The position numbers and the translations under genes are program-made. From a phage: a stretch of 64,000 nt of DNA. Shown piece by piece: positions 1 through 64,000 of this stretch. How positions within the stretch are numbered: position 1 is the stretch's first letter; each line of letters begins with the position of its first letter. The stretch lies in the sequence record PV946933.1. The stretch is one strand, 5' to 3'. The notes under the pieces were generated by a model, which saw only the letters and a list, made by a program, of their open reading frames with translations, had not been told where the DNA came from and searched no databases.

Positions 1-7
1 AGGTTAT

Positions 8-370
8 ATGAAAGCATATCAAATTCTTGAAGGCACGCATAAAGGTACTATTTATTTTGAAGATGGTATTCAAGCACGAATTATTGTCTCTAAAACTTTT
101 AAAGAGGACTCTTTTGTAGACCCAGAAATTTTCTATGGTTTGCATGCCCGTGAAATTGAAATTGAAACACAGCCTACAGTTAAAATTGAGGGTGGTCAAC
201 ACCTGAACGTAAACGTTCTGCGTCGTGAAACTCTGGAAGATGCAGTTAAGCATCCGGAAAAATATCCGCAGCTGACCATCCGTGTATCCGGTTATGCAGT
301 TCGCTTTAACTCTCTGACTCCGGAACAGCAGCGCGACGTTATCGCTCGTACCTTTACTGAGAGTTTGTAA
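8..370 (+). CDS. GrcA/YfiD-like autonomous glycyl radical cofactor (5' end may lie upstream of window)
   Basis: C-terminal glycyl-radical motif RVSGYAVRF and a C-terminal ~60 aa that, as I recall it, matches enterobacterial GrcA; T4 is known to encode such a protein (Y06I). No in-frame stop between window start and the first ATG. Confidence 0.8.
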
Positions 371-591
371 TGGCAAAGATAATTATTGAAGGTTCTGAAG
401 ATGTGCTAAATGCTTTCGCCGAGTGGTTTAGTAATTCAGGCGAACAGCAATTTAATGAAGCGTGGAACATGGGTGATATTAATGGAATTTATCCTACGAC
501 AGAAATTTCTGTTCAAGGATATGGCATTCATGAACCTATTCGTTTAGTTGAATATGATTTGGGAACAGGTGAGGAAGTAAAATATGATTGA
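370..591 (+). CDS. hypothetical small acidic protein (73 aa)
   Basis: ORF start overlaps upstream stop (TAATG coupling); phage codon usage. Confidence 0.45.
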   Translation: MAKIIIEGSEDVLNAFAEWFSNSGEQQFNEAWNMGDINGIYPTTEISVQGYGIHEPIRLVEYDLGTGEEVKYD

Positions 592-850
592 AGACATTAA
601 AGGCTATAAGCCACATACTGACGATAAAATCAGTAAAGTGAATGCTATCAAAGATGCTGAAGTTCGTTTAGGACTTATCTTTGATGCTTTATATGATGAA
701 TTCTGGGAAGCGCTAGATAATTGTGAAGACTGTGAATTCGCGAAGAATTATGCTGAAAGTCTCGATCAGTTAACTATTGCTAAAACGAAACTCAAAGAAG
801 CCAGTATGTGGGCTTGTCGTGCTGTGTTCCAACCAGAGGAAAAATATTAA
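584..850 (+). CDS. hypothetical protein (88 aa)
   Basis: ORF overlapping neighbours by a few nt, typical T-even packing. Confidence 0.45.
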
Positions 851-1128
851 TGGCTCAATTAAGCGCAGGGTTTGGTTATGAGTATTATACTGCCCCTCGT
901 CGTGTATCTGTTGCTCCTAAGAAAATTCAAAGTCTTGATGACTTCCAGGAAGTAGTTCGTAACGCTTTCCAGGACTATGCACGTTATCTTAAAGAAGATT
1001 CACAGGACTGTCTCGAAGAAGATGAAATTGCTTACTATGAGCAGCGTCTTGAACAGCTTAAAAACCTACATGAGGTTCGTGCAGAAGTTACAAAGTCTAT
1101 GAATAAATTGATTAGATTTAAAGAATAA
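850..1128 (+). CDS. hypothetical protein (92 aa; ORF-track start at 808 is probably an upstream extension)
   Basis: ATG at 850 overlaps upstream stop (TAATG). Confidence 0.4.
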
Positions 1129-1130
1129 CT

Positions 1131-1160
1131 GTTTACTTTTCCTCTTGACTGTGGTATAAT
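1131..1160 (+). promoter_or_regulatory. T4-type early promoter
   Basis: GTTTAC-N18-TATAAT; flanked by inverted repeat 1139-1151 / 1169-1181 whose downstream arm contains the RBS. Confidence 0.7.
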
Positions 1161-1187
1161 TTTTCTATCAGTTAAGAGGAGAATAAC

Positions 1188-1649
1188 ATGACTATCAACA
1201 CAGAAGTTTTTATCCGTCGAAATAAACTCCGTCGTCACTTTGAGTCGGAGTTTCGTCAAATTAACAATGAGATTCGTGAGGCATCAAAAGCAGCAGGAGT
1301 CTCATCGTTTCATCTAAAATATTCTCAACATCTTCTTGATCGTGCAATTCAACGGGAGATTGATGAGACATATGTTTTTGAATTATTCCATAAAATAAAA
1401 GACCATGTTTTAGAAGTTAATGAATTCCTGAGTATGCCTCCACGCCCTGACATTGACGAGGATTTTATTGATGGGGTTGAATATCGTCCTGGGCGTTTAG
1501 AAATCACTGATGGAAATCTTTGGCTTGGATTTACAGTTTGTAAACCTAATGCGAAGTTCAAAGACCCGTCACTTCAGTGCAGGATGGCAATTATCAACAG
1601 TCGTCGTTTACCAGGAAAGGCTTCTAAAGCAGTAATTAAAACTCAATGA
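1188..1649 (+). CDS. hypothetical basic protein, 153 aa; length and map position fit RegB endoribonuclease but not verified
   Basis: Early promoter 1131-1160 and RBS AAGAGGAG upstream; basic composition. Confidence 0.5.
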   Translation: MTINTEVFIRRNKLRRHFESEFRQINNEIREASKAAGVSSFHLKYSQHLLDRAIQREIDETYVFELFHKIKDHVLEVNEFLSMPPRPDIDEDFIDGVEYRPGRLEITDGNLWLGFTVCKPNAKFKDPSLQCRMAIINSRRLPGKASKAVIKTQ

Positions 1650-1656
1650 GGTAAGC

Positions 1657-2202
1657 ATGAGAAAAGCACTACTCGCTGGTCTATTGGCCATTTCTATGAT
1701 GGCACATAGCTCCGAGCATACTTTCAGTAATGTCCAACTCGATAACATGCGTTACGCGTATCAATTCGGGGAACAATTTTCTAAGGATGGAAAATATAAA
1801 ACACATAAAAATATCCACAAGAGCGGATTAGGTCATATAATGGCTGCTATTTTATGGCAAGAAAGCTCTGCCGGAGTTAATTTAAAATCTAAACCAAAGC
1901 ATCATGCCTATGGAATGTTCCAAAATTATTTGCCGACCATGCGAGCAAGAGTTAAGGAACTTGGTTATAATATGACCGATGCCGAAATAAAAAGAATGTT
2001 GAATAAACGGTCCAATTCAGCTTCCTGGGCGTACATTGAACTTTCTTATTGGTTAAATATACATAAGGGCGATATAAGAAAGGCAATATCCTCTTATAAT
2101 TCGGGATGGAATGTTAAAGCAGGTTCTAAATATGCTTCTGAAGTCCTAGAAAAGGCTAACTACCTTAAAAATAATAAACTACTGGAAATAGTAAATGACT
2201 AA
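1657..2202 (+). CDS. secreted lytic-transglycosylase-like protein (SLT/lysozyme-like)
   Basis: N-terminal signal peptide MRKALLAGLLAISMMAHS; SLT-like motif AAILWQESS...YGMFQ. Confidence 0.55.
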   Translation: MRKALLAGLLAISMMAHSSEHTFSNVQLDNMRYAYQFGEQFSKDGKYKTHKNIHKSGLGHIMAAILWQESSAGVNLKSKPKHHAYGMFQNYLPTMRARVKELGYNMTDAEIKRMLNKRSNSASWAYIELSYWLNIHKGDIRKAISSYNSGWNVKAGSKYASEVLEKANYLKNNKLLEIVND

Positions 2203-2536
2203 AATTTTGGTTTTATGTGTAGGATTAATTTCATTTTCTGCGTTAGCAGATATATCATATTCTGAAGTTAGAGAGTATGTAAACCGTACTGCCGCGGATT
2301 ATTGCGGGAAAAATAAAGCATGCCAAGCTGAATTTGCGCAGAAATTAATATATGCATATAAAGACGGAGAAAGAGATAAATCAAGCAGATACAAAAATGA
2401 TACTTTATTAAAACGATATGCTAAAAAGTGGAATACCTTAGAATGTTCAGTTGCGGAGGAGAAAGATAAAGCCGCTTGTCATTCAATGGTTGACCGTTTG
2501 GTAGATTCTTATAATCGAGGATTGAGTACTAGATGA
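2195..2536 (+). CDS. secreted/periplasmic small protein with signal peptide and cysteines
   Basis: N-terminal hydrophobic signal MTKILVLCVGLISFSALA; several Cys. Confidence 0.5.
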   Translation: MTKILVLCVGLISFSALADISYSEVREYVNRTAADYCGKNKACQAEFAQKLIYAYKDGERDKSSRYKNDTLLKRYAKKWNTLECSVAEEKDKAACHSMVDRLVDSYNRGLSTR

Positions 2537-3012
2537 TTGTAAAATATATCAAGGGCGATATTGTCGCCCTATTTCTTCAAGGTAATATTATTGCGCACGG
2601 GTGCAATTGCTTCCACACAATGGGCTCTGGCGTAGCAGGTCAATTAGCAAAAGCCTATCCCAAAATTTTAGAAATAGATAAAACCACTACCGAGTACGGT
2701 TCTCGTGATAAATTAGGCGATATGTCTATTGTTTTTAAACACAGTCCTATAGGATTTGGTATATGCTATAACCTTTATACGCAATACGAACCGGGTCCTA
2801 ATCTTGATTATGGTGCTTTAGTAAACTGCATGATAGAATTAAATCTACAGGCAGAGACCCTTTTGTTTAAACCAGTAATTTATATTCCACGCATAGGTTG
2901 CGGTATTGCTGGCGGCGATTGGGATAAGGTTTCTAAATTAATCGACATGTTTACTCCTGATATTGATTTAATAGTGGTGGATTATGAAAGTACATTACCC
3001 GCATCCGTTTGA
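2533..3012 (+). CDS. macrodomain protein (ADP-ribose binding/processing fold)
   Basis: Motifs KGDIV...NIIAHGCNCFHTMGSGVAGQ and IYIPRIGCGIAGGDWDKV match macrodomain signature regions (GDIT...NAAN...GGGV / FPxISTGxYG). Confidence 0.65.
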   Translation: MIVKYIKGDIVALFLQGNIIAHGCNCFHTMGSGVAGQLAKAYPKILEIDKTTTEYGSRDKLGDMSIVFKHSPIGFGICYNLYTQYEPGPNLDYGALVNCMIELNLQAETLLFKPVIYIPRIGCGIAGGDWDKVSKLIDMFTPDIDLIVVDYESTLPASV

Positions 3013-3196
3013 TCCTAAAAACAAAGCAGAAATTATTCGTCAATGGGAACGCATTTGCCGTACTAAATGCCCAATTAATAGTTCTCATGATGTAGATAAA
3101 GACTATATTGGAACATTCGTTGAATATACCTTTATTGATAGGAAAGGTCGTAAACAACATGTAGAAGAATATTGCTTAAAGGTTACATGGTTATGA
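2984..3196 (+). CDS. hypothetical small protein (70 aa)
   Basis: ORF only. Confidence 0.35.
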   Translation: MKVHYPHPFDPKNKAEIIRQWERICRTKCPINSSHDVDKDYIGTFVEYTFIDRKGRKQHVEEYCLKVTWL

Positions 3197-3378
3197 GTCT
3201 GAGTAAAGAACAAAAAGATAAATTGTTTGAGCTTATCCATGAACTTCTAGATGAGCATACAGAAGCAAACACCTTTTATGATGAATACGGCCCGCTATCT
3301 CCCGAACAGCAAGAAGAATTTGCTGATCGGTTTGATAAGAAAGAAAATGAATTAATAGCTTATGTGAATACGCTTTAA
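3172..3378 (+). CDS. hypothetical small acidic protein (68 aa)
   Basis: ORF only. Confidence 0.4.
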   Translation: MLKGYMVMSLSKEQKDKLFELIHELLDEHTEANTFYDEYGPLSPEQQEEFADRFDKKENELIAYVNTL

Positions 3379-3387
3379 GAAGGTGAT

Positions 3388-3969
3388 ATGGCGAGTTTAA
3401 TTTTTACTTATGCAGCAATGAATGCTGGAAAATCTGCTTCTCTTTTGACTGCTGCACATAATTATAAAGAACGCGGAATGAGTGTATTAGTTCTTAAGCC
3501 TGCTATTGATACTCGCGATTCTGTCTGTGAAGTCGTTTCTCGCATTGGAATTAAACAGGAAGCGAATATTATCACGGATGATATGGATATTTTTGAGTTC
3601 TATAAATGGGCTGAAGCACAAAAAGATATTCATTGCGTATTTGTAGATGAAGCCCAGTTTTTAAAAACTGAACAGGTACATCAATTAAGCCGAATTGTCG
3701 ATACATATAATGTTCCTGTTATGGCTTATGGTCTAAGGACTGATTTCGCCGGAAAATTATTTGAAGGTTCTAAAGAACTTTTGGCGATTGCGGATAAACT
3801 TATTGAACTAAAGGCAGTTTGTCATTGCGGTAAAAAAGCGATTATGACAGCTCGATTAATGGAAGATGGAACACCAGTTAAAGAAGGTAATCAAATCTGT
3901 ATTGGTGATGAAATTTATGTTTCTTTGTGTAGAAAACATTGGAACGAATTAACTAAAAAGCTCGGTTAG
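3388..3969 (+). CDS. tk: thymidine kinase
   Basis: 193 aa; P-loop NAGKSAS; C-terminal zinc-binding cysteines CHCGKKA...C; matches T4 Tk length and organisation. Confidence 0.92.
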   Translation: MASLIFTYAAMNAGKSASLLTAAHNYKERGMSVLVLKPAIDTRDSVCEVVSRIGIKQEANIITDDMDIFEFYKWAEAQKDIHCVFVDEAQFLKTEQVHQLSRIVDTYNVPVMAYGLRTDFAGKLFEGSKELLAIADKLIELKAVCHCGKKAIMTARLMEDGTPVKEGNQICIGDEIYVSLCRKHWNELTKKLG

Positions 3970-3978
3970 TGCAAAAGT

Positions 3979-3986
3979 TATAAATA
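3979..3986 (+). promoter_or_regulatory. late promoter candidate
   Basis: TATAAATA consensus. Confidence 0.5.
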
Positions 3987-4011
3987 GGTTTATCTAACTA
4001 AAGGGGTATAT

Positions 4012-4224
4012 ATGCTACAATTAACTGAAAAGCAACTTCGCAATCTTACTGTTCTTCAATTAGATGAAATTCGTAGGGAAGTTGGAAATATCATTTCAGC
4101 TTTGCGTCGAGAAGTATCACTCAACCAATCTCCGGCAGACTATACTAGATTGCGAAATTTTGAAAAATACCTTGATAAAGTTAAGGCCGTGCATCGGCAT
4201 AAAGTAAATACAGGACAAAAATGA
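4012..4224 (+). CDS. hypothetical small protein (70 aa)
   Basis: Preceded by late-promoter-like TATAAATA at 3979-3986 and an RBS. Confidence 0.45.
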
Positions 4225-4236
4225 TAGGAGGCCTTT

Positions 4237-4530
4237 ATGGCCTTAAAAGCAGCGGCACTATTCGCCATGCTAGGATTAGCGTTTGTTTTATCTCCGCCGA
4301 TTGAAGCGAATGTCGATCCTCATTTTGATAAATTTATGGAATCTGGTATTAGGCACGTTTATACACTTTTTGAAAATAAAAGCGTAGAATCGTCTGAACA
4401 ATTCTATAGTTTTATGAGAACGACCTATAAAAATGACCCGTGCTCTTCTGATTTTGAATGTATAGAGCGAGGCGCGGAGATGGCACAATCATACGCTAGA
4501 ATTATGAACATTAAATTGGAGACTGAATGA
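4237..4530 (+). CDS. rI: lysis inhibition regulator rI (membrane anchored)
   Basis: 97 aa; N-terminal signal-anchor; sequence recalled as near-identical to T4 RI. Confidence 0.85.
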   Translation: MALKAAALFAMLGLAFVLSPPIEANVDPHFDKFMESGIRHVYTLFENKSVESSEQFYSFMRTTYKNDPCSSDFECIERGAEMAQSYARIMNIKLETE

Positions 4531-4913
4531 AATTCAGCGACTTTTCACAAAGTGGAAAACCTTCAAAGGCAGATGAATACTTAGGTTTATTAATGGCTGC
4601 ACAAGCTTATTTTCATTCTGCACATTTTGAAACTAAAAGTTATGCTAGACACAAAGCATACGATTTTATTTTTTCCGAGTTGCCAGATTTGATTGATAAA
4701 TTTGGTGAGCAATATTTGGGGTATTCTGGTAGAAAATACACACCTTCAATTCCAGATGCTAGTAAACTTCCTACCGACACAATTAAAATGATTGATCGTA
4801 TACTAGACCAATCTAACAGCATTTACAAAGAAATGCCTCCAGCCATTCAAAGCACGATAGATGATATTACTGGAATGTTTTATCAAAGTAAGTATCTTCT
4901 TTCCCTCGAATAA
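4527..4913 (+). CDS. hypothetical protein (128 aa)
   Basis: ORF start overlaps rI stop; followed by terminator 4918-4941. Confidence 0.5.
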
Positions 4914-4917
4914 CATT

Positions 4918-4941
4918 AGTCTCCTTCGGGAGACTTTTTTC
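4918..4941 (+). terminator. intrinsic terminator
   Basis: AGTCTCC-TTCG-GGAGACT plus T6. Confidence 0.8.
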
Positions 4942-4950
4942 ATTTTACCG

Positions 4951-4980
4951 GTTTACTTTCCATTTGAGCTGTGATACTAT
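4951..4980 (+). promoter_or_regulatory. T4-type early promoter
   Basis: GTTTAC-N18-TACTAT. Confidence 0.65.
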
Positions 4981-5008
4981 ACAACCATCGGATAAAGAGG
5001 AGAACATC

Positions 5009-5197
5009 ATGAAAATTGAAGCACTTAATCAAGAAGGAAATATCTACGTCATCATTAATGGTGATTTTTTCGTCGACATGGATGAAGTTACCAGTGAAGA
5101 ACTTGAAGAACTTCTTAAGAAACGTTATGATATGTGTGATGAAGCTGCAACTCACATGGCGTGTGCAATATTCTCTCTTTCATATGTGGTAGAATAA
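5009..5197 (+). CDS. hypothetical small acidic protein (62 aa; track ORF 4964 trimmed to the ATG with RBS AAGAGGAG)
   Basis: Early promoter 4951-4980; strong RBS. Confidence 0.5.
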
Positions 5198-5400
5198 TGA
5201 TTAGTATCGAACAAGCAGATAAAATTAAAGAATTGGTAGCTTTAATTCGCAAAGCAGACGAGGAACTTAGTGACTTTGCTTGGTTTTCGGCAGGCATTGC
5301 AAATAAAGGCGCTGAAGAACTTGAAGCTAAAGTTGATAATGCTGTAGAAGCTTTAGATATGTTTCTTGATGAAATTATCGATCATAATACGAGAGTTTAA
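5197..5400 (+). CDS. hypothetical small helical protein (67 aa)
   Basis: TAATG overlap with upstream ORF; appears paralogous to the next two small ORFs. Confidence 0.45.
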   Translation: MISIEQADKIKELVALIRKADEELSDFAWFSAGIANKGAEELEAKVDNAVEALDMFLDEIIDHNTRV

Positions 5401-5402
5401 GT

Positions 5403-5597
5403 ATGCTGACATGCGAACAGTTTGAAAAAATCATTAAATTAGTACGTGATGTTGAAATAGATTCATATCAATTAGCAGTTGAGCATTGTGAAGGATATTC
5501 ATACGAAGGTATAGCAGCAGCTAAAAGGGATTTGGATAAATCTAAAGCTAAGTTAGTTCAATATCTTGAAATGATTAGGTGGAATAATGAAAACTGA
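5403..5597 (+). CDS. hypothetical small helical protein (64 aa)
   Basis: ORF; similar composition to neighbours. Confidence 0.45.
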   Translation: MLTCEQFEKIIKLVRDVEIDSYQLAVEHCEGYSYEGIAAAKRDLDKSKAKLVQYLEMIRWNNEN

Positions 5598-5760
5598 AAA
5601 GCAGATGTTTTTAATGAAGCTAATTGAAGAATATGCTAATGCAGTTTCTGACTATGAGTGTTCTTCTCGGGAAAGAGGTACAGCTTTCGCAAAGGAAGAA
5701 ATGAAAATCATGGTTGATGCTCACACAAAGCTTCAGAATTTTATTGAAAACGTCATTTAA
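5587..5760 (+). CDS. hypothetical small protein (57 aa, not in ORF track)
   Basis: ATG 5587 with RBS AGGTGG; overlaps upstream stop. Confidence 0.35.
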   Translation: MKTEKQMFLMKLIEEYANAVSDYECSSRERGTAFAKEEMKIMVDAHTKLQNFIENVI

Positions 5761-5762
5761 TG

Positions 5763-5792
5763 GTTTACAAGTTGGCAAGGTTATGGTATAGT
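5763..5792 (+). promoter_or_regulatory. T4-type early promoter inside 9-bp inverted repeat
   Basis: GTTTACAAG-N-TATAGT; arms GTTGGCAAG 5771-5779 and CTTGCCAAC 5796-5804. Confidence 0.65.
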
Positions 5793-5820
5793 AATCTTGC
5801 CAACTGCCAAGGAGAAGAGA

Positions 5821-5925
5821 ATGAAAGTTTTGTTTGTTGTGTATGTGATGATTCAATATAATTACCCAATGTTTACTTATAATCTGGTGAACAACATTAT
5901 TGATATTATTCAAAGGAGTATGTAA
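5821..5925 (+). CDS. possible hydrophobic micro-ORF (34 aa)
   Basis: Follows early promoter 5763-5792 and RBS AAGGAGAAG. Confidence 0.3.
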   Translation: MKVLFVVYVMIQYNYPMFTYNLVNNIIDIIQRSM

Positions 5926-5927
5926 TT

Positions 5928-6485
5928 GTGAGTGAGTCGAAGAGAATCAATATGAAACGATTAGTATTAGAAGTTAGTTCACTTTTTGGTGAATTGGCTA
6001 TAGAAAAAGTAAATAATATGTATCGTTTGACGCAAGAAGACGATATGCTATATTTTACGCCTAGTGAAATCATTCATTTAACCCAAATTGAAAATCCTTA
6101 TACTGATAAAATTGTAAGCATTAATGATGAGCATAAAATTCATTTTTATTCTTCATGCCCAGGATTTAATATTAAAAGTGAGTCAATGTGTTTATCAGTT
6201 ATTCATTGGGATAGTTTTATAGCTAAGATTAAATATTTTTATTATTCTAATGAAAGAAAACATAGTTTAAAATGGCTTAAAAATTGCAATGCTATTATTA
6301 CTAACGATTGCAATCAGAATGATGAAACTCTTTTAAATGTATCAAAATGTTATGAAGAAGGAGATGTCTTAACTATTCGTCAAATTGACGATTTTCGATC
6401 ACATATTGTCACATTTACCAAAGACGAAGCTATTGCGCTAAAGACTTATCTTGATTCTGTCATTCCAACTATGATTTCAAAGTGA
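5928..6485 (+). CDS. hypothetical protein (185 aa), paralog of 6492-7010
   Basis: Shared C-terminal motif (KDEAIALKTYLDSVIPTM vs KSEAEAMIKYLTTVTPSM); GTG start, or ATG at 5952. Confidence 0.55.
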   Translation: MSESKRINMKRLVLEVSSLFGELAIEKVNNMYRLTQEDDMLYFTPSEIIHLTQIENPYTDKIVSINDEHKIHFYSSCPGFNIKSESMCLSVIHWDSFIAKIKYFYYSNERKHSLKWLKNCNAIITNDCNQNDETLLNVSKCYEEGDVLTIRQIDDFRSHIVTFTKDEAIALKTYLDSVIPTMISK

Positions 6486-6491
6486 GGAAAT

Positions 6492-7010
6492 ATGTTTATT
6501 TCAAGTGAAAGTGGTTTAATTCGTGTTGAATTTAAAAATGACATCTTCCTTATTCAAGGAGATGATATTATTAAAATGAGTTATGACGAAATCAAGAAAA
6601 TTTGCCGTGCTCTTGAAAGTCATGGAAAAGTAAATGCTGTTATTGACATCGGTGATTTATGGGTGACACTTTATGAAGTATCCGAAGGATTTAACATTGA
6701 AGATGAAAATAACATCTTAGCTATTGATAAAAGAAGTGATTTGTTTGATGTATTAAAAGTTTATGAACAGTCAAACGGTGGAAGAAAAGCCGTATTGATT
6801 TATCAAAAACCACATTCATGTGGAACTGCTTCAATTATTTCAAATATTGAAGATGAAACTGATACTTATATGTGTGTTTTGAAAGCGGGCGGTGACCGTC
6901 ATCCGGATTTTATTTCTATTCGTCAAAACAATGGAGAAATTTCATTATCAAAATCAGAAGCTGAAGCTATGATTAAGTATTTAACAACTGTTACACCTTC
7001 AATGAAATGA
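6492..7010 (+). CDS. hypothetical protein (172 aa), paralog of 5928-6485
   Basis: See above. Confidence 0.55.
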   Translation: MFISSESGLIRVEFKNDIFLIQGDDIIKMSYDEIKKICRALESHGKVNAVIDIGDLWVTLYEVSEGFNIEDENNILAIDKRSDLFDVLKVYEQSNGGRKAVLIYQKPHSCGTASIISNIEDETDTYMCVLKAGGDRHPDFISIRQNNGEISLSKSEAEAMIKYLTTVTPSMK

Positions 7011-7477
7011 TAATTATGATTATTAATGAAAACTCTTGGCACTATAAATTATTCAAAATGTTTAATGATGAATGGAAACGACCTAAGACACTGTGTGCAT
7101 ACTTTTGGTCTATTGTCATTCCTACATTCTTCGTTTCTTTTTTCGGATGTACTATACTCGCAGGTCTAACTATCATCTGCGCAGAAATCATGCAGAAATG
7201 GCTTATTTTTGGTAGTTTATGGACTCTTATTCCATCAGCATTTATACTTGCCATTTTGCTTGTTTTACTTATTATCGGTTCATTTGTTATTCCTGCACAT
7301 TTGCGTGAAAAATATAAAGATTATAAATGGAAAAAGGATTATGCTTTACATGTAGAAAATATTGATAGGGCGTATAAAGGTTTACCTCCTATTCAACCCA
7401 AGAAATCTATTATCGTCGAATTTTTAAAAACGCGTAAAGCTAAAGTATGTCCTGTTATTGAATATAAGGCTAAATGA
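7007..7477 (+). CDS. multi-pass membrane protein (156 aa)
   Basis: Three to four hydrophobic helices; ATGA overlap with upstream and downstream ORFs. Confidence 0.55.
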   Translation: MIIMIINENSWHYKLFKMFNDEWKRPKTLCAYFWSIVIPTFFVSFFGCTILAGLTIICAEIMQKWLIFGSLWTLIPSAFILAILLVLLIIGSFVIPAHLREKYKDYKWKKDYALHVENIDRAYKGLPPIQPKKSIIVEFLKTRKAKVCPVIEYKAK

Positions 7478-8487
7478 TGAAAACAGTAATGAAAAGCTAT
7501 TTCGGTAGTCATCTTTATGGAACTTCTACTCCAGAATCTGATGTAGATTTTAAAGAAATCTTTGTTCCTCCTGCTCGTGATATTCTTATCGGAAATGTTA
7601 AAGAGCATATGAGCAAAAACACTAACAACACATCATCTAAAAACACTAAAGATGATATTGACCATGAACTATACAGTCTTAAGTATTTCTTTAAATTAGC
7701 AGCAGATGGTGAAACCGTAGCATTGGATATGCTCCACACTCCACCTGAACTGGTAGTTAAATCTGATTTGCCTGATGTATGGAAGTTTATTCAAGACAAT
7801 CGTTCTCGTTTTTATACGACTAGCATGAAATCCTATTTAGGATATGTCCGCAAGCAAGCTTCTAAATATGGTGTTAAGGGTTCTCGTTTGGCCGCATTAC
7901 GTGATGTATTGAAAGTAGTTAATCAAATCCCCGATCAGTGGGTTGATTACCGAGAAGATGGAACACAAGGACAACGTCGTACTAAAGTTGAAGATATTAA
8001 GCATCGTCTTCCAGAGAACGAATTCTGCGAATGGGTATTCCATAATCATGAGAAAACAGGCCCGCAGACGTTCTATACTGTGTTGGGTCGTAAATATCAG
8101 ACTACACTTTCTCTTATTGAGCTTAAGCAGTCTTTGAATAAACTTGATGCTGAATATGGTGAACGTGCTCGTAAAGCTGAAGCGAATGAGGGTATTGACT
8201 GGAAAGCACTGAGTCATGCTTGCCGCGGTGGACTCCAATTGTTGGAAATTTACAAAACTGGTGACTTAGTCTATCCACTCCAAGACGCTCCATTTATTCT
8301 CGACGTGAAGCTGGGTAAACATCCATTTAAAACGGTTCAAGAGTTTTTGGAAGATGTGGTCGATCAAGTAGAAGCAGCATCAATTGAAGCTTCTAAGAAC
8401 GGTATGCAGCAAAAAGTAGACATGGGTTTCTGGGATGACTTCCTTGAGAGGGTGTATCTCGAAAACCACCGAAGTTATTATAAATGA
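7474..8487 (+). CDS. nucleotidyltransferase-fold protein (Pol-beta superfamily), 337 aa
   Basis: N-terminal motif FGSHLYGTSTPESDVDF (hG[GS]-x10-DxD) with a candidate third acidic residue in VALDMLH about 60 aa later; helical C-terminal domain. Confidence 0.55.
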   Translation: MMKTVMKSYFGSHLYGTSTPESDVDFKEIFVPPARDILIGNVKEHMSKNTNNTSSKNTKDDIDHELYSLKYFFKLAADGETVALDMLHTPPELVVKSDLPDVWKFIQDNRSRFYTTSMKSYLGYVRKQASKYGVKGSRLAALRDVLKVVNQIPDQWVDYREDGTQGQRRTKVEDIKHRLPENEFCEWVFHNHEKTGPQTFYTVLGRKYQTTLSLIELKQSLNKLDAEYGERARKAEANEGIDWKALSHACRGGLQLLEIYKTGDLVYPLQDAPFILDVKLGKHPFKTVQEFLEDVVDQVEAASIEASKNGMQQKVDMGFWDDFLERVYLENHRSYYK

Positions 8488-8489
8488 TA

Positions 8490-8514
8490 GGGAGCCTTCG
8501 GGCTCCCTTTTTTA
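8490..8514 (+). terminator. intrinsic terminator
   Basis: GGGAGCC-TTCG-GGCTCCC plus T6. Confidence 0.85.
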
Positions 8515-8520
8515 TTTCAA

Positions 8521-8604
8521 AAATTTTTCACAAAACGGTTTACAAGCATAAAGCTTTATGGTACTATACAACTATCAACTGATACAGATTTGGAGAATAA
8601 AATG
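8521..8604 (+). repeat. PeSL-like promoter-leader cassette, copy 1
   Basis: AAATTTTTCACAAAACGGTTTACA...TATGGTACTATACAACTATCAACTGATACAGATTTGGAGAATAAAATG; near-identical blocks at 34937-35025 and 63352-63436. Confidence 0.8.
8538..8567 (+). promoter_or_regulatory. T4-type early promoter (in PeSL copy 1)
   Basis: GTTTAC-N18-TACTAT. Confidence 0.7.
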
Positions 8605-9570
8605 AAAACTGTAACTATCAATAAGGGTATCTACTTCGGTAAAGAAATCTCTGGAACTTTTGAGCTCTTAGGCGAATGGTTCCCAGATAATGCTCCAGTA
8701 GATGCACAAGGAGATGGTAAAGTTTTTGTTGAAATTGACGGTAAACGTCGCGGTGTTTGGGTTTACAAATCAGATATTTCATATGATGGTGTAAAAGTTG
8801 AAGAAGTTAAAGAATCATATGAAGATATGAAAACCCGCATTAATAAAAGATTTAATGTTATGGGAATGATGACGAATGGTATTATTAATGGAAATATTCG
8901 TTCATTAATTATCTCTGGCGCAGCAGGTATTGGTAAAACGTATTCTTTAGATAAAGCTTTAAATAAAGCAAATGATAATGGATACATTGAATATAAAAGC
9001 ATTAATGGTAAAATCTCTGGTATTGGTCTTTATGAACAGCTTTGGAATAATCGTGAAGAGAATTCTGTGCTTTTGATTGATGATGTGGATGTTTTCTCTG
9101 ATATGGACATTCTTAATCTTCTGAAAGCTGCTCTGGACACTGGAGAGACCCGTAAAGTTTGCTGGAGCACTGCATCTTCTTACTTAGAAGAAAAAGGCAT
9201 TGACCGTGAGTTTGAATTTAAAGGAACGATTGTTTTTATCACAAACGTTGACATTGACCGCGAATTAGACCGTGGTACTAAACTTGCTCCACATTTACAA
9301 GCATTAGTGTCCCGCTCAGTTTATTTAGATTTGGGTGTTCACACTAATGAAGAAATTATGGTCAGGGTTGAAGATGTTATTCTTTCAACCGACATGATGC
9401 AAAAGCGCGGTCTTTCTGATGAAGAAACTTATAAAGCATTATCATGGATGAAAGTCAATGTTAATCGTTTACGCAATGTTTCACTGCGTACTGCTCTTTA
9501 TCTTGCTGACTTTATTATGACCGACAAAAACGGTTGGGAAGAAATTGCTGAGGTTACTCTTCTGAAATAA
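8602..9570 (+). CDS. AAA+/P-loop ATPase (322 aa from the ATG; track start 8590 is TTG)
   Basis: Walker A SGAAGIGKT, Walker B VLLIDDVD, sensor-like IVFITN; driven by conserved promoter-leader cassette. Confidence 0.6.
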   Translation: MKTVTINKGIYFGKEISGTFELLGEWFPDNAPVDAQGDGKVFVEIDGKRRGVWVYKSDISYDGVKVEEVKESYEDMKTRINKRFNVMGMMTNGIINGNIRSLIISGAAGIGKTYSLDKALNKANDNGYIEYKSINGKISGIGLYEQLWNNREENSVLLIDDVDVFSDMDILNLLKAALDTGETRKVCWSTASSYLEEKGIDREFEFKGTIVFITNVDIDRELDRGTKLAPHLQALVSRSVYLDLGVHTNEEIMVRVEDVILSTDMMQKRGLSDEETYKALSWMKVNVNRLRNVSLRTALYLADFIMTDKNGWEEIAEVTLLK

Positions 9571-9671
9571 TTCATAAGAGGACTTCTATGACAAAAAGGC
9601 AGTTCAGAAATAGATTATATGGACTGCCATCAAAAAGATGACTAGAATTAAACTGGTAAATGGAGGTAGTG

Positions 9672-9974
9672 ATGTTATACTCAAAGGCTCGTGAAATTTA
9701 CGAAACTAAGATTAAAGAAGCTGTATTTCAATTCGCAACGACAATGCGATGGACAAATGACTGGGAGTATTCAAAAAATCATAAGAAGCCCATGGTGACA
9801 AGAAAGGCTCATATGTTAGTGTTAATAGACCGTGAGCAGATTAAAGCCCGAGAAGCCCTCCAGAATCATAAAAAGGCTGCCTTTGAATGGTTTATGGATA
9901 ACACTGCTCCTGAGACTAAGAAAGCGGTAAGCGCATGGTTCAGTGGAAAAAATTGTGAAAGAAGTTTCTTTTAG
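9672..9974 (+). CDS. hypothetical protein (100 aa) downstream of AAA+ ATPase
   Basis: RBS GGAGG 5 nt before ATG 9672. Confidence 0.45.
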   Translation: MLYSKAREIYETKIKEAVFQFATTMRWTNDWEYSKNHKKPMVTRKAHMLVLIDREQIKAREALQNHKKAAFEWFMDNTAPETKKAVSAWFSGKNCERSFF

Positions 9975-10037
9975 TGGTTTACAAGACTGTTCCTCTGTGG
10001 TACTATACAACTATCAACTACGGAGGAACACAAAATG
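9966..10037 (+). repeat. PeSL-like cassette, partial copy 5
   Basis: GTTTACAAG...TGTGGTACTATACAACTATCAACTACGGAGGAAC then ATG. Confidence 0.6.
9976..10005 (+). promoter_or_regulatory. T4-type early promoter
   Basis: GTTTAC-N18-TACTAT; inverted repeat TGTTCCTC 9987-9994 / GAGGAACA 10022-10029 includes RBS. Confidence 0.65.
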
Positions 10038-10562
10038 AACGCTAAAGATATTTTCAACTTGGTAAATTACAACGATGGTAAATTTAAATCTGAAGCACAA
10101 AGTAAGTTCTTTAATGACATCTCAATCGGAGGTGAAATCACAGTTGATGGAGGACAAATTTACAAATCCCGCTGGAATTGGATCGTTATTATTGATGAGA
10201 TCGGTATTGTAGAAATTTACAAGAATACGAATAAAAATCGTACATTACACTGGTCTCGTGATACTAACGAACAGTACAAAAAGGATAAAGCATCTAAATT
10301 ATCTCGTGTAACTCAAGAAGATATTGAGTTCATCAAGAAAGATATTTTAATGTATGATAATTTAATTGCTGAAGAGCAAGCTGTTATTGATAAATTTGAT
10401 GAGATTAAAGCTTCTCGTGAAATTCCTGATTTTATGAAAGAATCAGTAAATGAACGATACACTCTCATTTCAGAGCGTATTGAAACTTACAAAAAGCAAA
10501 GAGCTGAACGCCAAAATACTCTTCGGAAGTTTGAAGAACGGTTAAAGACGGTACTCGCATAA
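10035..10562 (+). CDS. hypothetical protein with C-terminal coiled coil (175 aa)
   Basis: Early promoter 9976-10005 and RBS GGAGG; heptad-like C-terminus. Confidence 0.5.
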   Translation: MNAKDIFNLVNYNDGKFKSEAQSKFFNDISIGGEITVDGGQIYKSRWNWIVIIDEIGIVEIYKNTNKNRTLHWSRDTNEQYKKDKASKLSRVTQEDIEFIKKDILMYDNLIAEEQAVIDKFDEIKASREIPDFMKESVNERYTLISERIETYKKQRAERQNTLRKFEERLKTVLA

Positions 10563-10617
10563 CCGCTTTATACCAAGGATGGTATAATAGTTCTAAGCCC
10601 TTTTAATTGAGATTATT

Positions 10618-11019
10618 ATGAAACGGTTGATAATTAAAAGATTGAATTTATTGATATGTTGTTTATGTGTAGTAGTTGCATACGGTTATTACGCAATTAA
10701 TGATTATATGCATTATAAAGATTATGATGTTACTGTAGTTAATACTATTACAGGAACACAAGGAAAGGGGTCTAGTTTATCGTTTATTGCTGTATATGAA
10801 CTCAAAGACGGTTATAGATTTAGTGAATATATTTCCCCAGAGATGTATTCTTCAATAGAAAAAGGTGATAATATTACTGTAAGTTTACGTCCTTTCGACG
10901 TAAAACAGACATGGTTTGATAATATTGTTTGGTTCTTTGGAATGGCATTAGTTCAATCTATATGTGGTACTTATATAGTCTGTTCAATCTTATTCCACGT
11001 AATTAGTAAAATTGAGTGA
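10618..11019 (+). CDS. membrane protein, two TM helices (133 aa)
   Basis: N- and C-terminal hydrophobic segments. Confidence 0.5.
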   Translation: MKRLIIKRLNLLICCLCVVVAYGYYAINDYMHYKDYDVTVVNTITGTQGKGSSLSFIAVYELKDGYRFSEYISPEMYSSIEKGDNITVSLRPFDVKQTWFDNIVWFFGMALVQSICGTYIVCSILFHVISKIE

Positions 11020-11082
11020 GGAAAATATGTCAGTAGTAATTAATAATGTCAATGCAGTAATTAAATCTTTAGTTAATAAAAA

Positions 11083-11916
11083 ATGATGAATGAATGGACT
11101 GTATTTCGTCGTGGAGAGCCAGATAAATTTTTTCATAGATTTAACCCAACTTTGGATTTGAATGTTATTGACAGAGATGTTCATGCCGAAATTTTAGATA
11201 AGTTTAAAGTTGATATTGGCTTTGGATTAGAAAAACATTTACAGCGAACAAGCGGATCTGGAATGAGTTTATCTAATCGCATTATGAAAGCCCTTAATAA
11301 AATTGGAGCGTTGTCTCGCATTAATGCGAGTGAAATCCTTCGTAATTATAATAAAGGATATGACCTTTATGGTCGACTAATGCCGAAGTTATCATTTGAC
11401 CAAATGATTGCAGATTTGTGGGAAAATCAGCGACGATTATTAGCATTAGGCGCTCGATTAGCTAAAGGTCTAGATAAACAAATGATTTTTAAGACCAATA
11501 ATACAGAAGACCTTAAATGCTTTAAATTTAGTATTCGTGGAGATGATTATTACATCAGAGCTCACTCTACAGATTATGTTAATATGGGGCATCATCTCTG
11601 TTTAGCTTTTGAAGTTTTAAAAGAAGCTGGAACGTTAGAATATTCATCTGGTGCTAAATGCCCGATTGGTTCAAATTGTATTTTGATTTATCGCCCGGAT
11701 GAATCCAGTTCAACTAAATTGCCTACGAAACCTGTACCAGTTCGTAGTAATGAAAAACATTCTGAACAAATTGATTATTTTAATAAGCAAATTGAAGAGC
11801 TGAATATTTCTATTCAACAGTATGACGATGAAATTTTCAGACTATCTGGATTGAGTAGTAAAGCTAAATCTGAGCGTGAAAAGTTAATTAAAATTGTTGA
11901 TTTACTTAAATCTTAA
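11083..11916 (+). CDS. paralog family member 1: variable N-domain plus C-terminal coiled coil (277 aa)
   Basis: C-terminal coiled coil; internal motif ALSRINASEILRNY resembles the motif in the next three ORFs. Confidence 0.5.
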   Translation: MMNEWTVFRRGEPDKFFHRFNPTLDLNVIDRDVHAEILDKFKVDIGFGLEKHLQRTSGSGMSLSNRIMKALNKIGALSRINASEILRNYNKGYDLYGRLMPKLSFDQMIADLWENQRRLLALGARLAKGLDKQMIFKTNNTEDLKCFKFSIRGDDYYIRAHSTDYVNMGHHLCLAFEVLKEAGTLEYSSGAKCPIGSNCILIYRPDESSSTKLPTKPVPVRSNEKHSEQIDYFNKQIEELNISIQQYDDEIFRLSGLSSKAKSEREKLIKIVDLLKS

Positions 11917-11924
11917 GGAACACC

Positions 11925-12953
11925 ATGAAAACTCGTTCTCAAATTGAAGATATGGTTCGTACTGCCAGTGATACTCGTAATGTTATGACATTTTTGTGTG
12001 AAAATAATTTAGACCCTGATAAAGTTAATCGTGCTATTCATCACTTTAAATATCTGAACAGCAGCGAATGGGTGCGTAATTTTAGCGAAGCGGGGTATAT
12101 TACACAAATGACGGCTCGTGAGCAGCTCACCGATTTCTGTAAAACTATTGATTATAAAAATCCTCTATTTGTTCAAGGCGTTGGTCAAAGTAAGGTCGAT
12201 TTATCATCTGGATTTTTCAATCCAAATCATTATCGTATTGAATGGAGATTTATTGCTCTGTTCCGTAGACAATTAAAGCAAATTTTATCAACTGCGAGTC
12301 GATTAAAAGGTTCTGATATTAACTTAAAGAATCTGAAATTTGATGGTTATACTCTTCAGATGGAAGTAAGACCATTAAAAGAAAATAATAGAACTGCACG
12401 AATTAGCTTTAAACCTAATACAAAAAATTCTCTTTCAATTTGCGAATGCCTTAAATCGCAGTTGACAGAAGCATTTAAGTATATGGATGTTGTTGCCGCT
12501 GTTCAGTCTAAGATTTTACCTCGTTTTGAGCGATTTAAATTAGACACAACAACATATGAACTTGATATGATCGTTTCATTTAAATACGATTTTTTGAGAA
12601 AGGACGAAGTCCCGCAAGAGAAAAAGCAGGAAGTGCAAGATAACTTAAATTTAAATTTATCCAATTACTCATCAAACGATCCTAAATTTTGGATGTATAG
12701 CTCAGGTAATGAAGATGCATGGAAATTCAATAAAGTGAATTTTCTTCCTGTTGAAAATCCGAGTCTTAAACCTGTTGAAAAATGGCATGCAGATGCGATT
12801 GAGAAGTCTCTTAAAGCAGTAGATGATGAACTCGTTAAAGCAACTAATGAAATGTTAGAAGTTGAAAAGGCGCTAGAAAAAGCTCAAGAAAAAGTCAAAA
12901 ATCTCACGAAGCAACGTTCTAAACTGAACAATGCACTAAATGCACTGAACTAG
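11925..12953 (+). CDS. paralog family member 2 (342 aa)
   Basis: N-terminus MKTRSQIEDM; motif TAREQLTDFCK; C-terminal coiled coil. Confidence 0.55.
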   Translation: MKTRSQIEDMVRTASDTRNVMTFLCENNLDPDKVNRAIHHFKYLNSSEWVRNFSEAGYITQMTAREQLTDFCKTIDYKNPLFVQGVGQSKVDLSSGFFNPNHYRIEWRFIALFRRQLKQILSTASRLKGSDINLKNLKFDGYTLQMEVRPLKENNRTARISFKPNTKNSLSICECLKSQLTEAFKYMDVVAAVQSKILPRFERFKLDTTTYELDMIVSFKYDFLRKDEVPQEKKQEVQDNLNLNLSNYSSNDPKFWMYSSGNEDAWKFNKVNFLPVENPSLKPVEKWHADAIEKSLKAVDDELVKATNEMLEVEKALEKAQEKVKNLTKQRSKLNNALNALN

Positions 12954-12982
12954 TTTACTTTGCCACAAGGATGTGGTATAAT
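12953..12982 (+). promoter_or_regulatory. T4-type early promoter
   Basis: GTTTACTTTGCCACAAGGATGTGGTATAAT; same core as 59090-59119. Confidence 0.7.
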
Positions 12983-13010
12983 GTTCTTACTTTCTACTGA
13001 GGAGATTAAT

Positions 13011-14012
13011 ATGACTCGTAACGAATATATCAAATCATTCAATAGCGTTATTGATGATAAAGCTATACCGATGTTTGGTCAAAATAGCGTTATTTCTATT
13101 ATCAATCAATGGCTCAATAGTGTTGACGCAAGTATTGTTTCTTCTGTTAAATTTATTCATGAAATTCGTAAAATTTCTAGCCGTGTAGATAAAGATGTTA
13201 TCAAGAAAACCTTTAAAGAGTCTCGTCTTCTTTCATATTTGGTTAATCGGGATATTCTTGGTAATTTTGGGAAAGAAATTAAACGAACCAAAGATGTAGT
13301 AGGATATAATTGGTTCGGTGATGTTAATTCTTATCATCTTAATAATAAAGAAGACCCTGAGAATATTTTTACTCGTCGTTGGATTAGTAATTTCAGGCTT
13401 TTCAAAGGACAGATTCTAAAATCAGCTTCTAAATTATGTTATGGCGATTATCGTCAAATTCATCCTTTGGCTTCTGATATGATCATCATAAAAGAATATG
13501 AACTTGATAAAAATAAAGTAGCTATTTTTGTGAATTATGGATTTTTTACACCAGAAACTAACCAAAAGAACATTAATAAATTTTTCTCAATTGCTAGCAC
13601 TATAACTCGTCAATTAGAAACCGCATTACTTTGTATGGAAACAGTAGAAAATATTCATACGTATCCTTTTAAGAATATATGCGGTTGGGAAGGATATAAA
13701 ATTGTAGTTAGTCTTCGTGAAGTGAAATGTGCTTATTCATTAACTGATAAAGAAATTTATCAACAAAAATGTGAGGAAATTGTGAATACTCCTAAAGAAG
13801 AAACTACACTTGAGGAACTAATGGATAATCTTGACGATTCGCCTGAACCAGTAGAAATTCGTCCAGAAGTTATTGCACTAGAAAAAGCTTATAAAGAAGC
13901 TCTAGAAATTTCTAATAAAGCGCAGAAAGAATATGAGCAGGCTAAAAGGATTTGGGAAGAATCTGTTAATCGTCTGGATCGTCTTGAACAAGCTTTACAG
14001 TTAATTAAGTAA
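13011..14012 (+). CDS. paralog family member 3 (333 aa; track start 12960 overlaps its own promoter)
   Basis: Early promoter 12953-12982; N-terminus MTRNEYIKSF; motif KESRLLSYLVNRDILGNFGK; C-terminal coiled coil. Confidence 0.55.
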   Translation: MTRNEYIKSFNSVIDDKAIPMFGQNSVISIINQWLNSVDASIVSSVKFIHEIRKISSRVDKDVIKKTFKESRLLSYLVNRDILGNFGKEIKRTKDVVGYNWFGDVNSYHLNNKEDPENIFTRRWISNFRLFKGQILKSASKLCYGDYRQIHPLASDMIIIKEYELDKNKVAIFVNYGFFTPETNQKNINKFFSIASTITRQLETALLCMETVENIHTYPFKNICGWEGYKIVVSLREVKCAYSLTDKEIYQQKCEEIVNTPKEETTLEELMDNLDDSPEPVEIRPEVIALEKAYKEALEISNKAQKEYEQAKRIWEESVNRLDRLEQALQLIK

Positions 14013-14064
14013 TTTAAAGCCAAGGATGGCTCGGAGTATAAATCATTAACCAAGTGAGAAGAAC

Positions 14065-14994
14065 ATGAAAACTCGTAAACATTATATTGATTATTTTGAC
14101 AGTCTTATTACTAAACATCGTAATTATCAGATCGGACACAGAGCAGTAATCAATAATATTCTTCGTGATTTCCTTCAATATGTTGGCCAGGAAAATCATA
14201 TCTGTAAAGATACTCAAAACGCCTATTCTCATTCATTAGGCAATTTGCTTCAATGGTTTAAACGTTCTCGTCTGTTATCTTCTACTGTAGCTCGTGATAA
14301 CATTGAAAACTTTATGAAGCCGAGCTTCATTAAATCTACGACATCTATAACCGATTTGGTTGAATTTACTATTGTTAACGATGTTAAAAAGACCCATTTG
14401 GCTGATTGGTTATCTACCATTCCTGAAACTAAATTTGCTGATAAATTCGCCTGTCAATTCAATGACCAAGTGAATATGCTTTTTAAGCATGCTCGCAAAC
14501 TGTTTACCGCGGGTGATGACCGTACAAATACAGTTCATGTTAAGGACTGGGTTATTGCTGATGAAGTAACACACAAGCCAGGTGGTTCATCAGTATTAAT
14601 TAATATCCAGGTTCCTTATTATTACTCACGTAATCTCGGCACCATGACAGCTAGAGAAATTAATAAGCACAACAAAACTATTCGTTCGTTGTCTTATAAA
14701 CTCCGCATGATGCTAAAAATTATGGATGTAGTGGAAATGTATGATGAAACCGAAGATAATGGTTCAATGCTGTACAGTTCACGCATTCTAATTAAACTGA
14801 AGAACCCTAATACGTATAAGCCAGTTGTAAAAGAACCTAAAGTAGAAAAGGTTGATAACTTGAGCGAAGAACGTGAATATCTCAATGCTCGTTTGATTGA
14901 AGTTGAAGCCCAGATTGCCGAACACACTAAATTGTTAAAAGCTCTTAATGCAAAAGCAAATGGTTTACGTAATGCTATTGAGGTATTGAAATGA
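14065..14994 (+). CDS. paralog family member 4 (309 aa)
   Basis: N-terminus MKTRKHYIDY; motif KRSRLLSSTVARDNIENFMK; C-terminal coiled coil. Confidence 0.55.
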   Translation: MKTRKHYIDYFDSLITKHRNYQIGHRAVINNILRDFLQYVGQENHICKDTQNAYSHSLGNLLQWFKRSRLLSSTVARDNIENFMKPSFIKSTTSITDLVEFTIVNDVKKTHLADWLSTIPETKFADKFACQFNDQVNMLFKHARKLFTAGDDRTNTVHVKDWVIADEVTHKPGGSSVLINIQVPYYYSRNLGTMTAREINKHNKTIRSLSYKLRMMLKIMDVVEMYDETEDNGSMLYSSRILIKLKNPNTYKPVVKEPKVEKVDNLSEEREYLNARLIEVEAQIAEHTKLLKALNAKANGLRNAIEVLK

Positions 14995-15308
14995 AAAAGC
15001 GCTTATTAGAAGATATTGCAGCTTCAAGTAATTCCAGTCTAATTAAAATTATTATGGCTGGTGAAGAAGACGATCTAGAAATGCGTGGAAAGATTCATGG
15101 TTGTGACGATCTAGACTTTAAACCTCCTGCTTGGGATGCCATTATGGCTATGGTTGAACGTCGCGAAAGGGCTTCTAAAAACGTTCCTAATTGTCCTGAA
15201 TGCGGTACTGAACAGGTTCAATTAGTCCATTGGCAGACTAGTAATCTTCGTTATAAATGCCGTCATTGCAAACACCGATTTAACCGAGAAGAAAATGACA
15301 AAGCGTAA
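14991..15308 (+). CDS. zinc-ribbon protein (105 aa)
   Basis: CPECG-x17-CRHC four-cysteine ribbon. Confidence 0.5.
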
Positions 15309-15537
15309 AGAATATATGGAGACTGCTGAAAAGGCAGTCCGTGAATTAGCAATAGCGTATTATAATGAACACGGTAAATTTCCTGATAGATATAGCGTGC
15401 TTAAATCTGCTTTAACTCGTTCATATAAAAATATGCTATCAGAAGTAAGTGATATTATATACAAACATAAAGAACAAACGGGCCAAAGTCTTGATTACGA
15501 CGAGACTTTTAAACAAGTACTAGGAATTAAGGAATAA
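15295..15537 (+). CDS. hypothetical protein (80 aa)
   Basis: ORF immediately upstream of nrdC. Confidence 0.4.
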
Positions 15538-15538
15538 C

Positions 15539-15802
15539 ATGTTTAAAGTATATGGTTATGATAGCAACATCCACAAATGCGTGTATTGCGATAATGCAAA
15601 ACGTCTCTTGACTGTGAAGAAACAGCCGTTTGAATTTATCAACATTATGCCAGAAAAAGGTGTTTTTGATGATGAGAAAATCGCTGAGCTTCTGACTAAA
15701 CTGGGTCGTGATACTCAAATTGGTTTGACGATGCCTCAGGTATTTGCTCCTGATGGAAGTCATATTGGTGGATTTGACCAATTGCGGGAATACTTTAAAT
15801 GA
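15539..15802 (+). CDS. nrdC: phage glutaredoxin/thioredoxin NrdC
   Basis: 87 aa; active site CVYC; sequence recalled as T4 NrdC. Confidence 0.9.
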   Translation: MFKVYGYDSNIHKCVYCDNAKRLLTVKKQPFEFINIMPEKGVFDDEKIAELLTKLGRDTQIGLTMPQVFAPDGSHIGGFDQLREYFK

Positions 15803-16014
15803 TGCTTGAAGGAACTGATTATATCCATGACTACCGCGGAAGCGCGGTATATGTAGGTGATGAGGTTGCAGTTTATTACGGGTATGGAACTTTGATGACA
15901 GCAAATGTTATTCAAATTAAAAATGGCCGCGCTAAACTCGAAGTTTATTATTCTAACGGTGAAAAGTCTATTTCTAAATGGAAATATGGCGATTGTATGG
16001 TCAAACTGGGGTAA
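15799..16014 (+). CDS. hypothetical small protein (71 aa)
   Basis: ORF. Confidence 0.4.
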   Translation: MMLEGTDYIHDYRGSAVYVGDEVAVYYGYGTLMTANVIQIKNGRAKLEVYYSNGEKSISKWKYGDCMVKLG

Positions 16015-16016
16015 AT

Positions 16017-16325
16017 ATGATTTACGATGTTGATGCAGTTCTGAGTGAAATCATTGAAGACCATGATGCATTTTCAGAAAACTATGATTTCGATTTTTCC
16101 GATTATCTTAAACCTATCGAAATAGAAGACTGGGTGCAAGACGGCAAATGTCAATATCGGCAGTGTGTTTATTTTAGCCCAAAACATAATGTACATGTTT
16201 CCGTAAATGAATGCCGTTCAGGTTCTTACCATTCTGACTGGTATTATGCAGTTCCGACTGTTGAACTAGTCGAGCCCCGTGAACGTGTAGTAACTCAGAC
16301 AATACGAGAATGGATTACGCTATAA
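16017..16325 (+). CDS. hypothetical acidic protein (102 aa from internal ATG)
   Basis: ORF. Confidence 0.4.
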   Translation: MIYDVDAVLSEIIEDHDAFSENYDFDFSDYLKPIEIEDWVQDGKCQYRQCVYFSPKHNVHVSVNECRSGSYHSDWYYAVPTVELVEPRERVVTQTIREWITL

Positions 16326-16448
16326 AACCTTGGTGGGCGGCTAGATGGGAAACAGTAGAGCCAGAGCCGGAAGAACCGGTTTACACTGATGAAGAAACAG
16401 TATATAATGAACCTACAATAAATGACTTAATTGATATGGAGATGGGAC

Positions 16449-16895
16449 ATGATTACAGTAGATAAGTGGTTTAGAATTAATCGTGCTGATAAAGGGCTGT
16501 GTAATTATTGGTCGGAACTTAGTGCAGGTACTGTCTTTAAAGTTCGTGAACTTGCAAAAGAATGCGAAGATGACATAGAACCTGATACTGGAATTATTGA
16601 AATTGAACTTTCTGACGGAAAGGTTATTAATATCTACGATAAGCCAATTACGTATTGGTGCTTGTGGAATACTGAATCAGTAGAAAATGGCGAAATTGAA
16701 GAAGTTGTAGAACGAGTTGATCAAGCTATTCATAAACCTAAAGCCGCTTTTCAAGGTGAACGCATTTCATATGCATTAGCTAAATTAGCTGCACAAGAAA
16801 ATAACGATGGTTATGAAGGAAATTTGATGCAAGCTGCGGCAGAATATATTGAATGGCTTGAAACTCAAATTTCTTTTTCTGACCGAGCGTTTTAA
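16449..16895 (+). CDS. hypothetical protein (148 aa); position compatible with a pin/49.x-type gene
   Basis: ORF with RBS. Confidence 0.4.
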   Translation: MITVDKWFRINRADKGLCNYWSELSAGTVFKVRELAKECEDDIEPDTGIIEIELSDGKVINIYDKPITYWCLWNTESVENGEIEEVVERVDQAIHKPKAAFQGERISYALAKLAAQENNDGYEGNLMQAAAEYIEWLETQISFSDRAF

Positions 16896-17071
16896 TGAAA
16901 ACTGAATTGGTTTATACTGAAAAGTTAAATGGTGGTAAGGTTTGGAAACTTTTTATTAAAGGAAGTCCTACCGACTCTAATATGACCACTTGTGTAGGAA
17001 CTTGTTCTCGTCCTACTAAAAAGATGATTCGGCAATATAAGCGATTGCATCGAATGTTTTACAATACTTGA
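16895..17071 (+). CDS. hypothetical small basic protein (58 aa, not in track)
   Basis: TAATG-coupled ATG. Confidence 0.3.
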   Translation: MKTELVYTEKLNGGKVWKLFIKGSPTDSNMTTCVGTCSRPTKKMIRQYKRLHRMFYNT

Positions 17072-17112
17072 AAATAATAAATACCCTTATCTATTTAAGG
17101 TAAGGGTTTATT

Positions 17113-17586
17113 ATGTTATTGACTGGCAAATTATACAAAGAAGAAAAACAAAAATTTTATAATGCACAAAACGGTAAATGCTTAATTTGCCAACGAGAAC
17201 TAAATCCTGATGTTCAAGCTAATCACCTTGACCATGACCATGAATTAAATGGACCGAAAGCTGGAAAGGTACGTGGGTTGCTTTGTAATCTCTGCAATGC
17301 TGCAGAAGGTCAAATGAAACATAAATTTAATCGTTCTGGTTTAAAGGGACAAGGTGTTGATTATCTTGAATGGTTAGAAAATTTACTTACTTATTTAAAA
17401 TCCGATTACACCCAAAATAATATTCACCCTAACTTTGTTGGAGATAAATCAAAGGAATTTTCTCGTTTGGGAAAAGAGGAAATGATGGCTGAGATGCTTC
17501 AAAGAGGATTTGAATATAATGAATCTGACACCAAAACACAATTAATAGCTTCATTTAAGAAGCAGCTTAGAAAGAGTTTAAAATGA
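17113..17586 (+). CDS. 49: endonuclease VII (Holliday junction resolvase)
   Basis: 157 aa; zinc-binding cysteines (CLICQ...CNLC) and HNH-like His-x-Asp core, matching T4 gp49 length. Confidence 0.88.
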   Translation: MLLTGKLYKEEKQKFYNAQNGKCLICQRELNPDVQANHLDHDHELNGPKAGKVRGLLCNLCNAAEGQMKHKFNRSGLKGQGVDYLEWLENLLTYLKSDYTQNNIHPNFVGDKSKEFSRLGKEEMMAEMLQRGFEYNESDTKTQLIASFKKQLRKSLK

Positions 17587-19400
17587 CAATTGAAAAAGAA
17601 ATTGAAGGATTGATTCATAAAACTAATAAAGACCTTTTAAACGAGAATGCTAATAAAGATTCTCGTGTTTTTCCAACTCAACGGGACCTTATGGCTGGTA
17701 TTGTGTCTAAACACATTGCCAAAAATATGGTCCCGTCTTTTATTATGAAAGCGCATGAAAGCGGAATTATCCATTTCCACGATATTGATTATTCCCCTGC
17801 TCTTCCATTTACTAATTGTTGTTTAGTAGATTTAAAAGGAATGCTTGAGAACGGATTTAAGCTCGGTAATGCACAGATTGAAACTCCTAAATCAATCGGC
17901 GTTGCTACTGCAATTATGGCACAAATTACTGCGCAGGTTGCTTCTCATCAATATGGTGGAACGACTTTTGCGAATGTAGATAAAGTACTTTCTCCTTATG
18001 TTAAACGCACCTATGCAAAACATATTGAGGATGCAGAAAAATGGCAAATCGCTGATGCGTTGAATTATGCCCAATCTAAAACAGAAAAAGACGTATACGA
18101 TGCATTCCAAGCTTATGAATATGAAGTAAATACTCTCTTTAGTTCAAACGGACAAACGCCTTTTGTAACAATTACATTTGGTACGGGAACTGACTGGACT
18201 GAACGGATGATTCAGAAAGCAATTCTGAAAAATCGTATTAAAGGTCTCGGTCGTGATGGGATAACTCCTATTTTCCCTAAACTTGTTATGTTCGTTGAAG
18301 AAGGTGTTAATCTTTATAAAGACGATCCGAACTATGATATTAAGCAGCTTGCTCTAGAGTGTGCAAGCAAAAGAATGTATCCTGACATCATTTCGGCTAA
18401 GAACAATAAAGCTATCACAGGTTCATCTATTCCTGTTTCTCCAATGGGTTGCCGTAGTTTCTTGAGCGTATGGAAAGATTCGACTGGTAATGAAATTCTT
18501 GATGGACGTAATAATCTTGGCGTTGTAACACTGAATCTTCCTCGCATTGCGTTAGATTCTTATATTGGAACACAATTCAATGAACAGAAATTTGCCGAAT
18601 TGTTCAATGAACGAATGGATTTATGTTTTGAAGCATTGATGTGTAGAATAAGTTCCTTAAAAGGAGTTAAAGCGACTGTTGCTCCTATTCTTTATCAAGA
18701 AGGTGCATTCGGGGTTCGTCTTAAACCTGATGACGATATAATTGAGTTATTTAAAAACGGTAGAAGTTCAGTGTCCCTAGGATACATTGGTATTCACGAA
18801 TTGAATATTCTTGTCGGTCGTGATATTGGACAAGAAATTTTAACTAAAATGAATGCTCGTCTTAAGCAGTGGACTGAAAGAACCGGATTTGCTTTTAGTT
18901 TGTATTCTACTCCTGCTGAAAACCTGTGCTATCGCTTCTGTAAACTTGATACCGAAAAATATGGAAGTGTAAAGGATGTTACTGATAAAGGCTGGTACAC
19001 TAACAGTTTCCACGTTTCAGTAGAAGAAAATATTACTCCGTTTGAAAAGATTTCTCGCGAAGCCCCGTATCATTTCATTGCAACAGGTGGTCACATTTCT
19101 TATGTTGAACTTCCTGATATGAAAAATAACCTAAAAGGTCTTGAGGCTGTATGGGATTATGCTGCACAACATTTAGATTATTTTGGTGTTAATATGCCAG
19201 TAGATAAATGTTTTACATGCGGAAGTACCCATGAAATGACTCCTACTGAAAACGGATTTGTTTGTTCTATTTGTGGAGAAACTGATCCTAAAAAGATGAA
19301 CACCATAAGAAGAACTTGCGGTTATTTGGGAAATCCGAACGAGCGCGGATTTAATCTTGGCAAAAATAAAGAAATCATGCATAGGGTTAAACACCAATGA
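17583..19400 (+). CDS. nrdD: anaerobic ribonucleoside-triphosphate reductase, uninterrupted
   Basis: 605 aa; C-terminal zinc ribbon CFTCGS...CSICG and a C-terminal glycyl-radical region; continuous ORF with no intron. Confidence 0.92.
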   Translation: MTIEKEIEGLIHKTNKDLLNENANKDSRVFPTQRDLMAGIVSKHIAKNMVPSFIMKAHESGIIHFHDIDYSPALPFTNCCLVDLKGMLENGFKLGNAQIETPKSIGVATAIMAQITAQVASHQYGGTTFANVDKVLSPYVKRTYAKHIEDAEKWQIADALNYAQSKTEKDVYDAFQAYEYEVNTLFSSNGQTPFVTITFGTGTDWTERMIQKAILKNRIKGLGRDGITPIFPKLVMFVEEGVNLYKDDPNYDIKQLALECASKRMYPDIISAKNNKAITGSSIPVSPMGCRSFLSVWKDSTGNEILDGRNNLGVVTLNLPRIALDSYIGTQFNEQKFAELFNERMDLCFEALMCRISSLKGVKATVAPILYQEGAFGVRLKPDDDIIELFKNGRSSVSLGYIGIHELNILVGRDIGQEILTKMNARLKQWTERTGFAFSLYSTPAENLCYRFCKLDTEKYGSVKDVTDKGWYTNSFHVSVEENITPFEKISREAPYHFIATGGHISYVELPDMKNNLKGLEAVWDYAAQHLDYFGVNMPVDKCFTCGSTHEMTPTENGFVCSICGETDPKKMNTIRRTCGYLGNPNERGFNLGKNKEIMHRVKHQ

Positions 19401-19867
19401 ATTACGATAGATTTTATCCCTGCGATTTTGTAAATGGCCCTGGATGCAGGGTCGTTCTTTTCGTTACGGGGTGTTTGCATAAATGTGAAGGGTGTTATAA
19501 TAAATCAACATGGAATGCTAGAAATGGCGTTCCATTCACTGGTGAAACACTAGAACAATTAATTGAATGTTTGAATAATGATTATATAGAAGGATTAACT
19601 ATAACTGGAGGAGACCCTCTTTATCCTGATAACCGAGATGCTGTTCATTGCATTGTTCAAACGGTAAAAAATCTTTATCCAAATAAAAGCATTTGGTTGT
19701 GGACAGGGTACAAGTTTGAAGATATTAAACAACTAGAAATGCTTAAATATGTTGATGTTATTATTGATGGGAAGTATGAGAAAAATCTTCCGACCAAAAA
19801 GCTGTGGCGAGGTTCAGATAATCAGCGACTTTGGTCAAATACCGATGGGGTGTGGAAACATGATTAA
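19397..19867 (+). CDS. nrdG: anaerobic RNR activating enzyme (radical SAM)
   Basis: 156 aa; Cys-rich FeS region near N-terminus; ATGA overlap with nrdD. Confidence 0.88.
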   Translation: MNYDRFYPCDFVNGPGCRVVLFVTGCLHKCEGCYNKSTWNARNGVPFTGETLEQLIECLNNDYIEGLTITGGDPLYPDNRDAVHCIVQTVKNLYPNKSIWLWTGYKFEDIKQLEMLKYVDVIIDGKYEKNLPTKKLWRGSDNQRLWSNTDGVWKHD

Positions 19868-19981
19868 ACTGAATTATATTATTGATACTATAAATGATAT
19901 GATTTTTCATTTTGGTCCAGAATTTTATTCGCAGTATAGTTTAGTACTTATCAATGCTTGGTTAATCAATTAAGGGTAAAT

Positions 19982-20197
19982 ATGTATAAATTTCGTAAAG
20001 GTTTAGCTGATTTTCTTACAACTGTAACGTTCTTTTTGTTTATGGCAGTTGGAGCTATTTTCCTTATTCCTTTTATTGCTATATTTTTCGTGATTAGCTT
20101 AATTTCTCCAGAAAAAGGCTTATCTTCTAGTGAGTTCAATGAGCGTCTGGATAAAATTACTAACAAACTGAATGCTGTTCTTGATAAAAAGGCTTAA
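19982..20197 (+). CDS. small membrane protein (71 aa from internal ATG)
   Basis: Single long hydrophobic helix. Confidence 0.45.
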   Translation: MYKFRKGLADFLTTVTFFLFMAVGAIFLIPFIAIFFVISLISPEKGLSSSEFNERLDKITNKLNAVLDKKA

Positions 20198-20199
20198 TT

Positions 20200-20511
20200 G
20201 TGATTAGTTTTGAGCGGTATGTGGTAGAGAGTTGGAAGGGTTTTGATATGTTCGGTAATGACTATTATTTCTATGAATGTAGTCTAAATCCTAGTTTTTG
20301 GGCTGGACGAGAACGAGAACTTGAAGAAATTAATAACCGTGCTGAATTGTTAGGTGAATTACCTACGGTTTATTTTACCTTTGATGCATCTGGATTTGTT
20401 ATCCAGGTTTATTTTCCTGAAGAAAATTCTGGCGATGATTCTGTTAACCCGCCATACTGGGCTTATCAAGGAATTATTTCTCGTGGAACAAAACTCGAAC
20501 TTAAAGAATAA
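20200..20511 (+). CDS. hypothetical protein (103 aa)
   Basis: ORF. Confidence 0.45.
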   Translation: MISFERYVVESWKGFDMFGNDYYFYECSLNPSFWAGRERELEEINNRAELLGELPTVYFTFDASGFVIQVYFPEENSGDDSVNPPYWAYQGIISRGTKLELKE

Positions 20512-20806
20512 GATTGAAGTCTATGGAATTCCAGATGAAGTAGGTCGTTGTCCTGGATGTCAATCAGTTACAAAACTTCTAAAGGAGCTCAATGCTCCTT
20601 TTACTTTCTATAAAGTTCTTACAAATAATGGTAAGATTGAGTATGATCGCCCACTGATTGTATCTCTTGCTAAACGTGCTGGATTCACATCTCTTAACAT
20701 TCGTTATCCAGTCATTTTCATCAATGATTCTAGACAAAAGAACATTAAACACTTCAAAGAAACTCTCATTTCACTTGGATATGATAGAGATATCATAGAA
20801 GACTAA
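20483..20806 (+). CDS. NrdH-like glutaredoxin (thioredoxin fold, CPGC); start uncertain, likely GTG
   Basis: KIEVYGIPDEVGRCPGCQ redox motif; no in-frame ATG upstream of the domain. Confidence 0.6.
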   Translation: MEQNSNLKNKIEVYGIPDEVGRCPGCQSVTKLLKELNAPFTFYKVLTNNGKIEYDRPLIVSLAKRAGFTSLNIRYPVIFINDSRQKNIKHFKETLISLGYDRDIIED

Positions 20807-20808
20807 GA

Positions 20809-20830
20809 CGGGCCCTCTGGGCCTTTCTTT
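20809..20830 (+). terminator. intrinsic terminator (short stem)
   Basis: GC-rich hairpin GGCCC-TCT-GGGCC then TTTCTTTCT. Confidence 0.5.
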
Positions 20831-20904
20831 CTCATATTCTGTATATTACCATTCTAAGCTATCGTTCCCTTCTTATCATTCCCTAAAATAATTTTCACAA
20901 AGTT

Positions 20905-20934
20905 GTTTACAAGAAGTTTAAACTGTGGTATTAT
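20905..20934 (+). promoter_or_regulatory. T4-type early promoter
   Basis: GTTTAC-N18-TATTAT with conserved upstream TTTTCACAAAG block. Confidence 0.65.
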
Positions 20935-20964
20935 TAACATATAAATTGCCTTTGAGGATTTAAT

Positions 20965-21147
20965 ATGGTTGTGGTTGATAAAGAAATTAAAAAGGGACAA
21001 TATTATTTTATTAATGGTAATGTTGTTCGTGTTACTTATGTAAACGGTTTTGAAGTTTATTATCTTATACTCAAGTTACATAAACAGATGATTTGTGACC
21101 GTGCTGTATTTAGTTCAGTTGCTAAGGAAATTAAACTCCATGGGTAA
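20965..21147 (+). CDS. hypothetical small protein (60 aa)
   Basis: Early promoter 20905-20934 upstream. Confidence 0.45.
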   Translation: MVVVDKEIKKGQYYFINGNVVRVTYVNGFEVYYLILKLHKQMICDRAVFSSVAKEIKLHG

Positions 21148-21433
21148 AACGTATCGTCGTAAAGATTTAAAAGTGCGTGATTATGACTATTTCGGAAAGC
21201 GTAAAGCTCCTGATGGTGTAAGTCATAAAGATATGGTTGAAAACATTTTTCGCTCAGATAAATGGCGTAGAATGAAAGGCATTGATTCAGAAGTTAAAGA
21301 TGAGTTAAATCGTCAATTACGTGGTGAAGTAAGAAAGTTGAAAAAATCAGTTTACATTGACGATGATTTTGATTACAATACTTCTCAACGAGTTGCTAAG
21401 CGTAAATCAAACGAGTGCTATCGTTACAGCTGA
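21140..21433 (+). CDS. hypothetical basic protein (97 aa)
   Basis: ORF. Confidence 0.4.
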   Translation: MGKTYRRKDLKVRDYDYFGKRKAPDGVSHKDMVENIFRSDKWRRMKGIDSEVKDELNRQLRGEVRKLKKSVYIDDDFDYNTSQRVAKRKSNECYRYS

Positions 21434-21572
21434 GGAAAATATGAATATCAAACGCATGCTTTTTAAACAAGGATTATACACTTTAAATGTTGCTCCAAAA
21501 GGCGATACGACCAAGTGGTTAGTAAATGACTGGATTAAATTCATTGATGAAAACGGTAACTGGAAAATTTAA

Positions 21573-21773
21573 ATGAATCCTGAATCTAAATTATCGCAAC
21601 GAATTGCCGAAGCTCGTCGTCAGTTCTTTGAAAATATGATAGCCCAAGGTATTGATGACGAAGTTTTTCTGAACTGGTTTTGGAATCACAAATATTCAAG
21701 CTGTTCAGGGGCAATATTAATATCAGCCGCAATGATGTATGAAGGCTGGAAAGGTGCCAAACAGTTTAGCTAA
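21573..21773 (+). CDS. hypothetical small protein (66 aa)
   Basis: Followed by terminator 21773-21791. Confidence 0.45.
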   Translation: MNPESKLSQRIAEARRQFFENMIAQGIDDEVFLNWFWNHKYSSCSGAILISAAMMYEGWKGAKQFS

Positions 21774-21791
21774 GGGCTTCGGCCCTTTTTG
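21773..21791 (+). terminator. intrinsic terminator
   Basis: AGGGC-TTCG-GCCCT plus T5. Confidence 0.8.
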
Positions 21792-21825
21792 GATAATAAA
21801 ATTTTAACGCAATTGAGGATAATGT

Positions 21826-22152
21826 ATGACTATTCAAATTAAAAACGCCATCAATTCTTATGCATATGATAAAGTAGTTTCTCTGCTAGAAAAAGGCGAT
21901 ATTGTAACTCCTCAAATTTTGGATAAATGGGAAAAAGAGCTTCATCAGACGATGAAACAGAATGATCAGAAGATTGGACGAAATACTGTCCGTGAATTGA
22001 TGGTTCAATATATCTTGTCAGAATTTGATGTTAAAGCTTTTGGTGTAGAATCTAAAGCTTATCAAAAGCATGAAATTTCTGATAAAACTATTCGTCGTAT
22101 GAAAAATCAACGCAAGAAAAAATTTGCTGACCTGAAAATTACTAAGGTATAA
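21826..22152 (+). CDS. hypothetical protein (108 aa)
   Basis: RBS GAGGATAA. Confidence 0.45.
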   Translation: MTIQIKNAINSYAYDKVVSLLEKGDIVTPQILDKWEKELHQTMKQNDQKIGRNTVRELMVQYILSEFDVKAFGVESKAYQKHEISDKTIRRMKNQRKKKFADLKITKV

Positions 22153-22154
22153 TT

Positions 22155-22370
22155 ATGAACGAAGCTCTTATTAACGATTTACGTCTTGCCGGATATGAAG
22201 TAAATACAAACGGCATTGGTTTAACTCAAATTGAAGGAAACGGATTCATCCTTGAGTATGAATTTAGCCAATGGTGGTTATATGCCAATTACGGTAAACT
22301 GATTGAATATGTTGACCAATTTGATTCACTAGATGCAGCTCTTGAAGCGGCTAAGTTGATGAATGTATGA
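22155..22370 (+). CDS. hypothetical small protein (71 aa)
   Basis: ORF. Confidence 0.4.
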   Translation: MNEALINDLRLAGYEVNTNGIGLTQIEGNGFILEYEFSQWWLYANYGKLIEYVDQFDSLDAALEAAKLMNV

Positions 22371-22636
22371 AATTTATTAATATTTCTATTACTATTGAAA
22401 ATTATGGAATTTTCTATGTTGACCAATATATGAAAATTTCATTTTTCCCAAATAAGACTGGTGTTGGATATTGGGAAAGCCATGTTTCTGAATTAAATGA
22501 AAGCGAATATGTTAGCACACATGAAAAGTTTTTAGACTTTTTATATCATGCTGATTTAACTAGTCATTACATAGATATTCATGAATTTAAAAAGATGATG
22601 GAGAAAGTGTTCCAAGCATACTGTTTACTTAGATAA
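22367..22636 (+). CDS. hypothetical protein (89 aa)
   Basis: ORF. Confidence 0.4.
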   Translation: MKFINISITIENYGIFYVDQYMKISFFPNKTGVGYWESHVSELNESEYVSTHEKFLDFLYHADLTSHYIDIHEFKKMMEKVFQAYCLLR

Positions 22637-22648
22637 CTGATATCCTCT

Positions 22649-22694
22649 ATGCTTTAAGATAGATCTTCAAATATTATGATATAATAGATCTATG
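22649..22694 (+). promoter_or_regulatory. regulatory region upstream of gene 55 with MotA-box-like element and inverted repeat
   Basis: ATGCTTTA at 22649-22656; inverted repeat GATAGATCT 22658-22666 / AGATCTATG 22686-22694 around an AT-rich -10-like stretch. Confidence 0.35.
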
Positions 22695-22714
22695 AATTGA
22701 GCTAAGAGGTGAAA

Positions 22715-23272
22715 ATGTCAGAAACTAAGCCTAAATATAATTACGTAAACAATAAAGAGCTTTTACAAGCTATTATTGATTGGAAAACAGAATTAGCAAA
22801 TAATAAAGACCCAAATAAAGTAGTTCGTCAGAATGATACTATCGGATTAGCCATTATGCTTATTGCAGAAGGCTTATCTAAACGTTTCAACTTTTCAGGA
22901 TACACCCAGTCTTGGAAACAAGAAATGATTGCAGATGGTATAGAAGCTTCTATTAAGGGGCTTCATAATTTTGACGAAACGAAATATAAAAACCCACATG
23001 CATATATAACTCAAGCTTGTTTTAATGCATTCGTCCAACGTATTAAAAAAGAGCGTAAGGAAGTTGCAAAGAAATATAGTTACTTCGTTCACAATGTCTA
23101 TGACAGTCGTGACGACGATATGGTTGCGTTAGTAGATGAAACTTTTATTCAAGACATCTACGATAAAATGACGCATTACGAAGAATCAACCTATAGAACA
23201 CCGGGGGCTGAAAAGAAAAGTGTTGTAGACGATTCTCCTAGTTTGGATTTTTTATATGAGGCTAACGATTAA
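22715..23272 (+). CDS. 55: late-transcription sigma factor gp55
   Basis: 185 aa from ATG 22715 (track start 22709 is GTG); matches T4 gp55 length and recalled sequence. Confidence 0.88.
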
Positions 23273-23474
23273 CCTCTCCGGATTCTTGGAAGAAATACCT
23301 GAAGTTGAAGCTATTCCCTATTTACTTAAAATGTATCTCAGGGAAGTTTTAGCTCTTGACATTGATATTGATCCAGAAAATCCGTATGATACCGCTTTTA
23401 AATCTAATGGTGTAGAATTAAACTATCGGTATCATTTAACAGATGATGATTTTTATTTTATATTAGAGAAATAA
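23256..23474 (+). CDS. hypothetical small protein (72 aa)
   Basis: ORF. Confidence 0.35.
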
Positions 23475-23475
23475 T

Positions 23476-23793
23476 ATGACTGATAAACCCGAAATTAATG
23501 ATGAAGTGGAAAAGCTTATTTCTTCTATTGAAGAAAAGAACCGTCTTGAAGCAGAAAGAAAAGCAAATAAGTTATTGTCTAAAAATAAACGCGAACTGAA
23601 CCGTCTTTATAAGCACGCTCAGATTGCAGCTGAAAACAATAATTTTGCTCAATACGAATATGCTATCAAGAAAAGTCGGGATATTCTAAAACAGCCATAT
23701 AACGATGAACTCATTAGTATTCTTTGGAAGACTACTAGATCGCAGATTGAGGATATGATTGATGCTTACACACGTAAAATTCAAGCGTCTTAA
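23476..23793 (+). CDS. hypothetical helical protein (105 aa)
   Basis: ORF. Confidence 0.45.
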   Translation: MTDKPEINDEVEKLISSIEEKNRLEAERKANKLLSKNKRELNRLYKHAQIAAENNNFAQYEYAIKKSRDILKQPYNDELISILWKTTRSQIEDMIDAYTRKIQAS

Positions 23794-23965
23794 AATTAAT
23801 GCAGGATTTACTGAATCTTTGAACGGTCATCTTTGTGTGAAAATTTCTGAAAAAGAATACCATGATAGTTCAATTAAAGAAGTTAATCCTCCTATTGTAA
23901 GAGCAGACCCTAATATGAAAGTGTGGGTTGATTCTTATCAAGTCAAAAAATGGTGGCAATTGTGA
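23759..23965 (+). CDS. hypothetical small protein (68 aa)
   Basis: ORF. Confidence 0.35.
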   Translation: MMLTHVKFKRLKINAGFTESLNGHLCVKISEKEYHDSSIKEVNPPIVRADPNMKVWVDSYQVKKWWQL

Positions 23966-23967
23966 AA

Positions 23968-24141
23968 GATGAACACCCAGACTTCCGAAATAGATTATAA
24001 TAAAATTCGTTCCTCTAAAGTAGAAATGATGAGACGCTTTAAAGAGGCTCACGATAAAGCTAAAGCAGAAGGAACTATAACATATAAGCGCATAAAATTT
24101 AGAAGCTCTAACGAGCCTTTGTATGGCGTATTATGCGGATA
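23968..24141 (+). CDS. hypothetical small basic protein (57 aa, not in track)
   Basis: ORF followed by hairpin 24141-24156. Confidence 0.3.
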
Positions 24142-24208
24142 GGAGCTTCGGCTCCTATATTGCTTTATAAATTTTTGGTAAAATAAACCAAAACAATGAG
24201 GATATTAA

Positions 24209-25411
24209 ATGAAAGTATGTATTTTTATGGCTCGAGGTCTTGAAGGTTGCGGTGTAACTAAATTTTCTCTTGAGCAGCGTGATTGGTTTATTAAAAATGG
24301 TCATGAAGTAACTTTGGTTTATGCTAAAGATAAATCATTTACTCGTAATTGCGCGCATGATTATAAATCATTTTCAATTCCGGTTTTATTGGCAAAAGAA
24401 TACGATAAAACGCTTAAGCTGGTAAATGATTGTGATATTCTAGTTATCAATTCAGTTCCTGCTACTTCAGTCGAAGAAGACACAATTAATAACTATAAAA
24501 AAATTATTGATAACATTAAACCTTCGGTTCGTGTTGTAGTTTATCAGCATGACCATTCTTCTCTTTCTTTGCGTCGAAATTTGGGATTAGAAGAAACTGT
24601 TCGTCGAGCTGATGTTATTTTTAGCCATTCTGATAATGGTGACTTTAATAAAGTTTTGATGAAAGAATGGTATCCGGAAACTGTTTCTCTGTTTGATGAT
24701 ATTGAAGAAGCACCGACCGTATATAACTTTCAGCCTCCTATGGATATTGCGAAGGTTCGATCAACCTACTGGAAAGATGTTTCTGAAATTAACATGAATA
24801 TCAACCGTTGGATTGGTCGTACTACTACATGGAAAGGCTTTTATCAGATGTTTGATTTTCATGAAAAACATCTTAAACCTGCAGGACTAAGTACTATTAT
24901 GGAAGGTCTGGAACGTTCTCCAGCGTTCATTCCTATTAAAGAAAAAGGAATTCCATACGAGTATTATCGTCTTCATCAAGTAGACCAAATTAAAATTGCT
25001 CCTAATTTGCCGACGCAAATTCTTGACCGTTATGTAAATAGCGAAATGCTTGAACGCATGAGTAAATCCGGATTTGGTTATCAGCTGAGTAAGTTGGACA
25101 AAAAATATCTACAGCGTTCTTTAGAATACACTCATCTCGAGCTTGGTGCATGTGGAACAATTCCAGTATTTTGGAAATCTACTGGCGAAAATTTAAAATT
25201 CCGTGTTGATAATACTCCATTAATTTCACACGATAGCGGTATCGTTTGGTTTGATGAAAATGACATGGAATCAACATTTGAACGTATTAAAGAACTGTCA
25301 TCTGACCGAGCTCTTTATGATCGCGAACGCGAAAAAGCTTATGAATTTTTGTATCAGCATCAAGATTCAAGCTTCTGCTTTAAAGAACAGTTTGACATTA
25401 TTACAAAATAA
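24209..25411 (+). CDS. agt: DNA alpha-glucosyltransferase
   Basis: 400 aa; sequence recalled as near-identical to T4 alpha-gt. Confidence 0.9.
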   Translation: MKVCIFMARGLEGCGVTKFSLEQRDWFIKNGHEVTLVYAKDKSFTRNCAHDYKSFSIPVLLAKEYDKTLKLVNDCDILVINSVPATSVEEDTINNYKKIIDNIKPSVRVVVYQHDHSSLSLRRNLGLEETVRRADVIFSHSDNGDFNKVLMKEWYPETVSLFDDIEEAPTVYNFQPPMDIAKVRSTYWKDVSEINMNINRWIGRTTTWKGFYQMFDFHEKHLKPAGLSTIMEGLERSPAFIPIKEKGIPYEYYRLHQVDQIKIAPNLPTQILDRYVNSEMLERMSKSGFGYQLSKLDKKYLQRSLEYTHLELGACGTIPVFWKSTGENLKFRVDNTPLISHDSGIVWFDENDMESTFERIKELSSDRALYDREREKAYEFLYQHQDSSFCFKEQFDIITK

Positions 25412-25434
25412 AGGGCTTCGGCCCTTTAGCTTTA
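25412..25434 (+). terminator. intrinsic terminator
   Basis: AGGGC-TTCG-GCCCT then TTAGCTTTA. Confidence 0.7.
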
Positions 25435-25452
25435 TACGGAGTTTGATATAAT
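25428..25452 (+). promoter_or_regulatory. middle promoter candidate immediately after terminator
   Basis: AGCTTTA box, 12-nt spacer, TATAAT. Confidence 0.4.
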
Positions 25453-25591
25453 GATATTTCTTGGATATGTGATACTTTTTCTAGCGTTTTATCTATTCAC
25501 TAGAGCATGTTGGATTGGGTTCTTTAGCACTCCAGATGGATTTATTTCAATAATTTTATTTTGCATTTCAATGACGGTTCTTGATATATGA
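25451..25591 (+). CDS. small hydrophobic membrane peptide (46 aa, not in track)
   Basis: ATGA-coupled to gene 47 start. Confidence 0.3.
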   Translation: MIFLGYVILFLAFYLFTRACWIGFFSTPDGFISIILFCISMTVLDI

Positions 25592-26607
25592 AAATTTTAA
25601 ATTTAGGTGATTGGCATTTAGGCGTTAAAGCTGATGATGAGTGGGTTCAATCAATCCAGTTGGATGGAATTAAACAGGCGATAGAATATTCTAAGAAAAA
25701 TGGAATTACTACATGGATTCAATACGGCGATATTTTTGATGTGCGAAAAGCAATCACGCATAAAACTATGGAGTTCGCCCGTGAAATAGTTCAAATGCTT
25801 GATGATGCTGGTATTACCCTGCATACTGTTGTAGGAAACCATGATATGCACTTTAAAAATACTTTAACTCCAAATGCTTCTACTGAGCTTTTGGCTAAAT
25901 ATCCTAATGTTAAAGTATATGATAAGCCTACTACAGTAGATTTTGACGGGTGCTTAATTGATTTAATTCCTTGGATGTGTGAAGAAAATACCGGTGAAAT
26001 TCTTGAACATATTAAAACTTCATCTGCTTCTTTTTGTGTTGGTCACTGGGAACTGAATGGATTTTATTTTTATAAAGGAATGAAATCTCACGGCCTTGAA
26101 CCTGATTTCCTTAAGACTTATAAAGAAGTGTGGTCTGGTCACTTCCATACTATCTCTGAGGCTGCTAACGTCAGATATATTGGGACACCATGGACACTAA
26201 CTGCAGGTGACGAGAATGACCCTCGTGGGTTTTGGATGTTTGATACAGAAACAGAACGAATGGAATTTATTCCAAACAACACTACCTGGCATCGTCGAAT
26301 TCAATATCCATTTAAGGGAAAAATTGACTATAAAGATTTTACAAATCTGTCAGTACGTGTTATAGTAACTGAGGTAGACAAAAATCTAACGAAGTTCGAA
26401 TCTGAACTAGAAAAAGTTGTGCATTCATTACGAGTTGTGTCAAAGATTGATAACTCTGTCGAGTCAGATGATAGTGAAGAAGTTGAAGTTCAATCTCTTC
26501 AGACATTGATGGAAGAATACATTAATGCAATTCCAGACATCACTGATTCTGATCGCGAAGCACTTATTCAATATGCAAATCAGCTATATGTAGAGGCAAC
26601 ACAATGA
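25588..26607 (+). CDS. 47: recombination nuclease subunit gp47 (Mre11-like)
   Basis: 339 aa; phosphoesterase motifs (DWHLG, GDIFD, GNHD, GHWE/GHFH). Confidence 0.9.
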   Translation: MKILNLGDWHLGVKADDEWVQSIQLDGIKQAIEYSKKNGITTWIQYGDIFDVRKAITHKTMEFAREIVQMLDDAGITLHTVVGNHDMHFKNTLTPNASTELLAKYPNVKVYDKPTTVDFDGCLIDLIPWMCEENTGEILEHIKTSSASFCVGHWELNGFYFYKGMKSHGLEPDFLKTYKEVWSGHFHTISEAANVRYIGTPWTLTAGDENDPRGFWMFDTETERMEFIPNNTTWHRRIQYPFKGKIDYKDFTNLSVRVIVTEVDKNLTKFESELEKVVHSLRVVSKIDNSVESDDSEEVEVQSLQTLMEEYINAIPDITDSDREALIQYANQLYVEATQ

Positions 26608-26867
26608 CTTTTGATGAATTTAAAAATGATATGATGAGTCAGCATTTTGAATGCGAAGTAAAAGATGATATTGGTCATAAAGAAATTATTGAATACTGGT
26701 TTGAACCACTAGAGGTTGAAGATAATTGTATTAAAAAGGTCACGGTCTGCACTGACTGGGCTGTATCTTTTAACTTCAACATTTTAGATAATGACACACC
26801 TAAATCATTACAAGATATGGCTGTATCTTGTATTAAGGATGCATACTGTGAAGTTTTCGACATTTGA
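26604..26867 (+). CDS. hypothetical acidic protein (87 aa)
   Basis: ORF. Confidence 0.4.
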   Translation: MTFDEFKNDMMSQHFECEVKDDIGHKEIIEYWFEPLEVEDNCIKKVTVCTDWAVSFNFNILDNDTPKSLQDMAVSCIKDAYCEVFDI

Positions 26868-27054
26868 CATTAACGATGAATTCATAGCAAATATTGAATA
26901 CACCGAAGAAGATTCTAGATATGTTGGAATAATTTATATCACATCAAAAGCAGCACAAGGTGTTGTTTGCATGGCTGAATTTGATGAATACTTTTTAGAT
27001 TATGATGATATGATAGAATGGTCTAAAAGATACGTTAAAAGGAATCTTTTGTGA
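26839..27054 (+). CDS. hypothetical protein (about 70 aa, start uncertain)
   Basis: ORF. Confidence 0.3.
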   Translation: MHTVKFSTFDINDEFIANIEYTEEDSRYVGIIYITSKAAQGVVCMAEFDEYFLDYDDMIEWSKRYVKRNLL

Positions 27055-28733
27055 AGAATTTTAAACTAAACCGAGTTAGGTATCAAAATATAATGTCAGT
27101 AGGCGGAAATCCTATTGACATTCAACTAGATAAGGTTCAAAAAACTCTTATTACTGGACGAAATGGCGGTGGTAAGTCTACTATGTTAGAAGCCATCACA
27201 TTTGGGCTTTTTGGCAAGCCATTTCGTGATGTAAAGAAAGGTCAATTAATAAACAGCACAAATAAGAAAGAACTTTTAGTTGAACTGTGGATGGAATATG
27301 ATGAGAAAAAGTACTATATCAAAAGAGGACAAAAACCAAACGTTTTCGAAATCACCGTTAACGGTACACGTCTTAATGAATCTGCCAGCAGTAAAGATTT
27401 CCAAGCAGAATTTGAACAGCTTATCGGAATGTCATATGCCAGTTTCAAGCAGATTGTTGTCCTTGGTACAGCAGGGTATACCCCTTTCATGGGTTTGTCG
27501 ACCCCTGCGCGAAGAAAGCTTGTGGAAGACCTGCTTGAGGTAGGAACATTAGCTGAAATGGATAAGCTTAATAAAGCACTAATACGTGAATTAAATTCAC
27601 AAAACCAAGTGCTTGATGTTAAAAAAGATAGTATTATCCAACAAATTAAAATATATAATGATAACGTTGAACGCCAGAAAAAATTAACTGGTGATAACCT
27701 TACTCGTCTGCAGAATATGTATGATGATTTGGCGAAAGAAGCTAGAACGTTAAAATCGGAAATAGAAGAAGCTAATGAAAGATTAGTTAATATTGTTTTG
27801 GATGAAGACCCGACTGATGCATTTAATAAAATCGGTCAAGAAGCATTTTTAATTAAATCAAAAATTGACTCGTATAATAAAGTCATTAATATGTATCACG
27901 AAGGTGGATTATGTCCAACCTGTTTGTCACAATTAAGTTCCGGTGATAAAGTTGTTTCTAAAATTAAAGATAAAGTTTCTGAATGTACGCATTCATTTGA
28001 ACAGCTTTCAACGCATCGTGATAATTTAAAAGTTCTTGTTGATGAATACCGAGATAATATTAAAACCCAGCAGACGTTGGCGAATGATATTCGCAATAAA
28101 AAGCAATCCTTAATCACGACGGTAGATAAAGCTAAAAAAGTTAAAGCAGCTATAGAAAAAGCATCATCCGAGTTTATTGACCATGCTGATGAAATAGCAC
28201 TGCTTCAAGAAGAACTTGATAAAATTGTTAAGACAAAAACTAATTTAGTAATGGAAAAATACCATAGAGGAATTTTGACTGACATGCTCAAAGATTCTGG
28301 TATTAAAGGTGCTATTATTAAAAAGTACATTCCATTATTTAATAAGCAGATTAACCATTATCTTAAAATAATGGAAGCGGATTATGTGTTTACATTAGAT
28401 GAAGAATTTAATGAGACAATTAAATCCCGTGGTCGTGAAGATTTTAGTTATGCTTCATTTAGTGAAGGTGAAAAAGCACGAATCGATATTGCTCTTTTAT
28501 TTACTTGGCGTGATATTGCTTCTATCGTATCTGGTGTTAGTATTAGTACATTAATTCTTGATGAAGTGTTTGATGGGTCATTTGATGCCGAAGGTATTAA
28601 AGGTGTAGCGAATATTATAAATTCAATGAAAAATACTAATGTTTTTATAATTTCGCATAAAGACCATGACCCGCAAGAATATGGTCAGCATCTTCAAATG
28701 AAGAAAGTTGGTCGATTTACTGTAATGGTTTAA
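27051..28733 (+). CDS. 46: recombination ATPase subunit gp46 (Rad50/SbcC-like)
   Basis: 560 aa; Walker A GRNGGGKST; long coiled-coil middle with CPTC zinc hook; signature and Walker B near C-terminus; GTG start. Confidence 0.9.
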   Translation: MKNFKLNRVRYQNIMSVGGNPIDIQLDKVQKTLITGRNGGGKSTMLEAITFGLFGKPFRDVKKGQLINSTNKKELLVELWMEYDEKKYYIKRGQKPNVFEITVNGTRLNESASSKDFQAEFEQLIGMSYASFKQIVVLGTAGYTPFMGLSTPARRKLVEDLLEVGTLAEMDKLNKALIRELNSQNQVLDVKKDSIIQQIKIYNDNVERQKKLTGDNLTRLQNMYDDLAKEARTLKSEIEEANERLVNIVLDEDPTDAFNKIGQEAFLIKSKIDSYNKVINMYHEGGLCPTCLSQLSSGDKVVSKIKDKVSECTHSFEQLSTHRDNLKVLVDEYRDNIKTQQTLANDIRNKKQSLITTVDKAKKVKAAIEKASSEFIDHADEIALLQEELDKIVKTKTNLVMEKYHRGILTDMLKDSGIKGAIIKKYIPLFNKQINHYLKIMEADYVFTLDEEFNETIKSRGREDFSYASFSEGEKARIDIALLFTWRDIASIVSGVSISTLILDEVFDGSFDAEGIKGVANIINSMKNTNVFIISHKDHDPQEYGQHLQMKKVGRFTVMV

Positions 28734-28747
28734 TTTATAAGAGATTA

Positions 28748-28771
28748 TGCTTTAATTTATTAGAGTATAAT
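28748..28771 (+). promoter_or_regulatory. MotA-dependent middle promoter candidate
   Basis: MotA-box-like TGCTTTA, 11-nt spacer, TATAAT; flanked by inverted repeat 28740-28748 / 28767-28775. Confidence 0.5.
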
Positions 28772-28788
28772 CTCTATGGAGGAAAAAC

Positions 28789-28977
28789 ATGGAATATTCA
28801 ACTGGACAGCATCTATTAACTATTCCTGAAATAAAACGATATATTCTGAGAAATAATTTTTCTAATGAAGAGCATATAGTTACTGAATCTATGCTTAAGA
28901 ATGCATTTAAAGCAGAATATACGAAAATAATGTCCAACAGAAATGAAGCTTGGACTGTTATTGATTATTATGACTAA
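28789..28977 (+). CDS. hypothetical small protein (62 aa)
   Basis: Middle-promoter-like element upstream (28748-28771). Confidence 0.4.
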   Translation: MEYSTGQHLLTIPEIKRYILRNNFSNEEHIVTESMLKNAFKAEYTKIMSNRNEAWTVIDYYD

Positions 28978-28986
28978 AGGTGTATT

Positions 28987-29376
28987 ATGACTAAAATTAC
29001 TGTGAATTATACTGTTGATGTAAAAGATATTCAGCCAAAACACGTGCGTTCTGAATCAAATCCACAAAACCAAAATAAAATTCGTCGAGCATGGGTTTTG
29101 TCTCTTTCTGATAATGCGATGGAAGTTATTCAGAGCAAAATTAAATCTGCACCTGCTCGTCATGCGTATTATGAAGCTATCGATCGTGAAGTGAGTGATA
29201 AATGGATTGAACTGATGCGCAAACATACGGCAGAATCTCTAAATGCTGGTGCTAAATTTATTATGACTTCATGCGGTGAACGCCTTGAAGATAATTATTG
29301 CGGTAATGCAGATGAACGTCTAATTGTTGCTGCTCAAATTGTTGCGGAAACAATTGCTGCTGATTTTAATCGTTAA
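28987..29376 (+). CDS. rpbA: RNA polymerase binding protein RpbA
   Basis: 129 aa; position between 46 and 45 as in T4. Confidence 0.7.
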
Positions 29377-29402
29377 TTGCTTTATTAAATTAGTTATAAA
29401 AT
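29377..29402 (+). promoter_or_regulatory. MotA-dependent middle promoter candidate upstream of gene 45
   Basis: TTGCTTTA then TATAAAAT about 11 nt downstream. Confidence 0.55.
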
Positions 29403-29431
29403 TAAATCTCATTTGAATTGAAGGAAATTAC

Positions 29432-30118
29432 ATGAAACTGTCTAAAGATACTACTGCTCTGCTCAAAAATTTCGCTACTATTAACTCCGGTATTATGCTT
29501 AAATCCGGTCAATTTATTATGACTCGCGCGGTTAATGGTACAACTTATGCAGAAGCAAATATTTCTGACACTATTGATTTTGATGTAGCAATTTACGATT
29601 TGAACGGTTTTCTCGGTATTCTGTCTCTAGTTAATGATGATGCAGAAATTTCCCAGTCAGAAGATGGTAATATTAAAATTGCTGATGCCCGTTCAACAAT
29701 TTTTTGGCCAGCAGCCGATCCGAGTACAGTAGTTGCTCCTAATAAACCAATTCCATTCCCGGTAGCATCTGTTGTTACTGAAATTAAAGCTGAAGACCTT
29801 CAACAGCTGTTGCGTGTATCTCGTGGTCTGCAGATTGATACAATCGCTATCACAGTAAAAGAAGGTAAAATCGTAATTAACGGTTTTAATAAAGTAGAAG
29901 ATTCTGCTTTGACCCGTGTTAAATATTCTTTGACTCTTGGTGATTATGATGGTGAAAATACATTTAATTTCATTATCAATATGGCAAATATGAAAATGCA
30001 ACCAGGAAATTATAAACTTCTGCTCTGGGCAAAAGGTAAACAAGGCGCTGCTAAATTTGAAGGTGAACACGCGAATTATGTAGTAGCTCTTGAAGCTGAT
30101 TCTACCCACGACTTTTAA
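29432..30118 (+). CDS. 45: sliding clamp gp45
   Basis: 228 aa; recalled T4 gp45; MotA-box middle promoter upstream. Confidence 0.92.
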   Translation: MKLSKDTTALLKNFATINSGIMLKSGQFIMTRAVNGTTYAEANISDTIDFDVAIYDLNGFLGILSLVNDDAEISQSEDGNIKIADARSTIFWPAADPSTVVAPNKPIPFPVASVVTEIKAEDLQQLLRVSRGLQIDTIAITVKEGKIVINGFNKVEDSALTRVKYSLTLGDYDGENTFNFIINMANMKMQPGNYKLLLWAKGKQGAAKFEGEHANYVVALEADSTHDF

Positions 30119-30121
30119 TAG

Positions 30122-30140
30122 AGGGCTTCGGCCCTTTATA
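30122..30140 (+). terminator. intrinsic terminator after gene 45
   Basis: AGGGC-TTCG-GCCCT then TTTATAATTT. Confidence 0.7.
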
Positions 30141-30169
30141 ATTTACACTAAAACTTGAATGAGGAAATT

Positions 30170-31129
30170 ATGATTACTGTAAATGAAAAAGAACACATTC
30201 TTGAACAGAAATATCGTCCATCTACTATCGATGAATGTATTCTTCCCGCCTTTGATAAAGAAACCTTTAAATCTATTACAAGTAAAGGTAAGATTCCACA
30301 TATTATTCTTCATTCTCCTTCTCCAGGAACAGGTAAAACAACCGTAGCAAAAGCATTGTGTCATGACGTAAATGCTGATATGATGTTTGTGAATGGGTCA
30401 GATTGTAAAATTGATTTCGTTCGCGGTCCTTTGACCAATTTTGCTAGTGCAGCTTCATTTGATGGTCGTCAAAAAGTAATCGTCATTGATGAATTTGACC
30501 GTTCAGGATTAGCAGAGTCTCAGCGACATCTTCGTTCCTTTATGGAAGCTTATAGTTCAAACTGCAGTATTATTATTACTGCTAACAATATTGATGGTAT
30601 TATTAAACCGCTTCAGTCACGCTGCCGAGTTATTACATTCGGTCAACCGACCGATGAAGATAAAATTGAAATGATGAAGCAGATGATTCGTCGATTGACT
30701 GAAATCTGTAAGCATGAAGGAATTGCTATAGCTGATATGAAAGTTGTAGCAGCTTTGGTTAAAAAGAATTTTCCTGATTTTCGTAAAACTATTGGCGAGC
30801 TTGATAGTTATTCATCTAAAGGTGTTTTGGATGCTGGTATTTTATCACTGGTTACTAACGATCGTGGTGCTATTGATGATGTTCTTGAATCTCTCAAAAA
30901 TAAAGATGTTAAACAGCTCAGAGCTTTAGCGCCAAAATATGCAGCTGATTATTCGTGGTTCGTAGGTAAACTTGCCGAAGAAATTTATTCACGTGTAACT
31001 CCGCAAAGTATTATTCGTATGTATGAAATTGTTGGTGAAAATAACCAGTATCATGGAATTGCGGCTAATACTGAATTACATTTAGCATATCTTTTCATTC
31101 AATTAGCGTGTGAAATGCAGTGGAAGTGA
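30170..31129 (+). CDS. 44: clamp loader large subunit gp44 (AAA+)
   Basis: 319 aa from ATG 30170; Walker [11 protein letters not shown]; SRC motif. Confidence 0.92.
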
Positions 31130-31130
31130 T

Positions 31131-31694
31131 ATGAGCTTATTTGAAGATGATATTCAATTAAACGAGCATCAAGTTGCTTGGTATTCAAAAGATTGGACAG
31201 CTGTCCAATCTGCTGCTGATTCTTTTAAAGAAAAAGCTGAAAATGAATTTTTTGAAATAATTGGAGCTATTAATAATAAAACTAAATGCTCTATTGCTCA
31301 AAAAGATTATTCAAAATACATGGTTGAGAATGCATTATCACAATTTCCGGAGTGCATGCCAGCTGTATATGCTATGAATTTAATTGGATCAGGTTTAAGC
31401 GATGAAGCCCATTTTAATTATCTGATGGCTGCTGTTCCTCGGGGTAAAAGATATGGTAAATGGGCAAAACTGGTTGAAGATTCTACTGAAGTATTGATTA
31501 TTAAGTTACTTGCTAAGCGGTATCAAGTTAATACAAATGATGCAATTAACTATAAATCAATTCTTACTAAAAATGGAAAACTTCCTTTAGTATTAAAAGA
31601 ACTAAAAGGTTTAGTCACGGATGATTTTTTGAAAGAAGTGACTAAGAATGTAAAAGAACAGAAACAACTTAAAAAACTAGCATTGGAATGGTAA
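31131..31694 (+). CDS. 62: clamp loader small subunit gp62
   Basis: 187 aa from ATG 31131; overlaps the end of gene 44. Confidence 0.88.
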
Positions 31695-31695
31695 A

Positions 31696-32064
31696 ATGAT
31701 TGAAATTACTCTTAAAAAACCTGAAGATTTTCTGAAAGTTAAAGAAACTTTGACTCGTATGGGAATTGCTAATAATAAAGATAAAGTTCTGTATCAGTCC
31801 TGTCATATTCTTCAGAAAAAAGGACTATACTATATCGTTCATTTTAAAGAAATGCTTCGTATGGATGGTCGTCAAGTTGAAATGACAGAAGAAGATGAAG
31901 TTCGTCGTGATTCGATTGCATGGCTGTTAGAAGATTGGGGACTGATTGAAATCGCTCCAGGTCAAAGAACTTTTATGAAAGATTTAACTAATAACTTCCG
32001 AGTTATTTCTTTTAAGCAAAAACATGAATGGAAACTCGTTCCCAAATATACGATTGGTAATTAA
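31696..32064 (+). CDS. regA: translational repressor RegA
   Basis: 122 aa; position after 62 as in T4. Confidence 0.88.
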   Translation: MIEITLKKPEDFLKVKETLTRMGIANNKDKVLYQSCHILQKKGLYYIVHFKEMLRMDGRQVEMTEEDEVRRDSIAWLLEDWGLIEIAPGQRTFMKDLTNNFRVISFKQKHEWKLVPKYTIGN

Positions 32065-32066
32065 GC

Positions 32067-32090
32067 AAGGGGCTTCGGCCCCTTATTTGG
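32067..32090 (+). terminator. intrinsic terminator after regA
   Basis: AAGGGGC-TTCG-GCCCCTT then ATTT. Confidence 0.7.
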
Positions 32091-32142
32091 AGTATAATAT
32101 ATCAAGAGCCTAATAACTCGGGCTATAAACTAAGGAATATCT

Positions 32143-34839
32143 ATGAAAGAATTTTATATCTCTATCGAAACAGTCGGAAATAATATTGTTGAACGTTATA
32201 TTGATGAAAATGGAAAGGAACGTACTCGTGAAGTAGAATATCTTCCGACTATGTTTAGGCATTGTAAGGAAGAGTCAAAATACAAAGACATTTATGGTAA
32301 AAATTGTGCTCCTCAAAAATTTCCATCAATGAAAGATGCCCGAGATTGGATGAAACGAATGGAAGACATCGGTCTCGAAGCTCTCGGTATGAACGATTTT
32401 AAACTCGCTTATATCAGTGATACATATGGTTCAGAAATTGTTTATGACCGAAAATTTGTTCGTGTAGCTAACTGTGACATTGAGGTTACTGGTGATAAAT
32501 TTCCTGACCCAATGAAAGCAGAATATGAAATTGATGCTATCACCCATTATGATTCAATTGACGACCGTTTTTACGTCTTTGATTTGTTGAATTCAATGTA
32601 CGGTTCAGTATCAAAATGGGATGCAAAGTTAGCTGCTAAGCTTGACTGTGAAGGTGGTGATGAAGTTCCTCAGGAAATTCTTGACCGAGTAATTTATATG
32701 CCATTTGATAATGAGCGTGATATGCTCATGGAATATATTAATCTCTGGGAACAGAAACGACCTGCTATTTTTACTGGTTGGAATATTGAGGGATTTGACG
32801 TTCCGTATATCATGAATCGTGTTAAAATGGTTCTCGGTGAACGTAGTATGAAACGTTTCTCTCCAATCGGTCGAGTAAAATCTAAACTAATTCAAAATAT
32901 GTACGGTAGCAAAGAAATTTATTCTATTGATGGCGTATCTATTCTTGATTATTTAGATTTATACAAGAAGTTCGCATTTACTAATTTGCCATCGTTCTCT
33001 TTGGAATCAGTTGCTCAACATGAAACCAAAAAAGGTAAATTGCCGTACGATGGTCCTATTAATAAACTTCGTGAGACTAATCATCAACGATACATTAGTT
33101 ATAACATCATTGACGTAGAATCAGTTCAAGCAATTGATAAAATTCGTGGGTTTATCGATCTAGTTTTAAGTATGTCTTATTATGCTAAAATGCCTTTTTC
33201 TGGCGTAATGAGTCCTATTAAAACTTGGGATGCTATTATTTTTAACTCATTGAAAGGTGAACATAAGGTTATTCCTCAACAAGGTTCGCACGTTAAACAA
33301 AGTTTTCCAGGTGCATTTGTATTTGAACCTAAAGCGATTGCTCGTCGATACATTATGAGTTTTGACTTGACGTCTCTATATCCTAGCATTATTCGTCAGG
33401 TTAACATTAGTCCTGAAACTATTCGTGGTCAGTTTAAAGTTCATCCAATTCATGAATATATCGCAGGAACAGCTCCTAAACCGAGTGATGAATATTCTTG
33501 TTCTCCGAATGGATGGATGTATGATAAGCATCAAGAAGGTATCATTCCAAAGGAAATCGCTAAAGTATTTTTCCAGCGTAAAGATTGGAAAAAGAAAATG
33601 TTCGCCGAAGAAATGAATGCCGAAGCTATTAAAAAGATTATTATGAAAGGTGCAGGGTCTTGTTCAACTAAACCAGAAGTTGAACGATATGTTAAGTTCA
33701 ATGATGATTTCTTAAATGAATTATCGAATTACACCGAATCTGTTCTTAATAGTCTGATCGAAGAATGTGAAAAAGCAGCTACACTTGCTAACACAAATCA
33801 GCTGAACCGTAAAATTCTTATTAACAGTCTTTATGGTGCTCTTGGTAACATTCATTTCCGCTATTATGATTTGCGAAATGCTACTGCTATCACAATTTTC
33901 GGTCAAGTTGGTATTCAGTGGATTGCTCGTAAAATTAATGAATATCTGAATAAAGTATGTGGAACTGATGGTGAAGATTTCATCGCAGCAGGTGATACTG
34001 ATTCGGTATATGTTTGTGTAGATAAAGTTATTGAAAAAGTAGGTCTTGACCGCTTTAAAGAACAAAATGATTTAGTTGAATTCATGAATCAGTTTGGTAA
34101 GAAAAAGATGGAACCTATGATTGATGTTGCATATCGTGAGTTATGTGATTATATGAATAACCGCGAGCATCTGATGCATATGGACCGTGAAGCTATTTCT
34201 TGCCCTCCACTTGGTTCAAAGGGTGTTGGTGGATTTTGGAAAGCGAAAAAACGTTATGCTCTAAACGTTTATGATATGGAAGATAAGCGATTTGCTGAAC
34301 CACATCTAAAAATCATGGGTATGGAAACTCAGCAGAGTTCAACACCAAAAGCAGTACAAGAAGCTCTCGAAGAAAGTATTCGTCGTATTCTTCAGGAAGG
34401 CGAAGAGTCTGTCCAAGAATACTACAAGAACTTTGAGAAAGAATATCGTCAACTTGACTATAAAGTTATTGCTGAAGTAAAAACTGCGAACGATATAGCG
34501 AAATATGATGATAAAGGTTGGCCAGGATTTAAATGCCCGTTCCACATTCGTGGGGTGCTAACTTATCGTCGAGCTGTTAGTGGTTTAGGTGTAGCTCCAA
34601 TTTTGGATGGAAATAAGGTAATGGTTCTTCCATTACGTGAGGGAAATCCATTTGGTGACAAGTGCATTGCTTGGCCGTCGGGTACGGAACTTCCAAAAGA
34701 AATTCGTTCTGATGTACTGTCTTGGATTGACTACTCAACTTTGTTCCAAAAATCGTTTGTTAAACCGCTTGCGGGTATGTGTGAATCGGCAGGTATGGAC
34801 TATGAAGAAAAAGCTTCGTTAGACTTCCTGTTTGGCTGA
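32143..34839 (+). CDS. 43: DNA polymerase gp43 (family B)
   Basis: 898 aa; exonuclease and polymerase motifs (DIE, YGDTDS). Confidence 0.95.
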   Translation: MKEFYISIETVGNNIVERYIDENGKERTREVEYLPTMFRHCKEESKYKDIYGKNCAPQKFPSMKDARDWMKRMEDIGLEALGMNDFKLAYISDTYGSEIVYDRKFVRVANCDIEVTGDKFPDPMKAEYEIDAITHYDSIDDRFYVFDLLNSMYGSVSKWDAKLAAKLDCEGGDEVPQEILDRVIYMPFDNERDMLMEYINLWEQKRPAIFTGWNIEGFDVPYIMNRVKMVLGERSMKRFSPIGRVKSKLIQNMYGSKEIYSIDGVSILDYLDLYKKFAFTNLPSFSLESVAQHETKKGKLPYDGPINKLRETNHQRYISYNIIDVESVQAIDKIRGFIDLVLSMSYYAKMPFSGVMSPIKTWDAIIFNSLKGEHKVIPQQGSHVKQSFPGAFVFEPKAIARRYIMSFDLTSLYPSIIRQVNISPETIRGQFKVHPIHEYIAGTAPKPSDEYSCSPNGWMYDKHQEGIIPKEIAKVFFQRKDWKKKMFAEEMNAEAIKKIIMKGAGSCSTKPEVERYVKFNDDFLNELSNYTESVLNSLIEECEKAATLANTNQLNRKILINSLYGALGNIHFRYYDLRNATAITIFGQVGIQWIARKINEYLNKVCGTDGEDFIAAGDTDSVYVCVDKVIEKVGLDRFKEQNDLVEFMNQFGKKKMEPMIDVAYRELCDYMNNREHLMHMDREAISCPPLGSKGVGGFWKAKKRYALNVYDMEDKRFAEPHLKIMGMETQQSSTPKAVQEALEESIRRILQEGEESVQEYYKNFEKEYRQLDYKVIAEVKTANDIAKYDDKGWPGFKCPFHIRGVLTYRRAVSGLGVAPILDGNKVMVLPLREGNPFGDKCIAWPSGTELPKEIRSDVLSWIDYSTLFQKSFVKPLAGMCESAGMDYEEKASLDFLFG

Positions 34840-34851
34840 TAGAATAAATCT

Positions 34852-34874
34852 AGGGACCTCCAGGTCCCTTTTTC
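34852..34874 (+). terminator. intrinsic terminator after gene 43
   Basis: AGGGACC-TCCA-GGTCCCT plus T5. Confidence 0.85.
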
Positions 34875-34936
34875 ATACAAGTAATATAAATCTATACTTA
34901 TGAAAAAGAGATGATTCTGGACCCTTTGGATTCCCT

Positions 34937-35025
34937 AAAATTTTTTCACAAAACTGTTTACATCCCTGTTCTTCCATGGTACTATACAACTATCAACTAC
35001 TGATACGGATTTGGAGAATGAAATG
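34937..35025 (+). repeat. PeSL-like promoter-leader cassette, copy 2
   Basis: Same conserved upstream block, GTTTAC, GGTACTATACAACTATCAACT, GATACGGATTTGGAGAAT and ATG. Confidence 0.8.
34956..34985 (+). promoter_or_regulatory. T4-type early promoter (in PeSL copy 2)
   Basis: GTTTAC-N18-TACTAT. Confidence 0.7.
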
Positions 35026-35403
35026 AAAATCGCTATTTTGGTTATTGCATTGGGTCTTACTGGTTGTGTAGCTCAAGGACCGGTAGTAAATCAGTCTGAT
35101 GTAGGAAAAATTGTAAACTGTTCAAGCAAATTTTATAATCCTAATGTCAAGTGTTATAAAGAAGCTCCAAAACAGACAGTAGAACAAATGCAGGCGAATT
35201 TTGACGAAGCTATTCGTCCAGATGAATCTGCACAAGCATATCGTAATTCAGATGTGATTACGCGTGAAGAAAAAATTGAAAACTACTGCGCCATGCTTTG
35301 GGCAAATTGGGCTAATAATTACCAATGGCGTACAGGTAAAAACGCTCCGATGGAGTATGTAGTGAATTCTTATAATTCATGTGTAAAAAATTTGACTAAG
35401 TGA
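35023..35403 (+). CDS. lipoprotein (126 aa) driven by PeSL-like cassette
   Basis: Signal peptide with lipobox LTGC; Cys-containing mature part. Confidence 0.55.
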   Translation: MKIAILVIALGLTGCVAQGPVVNQSDVGKIVNCSSKFYNPNVKCYKEAPKQTVEQMQANFDEAIRPDESAQAYRNSDVITREEKIENYCAMLWANWANNYQWRTGKNAPMEYVVNSYNSCVKNLTK

Positions 35404-35410
35404 GGAAAAC

Positions 35411-35662
35411 ATGGAAACTTTAGTAGCAGGTTCAATTTTTATGGTTTTAGTTTCAGGCGTGTTGGCTATTATTATATACATGCTTCCGTGGTTCATCGCC
35501 TTGATGCGTGGGTCAAAATCGACAGTAGGAATCTTTTTCACATCTTTACTGTTTAACTGGTCAATTATCGGTTGGTTTATTACATTTATTTGGTCAATTG
35601 CCGGTGAAACTAAAAAATCTGCACAGCAAAACCAAGTAATTATCATCAGAGAGAAGGAATGA
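35411..35662 (+). CDS. imm: superinfection immunity protein Imm
   Basis: 83 aa two-TM membrane protein; position between 43 and 42. Confidence 0.85.
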   Translation: METLVAGSIFMVLVSGVLAIIIYMLPWFIALMRGSKSTVGIFFTSLLFNWSIIGWFITFIWSIAGETKKSAQQNQVIIIREKE

Positions 35663-35808
35663 AAAGCAAAATTATAGCAGTGCTGCTTTTAATCTTGATG
35701 ATTATAATAAGTATATACTATAGTGTAACGGTTCCTCTTATGATTCCAACGCTTATTATAGGGTGGAGTTTATTACTGTTACAAGTTAAATATGAATGTA
35801 TCAATTGA
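35659..35808 (+). CDS. small membrane peptide (49 aa, not in track)
   Basis: ATGA coupling to imm stop; hydrophobic. Confidence 0.3.
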   Translation: MKSKIIAVLLLILMIIISIYYSVTVPLMIPTLIIGWSLLLLQVKYECIN

Positions 35809-35815
35809 GGTTTAA

Positions 35816-36556
35816 ATGATTAATGACTCTATGACAGTTGAAGAAATCCGTCTTCATTTAGGAATTGCATTAAAGGAAAAAGATTTCGTAGTTGATAAAA
35901 CTGGTGTTAAAACTATTGAAATTATTGGTGCATCATTTGTAGCAGATGAACCTTTTATTTTTGGTGCTCTTAATGATGAATACATTCAGCGTGAACTTGA
36001 ATGGTATAAATCTAAAAGTTTGTTTGTTAAAGATATTCCGGGTGAAACACCGAAGATTTGGCAGCAGGTAGCATCTTCTAAAGGCGAAATTAATTCGAAT
36101 TACGGTTGGGCCATCTGGTCAGAAGATAACTATGCTCAGTATGATATGTGTTTAGCTGAACTTGGTCAAAATCCTGATTCTCGCCGCGGTATCATGATTT
36201 ATACTCGTCCATCCATGCAGTTTGACTACAACAAAGATGGTATGTCAGATTTCATGTGTACGAATACAGTACAGTACCTGATTCGTGATAAGAAAATTAA
36301 TGCAGTGGTTAACATGAGAAGTAATGATTGCTGGGCAGGCTATCGTAATGATTATGCATGGCAAAAATACGTACTAGATAAATTAGTATCTGATTTGAAT
36401 GCAGGCGACCCATCGCGGCAATATAAAGCAGGTTCTATTATATGGAACGTTGGAAGTCTTCATGTTTACGAAAATCAGTTTTATTTAGTTGACCATTGGT
36501 GGAACACCGGTGAAACTCATATTGCTAAAAAGGATTATACTGGAAAATGGAAGTAA
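35816..36556 (+). CDS. 42: dCMP hydroxymethylase gp42
   Basis: 246 aa; thymidylate-synthase-like fold motifs. Confidence 0.9.
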   Translation: MINDSMTVEEIRLHLGIALKEKDFVVDKTGVKTIEIIGASFVADEPFIFGALNDEYIQRELEWYKSKSLFVKDIPGETPKIWQQVASSKGEINSNYGWAIWSEDNYAQYDMCLAELGQNPDSRRGIMIYTRPSMQFDYNKDGMSDFMCTNTVQYLIRDKKINAVVNMRSNDCWAGYRNDYAWQKYVLDKLVSDLNAGDPSRQYKAGSIIWNVGSLHVYENQFYLVDHWWNTGETHIAKKDYTGKWK

Positions 36557-37188
36557 ATGTGCCACATGTTTATAAGTATAAACATCCTAAAACTAAAAAG
36601 TGGTATATAGGAAGTCACGATGGTCACAACCCGAATTATGATGGTTCGGGTGTAGTTTGGCAACATGCTAAAAAGAAATATGGAATAAAATCCTTTAATA
36701 AAGAAATATTATATGAAGGACCGATGTTTAGACAAGTTGAAGAAATTATTTTAACTTGTTTAGATGCTGCTAATTGCCCGGATTCATATAATTTAAAGAA
36801 TGAAGCGTGGGGAGGAAGTTTTCCAGGTAAATTAAATGGAATGTACGGTAAGAAACTATCTCCAGAAGAAAGATATAAATGTGGAAATGCCTTTCGTGGA
36901 ATCAAGCGTCCTGATCATTCTAAAAGAATGAAAGGCGAAGGTAATCCAATGTATGGTAAAAATGAACAGGCATATGGAATTATAAATCGAGCAAAGGAAA
37001 ATTCTGGTAAAACTTATGAAGAAATTTTTGGCGCAGAAAAAGCTAAAATAATTAAAGAAACGATGTCTAAAAATCGTAAAGGAAAACCTCATAATTTGAT
37101 AGAAAAAATATGTCCGCATTGCGGACTAAAAGGACGTGGGCCAAATATGACAAGATACCATTTTGACAAATGTAAGGCACTTAAATGA
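36547..37188 (+). CDS. GIY-YIG-type homing-endonuclease-like protein with NUMOD3 repeats and C-terminal zinc finger
   Basis: VYKY...KWYIGS (GIY-YIG-like), NLKNE, repeated G-x-K/R-x-S/P-x-E/H motifs, CPHCG...C; start overlaps gene 42 stop. Confidence 0.55.
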   Translation: MEVNVPHVYKYKHPKTKKWYIGSHDGHNPNYDGSGVVWQHAKKKYGIKSFNKEILYEGPMFRQVEEIILTCLDAANCPDSYNLKNEAWGGSFPGKLNGMYGKKLSPEERYKCGNAFRGIKRPDHSKRMKGEGNPMYGKNEQAYGIINRAKENSGKTYEEIFGAEKAKIIKETMSKNRKGKPHNLIEKICPHCGLKGRGPNMTRYHFDKCKALK

Positions 37189-38027
37189 TTCAATTCGTAA
37201 TTCCAAGTTATCAACGCGTAGGGGCAGTTTCTGCCCTTGATATGTTTCCATCTGATTATGAACCACATATTGTAGTACGTAAACACGAAGAAAAAGCTTA
37301 TTATGACGCTTATGGGTCTAGAGCTAAAATTATAACTATTCCTGATGATGTTAATGGAATTGCTGGTACTCGTAAAGCAATTACTGATATGTATGCAGGT
37401 CAACGAATTTGGATGATTGATGATGATACTACTATTCGTATGAGTTCAATGCGAAAGAAAGATGATCGTCGCTGCGTAGATAAAATTAATCAATTAACCC
37501 GTGAACAGTTCTATGAATTGATTCAATACGTTGAAGATGCCATGGATTGCGGGTATTATCATGGCCATGCTCGTCTACCTATTTTTAAAATTACTTCATC
37601 TTGGGGTAATTATCGTGAAAATTCATATGGATTCACGAATACTTGGTATGACCTCGGGAAACTTACTACAGAACAAATTGGGTATGGAAAAATTGATTTA
37701 TGCGAAGATATGTATGCATTTCTCAATTTAATTAATCAAGGTTATCCGCATTTGGCCTTGTTCAAATATCTGGTTGTATCTGGAAAAGCACAAGCTCCTG
37801 GCGGATGTAGTTCAATTCGTAGTAATTCAAAACATAATAGAGCGCTCGAGCAAATCAATAGAGAGTTTCCAGAGCAAGCTCGTTGGAAAACTTCTAATAT
37901 TGAAAAACGAAAATCATTAGGTGAAGAAGACGAGCCATTAAAGGTTCTTCGTATGTGTGTTTCGCGCAAAGAAAAATCAGAAGCGTTTCATAAGTTTAGT
38001 GCTATTCATCCAATAGCAGTTGATTAA
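37185..38027 (+). CDS. GT-A fold glycosyltransferase; candidate beta-glucosyl-HMC-alpha-glucosyltransferase (T2/T6 type)
   Basis: VIPSYQR N-terminal motif and DDD (DxD) motif; occupies the beta-gt slot between 42 and uvsX. Confidence 0.55.
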   Translation: MIQFVIPSYQRVGAVSALDMFPSDYEPHIVVRKHEEKAYYDAYGSRAKIITIPDDVNGIAGTRKAITDMYAGQRIWMIDDDTTIRMSSMRKKDDRRCVDKINQLTREQFYELIQYVEDAMDCGYYHGHARLPIFKITSSWGNYRENSYGFTNTWYDLGKLTTEQIGYGKIDLCEDMYAFLNLINQGYPHLALFKYLVVSGKAQAPGGCSSIRSNSKHNRALEQINREFPEQARWKTSNIEKRKSLGEEDEPLKVLRMCVSRKEKSEAFHKFSAIHPIAVD

Positions 38028-38051
38028 TGCCTAAATTTATTGTGTTATAAT
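38026..38051 (+). promoter_or_regulatory. middle promoter candidate upstream of uvsX
   Basis: Degenerate MotA box AATGCCTAA, 11-nt spacer, TATAAT. Confidence 0.4.
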
Positions 38052-38104
38052 TACTTTATCTTTAACCAGTGAGGAAAATATAATGATGCCTATGGAAAAA
38101 ATGA

Positions 38105-39286
38105 ATGTCTATTGCAGATTTAAAATCCCGTTTGATTAAAGCTTCCACTTCTAAAATGACTGCTGAACTGACTACATCTAAATTCTTTAATGAAAAGGAT
38201 GTAATCCGTACGAAAATCCCAATGCTTAATATCGCTATTTCTGGCGCGATTGATGGTGGTATGCAGTCTGGTTTAACTATTTTTGCAGGTCCTTCTAAAC
38301 ACTTTAAATCAAATATGTCTTTGACTATGGTTGCGGCGTATTTGAACAAATATCCTGATGCGGTTTGTTTATTCTATGATAGCGAATTTGGTATCACTCC
38401 AGCTTATTTGCGATCCATGGGAGTTGACCCGGAACGAGTAATTCATACACCAATCCAGTCAGTTGAACAACTGAAAATTGATATGGTGAATCAGCTTGAA
38501 GCTATCGAGCGCGGTGAAAAAGTTATTGTATTCATCGACTCAATCGGTAATATGGCTTCTAAGAAAGAAACGGAAGATGCCTTGAATGAAAAATCTGTGG
38601 CAGATATGACTCGTGCTAAATCACTGAAGTCATTATTCCGTATTGTTACTCCTTATTTTAGTATTAAAAACATTCCATGTGTTGCGGTTAACCATACAAT
38701 TGAAACAATTGAAATGTTTAGTAAAACCGTGATGACAGGTGGTACAGGCGTAATGTATTCGGCTGATACTGTATTCATTATCGGTAAGCGCCAGATTAAA
38801 GATGGTTCCGATCTTCAGGGATATCAATTTGTTCTAAATGTAGAAAAATCTCGTACTGTCAAAGAAAAAAGTAAATTCTTTATTGATGTTAAATTTGACG
38901 GTGGTATCGATCCTTATTCTGGATTGTTAGATATGGCTCTTGAATTAGGATTTGTAGTAAAACCTAAAAATGGCTGGTATGCTCGTGAATTTCTTGATGA
39001 AGAAACCGGCGAGATGATTCGCGAAGAAAAATCTTGGCGTGCAAAAGATACCAATTGCACTACATTCTGGGGTCCTTTATTTAAGCATCAACCATTCCGA
39101 GATGCTATTAAACGTGCTTATCAGTTAGGTGCTATTGATAGTAATGAAATTGTTGAAGCTGAAGTCGACGAATTGATTAACTCAAAGGTTGAAAAATTTA
39201 AATCTCCAGAAAGTAAAAGTAAATCAGCTGCTGATTTAGAAACTGACCTAGAACAGTTAAGTGATATGGAAGAATTTAATGAATAA
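38105..39286 (+). CDS. uvsX: RecA-like recombinase UvsX
   Basis: 393 aa; Walker A GPSKHFKS; near-identical to recalled T4 UvsX. Confidence 0.93.
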   Translation: MSIADLKSRLIKASTSKMTAELTTSKFFNEKDVIRTKIPMLNIAISGAIDGGMQSGLTIFAGPSKHFKSNMSLTMVAAYLNKYPDAVCLFYDSEFGITPAYLRSMGVDPERVIHTPIQSVEQLKIDMVNQLEAIERGEKVIVFIDSIGNMASKKETEDALNEKSVADMTRAKSLKSLFRIVTPYFSIKNIPCVAVNHTIETIEMFSKTVMTGGTGVMYSADTVFIIGKRQIKDGSDLQGYQFVLNVEKSRTVKEKSKFFIDVKFDGGIDPYSGLLDMALELGFVVKPKNGWYAREFLDEETGEMIREEKSWRAKDTNCTTFWGPLFKHQPFRDAIKRAYQLGAIDSNEIVEAEVDELINSKVEKFKSPESKSKSAADLETDLEQLSDMEEFNE

Positions 39287-39623
39287 AGATGATTTAGATT
39301 TAGATCTAGAAATTATCGACGAATCCCCCTCTTCAGAGGGGGAAGAAGAAAGAAAAGAACGCCTTTTTAATGAATCTCTTAAGATAATTAAATCTGCCAT
39401 GGAAAATGTTATCCAGGAGATTGTCATTAAACTAGAAGACGGTTCTACACACATTGTGTATGTGACAAAATTAGATTGGGTTGATGGAAAAGTCGTAATG
39501 GACTTTGCTGTTCTTGACCAAGAAAGAAAAGCTGAGTTAGCTCCTCATGTAGAAAAATGTATTACAATGCAACTACAAGATGCATTTAATAAAAGGTCAA
39601 AGAAAAAATTTAAATTCTTTTAA
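39279..39623 (+). CDS. 40: head vertex assembly chaperone gp40 (about 114 aa)
   Basis: Acidic N-terminus; position between uvsX and 41. Confidence 0.6.
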   Translation: MNKDDLDLDLEIIDESPSSEGEEERKERLFNESLKIIKSAMENVIQEIVIKLEDGSTHIVYVTKLDWVDGKVVMDFAVLDQERKAELAPHVEKCITMQLQDAFNKRSKKKFKFF

Positions 39624-39632
39624 GGAGTAAGT

Positions 39633-41060
39633 GTGGTAGAAATTATTCTTTCTCATCTCATATTTGATCAAGCTTATTTTTCAAAAGTTTGGCCATATAT
39701 GGATTCAGAATATTTTGAAAGTGGTCCAGCTAAAAATACGTTCAAATTAATTAAATCTCATGTTAATGAGTACCATAGCGTTCCATCTATTAATGCGTTA
39801 AATGTTGCATTAGAAAATAGTTCATTTACTGAAACAGAATATTCTGGTGTAAAAACACTTATTTCAAAACTGGCTGATTCTCCGGAAGACCACAGTTGGT
39901 TAGTAAAAGAAACGGAAAAATATGTTCAGCAAAGGGCGATGTTTAATGCTACGTCTAAAATAATTGAAATTCAAACTAATGCTGAACTTCCTCCGGAAAA
40001 ACGAAATAAGAAAATGCCGGATGTTGGTGCTATTCCTGACATCATGCGCCAAGCATTATCAATTTCATTTGATAGTTACGTTGGTCATGATTGGATGGAT
40101 GACTATGAAGCACGTTGGCTATCTTATATGAATAAAGCCCGTAAGGTTCCATTTAAACTCAAAATTCTAAATAAAATTACTAAAGGCGGAGCTGAGACTG
40201 GAACACTGAACGTTTTAATGGCTGGTGTTAACGTTGGTAAGTCATTAGGATTATGTTCATTAGCAGCAGATTATTTACAGCTCGGACATAATGTTCTTTA
40301 CATTTCCATGGAAATGGCAGAAGAAGTCTGTGCTAAGCGTATTGATGCTAATATGCTTGATGTTTCTCTTGATGACATTGATGATGGACATATTTCTTAC
40401 GCTGAATATAAAGGAAAAATGGAAAAATGGCGTGAGAAATCTACTCTCGGTCGTTTAATCGTTAAACAGTATCCTACTGGTGGAGCAGACGCTAATACAT
40501 TTCGTTCTCTTTTGAACGAATTGAAGCTCAAGAAGAATTTTGTTCCAACAATCATTATTGTCGACTATCTAGGTATTTGTAAATCTTGCCGCATCAGAGT
40601 TTACTCAGAAAATAGTTACACAACTGTTAAAGCTATCGCAGAGGAATTGCGTGCTCTGGCTGTTGAAACCGAAACTGTTCTTTGGACTGCAGCGCAGGTT
40701 GGTAAGCAAGCTTGGGATTCTTCTGATGTTAACATGAGCGATATTGCAGAATCCGCCGGTCTTCCAGCAACAGCTGATTTTATGCTTGCGGTCATTGAAA
40801 CCGAGGAGTTAGCAGCTGCTGAACAACAACTCATTAAGCAAATCAAATCACGATATGGTGATAAGAATAAATGGAATAAGTTTTTGATGGGTGTTCAAAA
40901 AGGAAATCAAAAATGGGTAGAAATTGAGCAAGATTCTACTCCAACTGAAGTGAACGAAGTAGCAGGTTCACAGCAGATTCAGGCTGAACAGAACCGCTAT
41001 CAAAGAAATGAATCGGCTCGAGCTCAGTTAGATGCTTTGGCAAATGAATTAAAATTTTAG
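39633..41060 (+). CDS. 41: replicative helicase gp41 (DnaB-like)
   Basis: 475 aa; GTG start; Walker A GVNVGKS. Confidence 0.93.
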   Translation: MVEIILSHLIFDQAYFSKVWPYMDSEYFESGPAKNTFKLIKSHVNEYHSVPSINALNVALENSSFTETEYSGVKTLISKLADSPEDHSWLVKETEKYVQQRAMFNATSKIIEIQTNAELPPEKRNKKMPDVGAIPDIMRQALSISFDSYVGHDWMDDYEARWLSYMNKARKVPFKLKILNKITKGGAETGTLNVLMAGVNVGKSLGLCSLAADYLQLGHNVLYISMEMAEEVCAKRIDANMLDVSLDDIDDGHISYAEYKGKMEKWREKSTLGRLIVKQYPTGGADANTFRSLLNELKLKKNFVPTIIIVDYLGICKSCRIRVYSENSYTTVKAIAEELRALAVETETVLWTAAQVGKQAWDSSDVNMSDIAESAGLPATADFMLAVIETEELAAAEQQLIKQIKSRYGDKNKWNKFLMGVQKGNQKWVEIEQDSTPTEVNEVAGSQQIQAEQNRYQRNESARAQLDALANELKF

Positions 41061-41089
41061 TTTACAAGCTGACAAGACTATGGTATAGT
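41060..41089 (+). promoter_or_regulatory. T4-type early promoter inside 9-bp inverted repeat
   Basis: GTTTACAAG; arms ACAAGACTA 41072-41080 / TAGTCTTGT 41089-41097. Confidence 0.65.
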
Positions 41090-41118
41090 AGTCTTGTTGG
41101 TTAAATGAGGAGATTTTT

Positions 41119-41301
41119 ATGGAATTGGTAAAAGTAGTTTTTATGGGGTGGTTTAAGAATGAAAGCATGTTTACTAAAGAAATCACAATGATGAAAGATG
41201 ACGTTCAATGGGCTACTACTCAATATGCTGAAGTTAATAAAGCATTAGTTAAAGCTTTCATTGATGACAAGAAAGTATGTGAAGTGGATTGCCGAGGATA
41301 A
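41119..41301 (+). CDS. dmd: Dmd, antitoxin against RnlA/LsoA
   Basis: 60 aa ORF directly after gene 41, preceded by early promoter; length and position match T4 Dmd. Confidence 0.6.
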   Translation: MELVKVVFMGWFKNESMFTKEITMMKDDVQWATTQYAEVNKALVKAFIDDKKVCEVDCRG

Positions 41302-41302
41302 T

Positions 41303-41524
41303 ATGCATATTGTTTTATTTAAACCTACTCCGTATAATGTCAGGAAAAATACTCAATTCAAAGCACTTGTTGCAGATACGTGGGAATTGGTGTTAGATAT
41401 TCCAGCAGAAGAAAGTCCTCCATTTGGTCGAGTGGAATTTATTAAATTTGCTGTGCGCCCTACAAAGCGGCAGATTCGCCAATGCAAAAGATACTTTCGT
41501 AAAATCGTCAAGTTAGAGAAATAG
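41303..41524 (+). CDS. hypothetical basic protein (73 aa)
   Basis: RBS GAGGATAA. Confidence 0.45.
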   Translation: MHIVLFKPTPYNVRKNTQFKALVADTWELVLDIPAEESPPFGRVEFIKFAVRPTKRQIRQCKRYFRKIVKLEK

Positions 41525-41547
41525 TTATTGATGCTAGTAAAATAGTA

Positions 41548-41577
41548 GTTTACAAGCTGATAGAGTTGTGTTATAGT
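41548..41577 (+). promoter_or_regulatory. T4-type early promoter inside 9-bp inverted repeat
   Basis: GTTTACAAG; arms GCTGATAGA 41556-41564 / TCTATCAGC 41581-41589. Confidence 0.65.
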
Positions 41578-41609
41578 AATTCTATCAGCTAATCGCGGAG
41601 AAAAGAAAA

Positions 41610-41864
41610 ATGATGCTAGTTAATAGAGAATATCAGTTTAAATCAGAAGAAGATTTGGAAAAATTCGCAAGTGGTTGTGAACTGAATAGACGCACAGCTA
41701 AAGTCATAGGATTAAAACCCTTTACAGTTCTAGATTGTGAAGTTTCTAAATTCCGCAGAGGGTGTTCTATTAGCGGTCATGCTCTGGTTGATGGGAACAC
41801 ATTTTTCTTTGTTTTTAGCGTCAGAGAACTTTTATTGATTAACGAACTTGAGGAAATAAAATAG
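41610..41864 (+). CDS. hypothetical protein (84 aa)
   Basis: Early promoter 41548-41577 upstream. Confidence 0.45.
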   Translation: MMLVNREYQFKSEEDLEKFASGCELNRRTAKVIGLKPFTVLDCEVSKFRRGCSISGHALVDGNTFFFVFSVRELLLINELEEIK

Positions 41865-41893
41865 TTTACTTTTGTTGGAAATTGAGATACTAT
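41864..41893 (+). promoter_or_regulatory. T4-type early promoter
   Basis: GTTTAC-N18-TACTAT upstream of sp. Confidence 0.6.
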
Positions 41894-41921
41894 ATAAACA
41901 TAAACTACTGAGGAGATTATC

Positions 41922-42218
41922 ATGAAAAAATTTGTTTTTGCTGCAATTTTTGCTTTGGCTTCTTGTGCTGCTCAGCCTGCTATGGCGGGTTATGATAAAG
42001 ATTTGTGCGAATGGTCTATGACTGCAGATCAGACTGAGGTTGAAACTCAAATTGAAGCAGATATTATGAATATCGTTGAGCGTGATCGCCCTGAAATGAA
42101 AGCTGAAGTACAAAAACAGCTTAAGTCTGGTGGTGGTGTAATGCAGTATAATTATGTTTTGTATTGCGATAAAAACTTCAATAATAAAAATATCATCGCT
42201 GAAGTGGTAGGTGAATAA
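41922..42218 (+). CDS. sp: periplasmic Spackle protein
   Basis: 98 aa with signal peptide MKKFVFAAIFALASCAAQPAMA; recalled T4 Sp. Confidence 0.7.
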   Translation: MKKFVFAAIFALASCAAQPAMAGYDKDLCEWSMTADQTEVETQIEADIMNIVERDRPEMKAEVQKQLKSGGGVMQYNYVLYCDKNFNNKNIIAEVVGE

Positions 42219-42230
42219 TTAGAGGTTAAT

Positions 42231-42587
42231 ATGTATAGTTCTGAATTTTCATATTTAAAAATGGAAAAAATTTCATACGATTTTATAGATGAAAAGGTTT
42301 ATTACAGCTTCCATGAACCGCGTTTTAATAGTGAGGTTGGGTTTATTGTAGTAAAAGACAATTTCATTTTAAAAATATATTCGGCATTAAAGGATTTTCA
42401 CTACGAAAATATTAACCTAAAATTTGATAAAGAAAACGTTCGTAATTGCGCAGTAACAATTACAGGAAATAAAGATACATGCGTTATGCTATCTGATGAA
42501 ATTAATGATTTGCTAAATAATGCAGAAAAGATTACCGTTCCATCGATTGATGACCAAATTTTTAACGCTTTTATGAATAGAGGTTAA
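42231..42587 (+). CDS. 61.2-type protein (position of the anti-DarT factor AdfA in T-even phages)
   Basis: 118 aa ORF between sp and 61; assignment by position only. Confidence 0.4.
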   Translation: MYSSEFSYLKMEKISYDFIDEKVYYSFHEPRFNSEVGFIVVKDNFILKIYSALKDFHYENINLKFDKENVRNCAVTITGNKDTCVMLSDEINDLLNNAEKITVPSIDDQIFNAFMNRG

Positions 42588-42588
42588 T

Positions 42589-42753
42589 ATGAAAACATAT
42601 AAAGAATTTATTAAAGAAGATATGGTAGCTGGAGATTCAGGTGGTAATCCTGAAAATATCTCTACTGGAACAACGTCAGGTGCTGTAGTAAATAAAGGTC
42701 CTGAACAGATTCCTAAAAAGAAAAAAGAGGAATCTAAAGAAAAAGAAGAGTAA
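42589..42753 (+). CDS. hypothetical small Lys/Glu-rich protein (54 aa, not in track)
   Basis: ATG with RBS GAGG. Confidence 0.3.
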   Translation: MKTYKEFIKEDMVAGDSGGNPENISTGTTSGAVVNKGPEQIPKKKKEESKEKEE

Positions 42754-42755
42754 AA

Positions 42756-43784
42756 ATGTCATCGATACCTTGGATTGATAATGAGTTTGCATACCGTGCA
42801 TTAGCTCATTTACCTAAATTCACACAAGTAAATAATAGTTCAACTTTTAAATTACGGTTTAGATGCCCTGTTTGTGGAGATTCAAAAACCGACCAAAATA
42901 AAGCCCGTGGATGGTATTACGGTGATAATAATGAAGGAAATATTCATTGCTATAACTGTAACTATCATGCACCAATCGGAATATATTTAAAGGAGTTTGA
43001 ACCTGATTTATATCGTGAGTATATCTTTGAAATAAGAAAAGAAAAAGGTAAAAGTCGTCCAGTAGAAAAACCTAAAGAACTTCCTAAACAACCCGAGAAA
43101 AAAATAATTAAATCTCTTCCGTCATGCATTAGATTAGATAAACTGGCGGAAGACCATCCAATTATAAAATACGTAAAAGCTCGTTGTATTCCAAAGGATA
43201 AATGGAAATATCTTTGGTTTACAACCGAATGGCCTAAATTAGTTAATAGCATAGCGCCAGGAACATATAAAAAGGAAATACCTGAGCCTCGTCTTGTTAT
43301 TCCAATTTATAATGCTAATGGAAAAGCTGAGTCTTTTCAAGGACGCGCATTAAAGAAAGATGCTCCCCAAAAATATATCACCATCAAAGCTTATCCTGAG
43401 GCAACAAAAATTTATGGTGTTGAACGAGTTAAAGATGGTGATGTATATGTTCTAGAAGGACCTATAGATTCACTTTTTATTGAAAATGGTATAGCTATTA
43501 CGGGTGGTCAATTAGACCTAGAAATTGTTCCATTTAAAGATAGACGTGTATGGGTTTTAGATAATGAACCTCGTCATCCTGATACTATTAAACGAATGAC
43601 TAAATTAGTTGACGCAGGAGAAAGGGTTATGTTTTGGGATAAATCTCCCTGGAAATCAAAAGATGTTAATGATATGATTAGAAAGGAAGGTGCAACCCCT
43701 GAACAAATTATGGAATATATGAAAAATAATATTGCCCAAGGGTTGATGGCTAAAATGCGGCTATCTAAATATGCTAAGATTTAA
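42756..43784 (+). CDS. 61: DNA primase gp61
   Basis: 342 aa; N-terminal zinc ribbon CPVCGDS...CYNC; TOPRIM-like core. Confidence 0.92.
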   Translation: MSSIPWIDNEFAYRALAHLPKFTQVNNSSTFKLRFRCPVCGDSKTDQNKARGWYYGDNNEGNIHCYNCNYHAPIGIYLKEFEPDLYREYIFEIRKEKGKSRPVEKPKELPKQPEKKIIKSLPSCIRLDKLAEDHPIIKYVKARCIPKDKWKYLWFTTEWPKLVNSIAPGTYKKEIPEPRLVIPIYNANGKAESFQGRALKKDAPQKYITIKAYPEATKIYGVERVKDGDVYVLEGPIDSLFIENGIAITGGQLDLEIVPFKDRRVWVLDNEPRHPDTIKRMTKLVDAGERVMFWDKSPWKSKDVNDMIRKEGATPEQIMEYMKNNIAQGLMAKMRLSKYAKI

Positions 43785-43981
43785 ATTAATCCAACTAAAG
43801 CAAATGCTAAATCTACGAATGTATCGAGAGTAATTACTGGAATACTAACGCCATGAGCAATAGCAATTGGCGATAAAATAAAGTTCCATAGTAAAATTCC
43901 TATCATAGCAGAAATAGTAAAAGCTATACGTTTTTTATTACCTTTTATGGCATTAACAAGTGCCATTAATTTTTGTACCAT
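43781..43981 (-). CDS. small membrane protein (66 aa), only convincing minus-strand gene
   Basis: Two hydrophobic helices; RBS AGGAGG and late-promoter-like ATAAATAT upstream on minus strand; lies in an otherwise non-coding gap. Confidence 0.5.
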   Translation of the reverse strand: MVQKLMALVNAIKGNKKRIAFTISAMIGILLWNFILSPIAIAHGVSIPVITLDTFVDLAFALVGLI

Positions 43982-44002
43982 GCGTCGTCCTCCTTTAAAT
44001 TA

Positions 44003-44012
44003 AATATTTATC
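44003..44012 (-). promoter_or_regulatory. late-promoter-like element for minus-strand membrane ORF
   Basis: ATAAATAT on minus strand (7/8 of TATAAATA) followed by AGGAGG. Confidence 0.35.
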
Positions 44013-44030
44013 GCAAATTTTACAAAATTT

Positions 44031-44060
44031 GTTTACTTTCTCAGCTTGCTGTGGTATTAT
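44031..44060 (+). promoter_or_regulatory. T4-type early promoter
   Basis: GTTTAC-N18-TATTAT; inverted repeat CTCAGC 44040-44045 / GCTGAG 44071-44076 includes RBS. Confidence 0.65.
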
Positions 44061-44085
44061 AAAATAAACTGCTGAGGATAATATA

Positions 44086-44523
44086 ATGATTAATAAAATT
44101 GTACATGAAATGGCTTTAAACGGAGATTCATATAAAATATCTGCCGTAGTTGAAAATTTCATACTTAATAAAGTAAAAGAATATTTCACTGATTGTTCAG
44201 TTAGTTATCAAGAAAAAATGGTTTTAATCGACGATACTGAAAAATCAAATAATTTGTTTTGTTCGAATTTTACAACTAAGAAGCGTACTAGAAGATTTGA
44301 TATTGTCATTTCTCGCAATGGTAAAAAGCATATAATTGAAATCAAACACCAAGTTGGTGGAGGTACAGCCATTGATTCGGTTGGAATATATCTGGAAGAT
44401 AAAGATAAATTAAAAGAATACACAAAAACTGAAAATCCTGTGTCATTGATGATATTAGATTTTTTGCCATGCGGATATTATCCGCGTAATAAGTGGACAA
44501 AAAGAGAATCATTTACTGATTGA
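44086..44523 (+). CDS. hypothetical protein with PD-(D/E)xK-like motif (145 aa)
   Basis: RFDIVI...HIIEIKHQ resembles the D...E-x-K nuclease core; early promoter upstream. Confidence 0.45.
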   Translation: MINKIVHEMALNGDSYKISAVVENFILNKVKEYFTDCSVSYQEKMVLIDDTEKSNNLFCSNFTTKKRTRRFDIVISRNGKKHIIEIKHQVGGGTAIDSVGIYLEDKDKLKEYTKTENPVSLMILDFLPCGYYPRNKWTKRESFTD

Positions 44524-44640
44524 TAATCCAACCATCCAAGCAAGGTTTAATGAATATGCTAAATCACAAAACGTGTTAGTATTACTATCAAATACATATG
44601 ATGAAGAATTATATAATTCGTTTTTTGCTGCAATAAATGA

Positions 44641-45429
<789 letters not shown>

Positions 45430-45489
45430 CTGCTTATATATTCAAATGATATAATTATTTAACTTATTAATGAATTGAAAGGAAAAATA

Positions 45490-46008
45490 ATGGCTTACTT
45501 TAACGAATGTTCACAATTGATCGAAGGCGCTGATAAAGCTCAAAATGAATACTGGGATATTCTCGGTGATGAAAAAGACCCTCTGCAGGTTATGCTTGAT
45601 ATGCAGAAATCTCTGCAAGTTCGTTTAGCTAAAGATAAACCTGAATATAACCGTCATCCTGATGATTTGGCTACCGCAGGTGAAGTTGTTGATTGGCTGC
45701 GTAATCAGAAAGATTATATTGACGATGAATTCCGTGAACTTCTAACTTCTCTTGGCGGTATGAGCAATGGCGAAAAAGATGCATCTGCTGTATGGAAGCC
45801 TTGGAAAGCTCAACATGGTGAACGCCGTGAAACTCTAATTACTGATTTGTCTCCACAAGACCAGTTGGAAATTAAATTCGAAATGATCGATATTCTTCAT
45901 TTCGTTCTGAACATGTTCCAAGGTCTTGGTCTTACGGCTGAAGAAATCTTTAAACTTTATTATCTGAAAAATGCTGAAAACTTCGCTCGTCAAGACCGAG
46001 GTTATTAA
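45490..46008 (+). CDS. 56: dCTPase/dUTPase gp56
   Basis: 172 aa from ATG 45490; MazG-like; recalled T4 gp56. Confidence 0.85.
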   Translation: MAYFNECSQLIEGADKAQNEYWDILGDEKDPLQVMLDMQKSLQVRLAKDKPEYNRHPDDLATAGEVVDWLRNQKDYIDDEFRELLTSLGGMSNGEKDASAVWKPWKAQHGERRETLITDLSPQDQLEIKFEMIDILHFVLNMFQGLGLTAEEIFKLYYLKNAENFARQDRGY

Positions 46009-46053
46009 TAGCTCGTTTATTTAAACGACGACTTAAAAGCCGCGAGAATTTAT

Positions 46054-46061
46054 TATAAATA
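46054..46061 (+). promoter_or_regulatory. late promoter of soc
   Basis: TATAAATA about 30 nt upstream of soc ATG. Confidence 0.65.
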
Positions 46062-46091
46062 ATCATGTAATTTAAATAAAAGGAGAATTAC

Positions 46092-46337
46092 ATGGCTAGT
46101 ACTCGCGGTTATGTTAATATCAAAACGTTTGAGCAGAAATTAGATGGAAATAAGAAAATTGAAGGAAAGGAAATTTCTGTAGCTTTCCCTCTTTATTCTG
46201 ACGTTCACAAAATTTCTGGCGCTCATTACCAGACATTCCCTTCAGAAAAAGCAGCATATACTACTGTATATGAAGAAAATCAACGTGCTGCGTGGATTGC
46301 TGCAAACGAAGATTTGTGGAAAGTAACTGGCGGTTAA
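46092..46337 (+). CDS. soc: small outer capsid protein Soc
   Basis: 81 aa, recalled as near-identical to T4 Soc; late promoter TATAAATA at 46054-46061. Confidence 0.88.
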   Translation: MASTRGYVNIKTFEQKLDGNKKIEGKEISVAFPLYSDVHKISGAHYQTFPSEKAAYTTVYEENQRAAWIAANEDLWKVTGG

Positions 46338-46344
46338 TAATTCA

Positions 46345-46370
46345 AGGACTCCTTCGGGAGTCCTTTTTTC
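46345..46370 (+). terminator. intrinsic terminator after soc
   Basis: GGACTCC-TTCG-GGAGTCC plus T6. Confidence 0.85.
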
Positions 46371-46379
46371 ATTTAAACG

Positions 46380-46409
46380 GTTTACTTTCCAAAATGAGTA
46401 TGGTATAAT
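46380..46409 (+). promoter_or_regulatory. T4-type early promoter
   Basis: GTTTAC-N18-TATAAT. Confidence 0.65.
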
Positions 46410-46435
46410 AGAATTATCTTATAGAGGAGAGCGCT

Positions 46436-46642
46436 ATGTTAAATCGTTGGATTAAACCAAATGAAGATTTAGATATTATCATTTCACGACATGTAATGAA
46501 GAAATATGAACTACAGCCATGGTCTACAGAAGTTGTTGTACATTCATTTATGATGTACGCAGATGGTTCTGTCGAATTTAATGCAGAGATTCGATATGAT
46601 TATGGTGAGAAGCAAGTTGAATTCAAGAGAGGCTTTTTGTAA
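46436..46642 (+). CDS. hypothetical small protein (68 aa)
   Basis: Early promoter 46380-46409. Confidence 0.45.
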   Translation: MLNRWIKPNEDLDIIISRHVMKKYELQPWSTEVVVHSFMMYADGSVEFNAEIRYDYGEKQVEFKRGFL

Positions 46643-46983
46643 TGTTTATCTTTAACTGGTTTAAAAATTTCTTTACGGATTTTTTCTTTACAGCTCCTGG
46701 AGAAGGTGTAGTTCCTATTTCAAATGACTACCTTCCTTTAACTGTAGTTGAATATGTTTATATGGGAGATGGAACAGTAGAAGCGGTTACTATGACTTAT
46801 GAAGAAGCCCAGGAATATTATAAAAATCCTTGGCGCTGGTCAACACCTACTGTATCATCTAACGCACAGAATACACAGTCTAGTTCTGATTCATATGATA
46901 CTAATGTTCCTGTTCATGTATGGGCGGGCGATTCATGTGGAAGTTCTTGTGATTCTAGTTGTTCATCTACATCTTGTGATTGA
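46642..46983 (+). CDS. hypothetical protein with Cys/Ser-rich C-terminal tail (113 aa)
   Basis: C-terminus [18 protein letters not shown]. Confidence 0.45.
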
Positions 46984-46991
46984 GGAAAATT

Positions 46992-47477
46992 ATGGAAGCG
47001 ATTTTGTTTGAAATGTATATTAGCAGTAATAGTATGTCGTTTGCTAAAGACGTTCCAATTACTGTAGCAGTAATGATTGATAAGGGTTATTGTGACCCAA
47101 TGTATCTCGTAGAAAATTTCGTTTCAATGCCAGTTCCAGAAGATGCTGAAATAAAACTTAAAAAGATTGGTATCATTGAAACTGTACCAAATATTCCATT
47201 TAGAGCAATTGAAGCATTTACTAAATCCGAATACATTAATGTTAGCGCAGAACAATATAATGATAAGCCTTTATCTTTTTATTCGTACGATTCACTATAT
47301 AGTTGGAAAATAGATAAAGGAAATAAATTTATAATTGCAAGTGAAGATGCGTTATCATACTTTATTTCTTCTGTATGGAATAGTTTACATCCAAATTTGC
47401 TAAAAATTCATGAATTTGATGATGCTCCTACTGTTGTTTTGGGTAAAGTAAATGAAAGTTCTGAAGAAAATGCTTGA
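46992..47477 (+). CDS. hypothetical protein, 161 aa (size and position compatible with Mrh)
   Basis: RBS GAGG before ATG 46992; track start is TTG. Confidence 0.45.
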
Positions 47478-47655
47478 ATGGTTCAGTAGACCAAACTCAA
47501 TGTATATTGACGATGGTTGGGTTGAACAGGCAAATAAAGAAATGCAGAATGAATCAGAAGAATGGATGAAATCAATGATTAGTGCTGAGAAAGAAAAGAA
47601 ATTAGAACGCTCAGCGCTTAAATTGATGAGAGACATCTATGGGGATAAATCATGA
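47452..47655 (+). CDS. hypothetical small protein (67 aa)
   Basis: ORF. Confidence 0.4.
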
Positions 47656-47808
47656 ACAGAGATATAACGTTAGAAGAGGCCAAGGCTAAAGCAAATGAAG
47701 CATTGGATTTGCTTCTTAAAATTGGCAGTAAAATGATGGAAGAAAATGAGAAATATATCCAGGAAAACAAAATTCCTGACGGTCCATTAGTAGGCAAGAG
47801 GAAATCGA

Positions 47809-48291
47809 ATGATTGAAGTAGCAAAACATTATTCAATAGAATTTATGTCTAAAGAAGGTAAATCAGTAAATACACTTGATAAAAAATGCTCATTAATTAT
47901 TCCTTTAGCAGAAAATCCGGATATTTTAATTAAAGATATAAAAGAAAGAAAATATCCAGAAAATGTTATTCTAATTATAAAGCATACTGAAGATATTTTG
48001 CAGAATACTGATTCACCATTTTCTTCTTCTGAAGCTTTAACTATCAAAGGCTATAAAAGAGCTCATGAATATGGTCTTTTTAGCCTGTTTGAAGATGATA
48101 ACGTTAAATTAGCACTTAATTTAGCAGGTCAACCTTCTAAAAGTAAAACATTCATTATTGAAGATATTAAAGATATAAATGCATTTGTTAAGATGGTCTG
48201 GGCTCATTTTGATGTTGGACTACGCTGGAGAATGTCCGAAGAAGAAAGAAAAATTATTGAAGCTAATCGTTATTTTGGTTTTTATCGCTAG
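47809..48291 (+). CDS. hypothetical protein (160 aa)
   Basis: ORF. Confidence 0.45.
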
Positions 48292-48299
48292 GAATTAAT

Positions 48300-48482
48300 A
48301 TGGATTTATTTGAGATGTTAGAAGATAATCATTCTACGAATATCCAGAATGATTCTAGTGATTATAAGAAAGAGTACCGTATAGTATTACAGAATTATGG
48401 AATTGAAGCCCCAGATGCTCTTCTAGAAGAACTAGCTTCATACCATCTTGACCCTCCGCCCTGGGCTCCCTGGGCAAAATAA
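48300..48482 (+). CDS. hypothetical small acidic protein (60 aa)
   Basis: ORF. Confidence 0.4.
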   Translation: MDLFEMLEDNHSTNIQNDSSDYKKEYRIVLQNYGIEAPDALLEELASYHLDPPPWAPWAK

Positions 48483-48493
48483 TTCAAAAAGTT

Positions 48494-48523
48494 GTTTACT
48501 TTCCTTCCTAACAATGATATGAT
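48494..48523 (+). promoter_or_regulatory. T4-type early promoter upstream of modB
   Basis: GTTTAC-N18-TATGAT. Confidence 0.55.
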
Positions 48524-48549
48524 AGCTTCTGAAGTATATGGAGGCTATC

Positions 48550-49173
48550 ATGATTATTAATCTTGCAGATGTTGAACAGTTATCTATAAAAGCTGAAAGT
48601 GTTGATTTTCAATATGATATGTATAAAAAGGTCTGTGAAAAATTTACTGACTTTGAACAGTCAGTTCTTTGGCAATGTATGGAAGCCAAAAAGAATGAAG
48701 CTCTTCATCGGCAGTTGAATAAAATCGTTAAAAAGCATTTAACTGAATCACCTTATCAGTTATATCGTGGTATATCAAAATCGACAAAAGAACTCATTAA
48801 AGATTTACAAGTTGGAGAAGTGTTTTCAACGAACAGAGTAGATTCATTTACTACTAGTTTGCACACAGCATGCGGTTTTTCTTATGCTGAATATTTCACT
48901 GAAATAATATTTCGCTTAAAAACTGATAAAGCTTTTAATTACTCTGACCATATCAGCGATATTATACTTTCTTCTCCTAATACTGAGTTTAAGTATACAT
49001 ATGAAGATACTGATGGATTAGATTCAGAACGTACTGATAACTTAATGATGATTGTGCGTGAACAAGAATGGATGATTCCAATTGGAAAGTATAAAATAAC
49101 TTCTATTTCAAAAGAAAAATTACACGATTCATTTGGAACATTTAAAGTGTATGATATTGAGGTAGTTGAATGA
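48550..49173 (+). CDS. modB: ADP-ribosyltransferase ModB
   Basis: 207 aa from ATG 48550; ART motifs R (YRGIS), S-T-S-like, E-x-E (EQEWMIP). Confidence 0.8.
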   Translation: MIINLADVEQLSIKAESVDFQYDMYKKVCEKFTDFEQSVLWQCMEAKKNEALHRQLNKIVKKHLTESPYQLYRGISKSTKELIKDLQVGEVFSTNRVDSFTTSLHTACGFSYAEYFTEIIFRLKTDKAFNYSDHISDIILSSPNTEFKYTYEDTDGLDSERTDNLMMIVREQEWMIPIGKYKITSISKEKLHDSFGTFKVYDIEVVE

Positions 49174-49772
49174 AATATTCAGCAATGCAATTAAAAGATT
49201 TTAAAATCAAATCAATGGATGCATCGGTGCGTGCTTCTATTCGTGAAGAATTACTTTCTGAAGGATTTAATTTATCTGAAATTGAACTTTTAATTCATTG
49301 TATTACTAATAAGCCAGACGATCATTCTTGGTTAAATGAAATAATCAAATCTCGTTTGGAACCAAACGATAAACCTCTTTGGAGAGGTATTCCAGTTGAG
49401 ACTAAGCAGGCGTTAAATCAAGGAATTGATATTATTACATTTGATAAAGTAGTATCAGCTTCATATGATAAAAATATAGCTCTACATTTTGCTTCTGGAT
49501 TAGAATACAATACACAAGTTATTTTTGAATTCAAAGCTCCTATGGTATTTAATTTTCAGGAGTATGCTATAAAAGCTCTACGTTGTAAAGAATATAGCCC
49601 AAGTTTTAAGTTTCCGGATAGCCATCGTTATCGTAATATGGAATTAGTTTCAGATGAACAGGAAGTAATGATACCAGCTGGAAGTGTATTTAGAATTGCA
49701 GATAGATATGAGTATAAAAAGTATTCAACATACACTATCTATACTCTTGACTTTGAAGGATTTAATCTATAA
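49170..49772 (+). CDS. modA: ADP-ribosyltransferase ModA
   Basis: 200 aa; ART motifs R (WRGI) and E-x-E (EQEVMIP). Confidence 0.8.
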   Translation: MKYSAMQLKDFKIKSMDASVRASIREELLSEGFNLSEIELLIHCITNKPDDHSWLNEIIKSRLEPNDKPLWRGIPVETKQALNQGIDIITFDKVVSASYDKNIALHFASGLEYNTQVIFEFKAPMVFNFQEYAIKALRCKEYSPSFKFPDSHRYRNMELVSDEQEVMIPAGSVFRIADRYEYKKYSTYTIYTLDFEGFNL

Positions 49773-49828
49773 TGGAAGGACTTAGATTCATTATACCATG
49801 AAAGTTTTAAAGCATTTTTCATAAAGTT

Positions 49829-49858
49829 GTTTACAAGCTGAAGTAAAAATGATATAGT
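49829..49858 (+). promoter_or_regulatory. T4-type early promoter
   Basis: GTTTACAAG-N-TATAGT. Confidence 0.6.
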
Positions 49859-49895
49859 ATATAATATAAGTAGTTAACCCGTCCGTGAGAAAAAT

Positions 49896-50642
49896 ATGAA
49901 ACTGTCTAAAAATCAAATTCGTAAAATTACACGTCGTTTAGAGCATACTCAGGCATCTGCTAAAAGACGTTCTAAAGATTTTAACTTAGACTTCAATTAC
50001 ATTAAGAACATTTTAGATCAGAAAGTTTGCGCTTACTCGGGAGAACCTTTTGATAATCGTATTGAAGGAGAGAAATTATCATTAGAACGTTTTGATAATA
50101 ACGTTGGATACATTAAAGGGAATGTTATTGCAGTAAAGAAAAAGTATAATACATTTCGTTCTGATTATACTTTAGAAGAGTTGATTGAAAAGCGTGATTT
50201 GTTTGCTTTACGAATTGGTCGTTCATCTGCGAAAAAAGTTCATAAACTAAATTTAGATGAAAAGAAATGGGCTAAAATCAAAAAGACTTATAATCAAATT
50301 AAAGCTATACAGAAAAAACGCGAAAACCGAATTGAGCACATTTCTCAGCTTTCTAAATCAAAACAAACTTCTGACGTTAAGCTAACGATTATAGCACTTA
50401 AAGCTCGTATTGATGGTTCTCGTATAGCAGAAGGCGCTGAAGTTGTTAAATTGAACGTTCTTCTTAAAGGCTCGGATTGGAAAACCGTGAAAAAGTTGTC
50501 AGAAGCAGAAATGCAATATGATATGTGTGATAAAATTATTCAAGGTGTAGAGCGGTATCAAAACTTGTCTTTTATTGATAAACTTAAACTGAAAAGAGGA
50601 TACCCGCTAAATTGTTCAATTTTTAAACTTATCCGAGGATAA
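49896..50642 (+). CDS. hypothetical basic protein (248 aa) with HNH-like segment; position compatible with srd
   Basis: LSLERFDNNVGYIKGNVIAV resembles an HNH-type motif. Confidence 0.4.
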   Translation: MKLSKNQIRKITRRLEHTQASAKRRSKDFNLDFNYIKNILDQKVCAYSGEPFDNRIEGEKLSLERFDNNVGYIKGNVIAVKKKYNTFRSDYTLEELIEKRDLFALRIGRSSAKKVHKLNLDEKKWAKIKKTYNQIKAIQKKRENRIEHISQLSKSKQTSDVKLTIIALKARIDGSRIAEGAEVVKLNVLLKGSDWKTVKKLSEAEMQYDMCDKIIQGVERYQNLSFIDKLKLKRGYPLNCSIFKLIRG

Positions 50643-50643
50643 T

Positions 50644-50955
50644 ATGTTTTATGTATATGCGATAGTGTATAGAGATAAAGATGGATTTGCGGTGCCTGTT
50701 CCTCTTGATGAACACCGCCCTGCTGTATTTTTTGAAAGGGAGATTGCTGATAAAGTATTTACAACTCTTAAAGAGCAGTATCGACTAGCTTTAGGTATGG
50801 GAATTCCGAGATTAGTTGAGACTCCACGCAAGTTTTGGTTTAATAAAATAGAAGTTAAACATGTTAAGCCTGATGTAGACACACAAAGATTATATCGGCG
50901 AATTTTAGATACTGGGCGTATTGTTAGTATACCAATTGCAGGGAATTTACGATGA
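50644..50955 (+). CDS. hypothetical protein (103 aa)
   Basis: ORF immediately upstream of dda. Confidence 0.45.
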   Translation: MFYVYAIVYRDKDGFAVPVPLDEHRPAVFFEREIADKVFTTLKEQYRLALGMGIPRLVETPRKFWFNKIEVKHVKPDVDTQRLYRRILDTGRIVSIPIAGNLR

Positions 50956-52271
50956 CATTTGATGATTTGACTGAAGGCCAGAAAAATGCCTTTAACATCG
51001 TTATGAGGGCTATCAAAGAAAAGAAACATCATGTAACTATTAATGGACCTGCTGGTACTGGTAAGACTACTCTTACTAAGTTCATCATTGAAGCCTTAAT
51101 ATCTACGGGCGAAACTGGCATTATTTTAGCAGCTCCTACTCATGCAGCTAAAAAGATTCTTTCAAAACTGTCAGGGAAAGAAGCGAGTACTATTCACAGT
51201 ATTCTTAAAATTAACCCAGTAACATACGAAGAAAACGTTCTTTTTGAGCAAAAAGAAGTACCGGATTTGGCTAAATGCAGAGTATTAATCTGCGACGAAG
51301 TATCAATGTATGATAGAAAGCTATTTAAAATTCTGCTTTCAACTATTCCACCTTGGTGTACTATAATTGGAATAGGCGATAATAAGCAAATTAGACCTGT
51401 TGACCCAGGAGAAAACACTGCTTATATCAGTCCATTCTTTACGCACAAAGATTTTTATCAGTGTGAACTCACTGAAGTTAAACGCAGTAATGCTCCTATT
51501 ATTGATGTAGCTACTGATGTTCGCAACGGTAAGTGGATTTATGATAAAGTTGTTGACGGGCATGGAGTACGTGGATTTACTGGTGATACCGCTTTACGCG
51601 ATTTTATGGTAAATTATTTTTCAATCGTAAAATCACTAGATGATTTGTTTGAAAATCGTGTAATGGCATTTACGAATAAATCTGTTGACAAGTTAAATAG
51701 CATTATTCGTAAAAAGATTTTTGAAACTGATAAAGATTTTATTGTCGGTGAAATTATTGTAATGCAGGAACCATTAATTAAAACATATAAAATTGATGGA
51801 AAGCCTGTGTCAGAAATTATTTTTAATAACGGACAATTAGTTCGTATTATAGAAGCAGAATATACATCGACGTTTGTTAAAGCTCGTGGTGTTTCTGGGG
51901 AATATCTAATTCGTCATTGGGATTTAACAGTAGAAACTTACGGCGATGATGAATATTATCGTGAAAAGATTAAAATAATTTCATCTGATGAAGAGCTGTA
52001 TAAGTTTAACTTATTTTTAGGTAAAACGGCAGAAACTTATAAAAATTGGAATAAAGGTGGAAAAGCTCCGTGGAGCGATTTTTGGGATGCTAAATCACAG
52101 TTTAGTAAAGTGAAAGCACTTCCCGCATCAACATTCCATAAAGCTCAGGGTATGTCTGTAGACCGTGCTTTTATCTATACACCTTGCATTCATTATGCAG
52201 ATGCTGAACTAGCTCAGCAGCTTCTTTATGTTGGTGTCACTCGTGGTCGTTATGATGTGTTTTATGTGTGA
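50952..52271 (+). CDS. dda: SF1 DNA helicase Dda
   Basis: 439 aa; Walker A GPAGTGKTT; Walker B LICDEVSM. Confidence 0.92.
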   Translation: MTFDDLTEGQKNAFNIVMRAIKEKKHHVTINGPAGTGKTTLTKFIIEALISTGETGIILAAPTHAAKKILSKLSGKEASTIHSILKINPVTYEENVLFEQKEVPDLAKCRVLICDEVSMYDRKLFKILLSTIPPWCTIIGIGDNKQIRPVDPGENTAYISPFFTHKDFYQCELTEVKRSNAPIIDVATDVRNGKWIYDKVVDGHGVRGFTGDTALRDFMVNYFSIVKSLDDLFENRVMAFTNKSVDKLNSIIRKKIFETDKDFIVGEIIVMQEPLIKTYKIDGKPVSEIIFNNGQLVRIIEAEYTSTFVKARGVSGEYLIRHWDLTVETYGDDEYYREKIKIISSDEELYKFNLFLGKTAETYKNWNKGGKAPWSDFWDAKSQFSKVKALPASTFHKAQGMSVDRAFIYTPCIHYADAELAQQLLYVGVTRGRYDVFYV

Positions 52272-52277
52272 GGATAT

Positions 52278-52538
52278 ATGATTAACATCAATTCAAAATA
52301 TTTAAATCGTCTAATAGATGGTATAAAGAAGCATACTGATAAGCAAGATAATCTCAGTGTTATGGTAACAGGAGCTGAGCTCCTTTATAAGCTTAATCTT
52401 ATAAGTGATACTATACTAGCAATTAAACGAATTGAAAAACAATCATATCACAGTAATACAGATACGGTAATTACGCTAGATGAAAGTGTCTGTAAGCTGC
52501 TGATTAAATTTGAGGAAGCTATTTGTGGAAATAACTAA
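52278..52538 (+). CDS. hypothetical small protein (86 aa)
   Basis: ORF. Confidence 0.4.
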   Translation: MININSKYLNRLIDGIKKHTDKQDNLSVMVTGAELLYKLNLISDTILAIKRIEKQSYHSNTDTVITLDESVCKLLIKFEEAICGNN

Positions 52539-52770
52539 AGACCAGTTTTATCTGCTTCAAGATAAAGTGAGTGAAATTTATGAAATAGCTTATAGTAAAA
52601 ATCGCAAAAACGTGAAAATTGAATCGGGAAAGTTAATGCTTCAATTGGAAGAAATTGAACGAGATTTGATTGCATTAGAATTCTTTTGCGGTGAAGTGAA
52701 AACTGTTACAATCAGTGATTATGTTTTAGGTGAAATTAGCCATCTTTATAAGGCGGTTATTAATGATTGA
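52510..52770 (+). CDS. hypothetical small protein (86 aa), paralog of the next ORF
   Basis: Shared pattern around EEIERDLIALEFF / EEIQKDIESMAKF and DY-x-GxI. Confidence 0.4.
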   Translation: MRKLFVEITKDQFYLLQDKVSEIYEIAYSKNRKNVKIESGKLMLQLEEIERDLIALEFFCGEVKTVTISDYVLGEISHLYKAVIND

Positions 52771-53005
52771 ATTAAGTTTGCATCAGTTTAAATCTCTTAT
52801 GGCAAATGTTAAAGCTGTCATTCAAGAAAATCCAGGACCTGATAATGTTACTATTCGCGAAAAAGCTTTAAAGATAGTATACAGTCTTGAAGAGATACAA
52901 AAAGATATTGAATCTATGGCAAAATTTATTGATGAGCCCATTAATAAAGTTTATATCCAAGATTATACTGTAGGTCAAATTCGCGATTTAGCGAGGAAAA
53001 TTTAA
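52730..53005 (+). CDS. hypothetical small protein (about 80-91 aa)
   Basis: See above. Confidence 0.4.
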   Translation: MKLAIFIRRLLMIELSLHQFKSLMANVKAVIQENPGPDNVTIREKALKIVYSLEEIQKDIESMAKFIDEPINKVYIQDYTVGQIRDLARKI

Positions 53006-53688
53006 TGTTTGATTTTATTATAGATTTTGAAACAATGGGAAGCGGTGAAAAGGCAGCTGTTATTGATTTGGCTGTTATTGCCTTTGACCCTAATCCAGAA
53101 GTAGTTGAATCATTTGATGAATTAGTTTCACGCGGCATTAAAATCAAGTTTGATTTAAAAAGTCAAAAAGGACATCGTCTTTTTACTAAAAGCACTATCG
53201 AATGGTGGAAAAATCAGTCTCCTGAAGCTCGAAAAAATATTGCACCGTCGGATGAAGATGTAAGCACTATCGATGGTATTGTAAAATTTAATGATTACAT
53301 CAATGCACATAACATCGATCCTTGGAAATCTCAAGGATGGTGCCGTGGGATGTCGTTTGATTTTCCAATTTTAGTCGATCTCATTCGCGATATTCAACGT
53401 TTTAACGGCGTTTCTGAGAATGAACTTGACACATTTAAGTTAGAACCATGTAAATTCTGGAATCAGCGTGATATTCGTACCAGAATTGAAGCACTTCTGC
53501 TTGTTCGTGATATGACCACGTGTCCTCTTCCAAAGGGAACTTTAGATGGATTCGTTGCGCATGATTCTATTCATGACTGTGCGAAAGACATCCTGATGAT
53601 GAAGTATGCTTTGCGATATGCTATGGGTCTTGAAGATGCTCCGTCAGAGGAAGAGTGCGATCCTCTATCTCTTCCAACAAAACGATAA
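53005..53688 (+). CDS. dexA: exonuclease A (DEDD family)
   Basis: 227 aa; N-terminal DFET motif. Confidence 0.85.
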   Translation: MFDFIIDFETMGSGEKAAVIDLAVIAFDPNPEVVESFDELVSRGIKIKFDLKSQKGHRLFTKSTIEWWKNQSPEARKNIAPSDEDVSTIDGIVKFNDYINAHNIDPWKSQGWCRGMSFDFPILVDLIRDIQRFNGVSENELDTFKLEPCKFWNQRDIRTRIEALLLVRDMTTCPLPKGTLDGFVAHDSIHDCAKDILMMKYALRYAMGLEDAPSEEECDPLSLPTKR

Positions 53689-53694
53689 AAAGTT

Positions 53695-53724
53695 GTTTAC
53701 TTCCTCGGTTAGTTGTGGTATTAT
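53695..53724 (+). promoter_or_regulatory. T4-type early promoter
   Basis: GTTTAC-N18-TATTAT. Confidence 0.65.
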
Positions 53725-53751
53725 AACACCATAGCTACTGAGGATAATAAA

Positions 53752-54252
53752 ATGAAAATTTATCGTGTTGAATCATCGTTTAGTATTCTTGATTATGAAG
53801 ATGCTATAACAATACGTCGAAATCTTTGTGTTCAAATAACACCGTACAGGAGTATAATAGATTCATGGAGCGAAGAGTGGCTATTACACGTAGGTTATGA
53901 CAGACCTAATTTTATGCATCATAGCGATAATAATAAAAGAATTCCTTTACCACACGAAGATAAACTATTAGTTAAAAACGCTAATATAGTAATTAATACT
54001 AAGTTCAAGAAAGATTATGTTGGAGTAGAATATCATATTCCAGGATGGTTTATAGCTCTTTATCATTTTGCTTTCGCTAGTGAATATGATATGATGAGAT
54101 GGTTCACACGAGAAGAGCGGGAAGAATTATCTTCTAAAGGATTTTATCTCGCTGTATACGAAGTTCCTGAAGATGAAGTTATCATTGGCGGGCACCAAGT
54201 AATGTTCCGCAAATCGCATGCTGAACTCATAGATTTTATTGAAATGAGATAA
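53752..54252 (+). CDS. hypothetical protein (166 aa from internal ATG)
   Basis: Early promoter 53695-53724 and RBS GAGGATAA. Confidence 0.45.
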   Translation: MKIYRVESSFSILDYEDAITIRRNLCVQITPYRSIIDSWSEEWLLHVGYDRPNFMHHSDNNKRIPLPHEDKLLVKNANIVINTKFKKDYVGVEYHIPGWFIALYHFAFASEYDMMRWFTREEREELSSKGFYLAVYEVPEDEVIIGGHQVMFRKSHAELIDFIEMR

Positions 54253-54254
54253 TT

Positions 54255-54797
54255 ATGAAATTTAATTATACTCCTGAATACATACCAAATCCGGTAGCTA
54301 AACTGATTGATTTTGATGTTGTAAGCACTTATGTATGCCCTGTTAAACCACTGGAAATTAAGGAACCTACTATGACTACCGCTATTGAAATCGGCAAAAC
54401 CTACAAACTGGTTGAAACTGAAATTAAAACCAATGCCTTGATTTCCGGCTATAAAACTTTGACTGATGTTTTTGGCGAAGGCGAATTTACTGTTGAAGAC
54501 TTTGAAAAAAGTAAATGGTTTACTAAATCTTATATTGTCCACGGTCGTCGTTTAGACAATAACAAAATAGAGAAAATCCTGGTTTATGAAGCAGAGTTCA
54601 TCCTGTTCCAAGAAGTTGAAGAACAAGACCCTACTGACCTTCTAACTCATGCTGTAGCTATCAAGACTCCATTTATTTCGGTCTGTGGCTGGGTAACAGA
54701 CCAGTGGATTGAAGATGGTGTTGAACTTCTGAACGTTGTTCATGCAGGTGATTTTAGTGTAGTACCTCGTAGTGCGGTGGTAGCTATTTTAAATTAA
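54255..54797 (+). CDS. hypothetical protein (180 aa), paralog of 54873-55370
   Basis: Shared C-terminal motif ITDQW(I/V)EDGV(E/K)L(L/Y)N(V/A)V. Confidence 0.5.
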   Translation: MKFNYTPEYIPNPVAKLIDFDVVSTYVCPVKPLEIKEPTMTTAIEIGKTYKLVETEIKTNALISGYKTLTDVFGEGEFTVEDFEKSKWFTKSYIVHGRRLDNNKIEKILVYEAEFILFQEVEEQDPTDLLTHAVAIKTPFISVCGWVTDQWIEDGVELLNVVHAGDFSVVPRSAVVAILN

Positions 54798-54799
54798 TA

Positions 54800-54829
54800 G
54801 TTTACAAACTCTTGGGACCAGAGTATAAT
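54800..54829 (+). promoter_or_regulatory. T4-type early promoter inside inverted repeat
   Basis: GTTTAC-N18-TATAAT; arms GGGACC 54814-54819 / GGTCCC 54830-54835. Confidence 0.65.
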
Positions 54830-54872
54830 GGTCCCTGGAGTATAAAATCTTTTTAACAAGTGAGAGATAACT

Positions 54873-55370
54873 ATGATTATTAATATTGGTGAAATTGCTC
54901 GTGTATCTGATAAATCCCGTTCTAAAGCAGCAGGAAAATTGGTTGAAATTGTAAGCATTCAGCTTAAACGTGGTGTTAAAGACGAAGATTCTGAAGTAAA
55001 AGTGCGTATCATTCCTAAAGATGGAAAGTCTAAACCTCAGTTTGGCTATGTTCGTGCGAAATTTCTTGAATCTGCGTTTTTGAAAGCTGTTCCTGCTAAA
55101 GGAATTGAAACGATTGATACTTCGCATGTAGGTGTAGACTTTAAGTGGAAACTCGGTCAGGCTATTAAGTTCATTGCTCCTTATGAATTCGAATTTACTG
55201 AAGATGAGGAAGGGGTTGTTCAAAAACACCGTACTCGTGCTATGTGCGCATACATTACCGATCAGTGGGTAGAAGATGGCGTTAAGTTGTACAACGCAGT
55301 ATTTTTAGGAACATACAAAGTCATTCCCGAAAGTTGGATTAAACACTATAGCAAAGCCCGCTATGCATAA
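54873..55370 (+). CDS. hypothetical protein (165 aa), paralog of 54255-54797; position compatible with motB
   Basis: See above; early promoter 54800-54829. Confidence 0.5.
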   Translation: MIINIGEIARVSDKSRSKAAGKLVEIVSIQLKRGVKDEDSEVKVRIIPKDGKSKPQFGYVRAKFLESAFLKAVPAKGIETIDTSHVGVDFKWKLGQAIKFIAPYEFEFTEDEEGVVQKHRTRAMCAYITDQWVEDGVKLYNAVFLGTYKVIPESWIKHYSKARYA

Positions 55371-55371
55371 A

Positions 55372-55470
55372 ATTTAAAATTTTTCATAAAACTATATACA
55401 TCAGTAGTTGATTATGGTACTATATCAATATCAACTACTGATACAGAAAAACAACTTGGAGAATAAAATG
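55372..55470 (+). repeat. PeSL-like cassette, divergent copy 4
   Basis: TATGGTACTATATCAATATCAACTACTGATACAG...CTTGGAGAATAAAATG; -35 diverged. Confidence 0.6.
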
Positions 55471-55737
55471 GAAAACTTAATTATCATCGAACAATCTTTC
55501 AACGATTATGGTACGGCTTATGGTTATCGTGCGATAATGGAAGATTCTCGTGGATGTGTTATCGATATTGCTGAATGTAAAGATTTACTGCAGCTTTTGA
55601 AGATTGTTCGTAAAAATTGGGATTGTGAAAACATTAAAGTTCGTGTTGTAACGGAAGAAGAAACTGTTTTTCATGATGTAAAATTTGCCAAAGGTGCTGC
55701 TACTCTTCTGAAACGCATCACTCCAATGTTCAATTAA
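55468..55737 (+). CDS. hypothetical protein (89 aa) driven by PeSL-like cassette
   Basis: Conserved leader ...TTGGAGAATAAAATG. Confidence 0.5.
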   Translation: MENLIIIEQSFNDYGTAYGYRAIMEDSRGCVIDIAECKDLLQLLKIVRKNWDCENIKVRVVTEEETVFHDVKFAKGAATLLKRITPMFN

Positions 55738-55750
55738 TGAGGAAATTGTA

Positions 55751-55966
55751 ATGAAACGTAAAATTGTTCAGAACTGCACTAATGACGAATTTGAAGATGT
55801 ATTATTCGATCCAGATTTGGTAGTAGTTCAAAAGGAACACACCATTAAGTTTACCCACTTGACTTCGGTTTATGTGTATGAAAAGGTTGGTGATAAACAA
55901 CCAATTTATGGTGTATTTCGTGAAATTACTGAAGATGGCACAACTTACTGGAAGGAAATTTATTAA
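55751..55966 (+). CDS. hypothetical small protein (71 aa)
   Basis: ORF. Confidence 0.4.
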
Positions 55967-56385
55967 TGGCTATTAAATTTGAAGTTAATAAATGGTATCA
56001 ATTTAAAAATAAACAAGCTCAAGAAAATTTTATTAAAGACCATACTGATAACGGAATCTATGCACGACGTTTAGGTATAGAACCTTTTAAAATTTTAGAT
56101 GTTGACTATTACGGGCGTCCTACTAAAATTGTGACATCTACTGGCACAATTGGATATTCAACATGTGGTACAGTCATTGACGAAAACTTTATCTGGCTTT
56201 CTACTAACGAAGCTGAGTTCTTTGATGAAGTGGAAAATCCATATCAGGCATCTGAAGAGCAAGAGCAGGAAGAGCAAGAACAAATAGAAGATTTCACAGA
56301 ATTCCCTGTCATGAAAGTTACTATTGAAAATAATGAACAGGCATGGTCTTTGTATCAGATGTTGAAAGCACATTTTAAGGAATAA
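55966..56385 (+). CDS. hypothetical protein with acidic EQ-rich linker (139 aa)
   Basis: ORF. Confidence 0.45.
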
Positions 56386-56387
56386 TT

Positions 56388-56564
56388 ATGCCAATGTATG
56401 ATTATAAATGCCAATCCGAAGATTGCGGGCATGAATATGAAAAAATTAAAAAGATTTCTGAACGAGAAAATGATGTTTGCCCTAAATGTCATCGTTTGTC
56501 TACTCGTCGGCCTTCTGCTCCTAAGCATGTGAATGGTGGATTTTACGACTTACTTAAAGAGTGA
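56388..56564 (+). CDS. FmdB-like zinc-ribbon protein (58 aa, not in track)
   Basis: CQSEDCGH-x19-CPKC. Confidence 0.4.
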   Translation: MPMYDYKCQSEDCGHEYEKIKKISERENDVCPKCHRLSTRRPSAPKHVNGGFYDLLKE

Positions 56565-56566
56565 TT

Positions 56567-56938
56567 ATGTTTAAAATTGGTAAGAAATATCGTGTTCGCG
56601 AAGGTGAAGAAAAGAAATATCTACTTTCTTCTATTTATAGGAATGGTTCTATTAATGCCGTAATATCTACAAGCGAATTTATCGTTGAAGATATGAAAGG
56701 CCATAATGTTACAATGATTAGTACAGCATCTGGAAATGATGGAAAAATTCTTCACAGTTTTCAGAGTAATGTTCTAATTTATGATGAAGAATTTGACTTC
56801 TTCGAAGAAGTTCCTGAAGATTTTGATTTTGAATGCACTATCACTATGAAATCTGGCGACCCTCTTTCTTTTACAGTTAAAGATGAAAGAAGTCGCTTGA
56901 GAATTATTAGTCTCCTTCAAGCCATTAAATTTGAGTGA
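56567..56938 (+). CDS. hypothetical protein (123 aa)
   Basis: ORF. Confidence 0.45.
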   Translation: MFKIGKKYRVREGEEKKYLLSSIYRNGSINAVISTSEFIVEDMKGHNVTMISTASGNDGKILHSFQSNVLIYDEEFDFFEEVPEDFDFECTITMKSGDPLSFTVKDERSRLRIISLLQAIKFE

Positions 56939-56942
56939 AATT

Positions 56943-57203
56943 ATGAAATATGTTAATCGTTCTATCGCGGCATTAGTATTAGCAGTATCTTTAGTAGGAT
57001 GTACTGATGCTGATAATGCAACCAAAGTTTTGTCTTCAAGCGGTTTTACTAATATTGAAATCACTGGATATAATTGGTTCGGTTGCTCTGAAAATGATTT
57101 CCAACATACTGGATTTCGTGCTATTGGACCTACCGGGCAGAAAGTAGAAGGAACAGTATGTTCTGGGCTGTTCTTTAAGGATTCAACTATCCGTTTTAAA
57201 TAA
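56943..57203 (+). CDS. small lipoprotein (86 aa)
   Basis: Signal peptide with lipobox LVGC. Confidence 0.5.
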   Translation: MKYVNRSIAALVLAVSLVGCTDADNATKVLSSSGFTNIEITGYNWFGCSENDFQHTGFRAIGPTGQKVEGTVCSGLFFKDSTIRFK

Positions 57204-57228
57204 AAGGCCTTCGGGCCTTTAGCTTTAT
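57204..57228 (+). terminator. intrinsic terminator
   Basis: AAGGCC-TTCG-GGCCTT then TAGCTTTA. Confidence 0.7.
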
Positions 57229-57245
57229 GATTACCGGAGTATAAT
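57221..57245 (+). promoter_or_regulatory. middle promoter candidate upstream of gene 39
   Basis: AGCTTTA box, 12-nt spacer, TATAAT; same architecture as 25428-25452. Confidence 0.45.
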
Positions 57246-57272
57246 ATTCCCGAAACCAAACGAGGATAAGTG

Positions 57273-59090
57273 ATGATTAAGAATGAAATTAAAATTCTGA
57301 GCGATATTGAACATATCAAAAAGCGTAGTGGCATGTATATTGGCTCTTCTGCTAATGAAATGCATGAGCGCTTTCTGTTTGGTAAATGGGAAAGTGTTCA
57401 GTATGTACCTGGTCTTGTTAAGCTTATTGATGAAATTATCGATAACTCAGTAGATGAAGGTATTCGTACTAAGTTTAAATTCGCAAATAAAATTAATGTT
57501 ACCATTAAAAATAATCAGGTAACAGTTGAAGATAACGGTCGTGGTATTCCACAAGCGATGGTTAAAACACCTACGGGTGAAGAAATTCCTGGTCCTGTTG
57601 CTGCCTGGACTATTCCAAAAGCAGGCGGTAACTTTGGTGATGATAAAGAACGCGTCACTGGCGGTATGAACGGTGTTGGTTCTAGTTTAACTAACATTTT
57701 TTCTGTGATGTTTGTCGGTGAAACTGGTGATGGCCAAAATAATATTGTAGTTCGTTGTTCAAACGGCATGGAAAATAAATCATGGGAAACTATTCCTGGA
57801 AAATGGAAAGGAACTCGTGTTACTTTCATTCCCGATTTTATGTCATTTGAAACTAATGAGCTGTCTCAAGTTTATCTTGACATTACACTGGACCGTCTCC
57901 AGACACTTGCAGTAGTTTATCCTGATATTCAATTTACCTTTAATGGTAAAAAGGTTCAGGGTAATTTTAAGAAATATGCACGTCAATATGATGAGCATGC
58001 TATCGTTCAAGAACAAGAAAACTGTTCTATTGCGGTCGGTCGTTCACCGGATGGTTTTCGTCAATTAACATACGTCAATAACATTCATACTAAGAATGGT
58101 GGCCATCACATTGACTGCGTTATGGATGATATTTGTGAAGACCTTATTCCACAAATCAAACGTAAGTTCAAAATTGATGTAACTAAAGCACGTGTTAAAG
58201 AATGTTTGACTATCGTTATGTTTGTTCGTGATATGAAAAACATGCGATTTGACTCTCAAACTAAAGAGCGTCTGACTTCTCCATTTGGTGAAATTCGTAG
58301 TCATATTCAGCTTGATGCCAAAAAGATTTCACGTGCTATTTTAAATAATGAAGCAATTTTAATGCCAATCATTGAAGCTGCCCTTGCTCGTAAATTGGCG
58401 GCAGAAAAAGCAGCAGAAACTAAAGCAGCTAAAAAGGCTTCTAAAGCTAAGGTTCATAAACATATTAAAGCGAATCTTTGTGGTAAAGATGCTGATACTA
58501 CTCTTTTCTTGACTGAGGGTGATTCTGCTATTGGATATCTTATTGATGTTCGTGATAAAGAACTTCATGGTGGTTATCCATTGCGTGGTAAAGTTCTCAA
58601 CAGTTGGGGTATGTCATATGCTGATATGCTTAAAAACAAAGAACTGTTTGATATTTGCGCAATCACTGGATTAGTTCTTGGTGAAAAAGCTGAAAACTTG
58701 AATTATCATAATATTGCTATTATGACTGATGCTGACCATGATGGTCTAGGAAGCATTTATCCTTCTCTGCTCGGATTTTTTAGTAATTGGCCAGAATTGT
58801 TTGAACAAGGAAGAATTCGCTTTGTCAAAACTCCTGTAATCATCGCTCAGGTCGGTAAAAAACAAGAATGGTTTTATACAGTCGCTGAATATGAGAGTGC
58901 TAAAGATGCTCTACCTAAACATAGCATCCGTTATATTAAGGGACTTGGCTCTTTGGAAAAATCTGAGTATCGTGAGATGATTCAAAATCCAGTATATGAT
59001 GTTGTTAAACTTCCTGAGAATTGGAAGGAGCTTTTTGAAATGCTCATGGGAGATAATGCTGACCTTCGTAAAGAATGGATGAGCCAATAG
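57273..59090 (+). CDS. 39: DNA topoisomerase II large subunit, unsplit (GyrB-like ATPase plus TOPRIM)
   Basis: 605 aa; GHKL ATPase motifs and TOPRIM region (LTEGDSA...DADHDG) in one continuous ORF. Confidence 0.9.
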   Translation: MIKNEIKILSDIEHIKKRSGMYIGSSANEMHERFLFGKWESVQYVPGLVKLIDEIIDNSVDEGIRTKFKFANKINVTIKNNQVTVEDNGRGIPQAMVKTPTGEEIPGPVAAWTIPKAGGNFGDDKERVTGGMNGVGSSLTNIFSVMFVGETGDGQNNIVVRCSNGMENKSWETIPGKWKGTRVTFIPDFMSFETNELSQVYLDITLDRLQTLAVVYPDIQFTFNGKKVQGNFKKYARQYDEHAIVQEQENCSIAVGRSPDGFRQLTYVNNIHTKNGGHHIDCVMDDICEDLIPQIKRKFKIDVTKARVKECLTIVMFVRDMKNMRFDSQTKERLTSPFGEIRSHIQLDAKKISRAILNNEAILMPIIEAALARKLAAEKAAETKAAKKASKAKVHKHIKANLCGKDADTTLFLTEGDSAIGYLIDVRDKELHGGYPLRGKVLNSWGMSYADMLKNKELFDICAITGLVLGEKAENLNYHNIAIMTDADHDGLGSIYPSLLGFFSNWPELFEQGRIRFVKTPVIIAQVGKKQEWFYTVAEYESAKDALPKHSIRYIKGLGSLEKSEYREMIQNPVYDVVKLPENWKELFEMLMGDNADLRKEWMSQ

Positions 59091-59119
59091 TTTACTTTAC
59101 CACAAGGATGTGGTATAAT
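59090..59119 (+). promoter_or_regulatory. T4-type early promoter
   Basis: GTTTACTTTACCACAAGGATGTGGTATAAT. Confidence 0.7.
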
Positions 59120-59144
59120 TAATTGGGCAAATGAGGATATTGAA

Positions 59145-59348
59145 ATGAAATCATATAAAGTAAATTTAGAACTTTTTGATAAAGCAGTTCACCGAGAATA
59201 TAGAATCATTCAACGCTTTTTCGATATGGGAGAAGCCGAAGAGTTTAAAAACCGCTTTAAGGATATTAGAGATAAAATTCAATCCGACACCGCAACTAAA
59301 GATGAACTACTAGAAGTTGCTGAAGTTATTAAACGCAATATGAATTAA
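59145..59348 (+). CDS. hypothetical small protein (67 aa)
   Basis: Early promoter 59090-59119. Confidence 0.45.
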
Positions 59349-59358
59349 TGAGGAAATT

Positions 59359-61536
59359 ATGATTATCACCACTGAAAAAGAAACAATTCTTGGTAATGGT
59401 TCTAAATCAAAAGCATTTAGCATCACAGCATCTCCTAAAGTATTTAAAATTCTATCATCTGATTTGTATACAAACAAGATTCGCGCAGTAGTCCGTGAAT
59501 TGATTACCAACATGATTGATGCCCATGCTCTTAATGGAAATCCTGAAAAATTTATCATTCAAGTTCCAGGACGATTAGACCCACGATTTGTTTGTCGAGA
59601 CTTTGGTCCAGGTATGAGTGATTTTGATATTCAAGGTGATGATAATTCTCCTGGGCTGTATAATTCATACTTTAGTTCATCTAAGGCTGAATCTAACGAT
59701 TTCATTGGTGGATTTGGTTTAGGTTCTAAATCTCCGTTTAGTTATACTGATACGTTTAGTATTACTTCGTACCATAAAGGTGAAATTCGCGGTTATGTAG
59801 CTTACATGGATGGTGACGGTCCGCAGATTAAACCTACATTCGTAAAAGAAATGGGTCCAAACGATAAAACTGGTATTGAAATCGTAGTTCCAGTTGAAGA
59901 AAAAGACTTTAGAAACTTTGCTTATGAAGTTTCTTATATCATGCGACCATTCAAAGATTTAGCTATCATTAACGGTCTTGACCGCGAAATTGATTATTTT
60001 CCGGATTTTGATGACTATTACGGTGTAAATCCAGAAAGATACTGGCCAGATCGTGGTGGATTGTATGCTATCTATGGCGGCATTGTTTATCCTATCGAAG
60101 GTGTTATTAGAGATCGTAACTGGTTAAGCATCCGCAATGAAGTGAATTATATTAAGTTTCCAATGGGTTCACTTGATATTGCTCCATCGCGTGAGGCTCT
60201 TTCACTAGATGATCGTACTCGTAAAAATATTATTGAGCGTGTTAAAGAGCTCAGTGAGAAGGCATTTAATGAAGATGTAAAACGATTTAAAGAATCTACA
60301 TCTCCTCGTCATACATACCGTGAATTGATGAAGATGGGGTATTCTGCTCGAGATTATATGATTAGTAATTCGGTCAAATTCACGACTAAAAATCTGTCAT
60401 ATAAGAAGATGCAGAGCATGTTTGAACCTGACAGTAAGTTATGCAATGCAGGGGTTGTGTATGAAGTAAATCTTTACCCTCGACTGAAACGCATTAAGCA
60501 AAGTCATGAAACTTCAGCCGTTGCGTCAAGCTATCGTTTGTTTGGTATTAACACAACAAAAATTAATATCGTCATTGATAATATTAAAAATCGTGTTAAT
60601 ATTATCCGTGGATTAGCACGTGCATTAGATGATAGTGAATTTAATAACACTTTAAATATTCATCACAATGAGCGTCTTCTGTTTATTAATCCGGAAGTAG
60701 AATCACAGATTGATTTACTCCCTGATATTATGGCAATGTTTGAAAGTGATGAAGTTAACATTCATTATTTGTCAGAAATTGAAGCTTTAGTTAAAAGTTA
60801 TATTCCAAAGGCAGTAAAAAGTACAGCTCCTCGTCCTAAAACTGCCACTGCATTTAAGTTTGAAATTAAAGACGGGCGCTGGGAAAAAGAGGAATTGTTT
60901 ACGCTCACATCAGAAGCAGATGAAATTACTGGTTATGTAGCATACATGCATCGTTCTGATATTTTCTCTATGGATGGTACTACATCGCTTTGTCATCCAT
61001 CTACGAATATTTTGATTCGTATGGCTAATCTTATTGGCATTAATGAATTTTATGTTATTCGTCCACTTTTACAGAAAAAGGTAAAAGAACTCGGTCAGTG
61101 TCAATGTATTTTTGAAACTCTGCGTGATTTATATGTAGATGCTTTTGATGATGTAGATTATGATAAGTATGTAGGTTATTCAAGTTCAGCTAAACGATAT
61201 ATTGATAAAATTATCAAGTATCCTGAGTTAGATTTTATGATGAAGTACTTCAGTGTAGATGAAGTTTCCGAAGAATATACTCGCCTTGGTAATATGGTTA
61301 GTTCATTGCAGGGTATATATTTCAACGGTGGAAAAGGTACCATCGGTCATGACATCTGGACAGTAACTAATCTTTTTGAAACACTATCATATAATGCTTC
61401 AAAAAACAGTGATAAAATGGTTGCTGAGTTTACCAAGAAATTCCGTATTGTTTCCGATTTCATCGGTTATCGCAACTCTTTAAGTGATGATGAAGTTTCC
61501 CAAATCGCTAAAACTATGAAGGCCCTTGCGGCCTAA
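59359..61536 (+). CDS. rIIA: rIIA
   Basis: 725 aa; GHKL-like ATPase N-terminus; length matches T4 rIIA. Confidence 0.88.
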
Positions 61537-61547
61537 TAAGGAAAATT

Positions 61548-62486
61548 ATGTACAATATTAAATGCCTGACCAAAAACGAACAAGCTGAAATTGTCAAACT
61601 GTATTCAAGCGGTAATTATACCCAACAGGAATTGGCTGATTGGCAAGGTGTATCGGTTGACACAATCCGTCGTGTTTTGAAAAATGCTGAAGAAGCTGAA
61701 CGCTCCAAAGTTACCATTAGCGGTGACATTACAGTTGAAGTTAAGAGTGATGTAGCTATTGCTCCAGTTGCTAAATCTGACATTATTTGGAATGCATCTA
61801 AAAAATTCATTTCAATTACTGTTGACGGTGTAACTTATAACGCAACTCCTAATACTCATTCAAACTTCCAAGAAATTCTTAATCTGCTTGTAGCGGATAA
61901 GTTGGAAGAAGCAGCGCAAAAAATTAACGTTCGTCGCGCTGTTGAAAAATATATTTCTGGTGATGTTCGAATTGAAGGTGGAAGCTTGTTCTATCAAAAC
62001 ATTGAATTGCGGTCTGGTTTAGTTGATCGTATTCTTGATTCGATGGAAAAAGGCGAAAACTTTGAATTTTATTTTCCGTTCTTGGAAAATCTGCTGGAAA
62101 ATCCAAGCCAAAAAGCGGTGTCTCGACTCTTTGATTTCTTGGTAGCAAACGATATTGAAATTACAGAAGACGGCTACTTCTATGCTTGGAAAGTAGTTCG
62201 TAGCAATTACTTTGACTGTCACTCAAATACCTTTGATAACAGTCCTGGTAAAGTAGTTAAAATGCCACGTACTCGTGTGAATGACGATGATACACAAACT
62301 TGTTCTCGTGGTCTGCATGTGTGTTCTAAATCTTATATTCGTCACTTTGGCAGTTCAACCAGCCGAGTTGTAAAAGTTAAAGTACATCCTCGCGATGTAG
62401 TATCAATTCCGATTGATTACAACGATGCTAAAATGCGTACCTGCCAATACGAAGTAGTTGAAGACGTTACTGAACAATTTAAATAA
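61548..62486 (+). CDS. rIIB: rIIB
   Basis: 312 aa directly after rIIA. Confidence 0.85.
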   Translation: MYNIKCLTKNEQAEIVKLYSSGNYTQQELADWQGVSVDTIRRVLKNAEEAERSKVTISGDITVEVKSDVAIAPVAKSDIIWNASKKFISITVDGVTYNATPNTHSNFQEILNLLVADKLEEAAQKINVRRAVEKYISGDVRIEGGSLFYQNIELRSGLVDRILDSMEKGENFEFYFPFLENLLENPSQKAVSRLFDFLVANDIEITEDGYFYAWKVVRSNYFDCHSNTFDNSPGKVVKMPRTRVNDDDTQTCSRGLHVCSKSYIRHFGSSTSRVVKVKVHPRDVVSIPIDYNDAKMRTCQYEVVEDVTEQFK

Positions 62487-62500
62487 GGGCTTCGGCCCTT
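62485..62500 (+). terminator. GC-rich UUCG hairpin without T-run (stability element or weak terminator)
   Basis: AAGGGC-TTCG-GCCCTT followed by AACTAAGG. Confidence 0.4.
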
Positions 62501-62514
62501 AACTAAGGAAAATT

Positions 62515-62709
62515 ATGTTAGGTTATCAAGCACGAGTAAAAGAAGAATACGATCAATTAATGCTCAAAATTAATGCGCTGAGCAAATTTTTAGAAAGCAC
62601 AAAGTTTATAACGATTAATGAAGTTGAGCAAGAATTACTGCTTTCACAATTCATCTCAATGAAATCTTACGCAGATTGTTTAGAGAAAAGAATTGCACAA
62701 TTCAAATAA
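62515..62709 (+). CDS. hypothetical small helical protein (64 aa)
   Basis: Flanked by hairpins 62485-62500 and 62713-62737. Confidence 0.45.
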   Translation: MLGYQARVKEEYDQLMLKINALSKFLESTKFITINEVEQELLLSQFISMKSYADCLEKRIAQFK

Positions 62710-62712
62710 AAT

Positions 62713-62737
62713 AAAGGGCTTCGGCCCTTTTGTTTTA
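62713..62737 (+). terminator. intrinsic terminator
   Basis: AAGGGC-TTCG-GCCCTT then TTGTTTT. Confidence 0.8.
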
Positions 62738-62795
62738 AGGGAAACTATGATTTATTATATTAACATCAGTGATTCCGACGTAAAAGGAAAGTTTA

Positions 62796-63353
62796 ATGCA
62801 GAAAACGAATCCGGGTTTACAGAGACTATTTCAGATTCCGACATTTACCCTATCGAACAATGACTTGACTAGTGAAATGAAGGTCAAAATTGCTGATACA
62901 GCAAGATATTCTTTAAAACAAAATCCTAATCAGGATAAAGCAGAAGTTATTGAAAGATGTCGTATCGCTGTGTACGCAGAGTTTTTTGTAGCAGATTGGC
63001 TAAGCGGGTATGTTAACAAAGGCCAAGAGGATGTTAATGACCCGTATACATACGCATGGGATGTATTGGCGCATCCAAAATACTGTGGGCTTCGTGTAGA
63101 AGTCAAAACACATCAAACTGACTCACGTTGGATTTCGGTAACAACCGGATGCAGCGGAGAGTATCCATACGGTTCTGGAATAAATCTAGGGCCCATTCTA
63201 AATCATCAAGTCGCTGACTGTATAATTATATTCAACACTAAAGAAATTCATCCAGGTGTCATCCAGTACACTCCGAAGTTCATCGGTGATAGAGAAGACC
63301 TTCGTAAGGTTGTAAGAAAAAGCAACTACAACGGATGGTATCTTTCCATTTAA
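62796..63353 (+). CDS. endonuclease IV (DenB)-like protein, 185 aa
   Basis: Length and position next to rIIB match T4 denB; sequence not verified. Confidence 0.5.
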   Translation: MQKTNPGLQRLFQIPTFTLSNNDLTSEMKVKIADTARYSLKQNPNQDKAEVIERCRIAVYAEFFVADWLSGYVNKGQEDVNDPYTYAWDVLAHPKYCGLRVEVKTHQTDSRWISVTTGCSGEYPYGSGINLGPILNHQVADCIIIFNTKEIHPGVIQYTPKFIGDREDLRKVVRKSNYNGWYLSI

Positions 63354-63436
63354 AAATTTTCACAAAACGGTTTACATACCACAAGGACTGTGGTACTATA
63401 CAACTATCAACTGATACGGATTTGGAGAATAAAATG
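63352..63436 (+). repeat. PeSL-like promoter-leader cassette, copy 3
   Basis: Same as copies 1 and 2. Confidence 0.8.
63370..63399 (+). promoter_or_regulatory. T4-type early promoter (in PeSL copy 3)
   Basis: GTTTAC-N18-TACTAT. Confidence 0.7.
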
Positions 63437-63640
63437 TTTACTACAGCTGAATTAAAACGAGCAAAAGCTAAGAAAGGGAAAGGAAAATATAAAGCTGAAT
63501 TAGTTAAAGAACTTCAGTTTGCTGAGGCTGAATTGAATTCAATGATTATTCAAAATGCTCCAGAAACTGAAATTGCTCTTAAACGTATTGCGAATAAGTG
63601 TCTTCGTGATGCAATTGTCGATCTTTTAGCGGATTATTGA
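63434..63640 (+). CDS. hypothetical small basic protein (68 aa) driven by PeSL-like cassette
   Basis: Conserved leader; track start 63335 runs through the promoter. Confidence 0.5.
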   Translation: MFTTAELKRAKAKKGKGKYKAELVKELQFAEAELNSMIIQNAPETEIALKRIANKCLRDAIVDLLADY

Positions 63641-63909
63641 GTAAAATGAAATTTAAATTTTATTACGCTAAACATAAAATAACTGATGAGTTTGTGTCAG
63701 TTGAATATTCTAGCGATGATGAAGGAATGATTTATACTCGCTTGGGACTATCGCACTGGGAGTCTGACACGCCTTATTTTTCAACTCCCGAAGAAATTAC
63801 ACGCTTAGTTAATGGTCATATGAATGACCACTGGAATGTAATTCTTTCAGATAGTCTTAAAGCGGCTATTAATAGTAATGAAATGAAAATCGCTGAGATT
63901 GAACTATGA
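63637..63909 (+). CDS. hypothetical protein (90 aa)
   Basis: ORF. Confidence 0.4.
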   Translation: MSKMKFKFYYAKHKITDEFVSVEYSSDDEGMIYTRLGLSHWESDTPYFSTPEEITRLVNGHMNDHWNVILSDSLKAAINSNEMKIAEIEL

Positions 63910-64000
63910 GTTCATTGTGGTGGTGTTTTATTTGGTTAATTAGTATTCCATTAATTTGTTTAACATTTACTTTTGTGATGAGGTTATTATGAAAATTTTG

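What the first reader, a model, noticed from the sequence alone, without database searches (positions are those of the whole stretch)
34937..35403. PeSL-driven lipoprotein gene next to the superinfection-immunity gene imm
A 126-aa predicted lipoprotein (lipobox LTGC) is expressed from a repeated promoter cassette and sits between DNA polymerase gene 43 and imm. A second small lipoprotein (lipobox LVGC) lies at 56943-57203, just before gene 39. Phage lipoproteins commonly block receptors or periplasmic entry steps (superinfection exclusion, lysis control), so these are candidate exclusion factors.
Basis: partly seen in the sequence, partly recalled or inferred. Interest (0 to 1): 0.45.

Follow-up and report, generated by a model that had tools for sequence, protein, structure and literature searches.

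The report
T4 imm.1 lipoprotein gene beside imm
The flagged gene is the known but uncharacterised T4-family gene imm.1, a predicted membrane-tethered lipoprotein made early in infection, and it sits beside the superinfection-immunity gene imm in most related phages sampled, which hints at a role in blocking rival phages but does not prove one.

Summary
ORF 35023-35403 (+) encodes 126 aa starting MKIAILVIALGLTGC. It has a lipoprotein-type signal, lies between gene 43 and imm, and follows a T4-type early promoter/5'UTR cassette that recurs in the window. The second ORF (56943-57203, LVGC) is also a conserved predicted lipoprotein.

Neither gene is new. The first is T4 imm.1 (Pfam DUF5481, about 98% identical to T4 and T2) and the second is gp39.1. 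I found no assigned function for either.

The new result is comparative. A lipoprotein with the same architecture lies next to imm in every T4-like lineage sampled that has imm, in at least four gene arrangements. In Mosigvirus the pair sits at a different locus, next to spackle. This supports a role in the T-even exclusion apparatus.

Three points limit that reading:
- Winklervirus and Kanagawavirus keep the lipoprotein with no imm beside it.
- Sequence, structure and defence libraries gave no functional match.
- Receptor masking is unlikely, because T-even exclusion does not block adsorption and Imm.1 is about 98% identical in T2 and T4, which as far as I recall use different receptors.

Verdict: a real, known gene of unknown function. 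The exclusion hypothesis is plausible and testable but unproven. Interest is moderate to low.

The parts
32143..34839 (+). Gene 43 (DNA polymerase), the upstream neighbour
   Evidence: An 898-aa ORF that aligns to the T4 gp43 CDS in AF158101.6.
34852..34869 (+). Terminator-like hairpin after gene 43 (AGGGACC-TCCA-GGTCCCT followed by a T run); the stem-loop part of the PeSL-type cassette
   Evidence: Found by the terminator scan. Annotated as a terminator in Yersinia phage fPS-2 and as a potential termination signal in M37159.1.
34937..35022 (+). Repeated early-promoter/5'UTR cassette: AT-rich upstream stretch, TTTACA at 34957-34962, 17-nt spacer, TG-TACTAT at 34980-34985, conserved leader, GGAG at 35013-35016
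   Evidence: Promoter scan. Copies at about 80% identity at 8519, 63357, 55376 and 9977. It fits the PST/T4 PeSL consensus TTTACW-N17-TAYWAT with SD and ATG at the 3' end (PMC4122927). fPS-2 annotates an early promoter at this position.
35023..35403 (+). imm.1 orthologue: 126-aa predicted lipoprotein (signal residues 1-14, lipobox LTGC at 35056-35067, lipidated Cys15; conserved Cys89 and Cys120)
   Evidence: Pfam DUF5481 with E 4e-71 and 236 bits against a cut-off of 27. PHROG phrog_1754, function unknown. 98% identical to T4 and T2 imm.1. Lipobox rule matched. Conserved columns listed.
35411..35662 (+). imm (superinfection immunity membrane protein, 83 aa), 7 nt downstream of imm.1; the T4-type early-promoter motif does not occur between them
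   Evidence: Pfam Imm_superinfect E 8e-16. PHROG phrog_1039. T4 annotation. The nearest early-promoter motif matches are at 34957 and 41865.
35659..35808 (+). 49-aa hydrophobic ORF (called gp42.1 in RB51); its ATG overlaps the imm stop codon (ATGA)
   Evidence: ORF list and sequence. PHROG phrog_3610 E 5e-26. Intact but unannotated in the T4 reference. Homologues in Dhakavirus and Mosigvirus.
56943..57203 (+). Second predicted lipoprotein (86 aa, lipobox LVGC, Cys20), orthologue of gp39.1, immediately upstream of gene 39
   Evidence: ORF list. PHROG phrog_902 E 1e-36. tblastn finds 1071 phage records. Gly19, Cys20, Cys48 and Cys73 are invariant. Lipobox rule matched.

Best explanation
The ORF is the orthologue of T4 gene imm.1.

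Shown or directly readable from the sequence:
- A T4-type early promoter cassette lies directly upstream, so imm.1 is most likely transcribed early.
- imm starts 7 nt after imm.1, followed by a 49-aa membrane ORF, so the three genes are probably on one transcript.
- The product carries a lipoprotein-type signal peptide.

Inferred:
- Signal peptidase II cleaves the signal and Cys15 is lipidated.
- No family member has Asp at position +2, so under the E. coli Lol sorting rule the protein should go to the inner leaflet of the outer membrane and face the periplasm.
- The mature ~111-residue protein is mostly helical. Its C-terminal helical hairpin is probably stapled by a Cys89-Cys120 disulfide.

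Proposed function (inference from gene linkage only): Imm.1 is a periplasmic component of the T-even defence against secondarily adsorbing phages. It would act beside Imm (inner membrane) and Spackle (periplasm), after adsorption, when the incoming tail tip crosses the periplasm and must open a path through the inner membrane. It would not act by masking a receptor.
For: Identity. Pfam DUF5481 at 236 bits. About 98% identical to T4 and T2 imm.1 at the same position.

Export. The lipobox rule is matched. The lipobox is kept in T4-type, Mosigvirus, P0005 and P0008 sequences. P0004 and P0009 instead have a signal-peptidase-I type signal, so export is the conserved property.

Sorting. The +2 residue is V, G, A, Q or S in all members seen and never D.

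Expression. Early promoter, conserved leader and SD are present. The early-promoter motif does not recur between 34957 and 41865.

Structure. In the AF2 model, residues 80-126 have pLDDT 85-89 and form helices H81-104 and H110-125. The long-form relative has pLDDT above 90 over residues 90-166, including a 68-residue helix. Two Cys align across all forms.

Linkage with imm. The lipoprotein is immediately upstream of imm in Tequatrovirus and in three metagenomic lineages. It is upstream of imm in Mosigvirus, but at a different locus, between dmd and spackle, while the 43-42 interval there holds other genes. It is also upstream of imm in Jiaodavirus, Gelderlandvirus, Moonvirus and Muldoonvirus. 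It is downstream of imm in Dhakavirus and Gaprivervirus. In IMG/VR, 23 of 25 imm-bearing contigs of at least 80 kb have an adjacent same-strand lipobox ORF. The background elsewhere in those loci is 23 such ORFs in 320 kb.

Background. Imm and Spackle are the two known T4 exclusion factors and act after adsorption (PMC6832632; PMC7677548).
Against: There is no functional evidence of any kind. I found no paper on imm.1. Nothing matched in PADLOC, NCBIfam, PDB sequences or PDB folds.

Linkage among related phages is partly inherited synteny. The independent support comes only from the few rearrangements.

Winklervirus CHI14 and Kanagawavirus PEi26 and Kosakonia 305 carry the long-form lipoprotein right after gene 43 with no imm next to it. 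An Imm profile finds nothing in 121 of the 171 kb of CHI14. The lipoprotein can therefore persist without Imm.

From my own recollection of Lu and Henning 1989 (the paper could not be opened), plasmid-borne imm alone excludes T4. Imm would then not strictly need Imm.1.

Homology between the short (DUF5481) and long forms is not secure. hhalign on mature domains gives 93% probability, but hmmsearch scores are no better than for shuffled decoys.

Lipidation is predicted only by a rule, and that rule also flags Spackle.
Confidence: 0.4

Rival explanations
1. Imm.1 is a periplasmic lipoprotein with an envelope function unrelated to exclusion. Examples would be modulating a host periplasmic enzyme or outer-membrane process, or stabilising the envelope during infection. 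Its place beside imm would then simply be inherited gene order downstream of gene 43.
For: The lipoprotein directly follows gene 43 in most genera, including those where no imm is adjacent. This suggests an ancestral position that does not depend on imm. No defence-library or exclusion-family hit was found. The mature domains diverge quickly between genera: about 33% identity between T4 and Mosigvirus, against 63% for Imm.
Against: In Mosigvirus the lipoprotein and imm are together at a different locus, next to spackle, while the small 42.1-like ORF stayed near gene 43. In the T4-like phages sampled, imm was never seen without the lipoprotein.
Confidence: 0.35
2. Imm.1 is an obligate structural partner of Imm. 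An outer-membrane-anchored helical protein and the inner-membrane protein would form one trans-periplasmic complex that blocks DNA entry.
For: The genes are adjacent and probably co-transcribed. The pair is kept together through rearrangements. The long forms are predicted with high confidence to carry a 68-residue helix, which I estimate at about 10 nm.
Against: The lipoprotein exists without an adjacent imm in Winklervirus and Kanagawavirus. Two family members have lost the lipid anchor (P0004 and P0009). By my recollection of the 1989 work, imm alone on a plasmid excludes T4. No complex prediction could be run.
Confidence: 0.12
3. Imm.1 masks an outer-membrane receptor, as T5 Llp does with FhuA or as Cor does. 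It would so prevent adsorption of other phages or inactivation of progeny on cell debris.
For: It is a small phage lipoprotein that is probably sorted to the outer membrane. That is the same general class as Llp (PMC9586334, listed).
Against: T-even exclusion does not block adsorption (PMC6832632). Imm.1 is about 98% identical in T2 and T4; as far as I recall, those phages use different receptors. No sequence or fold similarity to any solved protein was found. Two family members are soluble rather than anchored.
Confidence: 0.06
4. The lipobox is a chance resemblance. The protein would be an ordinary signal-anchored or signal-peptidase-I-processed membrane or periplasmic protein, as the old annotation 'predicted membrane protein' implies.
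For: Only a rule-based test was possible. The same rule flags Spackle, which is reported as a 75-residue soluble mature protein (PMC7677548). P0004 and P0009 lack the Cys.
Against: The G-C pair at the end of the hydrophobic stretch is kept across forms that share under 25% identity. No small-residue signal-peptidase-I site follows the hydrophobic stretch in the T4-type sequence.
Confidence: 0.05

Closest known systems
T4 Imm.1 (AAD42583.1; 'ORF 42.2' in M37159.1; Pfam DUF5481 / PF17578; PHROG 1754)
   Same: It is the same gene. The product is about 98% identical, has the same length, lies in the same position between gene 43 and imm, and has the same upstream hairpin and promoter.
   Different: Only a few substitutions differ. 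The window comes from a T2/T6-like Tequatrovirus, about 97.7% identical to KIT06 and EP01 over 12 kb, not from T4 itself.
T4 Spackle (gp61.3), periplasmic inhibitor of the gp5 tail lysozyme
   Same: Both are small, exported and mostly helical. Spackle has a disulfide, and one is predicted for Imm.1. Both genes are preceded by a T4-type early-promoter motif, and in Mosigvirus they are direct neighbours around imm (PMC7677548).
   Different: Only the signal peptides align. Spackle is soluble after signal cleavage, whereas Imm.1 is predicted to be lipid-anchored. No target is known for Imm.1.
T5 Llp and Cor-type receptor-masking lipoproteins
   Same: All are small phage-encoded lipoproteins, made by the infecting phage and located in the envelope.
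   Different: No sequence or fold similarity was found. T-even exclusion acts after adsorption. Imm.1 barely varies between T2 and T4, which as far as I recall use different receptors.
PeSL (promoter-early stem-loop) cassettes of T4-like phages (Arbiol 2010; Comeau 2014)
   Same: The region has the full set of elements: hairpin, AT-rich stretch, TTTACA-N17-TACTAT, leader, SD and ATG. It is repeated in the genome, and in related phages an insertion lies next to it.
   Different: The hairpin lies 87 nt upstream of the -35 hexamer rather than directly against it. imm.1 is not a variable 'ORFan'; it is conserved across Tequatrovirus.
Two-component spanins (Rz inner-membrane protein plus Rz1 outer-membrane lipoprotein)
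   Same: Both involve an adjacent gene pair encoding an inner-membrane protein and a predicted outer-membrane lipoprotein with helical periplasmic parts.
   Different: imm.1 follows an early-type promoter rather than a late one. The lipoprotein is not proline-rich and is not embedded in its partner gene. The related phage CHI14 annotates separate Rz-like spanin genes, and as far as I recall T4's own spanins are pseT.3 and pseT.2.

Membership tests
T4 Imm.1 / Pfam DUF5481 | Match to the family profile above the curated cut-off | tested here: met
   PF17578 with E 4.2e-71 and 236.3 bits against a cut-off of 27, covering profile positions 1-103 of 103.
T4 Imm.1 / Pfam DUF5481 | Orthologous position between gene 43 and imm, and near-identity to the T4 protein | tested here: met
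   The DNA is 97.2% identical to AF158101.6 26625-27196, which carries imm.1. tblastn gives 98.4% identity to T4 and T2.
Bacterial-type lipoprotein (signal peptidase II substrate) | Positively charged N-terminus, hydrophobic core, lipobox [LVI][ASTVI][GAS]C, with the Cys at position 15-35 | tested here: met
   MKIAILVIALG-LTGC with Cys15. The PROSITE-style rule is matched, and only 4 ORFs on the + strand of the window match it. A weak LPAM_1 hit is below threshold.
Bacterial-type lipoprotein (signal peptidase II substrate) | Lipobox conserved in distant homologues | tested here: met
   LTGC, LVGC, TTGC, LAGC or LSGC occurs in all lineages except P0004 and P0009, which carry an AHA-type cleavage site instead.
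Bacterial-type lipoprotein (signal peptidase II substrate) | Call by dedicated predictors (SignalP, LipoP); experimental lipidation and globomycin sensitivity | not testable with these tools
   No such predictor or experiment was available. Spackle is a cautionary case in this window: it matches the rule but is reported to be soluble.
PeSL promoter cassette | -35 TTTACW, 17-nt spacer, -10 TAYWAT, AT-rich upstream stretch, SD and start codon at the 3' end | tested here: met
   TTTACA (34957-34962), N17, TACTAT (34980-34985), AAAATTTTTT upstream, GGAG at 35013-35016 and ATG at 35023. The definition was read in PMC4122927.
PeSL promoter cassette | Stem-loop just upstream of the promoter | tested here: inconclusive
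   A 7-bp GC-rich hairpin with a T run lies at 34852-34869. It ends 87 nt before the -35 hexamer, which is further away than 'just upstream'.
PeSL promoter cassette | Repeated in the genome and associated with insertions or deletions between close relatives | tested here: met
   Copies lie at 8519, 63357, 55376, 9977 and 20878. U115-type phages carry a 247-bp insert with a 78-aa ORF that begins right after the cassette's ATGAAAAT.
Receptor-masking lipoproteins (T5 Llp, Cor) | Sequence or fold relationship to Llp or Cor | tested here: not met
   The only Pfam family above threshold is DUF5481. Nothing matched in PDB sequences or folds.
Receptor-masking lipoproteins (T5 Llp, Cor) | Blocks adsorption by binding the phage's own receptor | not testable with these tools
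   Indirect evidence argues against it. The protein is about 98% identical in T2 and T4, and T-even exclusion leaves adsorption intact.
T-even superinfection exclusion factors (Imm, Sp) | Loss or expression of the gene changes exclusion of secondary phage | not testable with these tools
   Only gene linkage is available.
gp39.1 family (second ORF, PHROG 902) | Profile match, position upstream of gene 39, and conserved lipobox | tested here: met
   phrog_902 with E 9.5e-37. Annotated as 39.1 in PP01 and CHI14. Gly19, Cys20, Cys48 and Cys73 are invariant.

The most novel reading that the evidence does not exclude
Imm.1-type lipoproteins are an unrecognised third component of T-even superinfection exclusion. 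They would be a periplasm-facing, probably outer-membrane-anchored helical protein that works with inner-membrane Imm, possibly by contacting it or the incoming tail tip, to stop DNA from crossing the envelope. That would explain why imm travels with such a lipoprotein in the T4-like phages sampled.
Probability: 0.25. Interest if true: 0.6.

Novelty: already known. Interest (0 to 1): 0.33.

Why it matters
How Imm stops incoming DNA is poorly understood; the review I read calls its action less easily understood than Spackle's (PMC6832632). If the conserved neighbour Imm.1 takes part, the mechanism gains a soluble periplasmic domain that can be purified, crystallised and used for pull-downs. Such a domain is far easier to work with than the 83-residue membrane protein. 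If Imm.1 does not take part, it is still one of a small number of conserved exported T4 proteins with no assigned role. The deletion and expression experiments that would settle the question are simple.

Tried and rejected
Searches that gave nothing:
- The single-sequence homologue search returned only 3 near-identical clusters. The exhaustive representative search returned 7 hits, and one of them (P0007, a 1434-aa repeat protein) is a low-complexity false positive.
- NCBIfam, PADLOC and a PDB profile search gave nothing above noise.
- Two AF2 models (pLDDT 66.7 and 73.3) followed by Foldseek against the PDB gave no hit with E at or below 0.001, only generic helical hairpins.
- Comparison with Spackle aligned only the signal peptides.
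- Literature searches on 'imm.1' mostly hit DOI strings of the journal Immunology and unrelated papers. 'DUF5481' had zero hits. Lu and Henning 1989 (PMC250924) is not held.

Ideas tested and dropped or left open:
- Short-form versus long-form homology. hmmsearch on mature domains did no better than on shuffled decoys. Only hhalign (93% probability) and the aligned Cys pair support homology, so I call the long forms probable remote homologues or positional analogues.
- A strict 'always next to imm' rule was rejected after finding Winklervirus and Kanagawavirus.
- Lipobox ORFs next to imm homologues in small, non-T4-like contigs (L056, L080, L081, L084, L088) are unrelated to this family by profile.
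- An RNA fold of the whole intergenic region has a z-score of only -1.9 and adds nothing beyond the hairpin.
- The RefSeq product name 'iduronate sulfatase' has no support in any library searched.
Full report
**1. What is in the sequence**

The flagged interval holds an ORF at 35023-35403 on the + strand. It encodes 126 aa and begins MKIAILVIALGLTGCVAQG.

Gene 43 (DNA polymerase, 898 aa) ends at 34839. A GC-rich hairpin followed by a T run lies at 34852-34869.

The elements upstream of the ORF are, in order:
- an AT-rich stretch
- TTTACA at 34957-34962
- a 17-nt spacer ending in TG
- TACTAT at 34980-34985
- a leader
- GGAG at 35013-35016
- the ATG at 35023

imm (83 aa; Pfam Imm_superinfect, E 8e-16) starts at 35411, 7 nt after the stop codon, and a GAGG overlaps that stop. 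A 49-aa hydrophobic ORF follows, and its ATG overlaps the imm stop codon. Gene 42 comes next.

The motif TTTACW-N16-18-TAYWAT occurs 17 times on the + strand of the window and never on the - strand. After 34957 the next match is at 41865, just before spackle. imm.1, imm and the 49-aa ORF are therefore most likely transcribed together from this promoter.

**2. Is it more than chance?**

I applied a PROSITE-style lipoprotein rule to every candidate start in the window. It matched four distinct ORFs on the + strand and one on the - strand:
- the flagged ORF
- spackle
- one membrane ORF whose Cys is at position 31

The lipobox Cys is kept in homologues that are only about 33% identical.

The cassette 34937-35022 recurs at about 80% identity at 8519-8601, 63357-63433, 55376-55447 and 9977-10024, and partly at 20878. 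The similarity extends through the leader and SD up to the ATG.

This matches the published description of PeSLs in the PST/T4 pair: a stem-loop, an AT-rich stretch, TTTACW-N17-TAYWAT, then SD and start codon (PMC4122927). The one imperfect point is that the hairpin ends 87 nt before the -35 hexamer.

In U115-type relatives, a 247-bp insert carrying a 78-aa ORF begins exactly after the cassette's ATGAAAAT. imm.1 there has its own SD. This is the kind of cassette-associated insertion that the PeSL papers describe.

**3. What the gene is**

It is T4 gene imm.1. The evidence:
- The DNA is 97.2% identical to T4 AF158101.6 26625-27196, where the CDS is annotated 'Imm.1 hypothetical predicted membrane protein'. 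The older record M37159.1 calls it 'ORF 42.2'.
- The protein matches Pfam DUF5481 at 236 bits against a cut-off of 27. It also matches PHROG 1754, function unknown.
- tblastn finds it in 657 phage records. Of these, 502 are at least 95% identical and include T4, T2, RB14, RB51 and phages of Yersinia, Shigella and Serratia. The other 155 are about 33% identical, and those examined are Mosigvirus.

The family is very small. It has 7 representatives at 50% identity among 1.8 billion proteins, one of them a false positive. Among 5.8 billion proteins it forms 8 clusters at 90% identity.

The window itself is a T2/T6-like Tequatrovirus, about 97.7% identical to KIT06 and EP01 over 12 kb. It has an unsplit 606-aa gene 39.

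The second ORF is the orthologue of gp39.1:
- It matches PHROG 902.
- It is annotated as 39.1 in PP01 and CHI14.
- tblastn finds it in 1071 records, reaching Slopekvirus and phages of Stenotrophomonas.
- Its lipobox Cys and two further Cys are invariant.

**4. Properties of the protein**

Export is the conserved property. Most members have a lipobox (LTGC, LVGC or TTGC). Two members (P0004 and P0009) have a signal-peptidase-I type site instead. No member has Asp after the Cys. By the E. coli Lol rule (established knowledge) this predicts outer-membrane sorting.

Invariant or nearly invariant columns include Y38 in an 'IYNPNVK' motif, R74, C89 and C120.

The AF2 model of the window protein is only partly confident, with mean pLDDT 66.7. 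Residues 80-126 reach pLDDT 85-89 and form a helical hairpin that brings the two conserved Cys onto neighbouring helices.

A long-form relative (P0017) gave pLDDT above 90 for residues 90-166. It has one 68-residue helix followed by two shorter helices that fold back.

Foldseek against the PDB found nothing significant for either model. Profile searches of PDB sequences, NCBIfam and PADLOC also found nothing.

**5. The comparative result**

Every T4-like lineage I examined that has imm also has a lipoprotein of this architecture beside it. The shared architecture is a lipobox, then a 'G-x-V-V-x-A-x-E-V-G-K' motif, then a 'G-x-G-L-x-Y-x-R' or 'IYNP' motif, then charged helices, then two C-terminal Cys.

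| Lineage | Arrangement |
|---|---|
| Tequatrovirus; metagenomic lineages L007, L008 | 43, lipoprotein, imm, 42 |
| Metagenomic contig L010 (1.5 kb) | frd.3, exported homologue (signal-peptidase-I type), imm, 49-aa ORF |
| Mosigvirus | dmd, small ORF, lipoprotein, imm, spackle (between genes 41 and 61) |
| Jiaodavirus, Gelderlandvirus, Moonvirus | 43, lipoprotein, imm, 42 |
| Muldoonvirus | lipoprotein immediately upstream of imm, with three other ORFs between it and gene 43 |
| Dhakavirus, Gaprivervirus | 43, imm, small membrane ORF, lipoprotein |

In Mosigvirus the 43-42 interval holds other genes and keeps the 42.1-like small ORF.

I scanned IMG/VR with an Imm alignment. In that scan, 23 of 25 imm-bearing contigs of at least 80 kb had an adjacent same-strand lipobox ORF. 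Only 7 of 55 smaller contigs did. Two of those are T4-like fragments, and the other five are unrelated by profile. The background elsewhere in these loci was 23 lipobox ORFs in 320 kb.

Homology between the short DUF5481 form and the long forms is likely but not secure. hhalign on mature domains gives 93% probability with both Cys aligned. hmmsearch does no better than on shuffled decoys.

**6. The counter-evidence**

The long form also occurs in Winklervirus (CHI14) and Kanagawavirus (PEi26, Kosakonia 305). There it lies directly after gene 43 and is followed by arabinose-5-phosphate isomerase. In CHI14 and PEi26 a 47-aa membrane ORF comes next. No imm is beside it in any of the three.

An Imm profile found nothing in 121 of the 171 kb of CHI14, which covers all of its early regions. 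The lipoprotein can therefore persist without Imm.

From memory, Lu and Henning (1989) showed that imm alone on a plasmid excludes T4. I could not open that paper.

Because these phages are related, shared gene order is weak evidence on its own. The weight rests on the Mosigvirus relocation, the order inversion in Dhakavirus and Gaprivervirus, and contig L010.

**7. Most likely mechanism**

Shown:
- The gene sits behind an early-type promoter.
- It is adjacent to imm and probably co-transcribed with it.
- Its product has an export signal of the lipoprotein type.
- The C-terminal half is predicted to be helical, with two conserved Cys.

Inferred:
- The protein is lipidated and anchored in the outer membrane, facing the periplasm.
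- It carries a disulfide.
- It has a role in the post-adsorption defence against secondary phages, alongside Imm and Spackle.

I put this at about 0.4. An unrelated envelope function with inherited gene order is almost as likely, at 0.35.

T-even exclusion leaves adsorption intact (PMC6832632). Imm.1 is also about 98% identical in T2 and T4, which as far as I recall use different receptors.

**8. Comparison with known systems and novelty**

The gene is a member of the Imm.1/DUF5481 family, and every membership feature tested was met.

In general class it resembles Spackle (small, exported, helical, disulfide-bonded; PMC7677548). Only the signal peptides align between the two.

It is not related to Llp or Cor, and it is not a spanin.

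The feature is already known as an annotated gene of unknown function. The exclusion idea for imm.1 is a reasonable, cheap-to-test hypothesis that my analysis strengthens modestly and also qualifies. Interest: 0.33.

Noticed in passing
window 35659-35808 (+): A 49-aa hydrophobic ORF (PHROG 3610; 'gp42.1' in RB51) starts on the imm stop codon (ATGA). It is intact but unannotated in the T4 reference AF158101.6. It has homologues between imm and the lipoprotein in Dhakavirus. In Mosigvirus it stays in the 43-42 interval while imm.1 and imm lie elsewhere.
   Followed up: partly
window 56943-57203 versus L006 (T4 AF158101.6) 5390-5701: In the T4 reference sequence, gp39.1 has lost its lipoprotein N-terminus: LINS replaces LVGC, and a 1-nt insertion creates a stop. 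T4 therefore annotates a 65-aa product from an internal ATG. The window and most relatives have the intact 86-aa lipoprotein. This is either a laboratory-strain lesion or an old sequencing error.
   Followed up: partly
L002 (phage U115) 1685-1931 versus window 35023: U115, and other relatives whose match splits into two pieces with the same extra length, carry a 247-bp insert with a 78-aa ORF (MKIVMGCLAVCLVALAAVPF...). It lies between the promoter cassette and imm.1. The junction falls in the shared ATGAAAAT, so the cassette drives a different first gene in those phages.
   Followed up: partly
window 41922-42218 (+): Spackle (MKKFVFAAIFALASC|AAQPAMAG) matches the lipobox rule, and its signal peptide aligns with that of the Imm.1 family. 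Yet it is described as a soluble 75-residue mature protein. It may be worth checking whether part of Spackle is lipidated.
   Followed up: no
NC_000866.4 and other RefSeq or GenBank records at the imm.1 position: imm.1 is named 'iduronate sulfatase' in RefSeq T4 and in several derived records, and 'immunity protein' in others. No library searched supports either name. It looks like a propagated annotation error.
   Followed up: partly
window 36547-37188 (+): A 213-aa ORF overlaps the end of gene 42 and has only a weak NUMOD3 hit. Its N-terminus (KKWYIGSHDG...) resembles a Seg-type GIY-YIG homing endonuclease. T4 has b-gt directly after gene 42.
   Followed up: no
window 8519-8601, 55376-55447, 63357-63433: Three other copies of the cassette share the promoter and also nearly the whole leader and SD up to the ATG. 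They precede a 322-aa ORF with weak AAA/STAND NTPase hits (8602), an ORF at about 55408-55737, and a 68-aa ORF (63434).
   Followed up: partly
L104 (CHI14), L105 (PEi26), L106 (Kosakonia 305), L023 (Mosigvirus phage 55): In genera that carry an arabinose-5-phosphate isomerase after gene 43, the imm region is rearranged. Winklervirus and Kanagawavirus keep the lipoprotein but show no imm nearby. Mosigvirus has the lipoprotein and imm between dmd and spackle.
   Followed up: partly
window 57270-59090 (+): Gene 39 is a single 606-aa ORF. In T4 the same subunit is encoded in two parts (genes 39 and 60, with mobA and the gene 60 translational bypass). This places the window in a T2/T6-like Tequatrovirus.
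   Followed up: no

Follow-up and report, generated by a model that had tools for sequence, protein, structure and literature searches.

Introduction

The Dam enzymes of phages T2 and T4 have served as model methyltransferases for decades; dam mutants grow normally, and Dam has no known essential role. Several described systems pair an endonuclease with a methylase. Virus-borne GATC R-M pairs are known from chloroviruses, in which R.CviAI/M.CviAI combines a Type II endonuclease with an m6A GATC methylase in a lytic virus; the virus has its own DNA methylated, while other DNA present in the cell comes under attack. Among bacteria, DpnII-Dam pairs are a common arrangement: genes of the DpnII/MboI/LlaDCHI type (PF04556), carried by bacteria or plasmids, adjoin genes for Dam-family methylases in bacteria and archaea, and the restriction gene precedes the methylase gene in Haloarcula. 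In the E. coli dcm-vsr pair, a small restriction-fold endonuclease gene overlaps a DNA methyltransferase gene; Vsr repairs 5mC deamination mismatches, which have no m6A counterpart.

Here, we describe a T4-like phage locus where dam occupies the second position of a nuclease-methylase cassette, the form in which it travels in nature. The putative nuclease shares with the DpnII enzymes a partner that is a D12 Dam-type GATC methylase and, with the Haloarcula pair, the order of the two genes. The cassette differs from the DpnII systems in being carried by virulent hmC phages. The chlorovirus pair, to which it is likened by description only, differs in that the chlorovirus enzymes degrade unmethylated host DNA, whereas the present phages infect Dam+ hosts and have DNA that is, in addition, hypermodified.

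Results

Organization of the locus

The window analysed here is a 64,000-nucleotide stretch of phage DNA (record PV946933.1). Its source is a Tequatrovirus (T4-like phage): region 43700-45500 is 99.6% identical to Escherichia phage vB_EcoM-G28 (hereafter G28) and, when used as a query, gave matches in 507 phage records. Along the locus, primase gene 61 (42756-43784) is followed by an opposite-strand 66-aa ORF, the nuclease ORF, dam, dCTPase gene 56, and soc. The features of the locus are as follows.

43781..43981, minus strand: flanking hydrophobic 66-aa ORF (phrog_2024), outside the cassette
43995..45430, plus strand: two-gene optional cassette (promoter, nuclease, dam), approximate extent, from comparison with RB14 and coverage across the 507 records
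44031..44060, plus strand: promoter-like site of the T4-early type, preceding the nuclease-dam cassette, from a consensus scan and the sequence
44074..44078, plus strand: GAGGA Shine-Dalgarno sequence, 7 nt 5' of the ATG at 44086
44086..44523, plus strand: truncated 145-aa allele of a 186-aa gene for a predicted PD-(D/E)xK nuclease (phrog_8706)
44152-44154 (E23), 44299-44301 (D72), 44338-44340 (E85) and 44344-44346 (K87), plus strand: codons of the predicted catalytic motif
44517..44524, plus strand: lesion, tandem duplication of TGAT (TGAT to TGATTGAT), from alignments to G28 and T2
44525..44650, plus strand: 3' remainder of the nuclease gene, out of frame, with 41 intact codons (44525-44647) and TAA
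44650..45429, plus strand: dam, intact, 259 aa, D12-class N6-adenine DNA methyltransferase with a DPPY motif

A preliminary description of this DNA had pointed to a 145-codon ORF with a D-x(13)-E-x-K motif and an early promoter of its own, 127 bp upstream of dam. The ATG-initiated ORF is indeed present on the plus strand, and it contains the sequence RRFD72IVI...HIIE85IK87HQ. The D...E-x-K arrangement thus stands, with the spacing corrected to D72-x12-E85-x-K87, and the ORF does lie upstream of dam, at a distance of 126 nt from the dam ATG rather than 127. Upstream there is also a promoter match of the T4-early type, in which 17 nt separate GTTTAC (44031-44036) from TG-n-TATTAT (44055-44060). 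Such matches are not enriched in this AT-rich region, where 10 were found versus 12.8 expected from shuffled sequences. The promoter-like region is gone from the T4 deletion allele (see below).

The 66-aa ORF was placed outside the cassette because it is found in phages with and without it. The dam product matches Pfam MethyltransfD12 (E 1e-50) and NCBIfam TIGR00571 dam (E 1.2e-69), and is 98% identical to both T4 and T2 Dam.

A frameshift truncates the nuclease gene in this genome

The 145-aa ORF does not represent the native gene; it is a frameshifted allele that lacks the last 41 residues of a 186-aa, G28-type gene. In G28, the gene is 561 nt long and its TAA stop codon shares one base with the dam ATG (TAATG); a length of 186 aa is found in ca. 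155 phage records. G28 is the closest relative of the window, with no substitutions across ca. 660 nt, the sole difference being the 4-nt duplication, which shifts the frame and leads to a TGA stop at 44521-44523. The 41 out-of-frame codons give a stop-free translation identical to residues 146-186 of the G28 protein, and the last A of the TAA that follows them is the first base of the dam ATG.

A 40-nt probe that matches only if the duplication is present found no counterpart in 50,697 phage records, so the lesion is private to this genome or else a sequencing error. Since the out-of-frame tail carries no further change, the lesion must be either recent or artefactual. Lost through the frameshift is a C-terminal alpha-beta-alpha unit (helix 147-159, strand 163-167, helix 172-185) that is modelled in the intact protein with a pLDDT of 82-95. 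Because this unit belongs to the single domain of the protein, the 145-aa product is probably unstable or inactive. Judging from the model, we conclude that the nuclease gene is probably inactive in this genome, and that this phage, in all likelihood, has Dam but no working nuclease. As a pseudogene-like allele, the 145-aa ORF should carry an annotation saying that the gene is disrupted.

The intact product is predicted to have a restriction-enzyme fold

The intact protein matches PHROG 8706, a group of unknown function, from end to end; no Pfam or NCBIfam model reached its threshold with the intact protein, and NCBIfam gave noise matches only. An AlphaFold2 model built from seven sequences (pLDDT 78.7, pTM 0.78) consists of a single 186-aa domain with the element order alpha-alpha-beta-beta-beta-alpha-alpha-beta-alpha-beta-alpha, in which the alpha-beta-beta-beta-alpha-beta core of PD-(D/E)xK enzymes is present. 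Foldseek searches against PDB and BFVD agree with this fold, so the restriction-endonuclease relationship proposed at the outset is borne out by the prediction. D72 is placed on strand beta2 (68-77), E85 and K87 on strand beta3 (80-88), and E23 on helix 15-33, the first of the long helices. All four residues are invariant in the nine sequences aligned, down to 29% identity, which answers the question of conservation raised with the original proposal. Invariant as well in these nine sequences are H88, Q89, the loop G93-T-A-I-D-S98 (GTAIDS), and D125. A D..ExK motif taken alone would be weak evidence; conservation and placement on predicted strands go beyond the motif. The product of the intact gene is very probably a restriction-fold nuclease.

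The family is small. Among 1.84 billion representative proteins, HMMER run exhaustively picked out 11 matches; two word-indexed searches of 5.8 billion proteins gave 10-12, the second adding none that were new. Two chimeric or partial database entries from the first of these (P0008, P0010) were left out. The members form ca. 11 clusters and are confined to T4-like phages. No relatives were found in bacteria or archaea across 185,579 species genomes, and a profile search of all PDB sequences with the nuclease family returned no match at E values up to 10. All database records of the gene are labelled hypothetical, and no description of it was found in the searchable literature. The proteins appear to constitute a new, very small, phage-restricted nuclease family of the restriction-enzyme type.

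Comparison with DpnII and other restriction enzymes

DpnII, whose recognition site is GATC and whose cleavage is blocked by m6A, was the best-scoring family for the nuclease in both Pfam and PADLOC. In a Pfam scan (24,736 models), PF04556 ranked first for four of the nine family members, with BanI next, and the remaining five had no DpnII match. The highest DpnII score, 22.5 bits for P0009 (E 8.3e-5), lies below the gathering threshold of 23 bits; the window protein scored 16.5-17.2 bits, and the PADLOC REase_II model gave an E value of 1.5e-4.

For profile comparisons, DpnII-family alignments were made from database proteins and nine plasmid-borne genes at 28-55% identity. The DpnII seed sequence was validated (335.7 bits over its full length in Pfam, 99% identity to P0018), and only database sequences were used afterwards. 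Alignment of the two families by hhalign covered 84-91 columns with P values of 6e-4 to 1e-3, at a probability of only 22-29%. It paired E23 with the invariant glutamate of MENIV, RRFDIVI with KRFDFVI, and IEIKHQxGGGT with IEVNFYSGGGS. In reciprocal HMM searches, seven of nine nuclease-family and 11 of 16 DpnII-family sequences scored above the 99th percentile of composition-matched shuffles (best P 7e-8), while the EcoRI control scored -0.6 bits. The match runs collinear with the catalytic domain at the C-terminus of DpnII (helix Glu, RFDxVI, hIEh, G-G-(S/T) loop, a strand ending in D, helix-strand-helix), and the C-terminal 140 residues of a moderate-quality DpnII model show the same order of secondary structure elements as the nuclease.

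There are clear differences. The N-terminal 120-140 residues of DpnII are missing from the nuclease: instead of showing the full-length architecture of ca. 280 aa, the 186-aa protein aligns only to profile positions ca. 143-234 and beyond. The third motif residue is Lys in the nuclease (ExK) and Asn in DpnII (EVN), and the three most divergent family members show no DpnII similarity. Based on these sequence comparisons, the nuclease is probably, though not certainly, a remote homologue of the DpnII catalytic domain. The protein should not be classed as a DpnII-family member, because the threshold was missed, the N-terminal domain is absent, and the three most divergent members give no signal. 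The sequence leans towards a DpnII-like, methylation-blocked enzyme, and not towards a methyl-dependent or repair nuclease.

MunI and EcoRI-like enzymes (alpha-class, 4-nt 5' overhangs) were also compared. The MunI chain is ca. 200 aa long with a similar D-x(12-14)-E-x-K spacing, and a short E-x-K-H-Q motif is common to the nuclease and EcoRI (verified on the EcoRI sequence); there is no detectable sequence relationship between these enzymes and the nuclease. Homology to EcoRI, suggested by E-x-K-H-Q and by the resemblance of GTAIDS to GNAIER, was considered and dropped (hhalign probability 0.2%, family HMM -0.6 bits).

The nuclease gene is linked to dam

Whether the juxtaposition of nuclease and methylase genes is due to chance had been left undecided in the preliminary description. 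It is not: the nuclease gene lies immediately 5' of a D12 methylase gene in all ten lineages with recoverable context. These are G28, T2, KPV15/L008, and the contigs of P0002, P0003, P0005, P0006, P0009, P0011 and P0013; P0002/P0003, P0005 and P0006 are more distant T-even lineages from metagenomes, KPV15 is a Klebsiella Jiaodavirus (accompanied by a matching metagenome contig), and the partner of P0009 was recognised as a D12 methylase by sequence. Even the most divergent linked members, P0011 and P0013 (29-32% identity), keep this position. In nine of the ten lineages, the two genes abut or overlap, with a gap of 0 to -35 nt. Only T2 departs from this, owing to the loss of 1 nt close to the 3' end of its nuclease gene. 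In Jiaodavirus KPV15, the pair is located between the rIIB side and the topoisomerase gene, and not between primase and gene 56; the nuclease-dam pair therefore moves as a unit.

Identity to the window pair falls in parallel for the two proteins (98, 70, 72, 62, 55 and 53% for Dam versus 97, 63, 56, 42, 32 and 32% for the nuclease). Among intact Tequatrovirus alleles, the nuclease gene has a dN/dS of 0.04-0.08, the same as dam, indicating strong purifying selection; the G28 and T2 nuclease genes differ by 18 synonymous and three non-synonymous changes. We consider it highly likely that the nuclease is functionally tied to Dam. Related dam genes also occur on their own elsewhere among T4-like genera: in kaaroe (Krischvirus) and GAP161 (Pseudotevenvirus), the ORFs upstream of dam are unrelated to the nuclease, so the nuclease accompanies only one branch of phage Dam.

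Presence, absence and decay among Tequatroviruses

The distribution of the two genes was followed in ca. 500 Tequatrovirus records, with counts taken from summary tables rather than from a per-genome audit. A full-length nuclease gene together with dam is present in ca. 155 records. A further 34, including all T4 records, RB55 and RB59, contain dam and a stump of the nuclease gene left by one common deletion, in which TATCGCAAA is joined to approximately the last 29 codons of the nuclease gene, directly 5' of dam. The 'orphan' dam of T4 is thus preceded by a 29-codon stump, and, judging from these sequences, dam-only genomes are deletion derivatives. Ca. 310 records, including T6, RB14 and RB51, have neither gene and match the query only at its primase/ORF66 end; in RB14, ORF66 is directly followed by the gene 56 promoter, both genes missing as a block of ca. 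1.4 kb. The junction of the nuclease 3' end with dam was found in 179 records, compared to 182 in which Dam reaches at least 90% identity. In Pinarejo, a T4-type phage, dam matches only up to residue 229.

The nuclease gene has been damaged repeatedly while dam remained intact. Independent lesions are the 4-nt insertion in the window, a 1-nt deletion at nt 128 in G4500, a 371-nt deletion in KarlGJung, indels in a run of T residues close to the 3' end (T2 and ES21), and the T4 deletion. Classical T2 retains the nuclease gene with a slightly altered C-terminus. As is the case for Type II R-M systems, the endonuclease gene adjoins a methyltransferase gene, and no genome with the nuclease but without dam was seen in the summary counts for the ca. 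500 records. A methylase that is sometimes solitary, a nuclease that in these records never is, and recurrent loss of the nuclease make up the pattern expected of an R-M pair.

Discussion

We propose, with a probability of about 0.5, that the cassette is a phage-borne Type II R-M-like module that has been inactivated in this genome. For this module we infer an active nuclease that recognises GATC and is blocked by m6A, and likewise the targets on which it acts. The intact gene would encode a compact, single-domain, metal-dependent endonuclease of 186 aa, with a predicted active site composed of E23, D72, E85 and K87. It would be transcribed from the early-type promoter and translationally coupled to dam. 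As a remote relative of the DpnII catalytic domain, the enzyme might cut GATC lacking N6-methyladenine, and Dam would methylate GATC in the phage's own DNA, thereby protecting it. The classical role, destruction of the host's DNA, does not apply, since that DNA carries Dam methylation from the start. Because enterobacterial hosts are themselves Dam+, the likely victims would be DNAs that share the infected cell and are not methylated at GATC, chiefly those of co-infecting T-even phages without dam. Phages that have dam and no nuclease, such as T4, would remain immune.

The targeting of dam-less relatives would require an enzyme that tolerates hmC or glucosyl-hmC. The GATC sites of T-even DNA contain glucosyl-hmC, by which most Type II enzymes are blocked (PMC7653180). 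The phage may therefore have no need of Dam to protect itself, and the cleavage of other T-even DNA is uncertain. That most Type II enzymes do not tolerate hmC or glucosyl-hmC is the main weakness of the R-M model. A specific version of the model, in which T-even phages use the GATC pair against one another, with Nuclease+/Dam+ phages cleaving co-infecting Dam-less relatives at unmethylated GATC and Dam-only phages such as T4 acting as immune 'cheaters' that have shed the nuclease, is put forward as a tentative suggestion, less likely than not to be correct. The Dam-less phages, including T6 and RB14, make up ca. 60% of sequenced Tequatroviruses. GATC is depleted to the same extent (O/E 0.30) in genomes with and without the cassette, so depletion does not discriminate carriers from others.

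On the R-M-like reading, Dam of T-even phages would represent one half, the methylase, of a cassette carried by the phage, of which T4 keeps the methylase and a 29-codon stump of the nuclease, and the long-studied T2/T4 Dam gains an ancestral partner and a testable purpose. If phages do use the pair against one another, T4/T2 Dam would be the antidote half of an inter-phage weapon, with an origin and a function, and a phage-borne cause would be added for the extreme GATC depletion of T-even genomes. Given the GATC R-M pairs of chloroviruses and the common bacterial DpnII-Dam pairs, the phage cassette would not be categorically new; if confirmed, it would be a case in which R-M serves a virulent phage with hypermodified DNA instead of the host.

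Four other explanations were weighed against an R-M-like module. The nuclease could be a free-standing homing endonuclease that cuts cassette-less relatives near the primase/gene 56 junction or in dam, with dam serving as its cargo or landing site. The patchy distribution among close relatives (ca. 30% with the pair, 7% with dam only, 60% with neither) would fit, and so would the neighbourhood, a known hotspot of homing genes in which segF adjoins gene 56 in T4. The T-even seg and mob genes are likewise optional, patchy, and situated between conserved genes of this same neighbourhood. They belong, however, to the GIY-YIG (seg) and HNH (mob) classes rather than to PD-(D/E)xK, and the nuclease differs from them in being permanently linked and translationally coupled to one partner over a long co-divergence. 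Pairing with dam down to ca. 30% nuclease identity, co-divergence of the two genes and at least two unrelated insertion contexts are unlike what is seen with recently spreading homing genes, and the conserved stop/start overlap with dam also speaks against homing. The nuclease has no extra DNA-binding module, the dam-only state of T4 is a deletion derivative with a stump and not a naive empty site, and the 5' ends of dam are nearly identical in phages with and without the nuclease. We regard homing as unlikely.

Slightly less probable still is a methylation-dependent nuclease of the DpnI kind, the strong form of the methylation-aware nuclease for host DNA degradation raised in the preliminary description. 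It would cut G(m6A)TC in ordinary cytosine DNA, with phage Dam completing the methylation of host or foreign DNA and so turning it into substrate, and hmC or glucosyl-hmC protecting the phage genome. Strict linkage to Dam could be accounted for in this way, host DNA made in Dam+ cells would be a ready target, the early-type promoter match would suit such a role, and T4 Dam accepts hmC DNA as well as cytosine DNA (annotation note in NC_000866). Against this, the single 186-aa domain shows no match to the DpnI families and contains no winged-helix or other methyl-reading domain, and at family level it resembles only DpnII, an enzyme that m6A blocks. Since methylation by host Dam would suffice for such an enzyme, there would be no reason to expect it only alongside dam. 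T-even phages, moreover, already possess cytosine-specific host-DNA nucleases, EndoII and EndoIV.

A nickase tied to the methylase in repair or recombination, like dcm-vsr or like MutH at hemimethylated GATC, has a precedent in the overlapping genes of the former, and the dispensability of the gene (many independent knock-outs are viable) would be compatible with it. Neither sequence nor closest structure places the nuclease in the Vsr or MutH families, neither of which gave a Pfam or NCBIfam match. The gene order is the reverse of that in dcm-vsr, the canonical D...ExK site is unlike that of Vsr, and m6A yields no deamination mismatch in need of repair; we consider this explanation improbable. 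Finally, an inert DNA-binding or regulatory partner of Dam (affecting its specificity or expression), or a functionless, decaying gene, as the frequent nuclease lesions and the ability of Dam to work alone in T4 might suggest, is very unlikely in view of the invariance of all catalytic residues and a dN/dS of ca. 0.05 among intact alleles.

GATC content of phages with and without the cassette

Avoidance of GATC by enterophages is a long-known observation. The window (positions 1-64000) contains 64 GATC sites versus 211 expected (observed/expected ratio, 0.30), and GATC is the most strongly under-represented of all 256 tetramers there. The same ratio, 0.30, was obtained for RB14 (L029 1-50000), a Tequatrovirus without the nuclease-dam cassette, and a ratio of 0.29 was obtained for the KPV15-like contig (L008), which carries it. 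We conclude that, in the phages compared (the window, RB14, and the KPV15-like contig), GATC depletion is unrelated to the presence or absence of the cassette.

Remnant of the nuclease gene in T4

Inspection of the T4 locus (L016) revealed that the "non-coding" DNA 5' of dam is a remnant of the nuclease gene, comprising its last ca. 29 codons:

L016 2627-2738, nuclease-gene stump of T4, between dam and the 66-aa ORF

The stump is the product of a deletion, with a CAAA microhomology at the junction, through which the predicted early-type promoter of the cassette was also lost. The adjacent ORF, which is intact in T4 (L016 2739-2939), is conserved and is present in the window as follows:

43781-43981, minus strand, hydrophobic 66-aa ORF (phrog_2024)

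It is oriented opposite to the neighbouring genes, with a 4-nt overlap at the primase stop. The ORF is annotated in RB14, in G28 (the closest relative of the window), and in T2, and is unannotated in the T4 RefSeq record.

A variable T run in the nuclease gene

Close to its 3' end, the nuclease ORF contains a run of six T's (nt 527-532), whose length varies among phages: five in T2 (L003 2001-2546) and T4, seven in ES21 (L037), and eight in KarlGJung (L036). The run is a frameshift hotspot that alters only the C-terminal residues; the T2 product is 181 aa long, with a changed tail.

Divergent and doubtful relatives

The most divergent nuclease-Dam pair (P0013 plus Dam) is found on contig L015, where the next gene (1664-3844) specifies a product of 726 aa that matches HATPase_c weakly. 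This product is possibly a topoisomerase subunit, in which case the L015 site would resemble the KPV15-type cassette position near the topoisomerase gene. The second-ranking viral structural neighbour of the nuclease model, BFVD K4I5X0 (205 aa; Foldseek E 2.8e-5, 15% identity), is an uncharacterised protein from another T4-like phage, Salmonella phage STML-198. Two database proteins, P0008 and P0010, were excluded: both are metagenome-derived chimeras, in which a phage nuclease fragment is preceded by an N-terminal portion unrelated to it, resembling an epimerase or an asparagine synthetase, and are probably assembly artefacts.

The gene 56-soc region

45475-46337, gene 56-soc region of the window

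The listed start of gene 56 is a TTG at 45475, while an ATG at 45490 (MAYFNEC...) agrees with the start annotated in relatives. In the window, soc directly follows gene 56, so that segF, the homing endonuclease gene located between the two in T4, is missing from this phage.

Follow-up and report, generated by a model that had tools for sequence, protein, structure and literature searches.

Repeated units of a probable early promoter and a leader carrying the RegB/S1 consensus sequence in a Tequatrovirus genome

In a 64,000-nucleotide stretch of phage DNA (record PV946933.1; hereafter the window), a block of about 85 bp, running from an A/T-rich tract through a promoter to an ATG, recurs nearly verbatim in front of different genes. 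What keeps such a block alike at distant sites, and is it a place where genes are gained and lost? A first-pass annotation of the sequence had read the block as a promoter-leader cassette that is mobile and mediates modular gene shuffling, in the manner of the PeSLs of T4-type phages. The account that we favor, and hold to be probable, is that the cassettes are units of a promoter and a RegB-site leader maintained by selection, with recombination at their edges as a side effect. The promoter class, the RegB consensus, and the idea of PeSL shuffling are already published for T4 and its closest relatives; what is left over beyond that work is the conservation of the central leader and an excess of indels specific to this sub-family of promoters. 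This excess and the coupling of promoter to RegB site are two modest points that may be of use in phage genomics.

Megablast places the window in the genus Tequatrovirus, where hundreds of T4-like phages of Escherichia, Shigella, and Yersinia match it at 95-98% identity. The window is colinear with T4 (chained segments of ~94% identity on average, single segments 85-98%) and matches the T4 span from ~63.9 kb, via coordinate 1, to ~166.9 kb. Its strand is opposite to the GenBank orientation of T4 and corresponds to the direction of early transcription.

Copies of the cassette and the genes behind them

A self-repeat search of the window returned an 85-nt family at 8520-8604, 34938-35022, and 63352-63436, with ungapped identities to the reference copy of 87% and 64%, the lower value belonging to the 34938 copy, in which a 3-nt ACT insertion shifts the register. 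A 48-nt family adds 9977-10024, 55394-55441, 4951-4998, 20905-20952, and 41864-41911, among which the members at 4951, 20905, and 41864 are looser relatives. The repeats in both families extend beyond the promoter hexamers, and the recurrence of an ~85-bp block at 8520-8604, 34938-35025, and 63352-63436, as well as the divergent copies that had been described at 55372-55470 and 9966-10037, is confirmed, coordinates included. A 21-mer core, GGTACTATACAACTATCAACT, has four exact matches and one with three mismatches, all on the + strand, and none in 100 dinucleotide shuffles (zero expected). The upstream block TTTTCACAAAAC, allowing at most one mismatch, occurs five times against 1.5 expected and is weak evidence by itself. 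Relatives of this upstream block had also been noted at 20891-20934 and 49817-49858; the similarity, which spans 20887-20911 and 49808-49837, is real, but these stretches belong to other, ordinary early promoters on the + strand. The one at 20887-20952 has the common UP block, -35, and TGG together with a different -10 (TATTAT) and a different leader, and the one before srd (49808-49859) has only the UP block and -35 in common with the cassettes.

All five cassettes lie on the + strand. The cassette at 8520-8604 precedes the nrdC.10 ortholog (8602-9570, 322 aa) and has its UP block at 8520-8537, -35 GTTTAC at 8538-8543, TGG plus -10 TACTAT at 8559-8567, and ATG at 8602-8604; its T4 counterpart is at T4 55324-55401. 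A partial cassette at 9966-10037 stands before the nrdC.8 ortholog (175 aa), with the common -35 (9977-9982), TGG-TACTAT, and ACAACTATCAACT, the 21-mer at 9999-10019, a short leader ACGGAGGAACACAAAATG, and ATG at 10035-10037, its UP region falling within the upstream gene. The cassette before the imm.1 ortholog (126 aa) occupies 34938-35025 (-35 at 34956-34961, 21-mer at 34978-34998, ATG at 35023-35025). The diverged cassette after motB, at 55372-55470, has the -35 variant ATATAC (55394-55399) and the 21-mer with three mismatches (55416-55436); its start codon is at 55468-55470, a small correction to the first-pass annotation, and its T4 ortholog is at T4 6550-6647. The first gene after it is a variable 89-aa gene (55468-55737, PHROG 3720). 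Finally, the cassette at 63352-63436 begins at the denB stop codon (-35 at 63370-63375, 21-mer at 63392-63412, ATG at 63434-63436) and is followed by two variable small genes within 63434-63909, which encode proteins of 68 aa (63434-63640, PHROG 4535) and 87 aa (63646-63909, PHROG 2390).

The orthologous sites in T4 (nrdC.10, nrdC.8, imm.1, downstream of denB, and before cef) carry the same cassettes, and T4 has additional full copies before motA and before e.8. Searched with the 85-nt cassette, 545 phage records matched, nearly all of them T4-like phages of Escherichia, Shigella, Yersinia, and Salmonella, at about five places per genome and with a stable copy number. Klebsiella T4-like phages that match the flanking genes were without the cassette in this search, and in IMG/VR the exact 21-mer was present in 20 stretches from seven contigs. 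In T4 and all other genomes examined the position of the cassettes is unchanged, and each orthologous site keeps its own spacer.

The genes behind the cassettes had been described as different, unrelated, and small. The downstream proteins belong to different PHROG families and are therefore unrelated, but the 322-aa product is not small. Its proposed identity as an AAA+ ATPase has P-loop/AAA matches behind it that are all sub-threshold (best E=1.2e-4, below the Pfam cut-offs), and the 126-aa protein proposed to be a lipoprotein matches Pfam DUF5481, with a lipobox-like N-terminus that can be read directly from the sequence. We also considered whether one accessory gene occurs at different cassette loci, which would amount to gene movement; this was rejected, as the first genes all fall in different PHROGs.

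A probable early promoter joined to a predicted RegB target

From 5' to 3', the cassette is composed of the A/T-rich AAAATTTTTCACAAAAC, GTTTAC(A), a 17-bp spacer, TGG-TACTAT, ACAACT, ATCAACT(ACT)GATAC(G/A)GATTT, and GGAGAATAAAATG. Published descriptions give T4 early promoters the plan UP/-35/TGn/-10, to which further consensus regions are added (PMC2988021), and the cassettes follow it: TGG-TACTAT with a 17-bp spacer (counted from TTTACA) is present in all five copies, -35 GTTTAC in four (ATATAC in the 55372 copy), and an A/T-rich UP element, AAAA(A/T)TTTTTCA(C/T)AAAAC, likewise in four, that of the 9966 copy being weaker and inside the upstream coding sequence. About 20 early-promoter-like sites are present on the + strand of the window, among which the cassettes form a sub-family with -10 TACTAT and a common leader. 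Compared with the T4 early promoters of motA, nrdC.10, imm.1, e.8, and the site downstream of denB, the cassettes are at orthologous positions, near-identical in sequence, and co-directional with early genes. There is no essential difference between the two sets; the window phage has a few substitutions and different following genes.

Moreover, in the T4 record X75802 (1994) the ortholog of the 63352 copy carries a promoter annotation with -35 GTTTACA and -10 TACTAT. The last base of this promoter feature is the A of ATCAACT; +1 therefore falls seven nt beyond the -10, and the transcribed leader is ~28 nt long. Transferred to the window, the predicted +1 is at 8574 in the 8520 copy and at 63406 in the 63352 copy. 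By analogy with the T4 orthologs, from which their activity is carried over, we infer that each cassette is a T4 early promoter followed by a short leader.

At its 3' end the leader has GGAGAATAAAATG, within which lies the published consensus for cleavage by RegB, an endoribonuclease of the phage, together with ribosomal protein S1. In Durand et al. (2006), 68 intergenic GGAG and 30 intergenic GGAU motifs were tested in T4, and efficient RegB/S1 cleavage is described as requiring the 11-nt GGAGAAUAAAA (in degenerate form GGAGRAYARAA) in single-stranded RNA, with motA as a good substrate and nrdC.8 as one that is only moderately cleaved (PMC1702504). An exact search for GGAGAATAAAA on both strands of the 64-kb window gives three sites only, all in cassettes, at 8592-8602, 55458-55468, and 63424-63434, each with GGA, a G in fourth position, and an A-rich tail of 7 nt. 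The 55458 site lies in a leader that is ~10 nt longer than the others (AAAAACAAC as opposed to ATT). Set against the consensus, the remaining two copies depart from it to different degrees: the 34938 copy, whose leader carries the ACT insertion, has one mismatch (GGAGAAUGAAA, within GGAGAATGAAA at 35013-35023), and the 9966 copy deviates with GGAGGAACACA, its T4 ortholog being the moderately cut one.

In the cassette leaders the GGAG lies 6 nt before the ATG, in Shine-Dalgarno position. When folded, the five leaders have minimum free energies of 0 to -3.8 kcal/mol, with z-scores of -0.01 to +1.2 relative to shuffles; an unstructured leader in the translation initiation region would present RegB with the single-stranded target that it needs. 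The enzyme itself is encoded in the same window, by regB (1188-1649, + strand, 153 aa; Pfam REGB_T4, E=1.4e-68), which has a promoter at 1131 and its own Shine-Dalgarno sequence, GGAGAATAACATG. An exact 11-nt consensus in three copies, its Shine-Dalgarno position in an unstructured early leader, and a regB-encoding genome are the features shared with the RegB/S1 sites described for T4 (PMC1702504), and RegB presumably cuts the cassette leaders of the window phage as it does those of motA and nrdC.8 in T4. The first-pass annotation was right about promoter-leader cassettes as such; what it missed is the RegB/S1 consensus, probably the main function of the 3' block.

The exact match to the consensus is partly circular because that consensus was derived from 26 T4 sites which probably include several paralogous cassette leaders; mutational data given there independently back the A-rich tail of the site (PMC1702504).

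RegB cleavage in the Shine-Dalgarno sequence inactivates early mRNAs within minutes (PMC3014915), and the cassette therefore reads as a burst-then-shut-off unit. In the scheme that we propose, the DNA half would be a host sigma-70 promoter of great strength, belonging to the T4 early class, with the A of ATCAACT, 7 nt beyond the -10, as its transcription start. An unstructured leader of ~28 nt would make up the RNA half, and its Shine-Dalgarno region, GGAGAAUAAAA, together with the UG of the start codon, would form the optimal RegB/S1 target. A gene behind the cassette would accordingly be transcribed and translated immediately and then be shut off within minutes by the RegB cut in its ribosome-binding site. 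The longest-conserved early-promoter sub-family would in this way couple its promoter to an optimal RegB site, and any gene inserted behind it would inherit the burst-then-shut-off programme.

One part of the leader is left over from this scheme. The central segment (ATCAACTGATACGGATTT; in RNA AUCAACU(ACU)GAUACGGAUUU) is conserved like the rest and is explained by neither the promoter nor the 11-nt RegB site. Conservation beyond any assigned function is what would be expected if the leader were first of all an operator or structured RNA for some other regulator, for example a small RNA or a translational repressor, with the RegB site in second place. Against such a role, the segment tolerates the 3-nt ACT indel, an A/G change, and, at cef and at e.8, a leader longer by ~10 nt; a search of the whole window against Rfam found no family at gathering score, and the leaders have no structure beyond that of shuffled controls. 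We consider a different main regulator very improbable. A riboswitch or sRNA-type explanation was dropped on the same two grounds, the lack of an Rfam match and the folding of the five leaders, which is no better than that of shuffles. In the literature searched, there was no match to the 15-mer TACTATACAACTATC and no relevant RNA-seq study of T4 transcription starts.

Spacer divergence, selection and copying

The alternation of common and locus-specific blocks within the cassette bears on how the copies came to be alike. We aligned 33 cassette copies, drawn from the window, T4, two further phages in GenBank, and contigs of IMG/VR. Each locus has its own 16-nt spacer, stable from genome to genome, and the UP, -35, -10, and leader blocks are common to the loci. 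The spacer reads AAGCATAAAGCTTTAT at nrdC.10, ATACCACAAGGAC(C/T)GT downstream of denB, and AACCAAAGCATACTGT at motA. Since the spacer, too, would have been carried along in any recent duplication, the pattern points to purifying selection acting on old paralogs and not to recent transposition. Under the reading that we prefer, selection for the combined function of promoter and RegB site would keep ~70 of the 85 nt identical across tens of kb, with the spacer alone free to drift.

The copies are not wholly independent of one another. At imm.1 there are two spacer haplotypes, and the one in the window is identical to that of the e.8 copy 43 kb away; a promoter-leader of the nrdC.8 type is present at the ndd.4 locus in one contig. 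These two cases indicate some exchange between paralogs. The ACT indel and the A/G site, moreover, segregate at several cassette loci. Such exchange and shared polymorphism, together with the short homology that suffices for recombination in T4 (PMC2839356), would also fit a history in which early promoters were recently duplicated or underwent gene conversion, the leader is not under selection, and the link to indels is a coincidence of hyperplastic regions. That history is hard to reconcile with 16-nt spacers that are unrelated at most loci but kept among orthologs in genomes of ~94% identity, next to identical flanking blocks, with the exact coincidence of the conserved 3' block and an experimentally defined functional site, and with the background indel rate of other early promoters nearby (0.47 against 0.42 events per junction). 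We regard it as extremely improbable.

Gene gain and loss at cassette edges

Comparison of the window with T4 gave 20 structural differences, seven of which are insertions of homing endonucleases or introns in T4 and two of which start at the ATG of a cassette. In one of these, at 63436-63877, the 68-aa gene is absent from T4 together with most of its 87-aa neighbour, the last 8 codons of which are fused to the cassette ATG. In the other, at 55478-55682, a T4 deletion of ~205 bp lies inside the 89-aa gene and begins 8 nt after the ATG; phage ES12 has a different, larger deletion (window 55482-55741) in which nearly the whole 89-aa gene is gone.

Relatives add further states at these and other cassettes. 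The locus downstream of denB occurs in at least six structural states in 508 records, with alignments that break off at the ATG (query position 641) or where CAACT ends (614-617), and the state of the window accounts for ~13% of an evenly spread sample. An extra 78-aa gene lies between the cassette ATG and imm.1 in 317 of 519 records, its junction being a shared ATGAAAAT. At motB/cef, the 89-aa gene is retained in ~42% of the spread sample and shortened by the T4-type deletion in ~44%, and a further ~9% differ upstream, with the breakpoint at the 5' edge of the cassette. At nrdC.10, ECO07P1 and CJY920 have an extra module between the terminator hairpin and the cassette, which in ECO07P1 is a complete promoter-gene-terminator unit, and TH09 and BCH953P4 have ~275 bp inserted within the leader, between CTATCAA and GGAGAATAAAATG, comprising in TH09 a 66-aa gene and a second promoter. 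The 66-aa protein has no similarity to the 68-aa protein of the window (E=4.1). The genes downstream of the cassettes at the denB-downstream, imm.1, and motB/cef loci are variably present in related phages, and the suggestion that the copies mark insertion points of accessory genes is supported by gene gain or loss at cassette edges for four of the five copies.

We compared cassette junctions with all others in six genomes (52 unique events of at least 50 bp over 119 called gene junctions, from a home-made gene list). Four of five cassette junctions were affected, at 1.6 events each, against 35 of 114 other junctions at 0.43 each, a ~3.7-fold excess (Fisher p=0.039, Poisson p=0.0017, with five cassette junctions and events that are not independent). 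Breakpoints were within the leader or at the start codon, and, of the eight events at cassette junctions, two are ordinary deletions by small homology within the first gene. Cassette junctions are modestly enriched for structural differences; with a small sample and non-independent events, we take this as moderate support. Early promoters in general were considered as indel hot spots and rejected, six of 15 such junctions being affected at 0.47 events each, compared with 0.42 at promoter-less junctions; in the six-genome comparison the excess is specific to the cassette sub-family and is not a property of early promoters generally.

An excess that is absent at other early promoters, together with the conserved central leader, would be explained if the cassette sub-family were a dedicated, integron-like gene-capture site with an invariant 21-mer and leader, at which a specific recombination activity inserts or excises accessory open reading frames at a fixed distance from the start codon. 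We think this very improbable. In the reading that we prefer, the identical leaders and similar start regions (AATAAAATGAAAAT) would serve as sites of short homology for the highly active recombination of the phage, and small accessory genes would be gained, lost, or swapped directly after the cassettes and, on occasion, before them. The process could be passive, with T4-type recombination generating the changes and selection retaining only outcomes with a working promoter-leader. We infer recombination of this kind as the cause of the indels at cassette edges.

Arbiol et al. (2010) proposed modular shuffling by such cassettes for RB49 and phi1, where inverse PCR recovered PeSL mini-circles whose crossovers lay in the stretch from the -10 to the ATG (PMC2839356). 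Comeau et al. (2014) described PeSLs in the T4/PST pair, with the consensus TTTACW-N17-TAYWAT, and reported PeSL-linked exchanges at ndd.4/.5 (PMC4122927). The window cassettes resemble these PeSLs in having an A/T-rich region, a sigma-70-like early promoter, a Shine-Dalgarno sequence, and a start codon, the early promoter, Shine-Dalgarno sequence, and start codon forming one conserved unit. They likewise adjoin indels or replacements between close relatives, at four of five cassette junctions, and the PeSL crossovers mapped between -10 and ATG are a further point of likeness.

Unlike PeSLs, which are defined by a stem-loop, the window cassettes have one within 120 nt upstream at two of five copies only, and their variable genes have a full cassette on just one side. 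A terminator-like hairpin, AGGGAGCC-TTCG-GGCTCCCT followed by a T-run, lies directly 5' of the 8520 cassette (8489-8508, + strand) and corresponds to the 'SL' part of a PeSL; another, AGGGACC-TCCA-GGTCCCT plus a T-run, lies after gene 43 (34852-34869, + strand), ~70 nt 5' of the 34938 cassette. These were the only two copies with a hairpin and T-run within 120 nt upstream; the 9966, 55372, and 63352 copies had no hairpin within that distance, and each of them has a UP region that adjoins the upstream gene or runs into it. A full cassette flanks the variable genes at 63434, 35023, and 55468 on the 5' side only, and their 3' junctions are generic start-region homologies. A second partial cassette 3' of the 68-aa gene (CGGATTATTGAGTAAAATG, 63629-63648) was considered and rejected; in leader-similarity scoring against 181 SD-plus-ATG sites it ranked about 6th, with a score of 10 tied with unrelated sites, compared with 25-29 for true cassette copies. 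The idea of mobile cassettes that shuffle genes is therefore only partly supported, since the cassettes are positionally fixed and just two of the five have the stem-loop that defines a PeSL; what holds of it is promoter-leader units standing before unrelated genes, with indels at their edges.

In its strongest form, the PeSL reading holds that genes lying between two cassettes leave the genome as mini-circles and enter it again at other cassettes, through homologous or site-specific recombination, so that the similarity of the copies reflects movement and not selection on expression. The mini-circles in RB49 and phi1 and the T4/PST exchanges speak for it, as do the 66-aa gene with its second promoter inside the nrdC.10 leader of TH09, the ECO07P1 module between hairpin and cassette (the TH09 and ECO07P1 modules are bounded by promoter or terminator repeats), and the paralog exchange seen in the imm.1/e.8 spacer type and the nrdC.8-type leader at ndd.4. 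True mobility is nonetheless unlikely in our view: orthologous positions are fixed, spacers are stable and locus-specific, the 545 records have ~5 copies per genome, first genes are non-homologous from one cassette locus to another, and the start region of the 87-aa gene, with its score of 10, is barely above generic start regions, points to which the two stem-loops in five copies and the one-sided cassettes of the variable genes are to be added. Selected promoter and RegB-site leader units, recombining at their edges, therefore remain our preferred reading.

A 'direct repeat' annotated near denB in phage Aplg8 proved unrelated to the cassettes. A parallel is the shuffling at the internal-protein (IP) loci of T-even phages, to which the idea of shuffling by such cassettes goes back (Repoila et al. 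1994, cited after PMC2839356 and PMC4122927); there, in the account given by those citing papers, highly variable small genes lie between conserved promoter and start regions. In T4, ATTTCACAAAGTTGTTTAC is common to the promoters before ipI and before trna.4, the latter of which also has GGAGAATAAAATG; these loci lie outside the window, and their promoters form a neighbouring sub-family with -10 GATACTAT and a different leader.

Early promoters shared between loci

The self-repeat search recovered a pair of early promoters, one before the nrdC.4 ortholog (12951-12982) and one before rIIA.1 (59088-59119), that lie 46 kb from each other and show 97% identity across 32 nt. This identity takes in the spacer, the common sequence reading TAGTTTACTTT(G/A)CCACAAGGATGTGGTATAAT, in contrast to the promoter-leader cassettes, whose spacers are locus-specific. 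Because the spacer is shared, the sequences suggest that the nrdC.4 and rIIA.1 promoters arose by recent copying or conversion. In T4 (73,500-74,000), the promoters before trna.4 and ipI have ATTTCACAAAGTTGTTTAC in common, and the trna.4 promoter additionally carries CTATCAACTACTGAGGAGAATAAAATG. The two promoters represent a neighbouring promoter-leader sub-family, situated at the hypervariable internal-protein locus.

Gene losses, junctions, and differences from T4

Whole-gene deletions in other genomes correspond to window positions 13030-14071 and 44011-45434, and in each case the two breakpoints lie close to the start of a gene. The first removes the nrdC.4 ortholog from BCH953P4 and CJY920, and the second removes a 145-aa gene together with dam from TH09, ES12, and KNP1; the left breakpoints fall at ordinary early promoters, 12953 and 44031, respectively. 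At the denB locus, the final codons of the 87-aa gene (63877-63895; AATGAAATGAAAATCGCT) share an 18-nt identity with 35016-35033, the junction between the imm.1 cassette and its gene, and the T4 deletion at this locus ends exactly at the 63877-63895 sequence. The identity may be what is left of an earlier cassette junction, or it may be due to chance.

Several T4 features are missing from the window: topoisomerase gene 39 is a single 606-aa ORF without the gene 60/mobA split seen in T4, and neither the nrdD intron with I-TevII nor the homing endonuclease genes mobB, mobC, mobD, segA, and segF are present (window positions of these differences: 57270-59090, 17583-19400, 24193-24218, 19397-19417, 6492-7477, and 45971-46054). 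In place of the T4 beta-glucosyltransferase and segA, the region 36547-38027 holds two other ORFs of 213 and 280 aa, which look like the alternative module for DNA glucosylation that T-even phages other than T4 carry; the 213-aa ORF is missing in TH09, ES12, KNP1, and CJY920.

Palindromic promoter-like sites and terminator hairpins

We also observed a second sub-family of early-promoter-like sites (5763-5812, 41060-41105, 41548-41598, and 54800-54850), whose -10 hexamer forms part of the loop of a palindrome, perfect over 12-15 bp, that covers the spacer and +1 region. The sequence of the palindrome arms varies among the four copies while complementarity is kept. Folded as RNA, the sites reach -18 to -24 kcal/mol (z -4.0 to -5.5 relative to shuffles), with an equally good fold in 0/200 shuffles, and a similar palindromic promoter is found immediately 5' of nrdC.10 in TH09. 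These sites could serve as overlapping terminator/promoter units, or as processing sites in read-through transcripts.

The self-repeat search additionally recovered a family of terminator hairpins recurring across the window, constructed around GGGCTTCGGCCC, with a UUCG tetraloop, and trailed by T-runs (21760-21787, 25405-25434, 30115-30144, 32062-32091, 57198-57227, 62473-62500, and 62708-62737).
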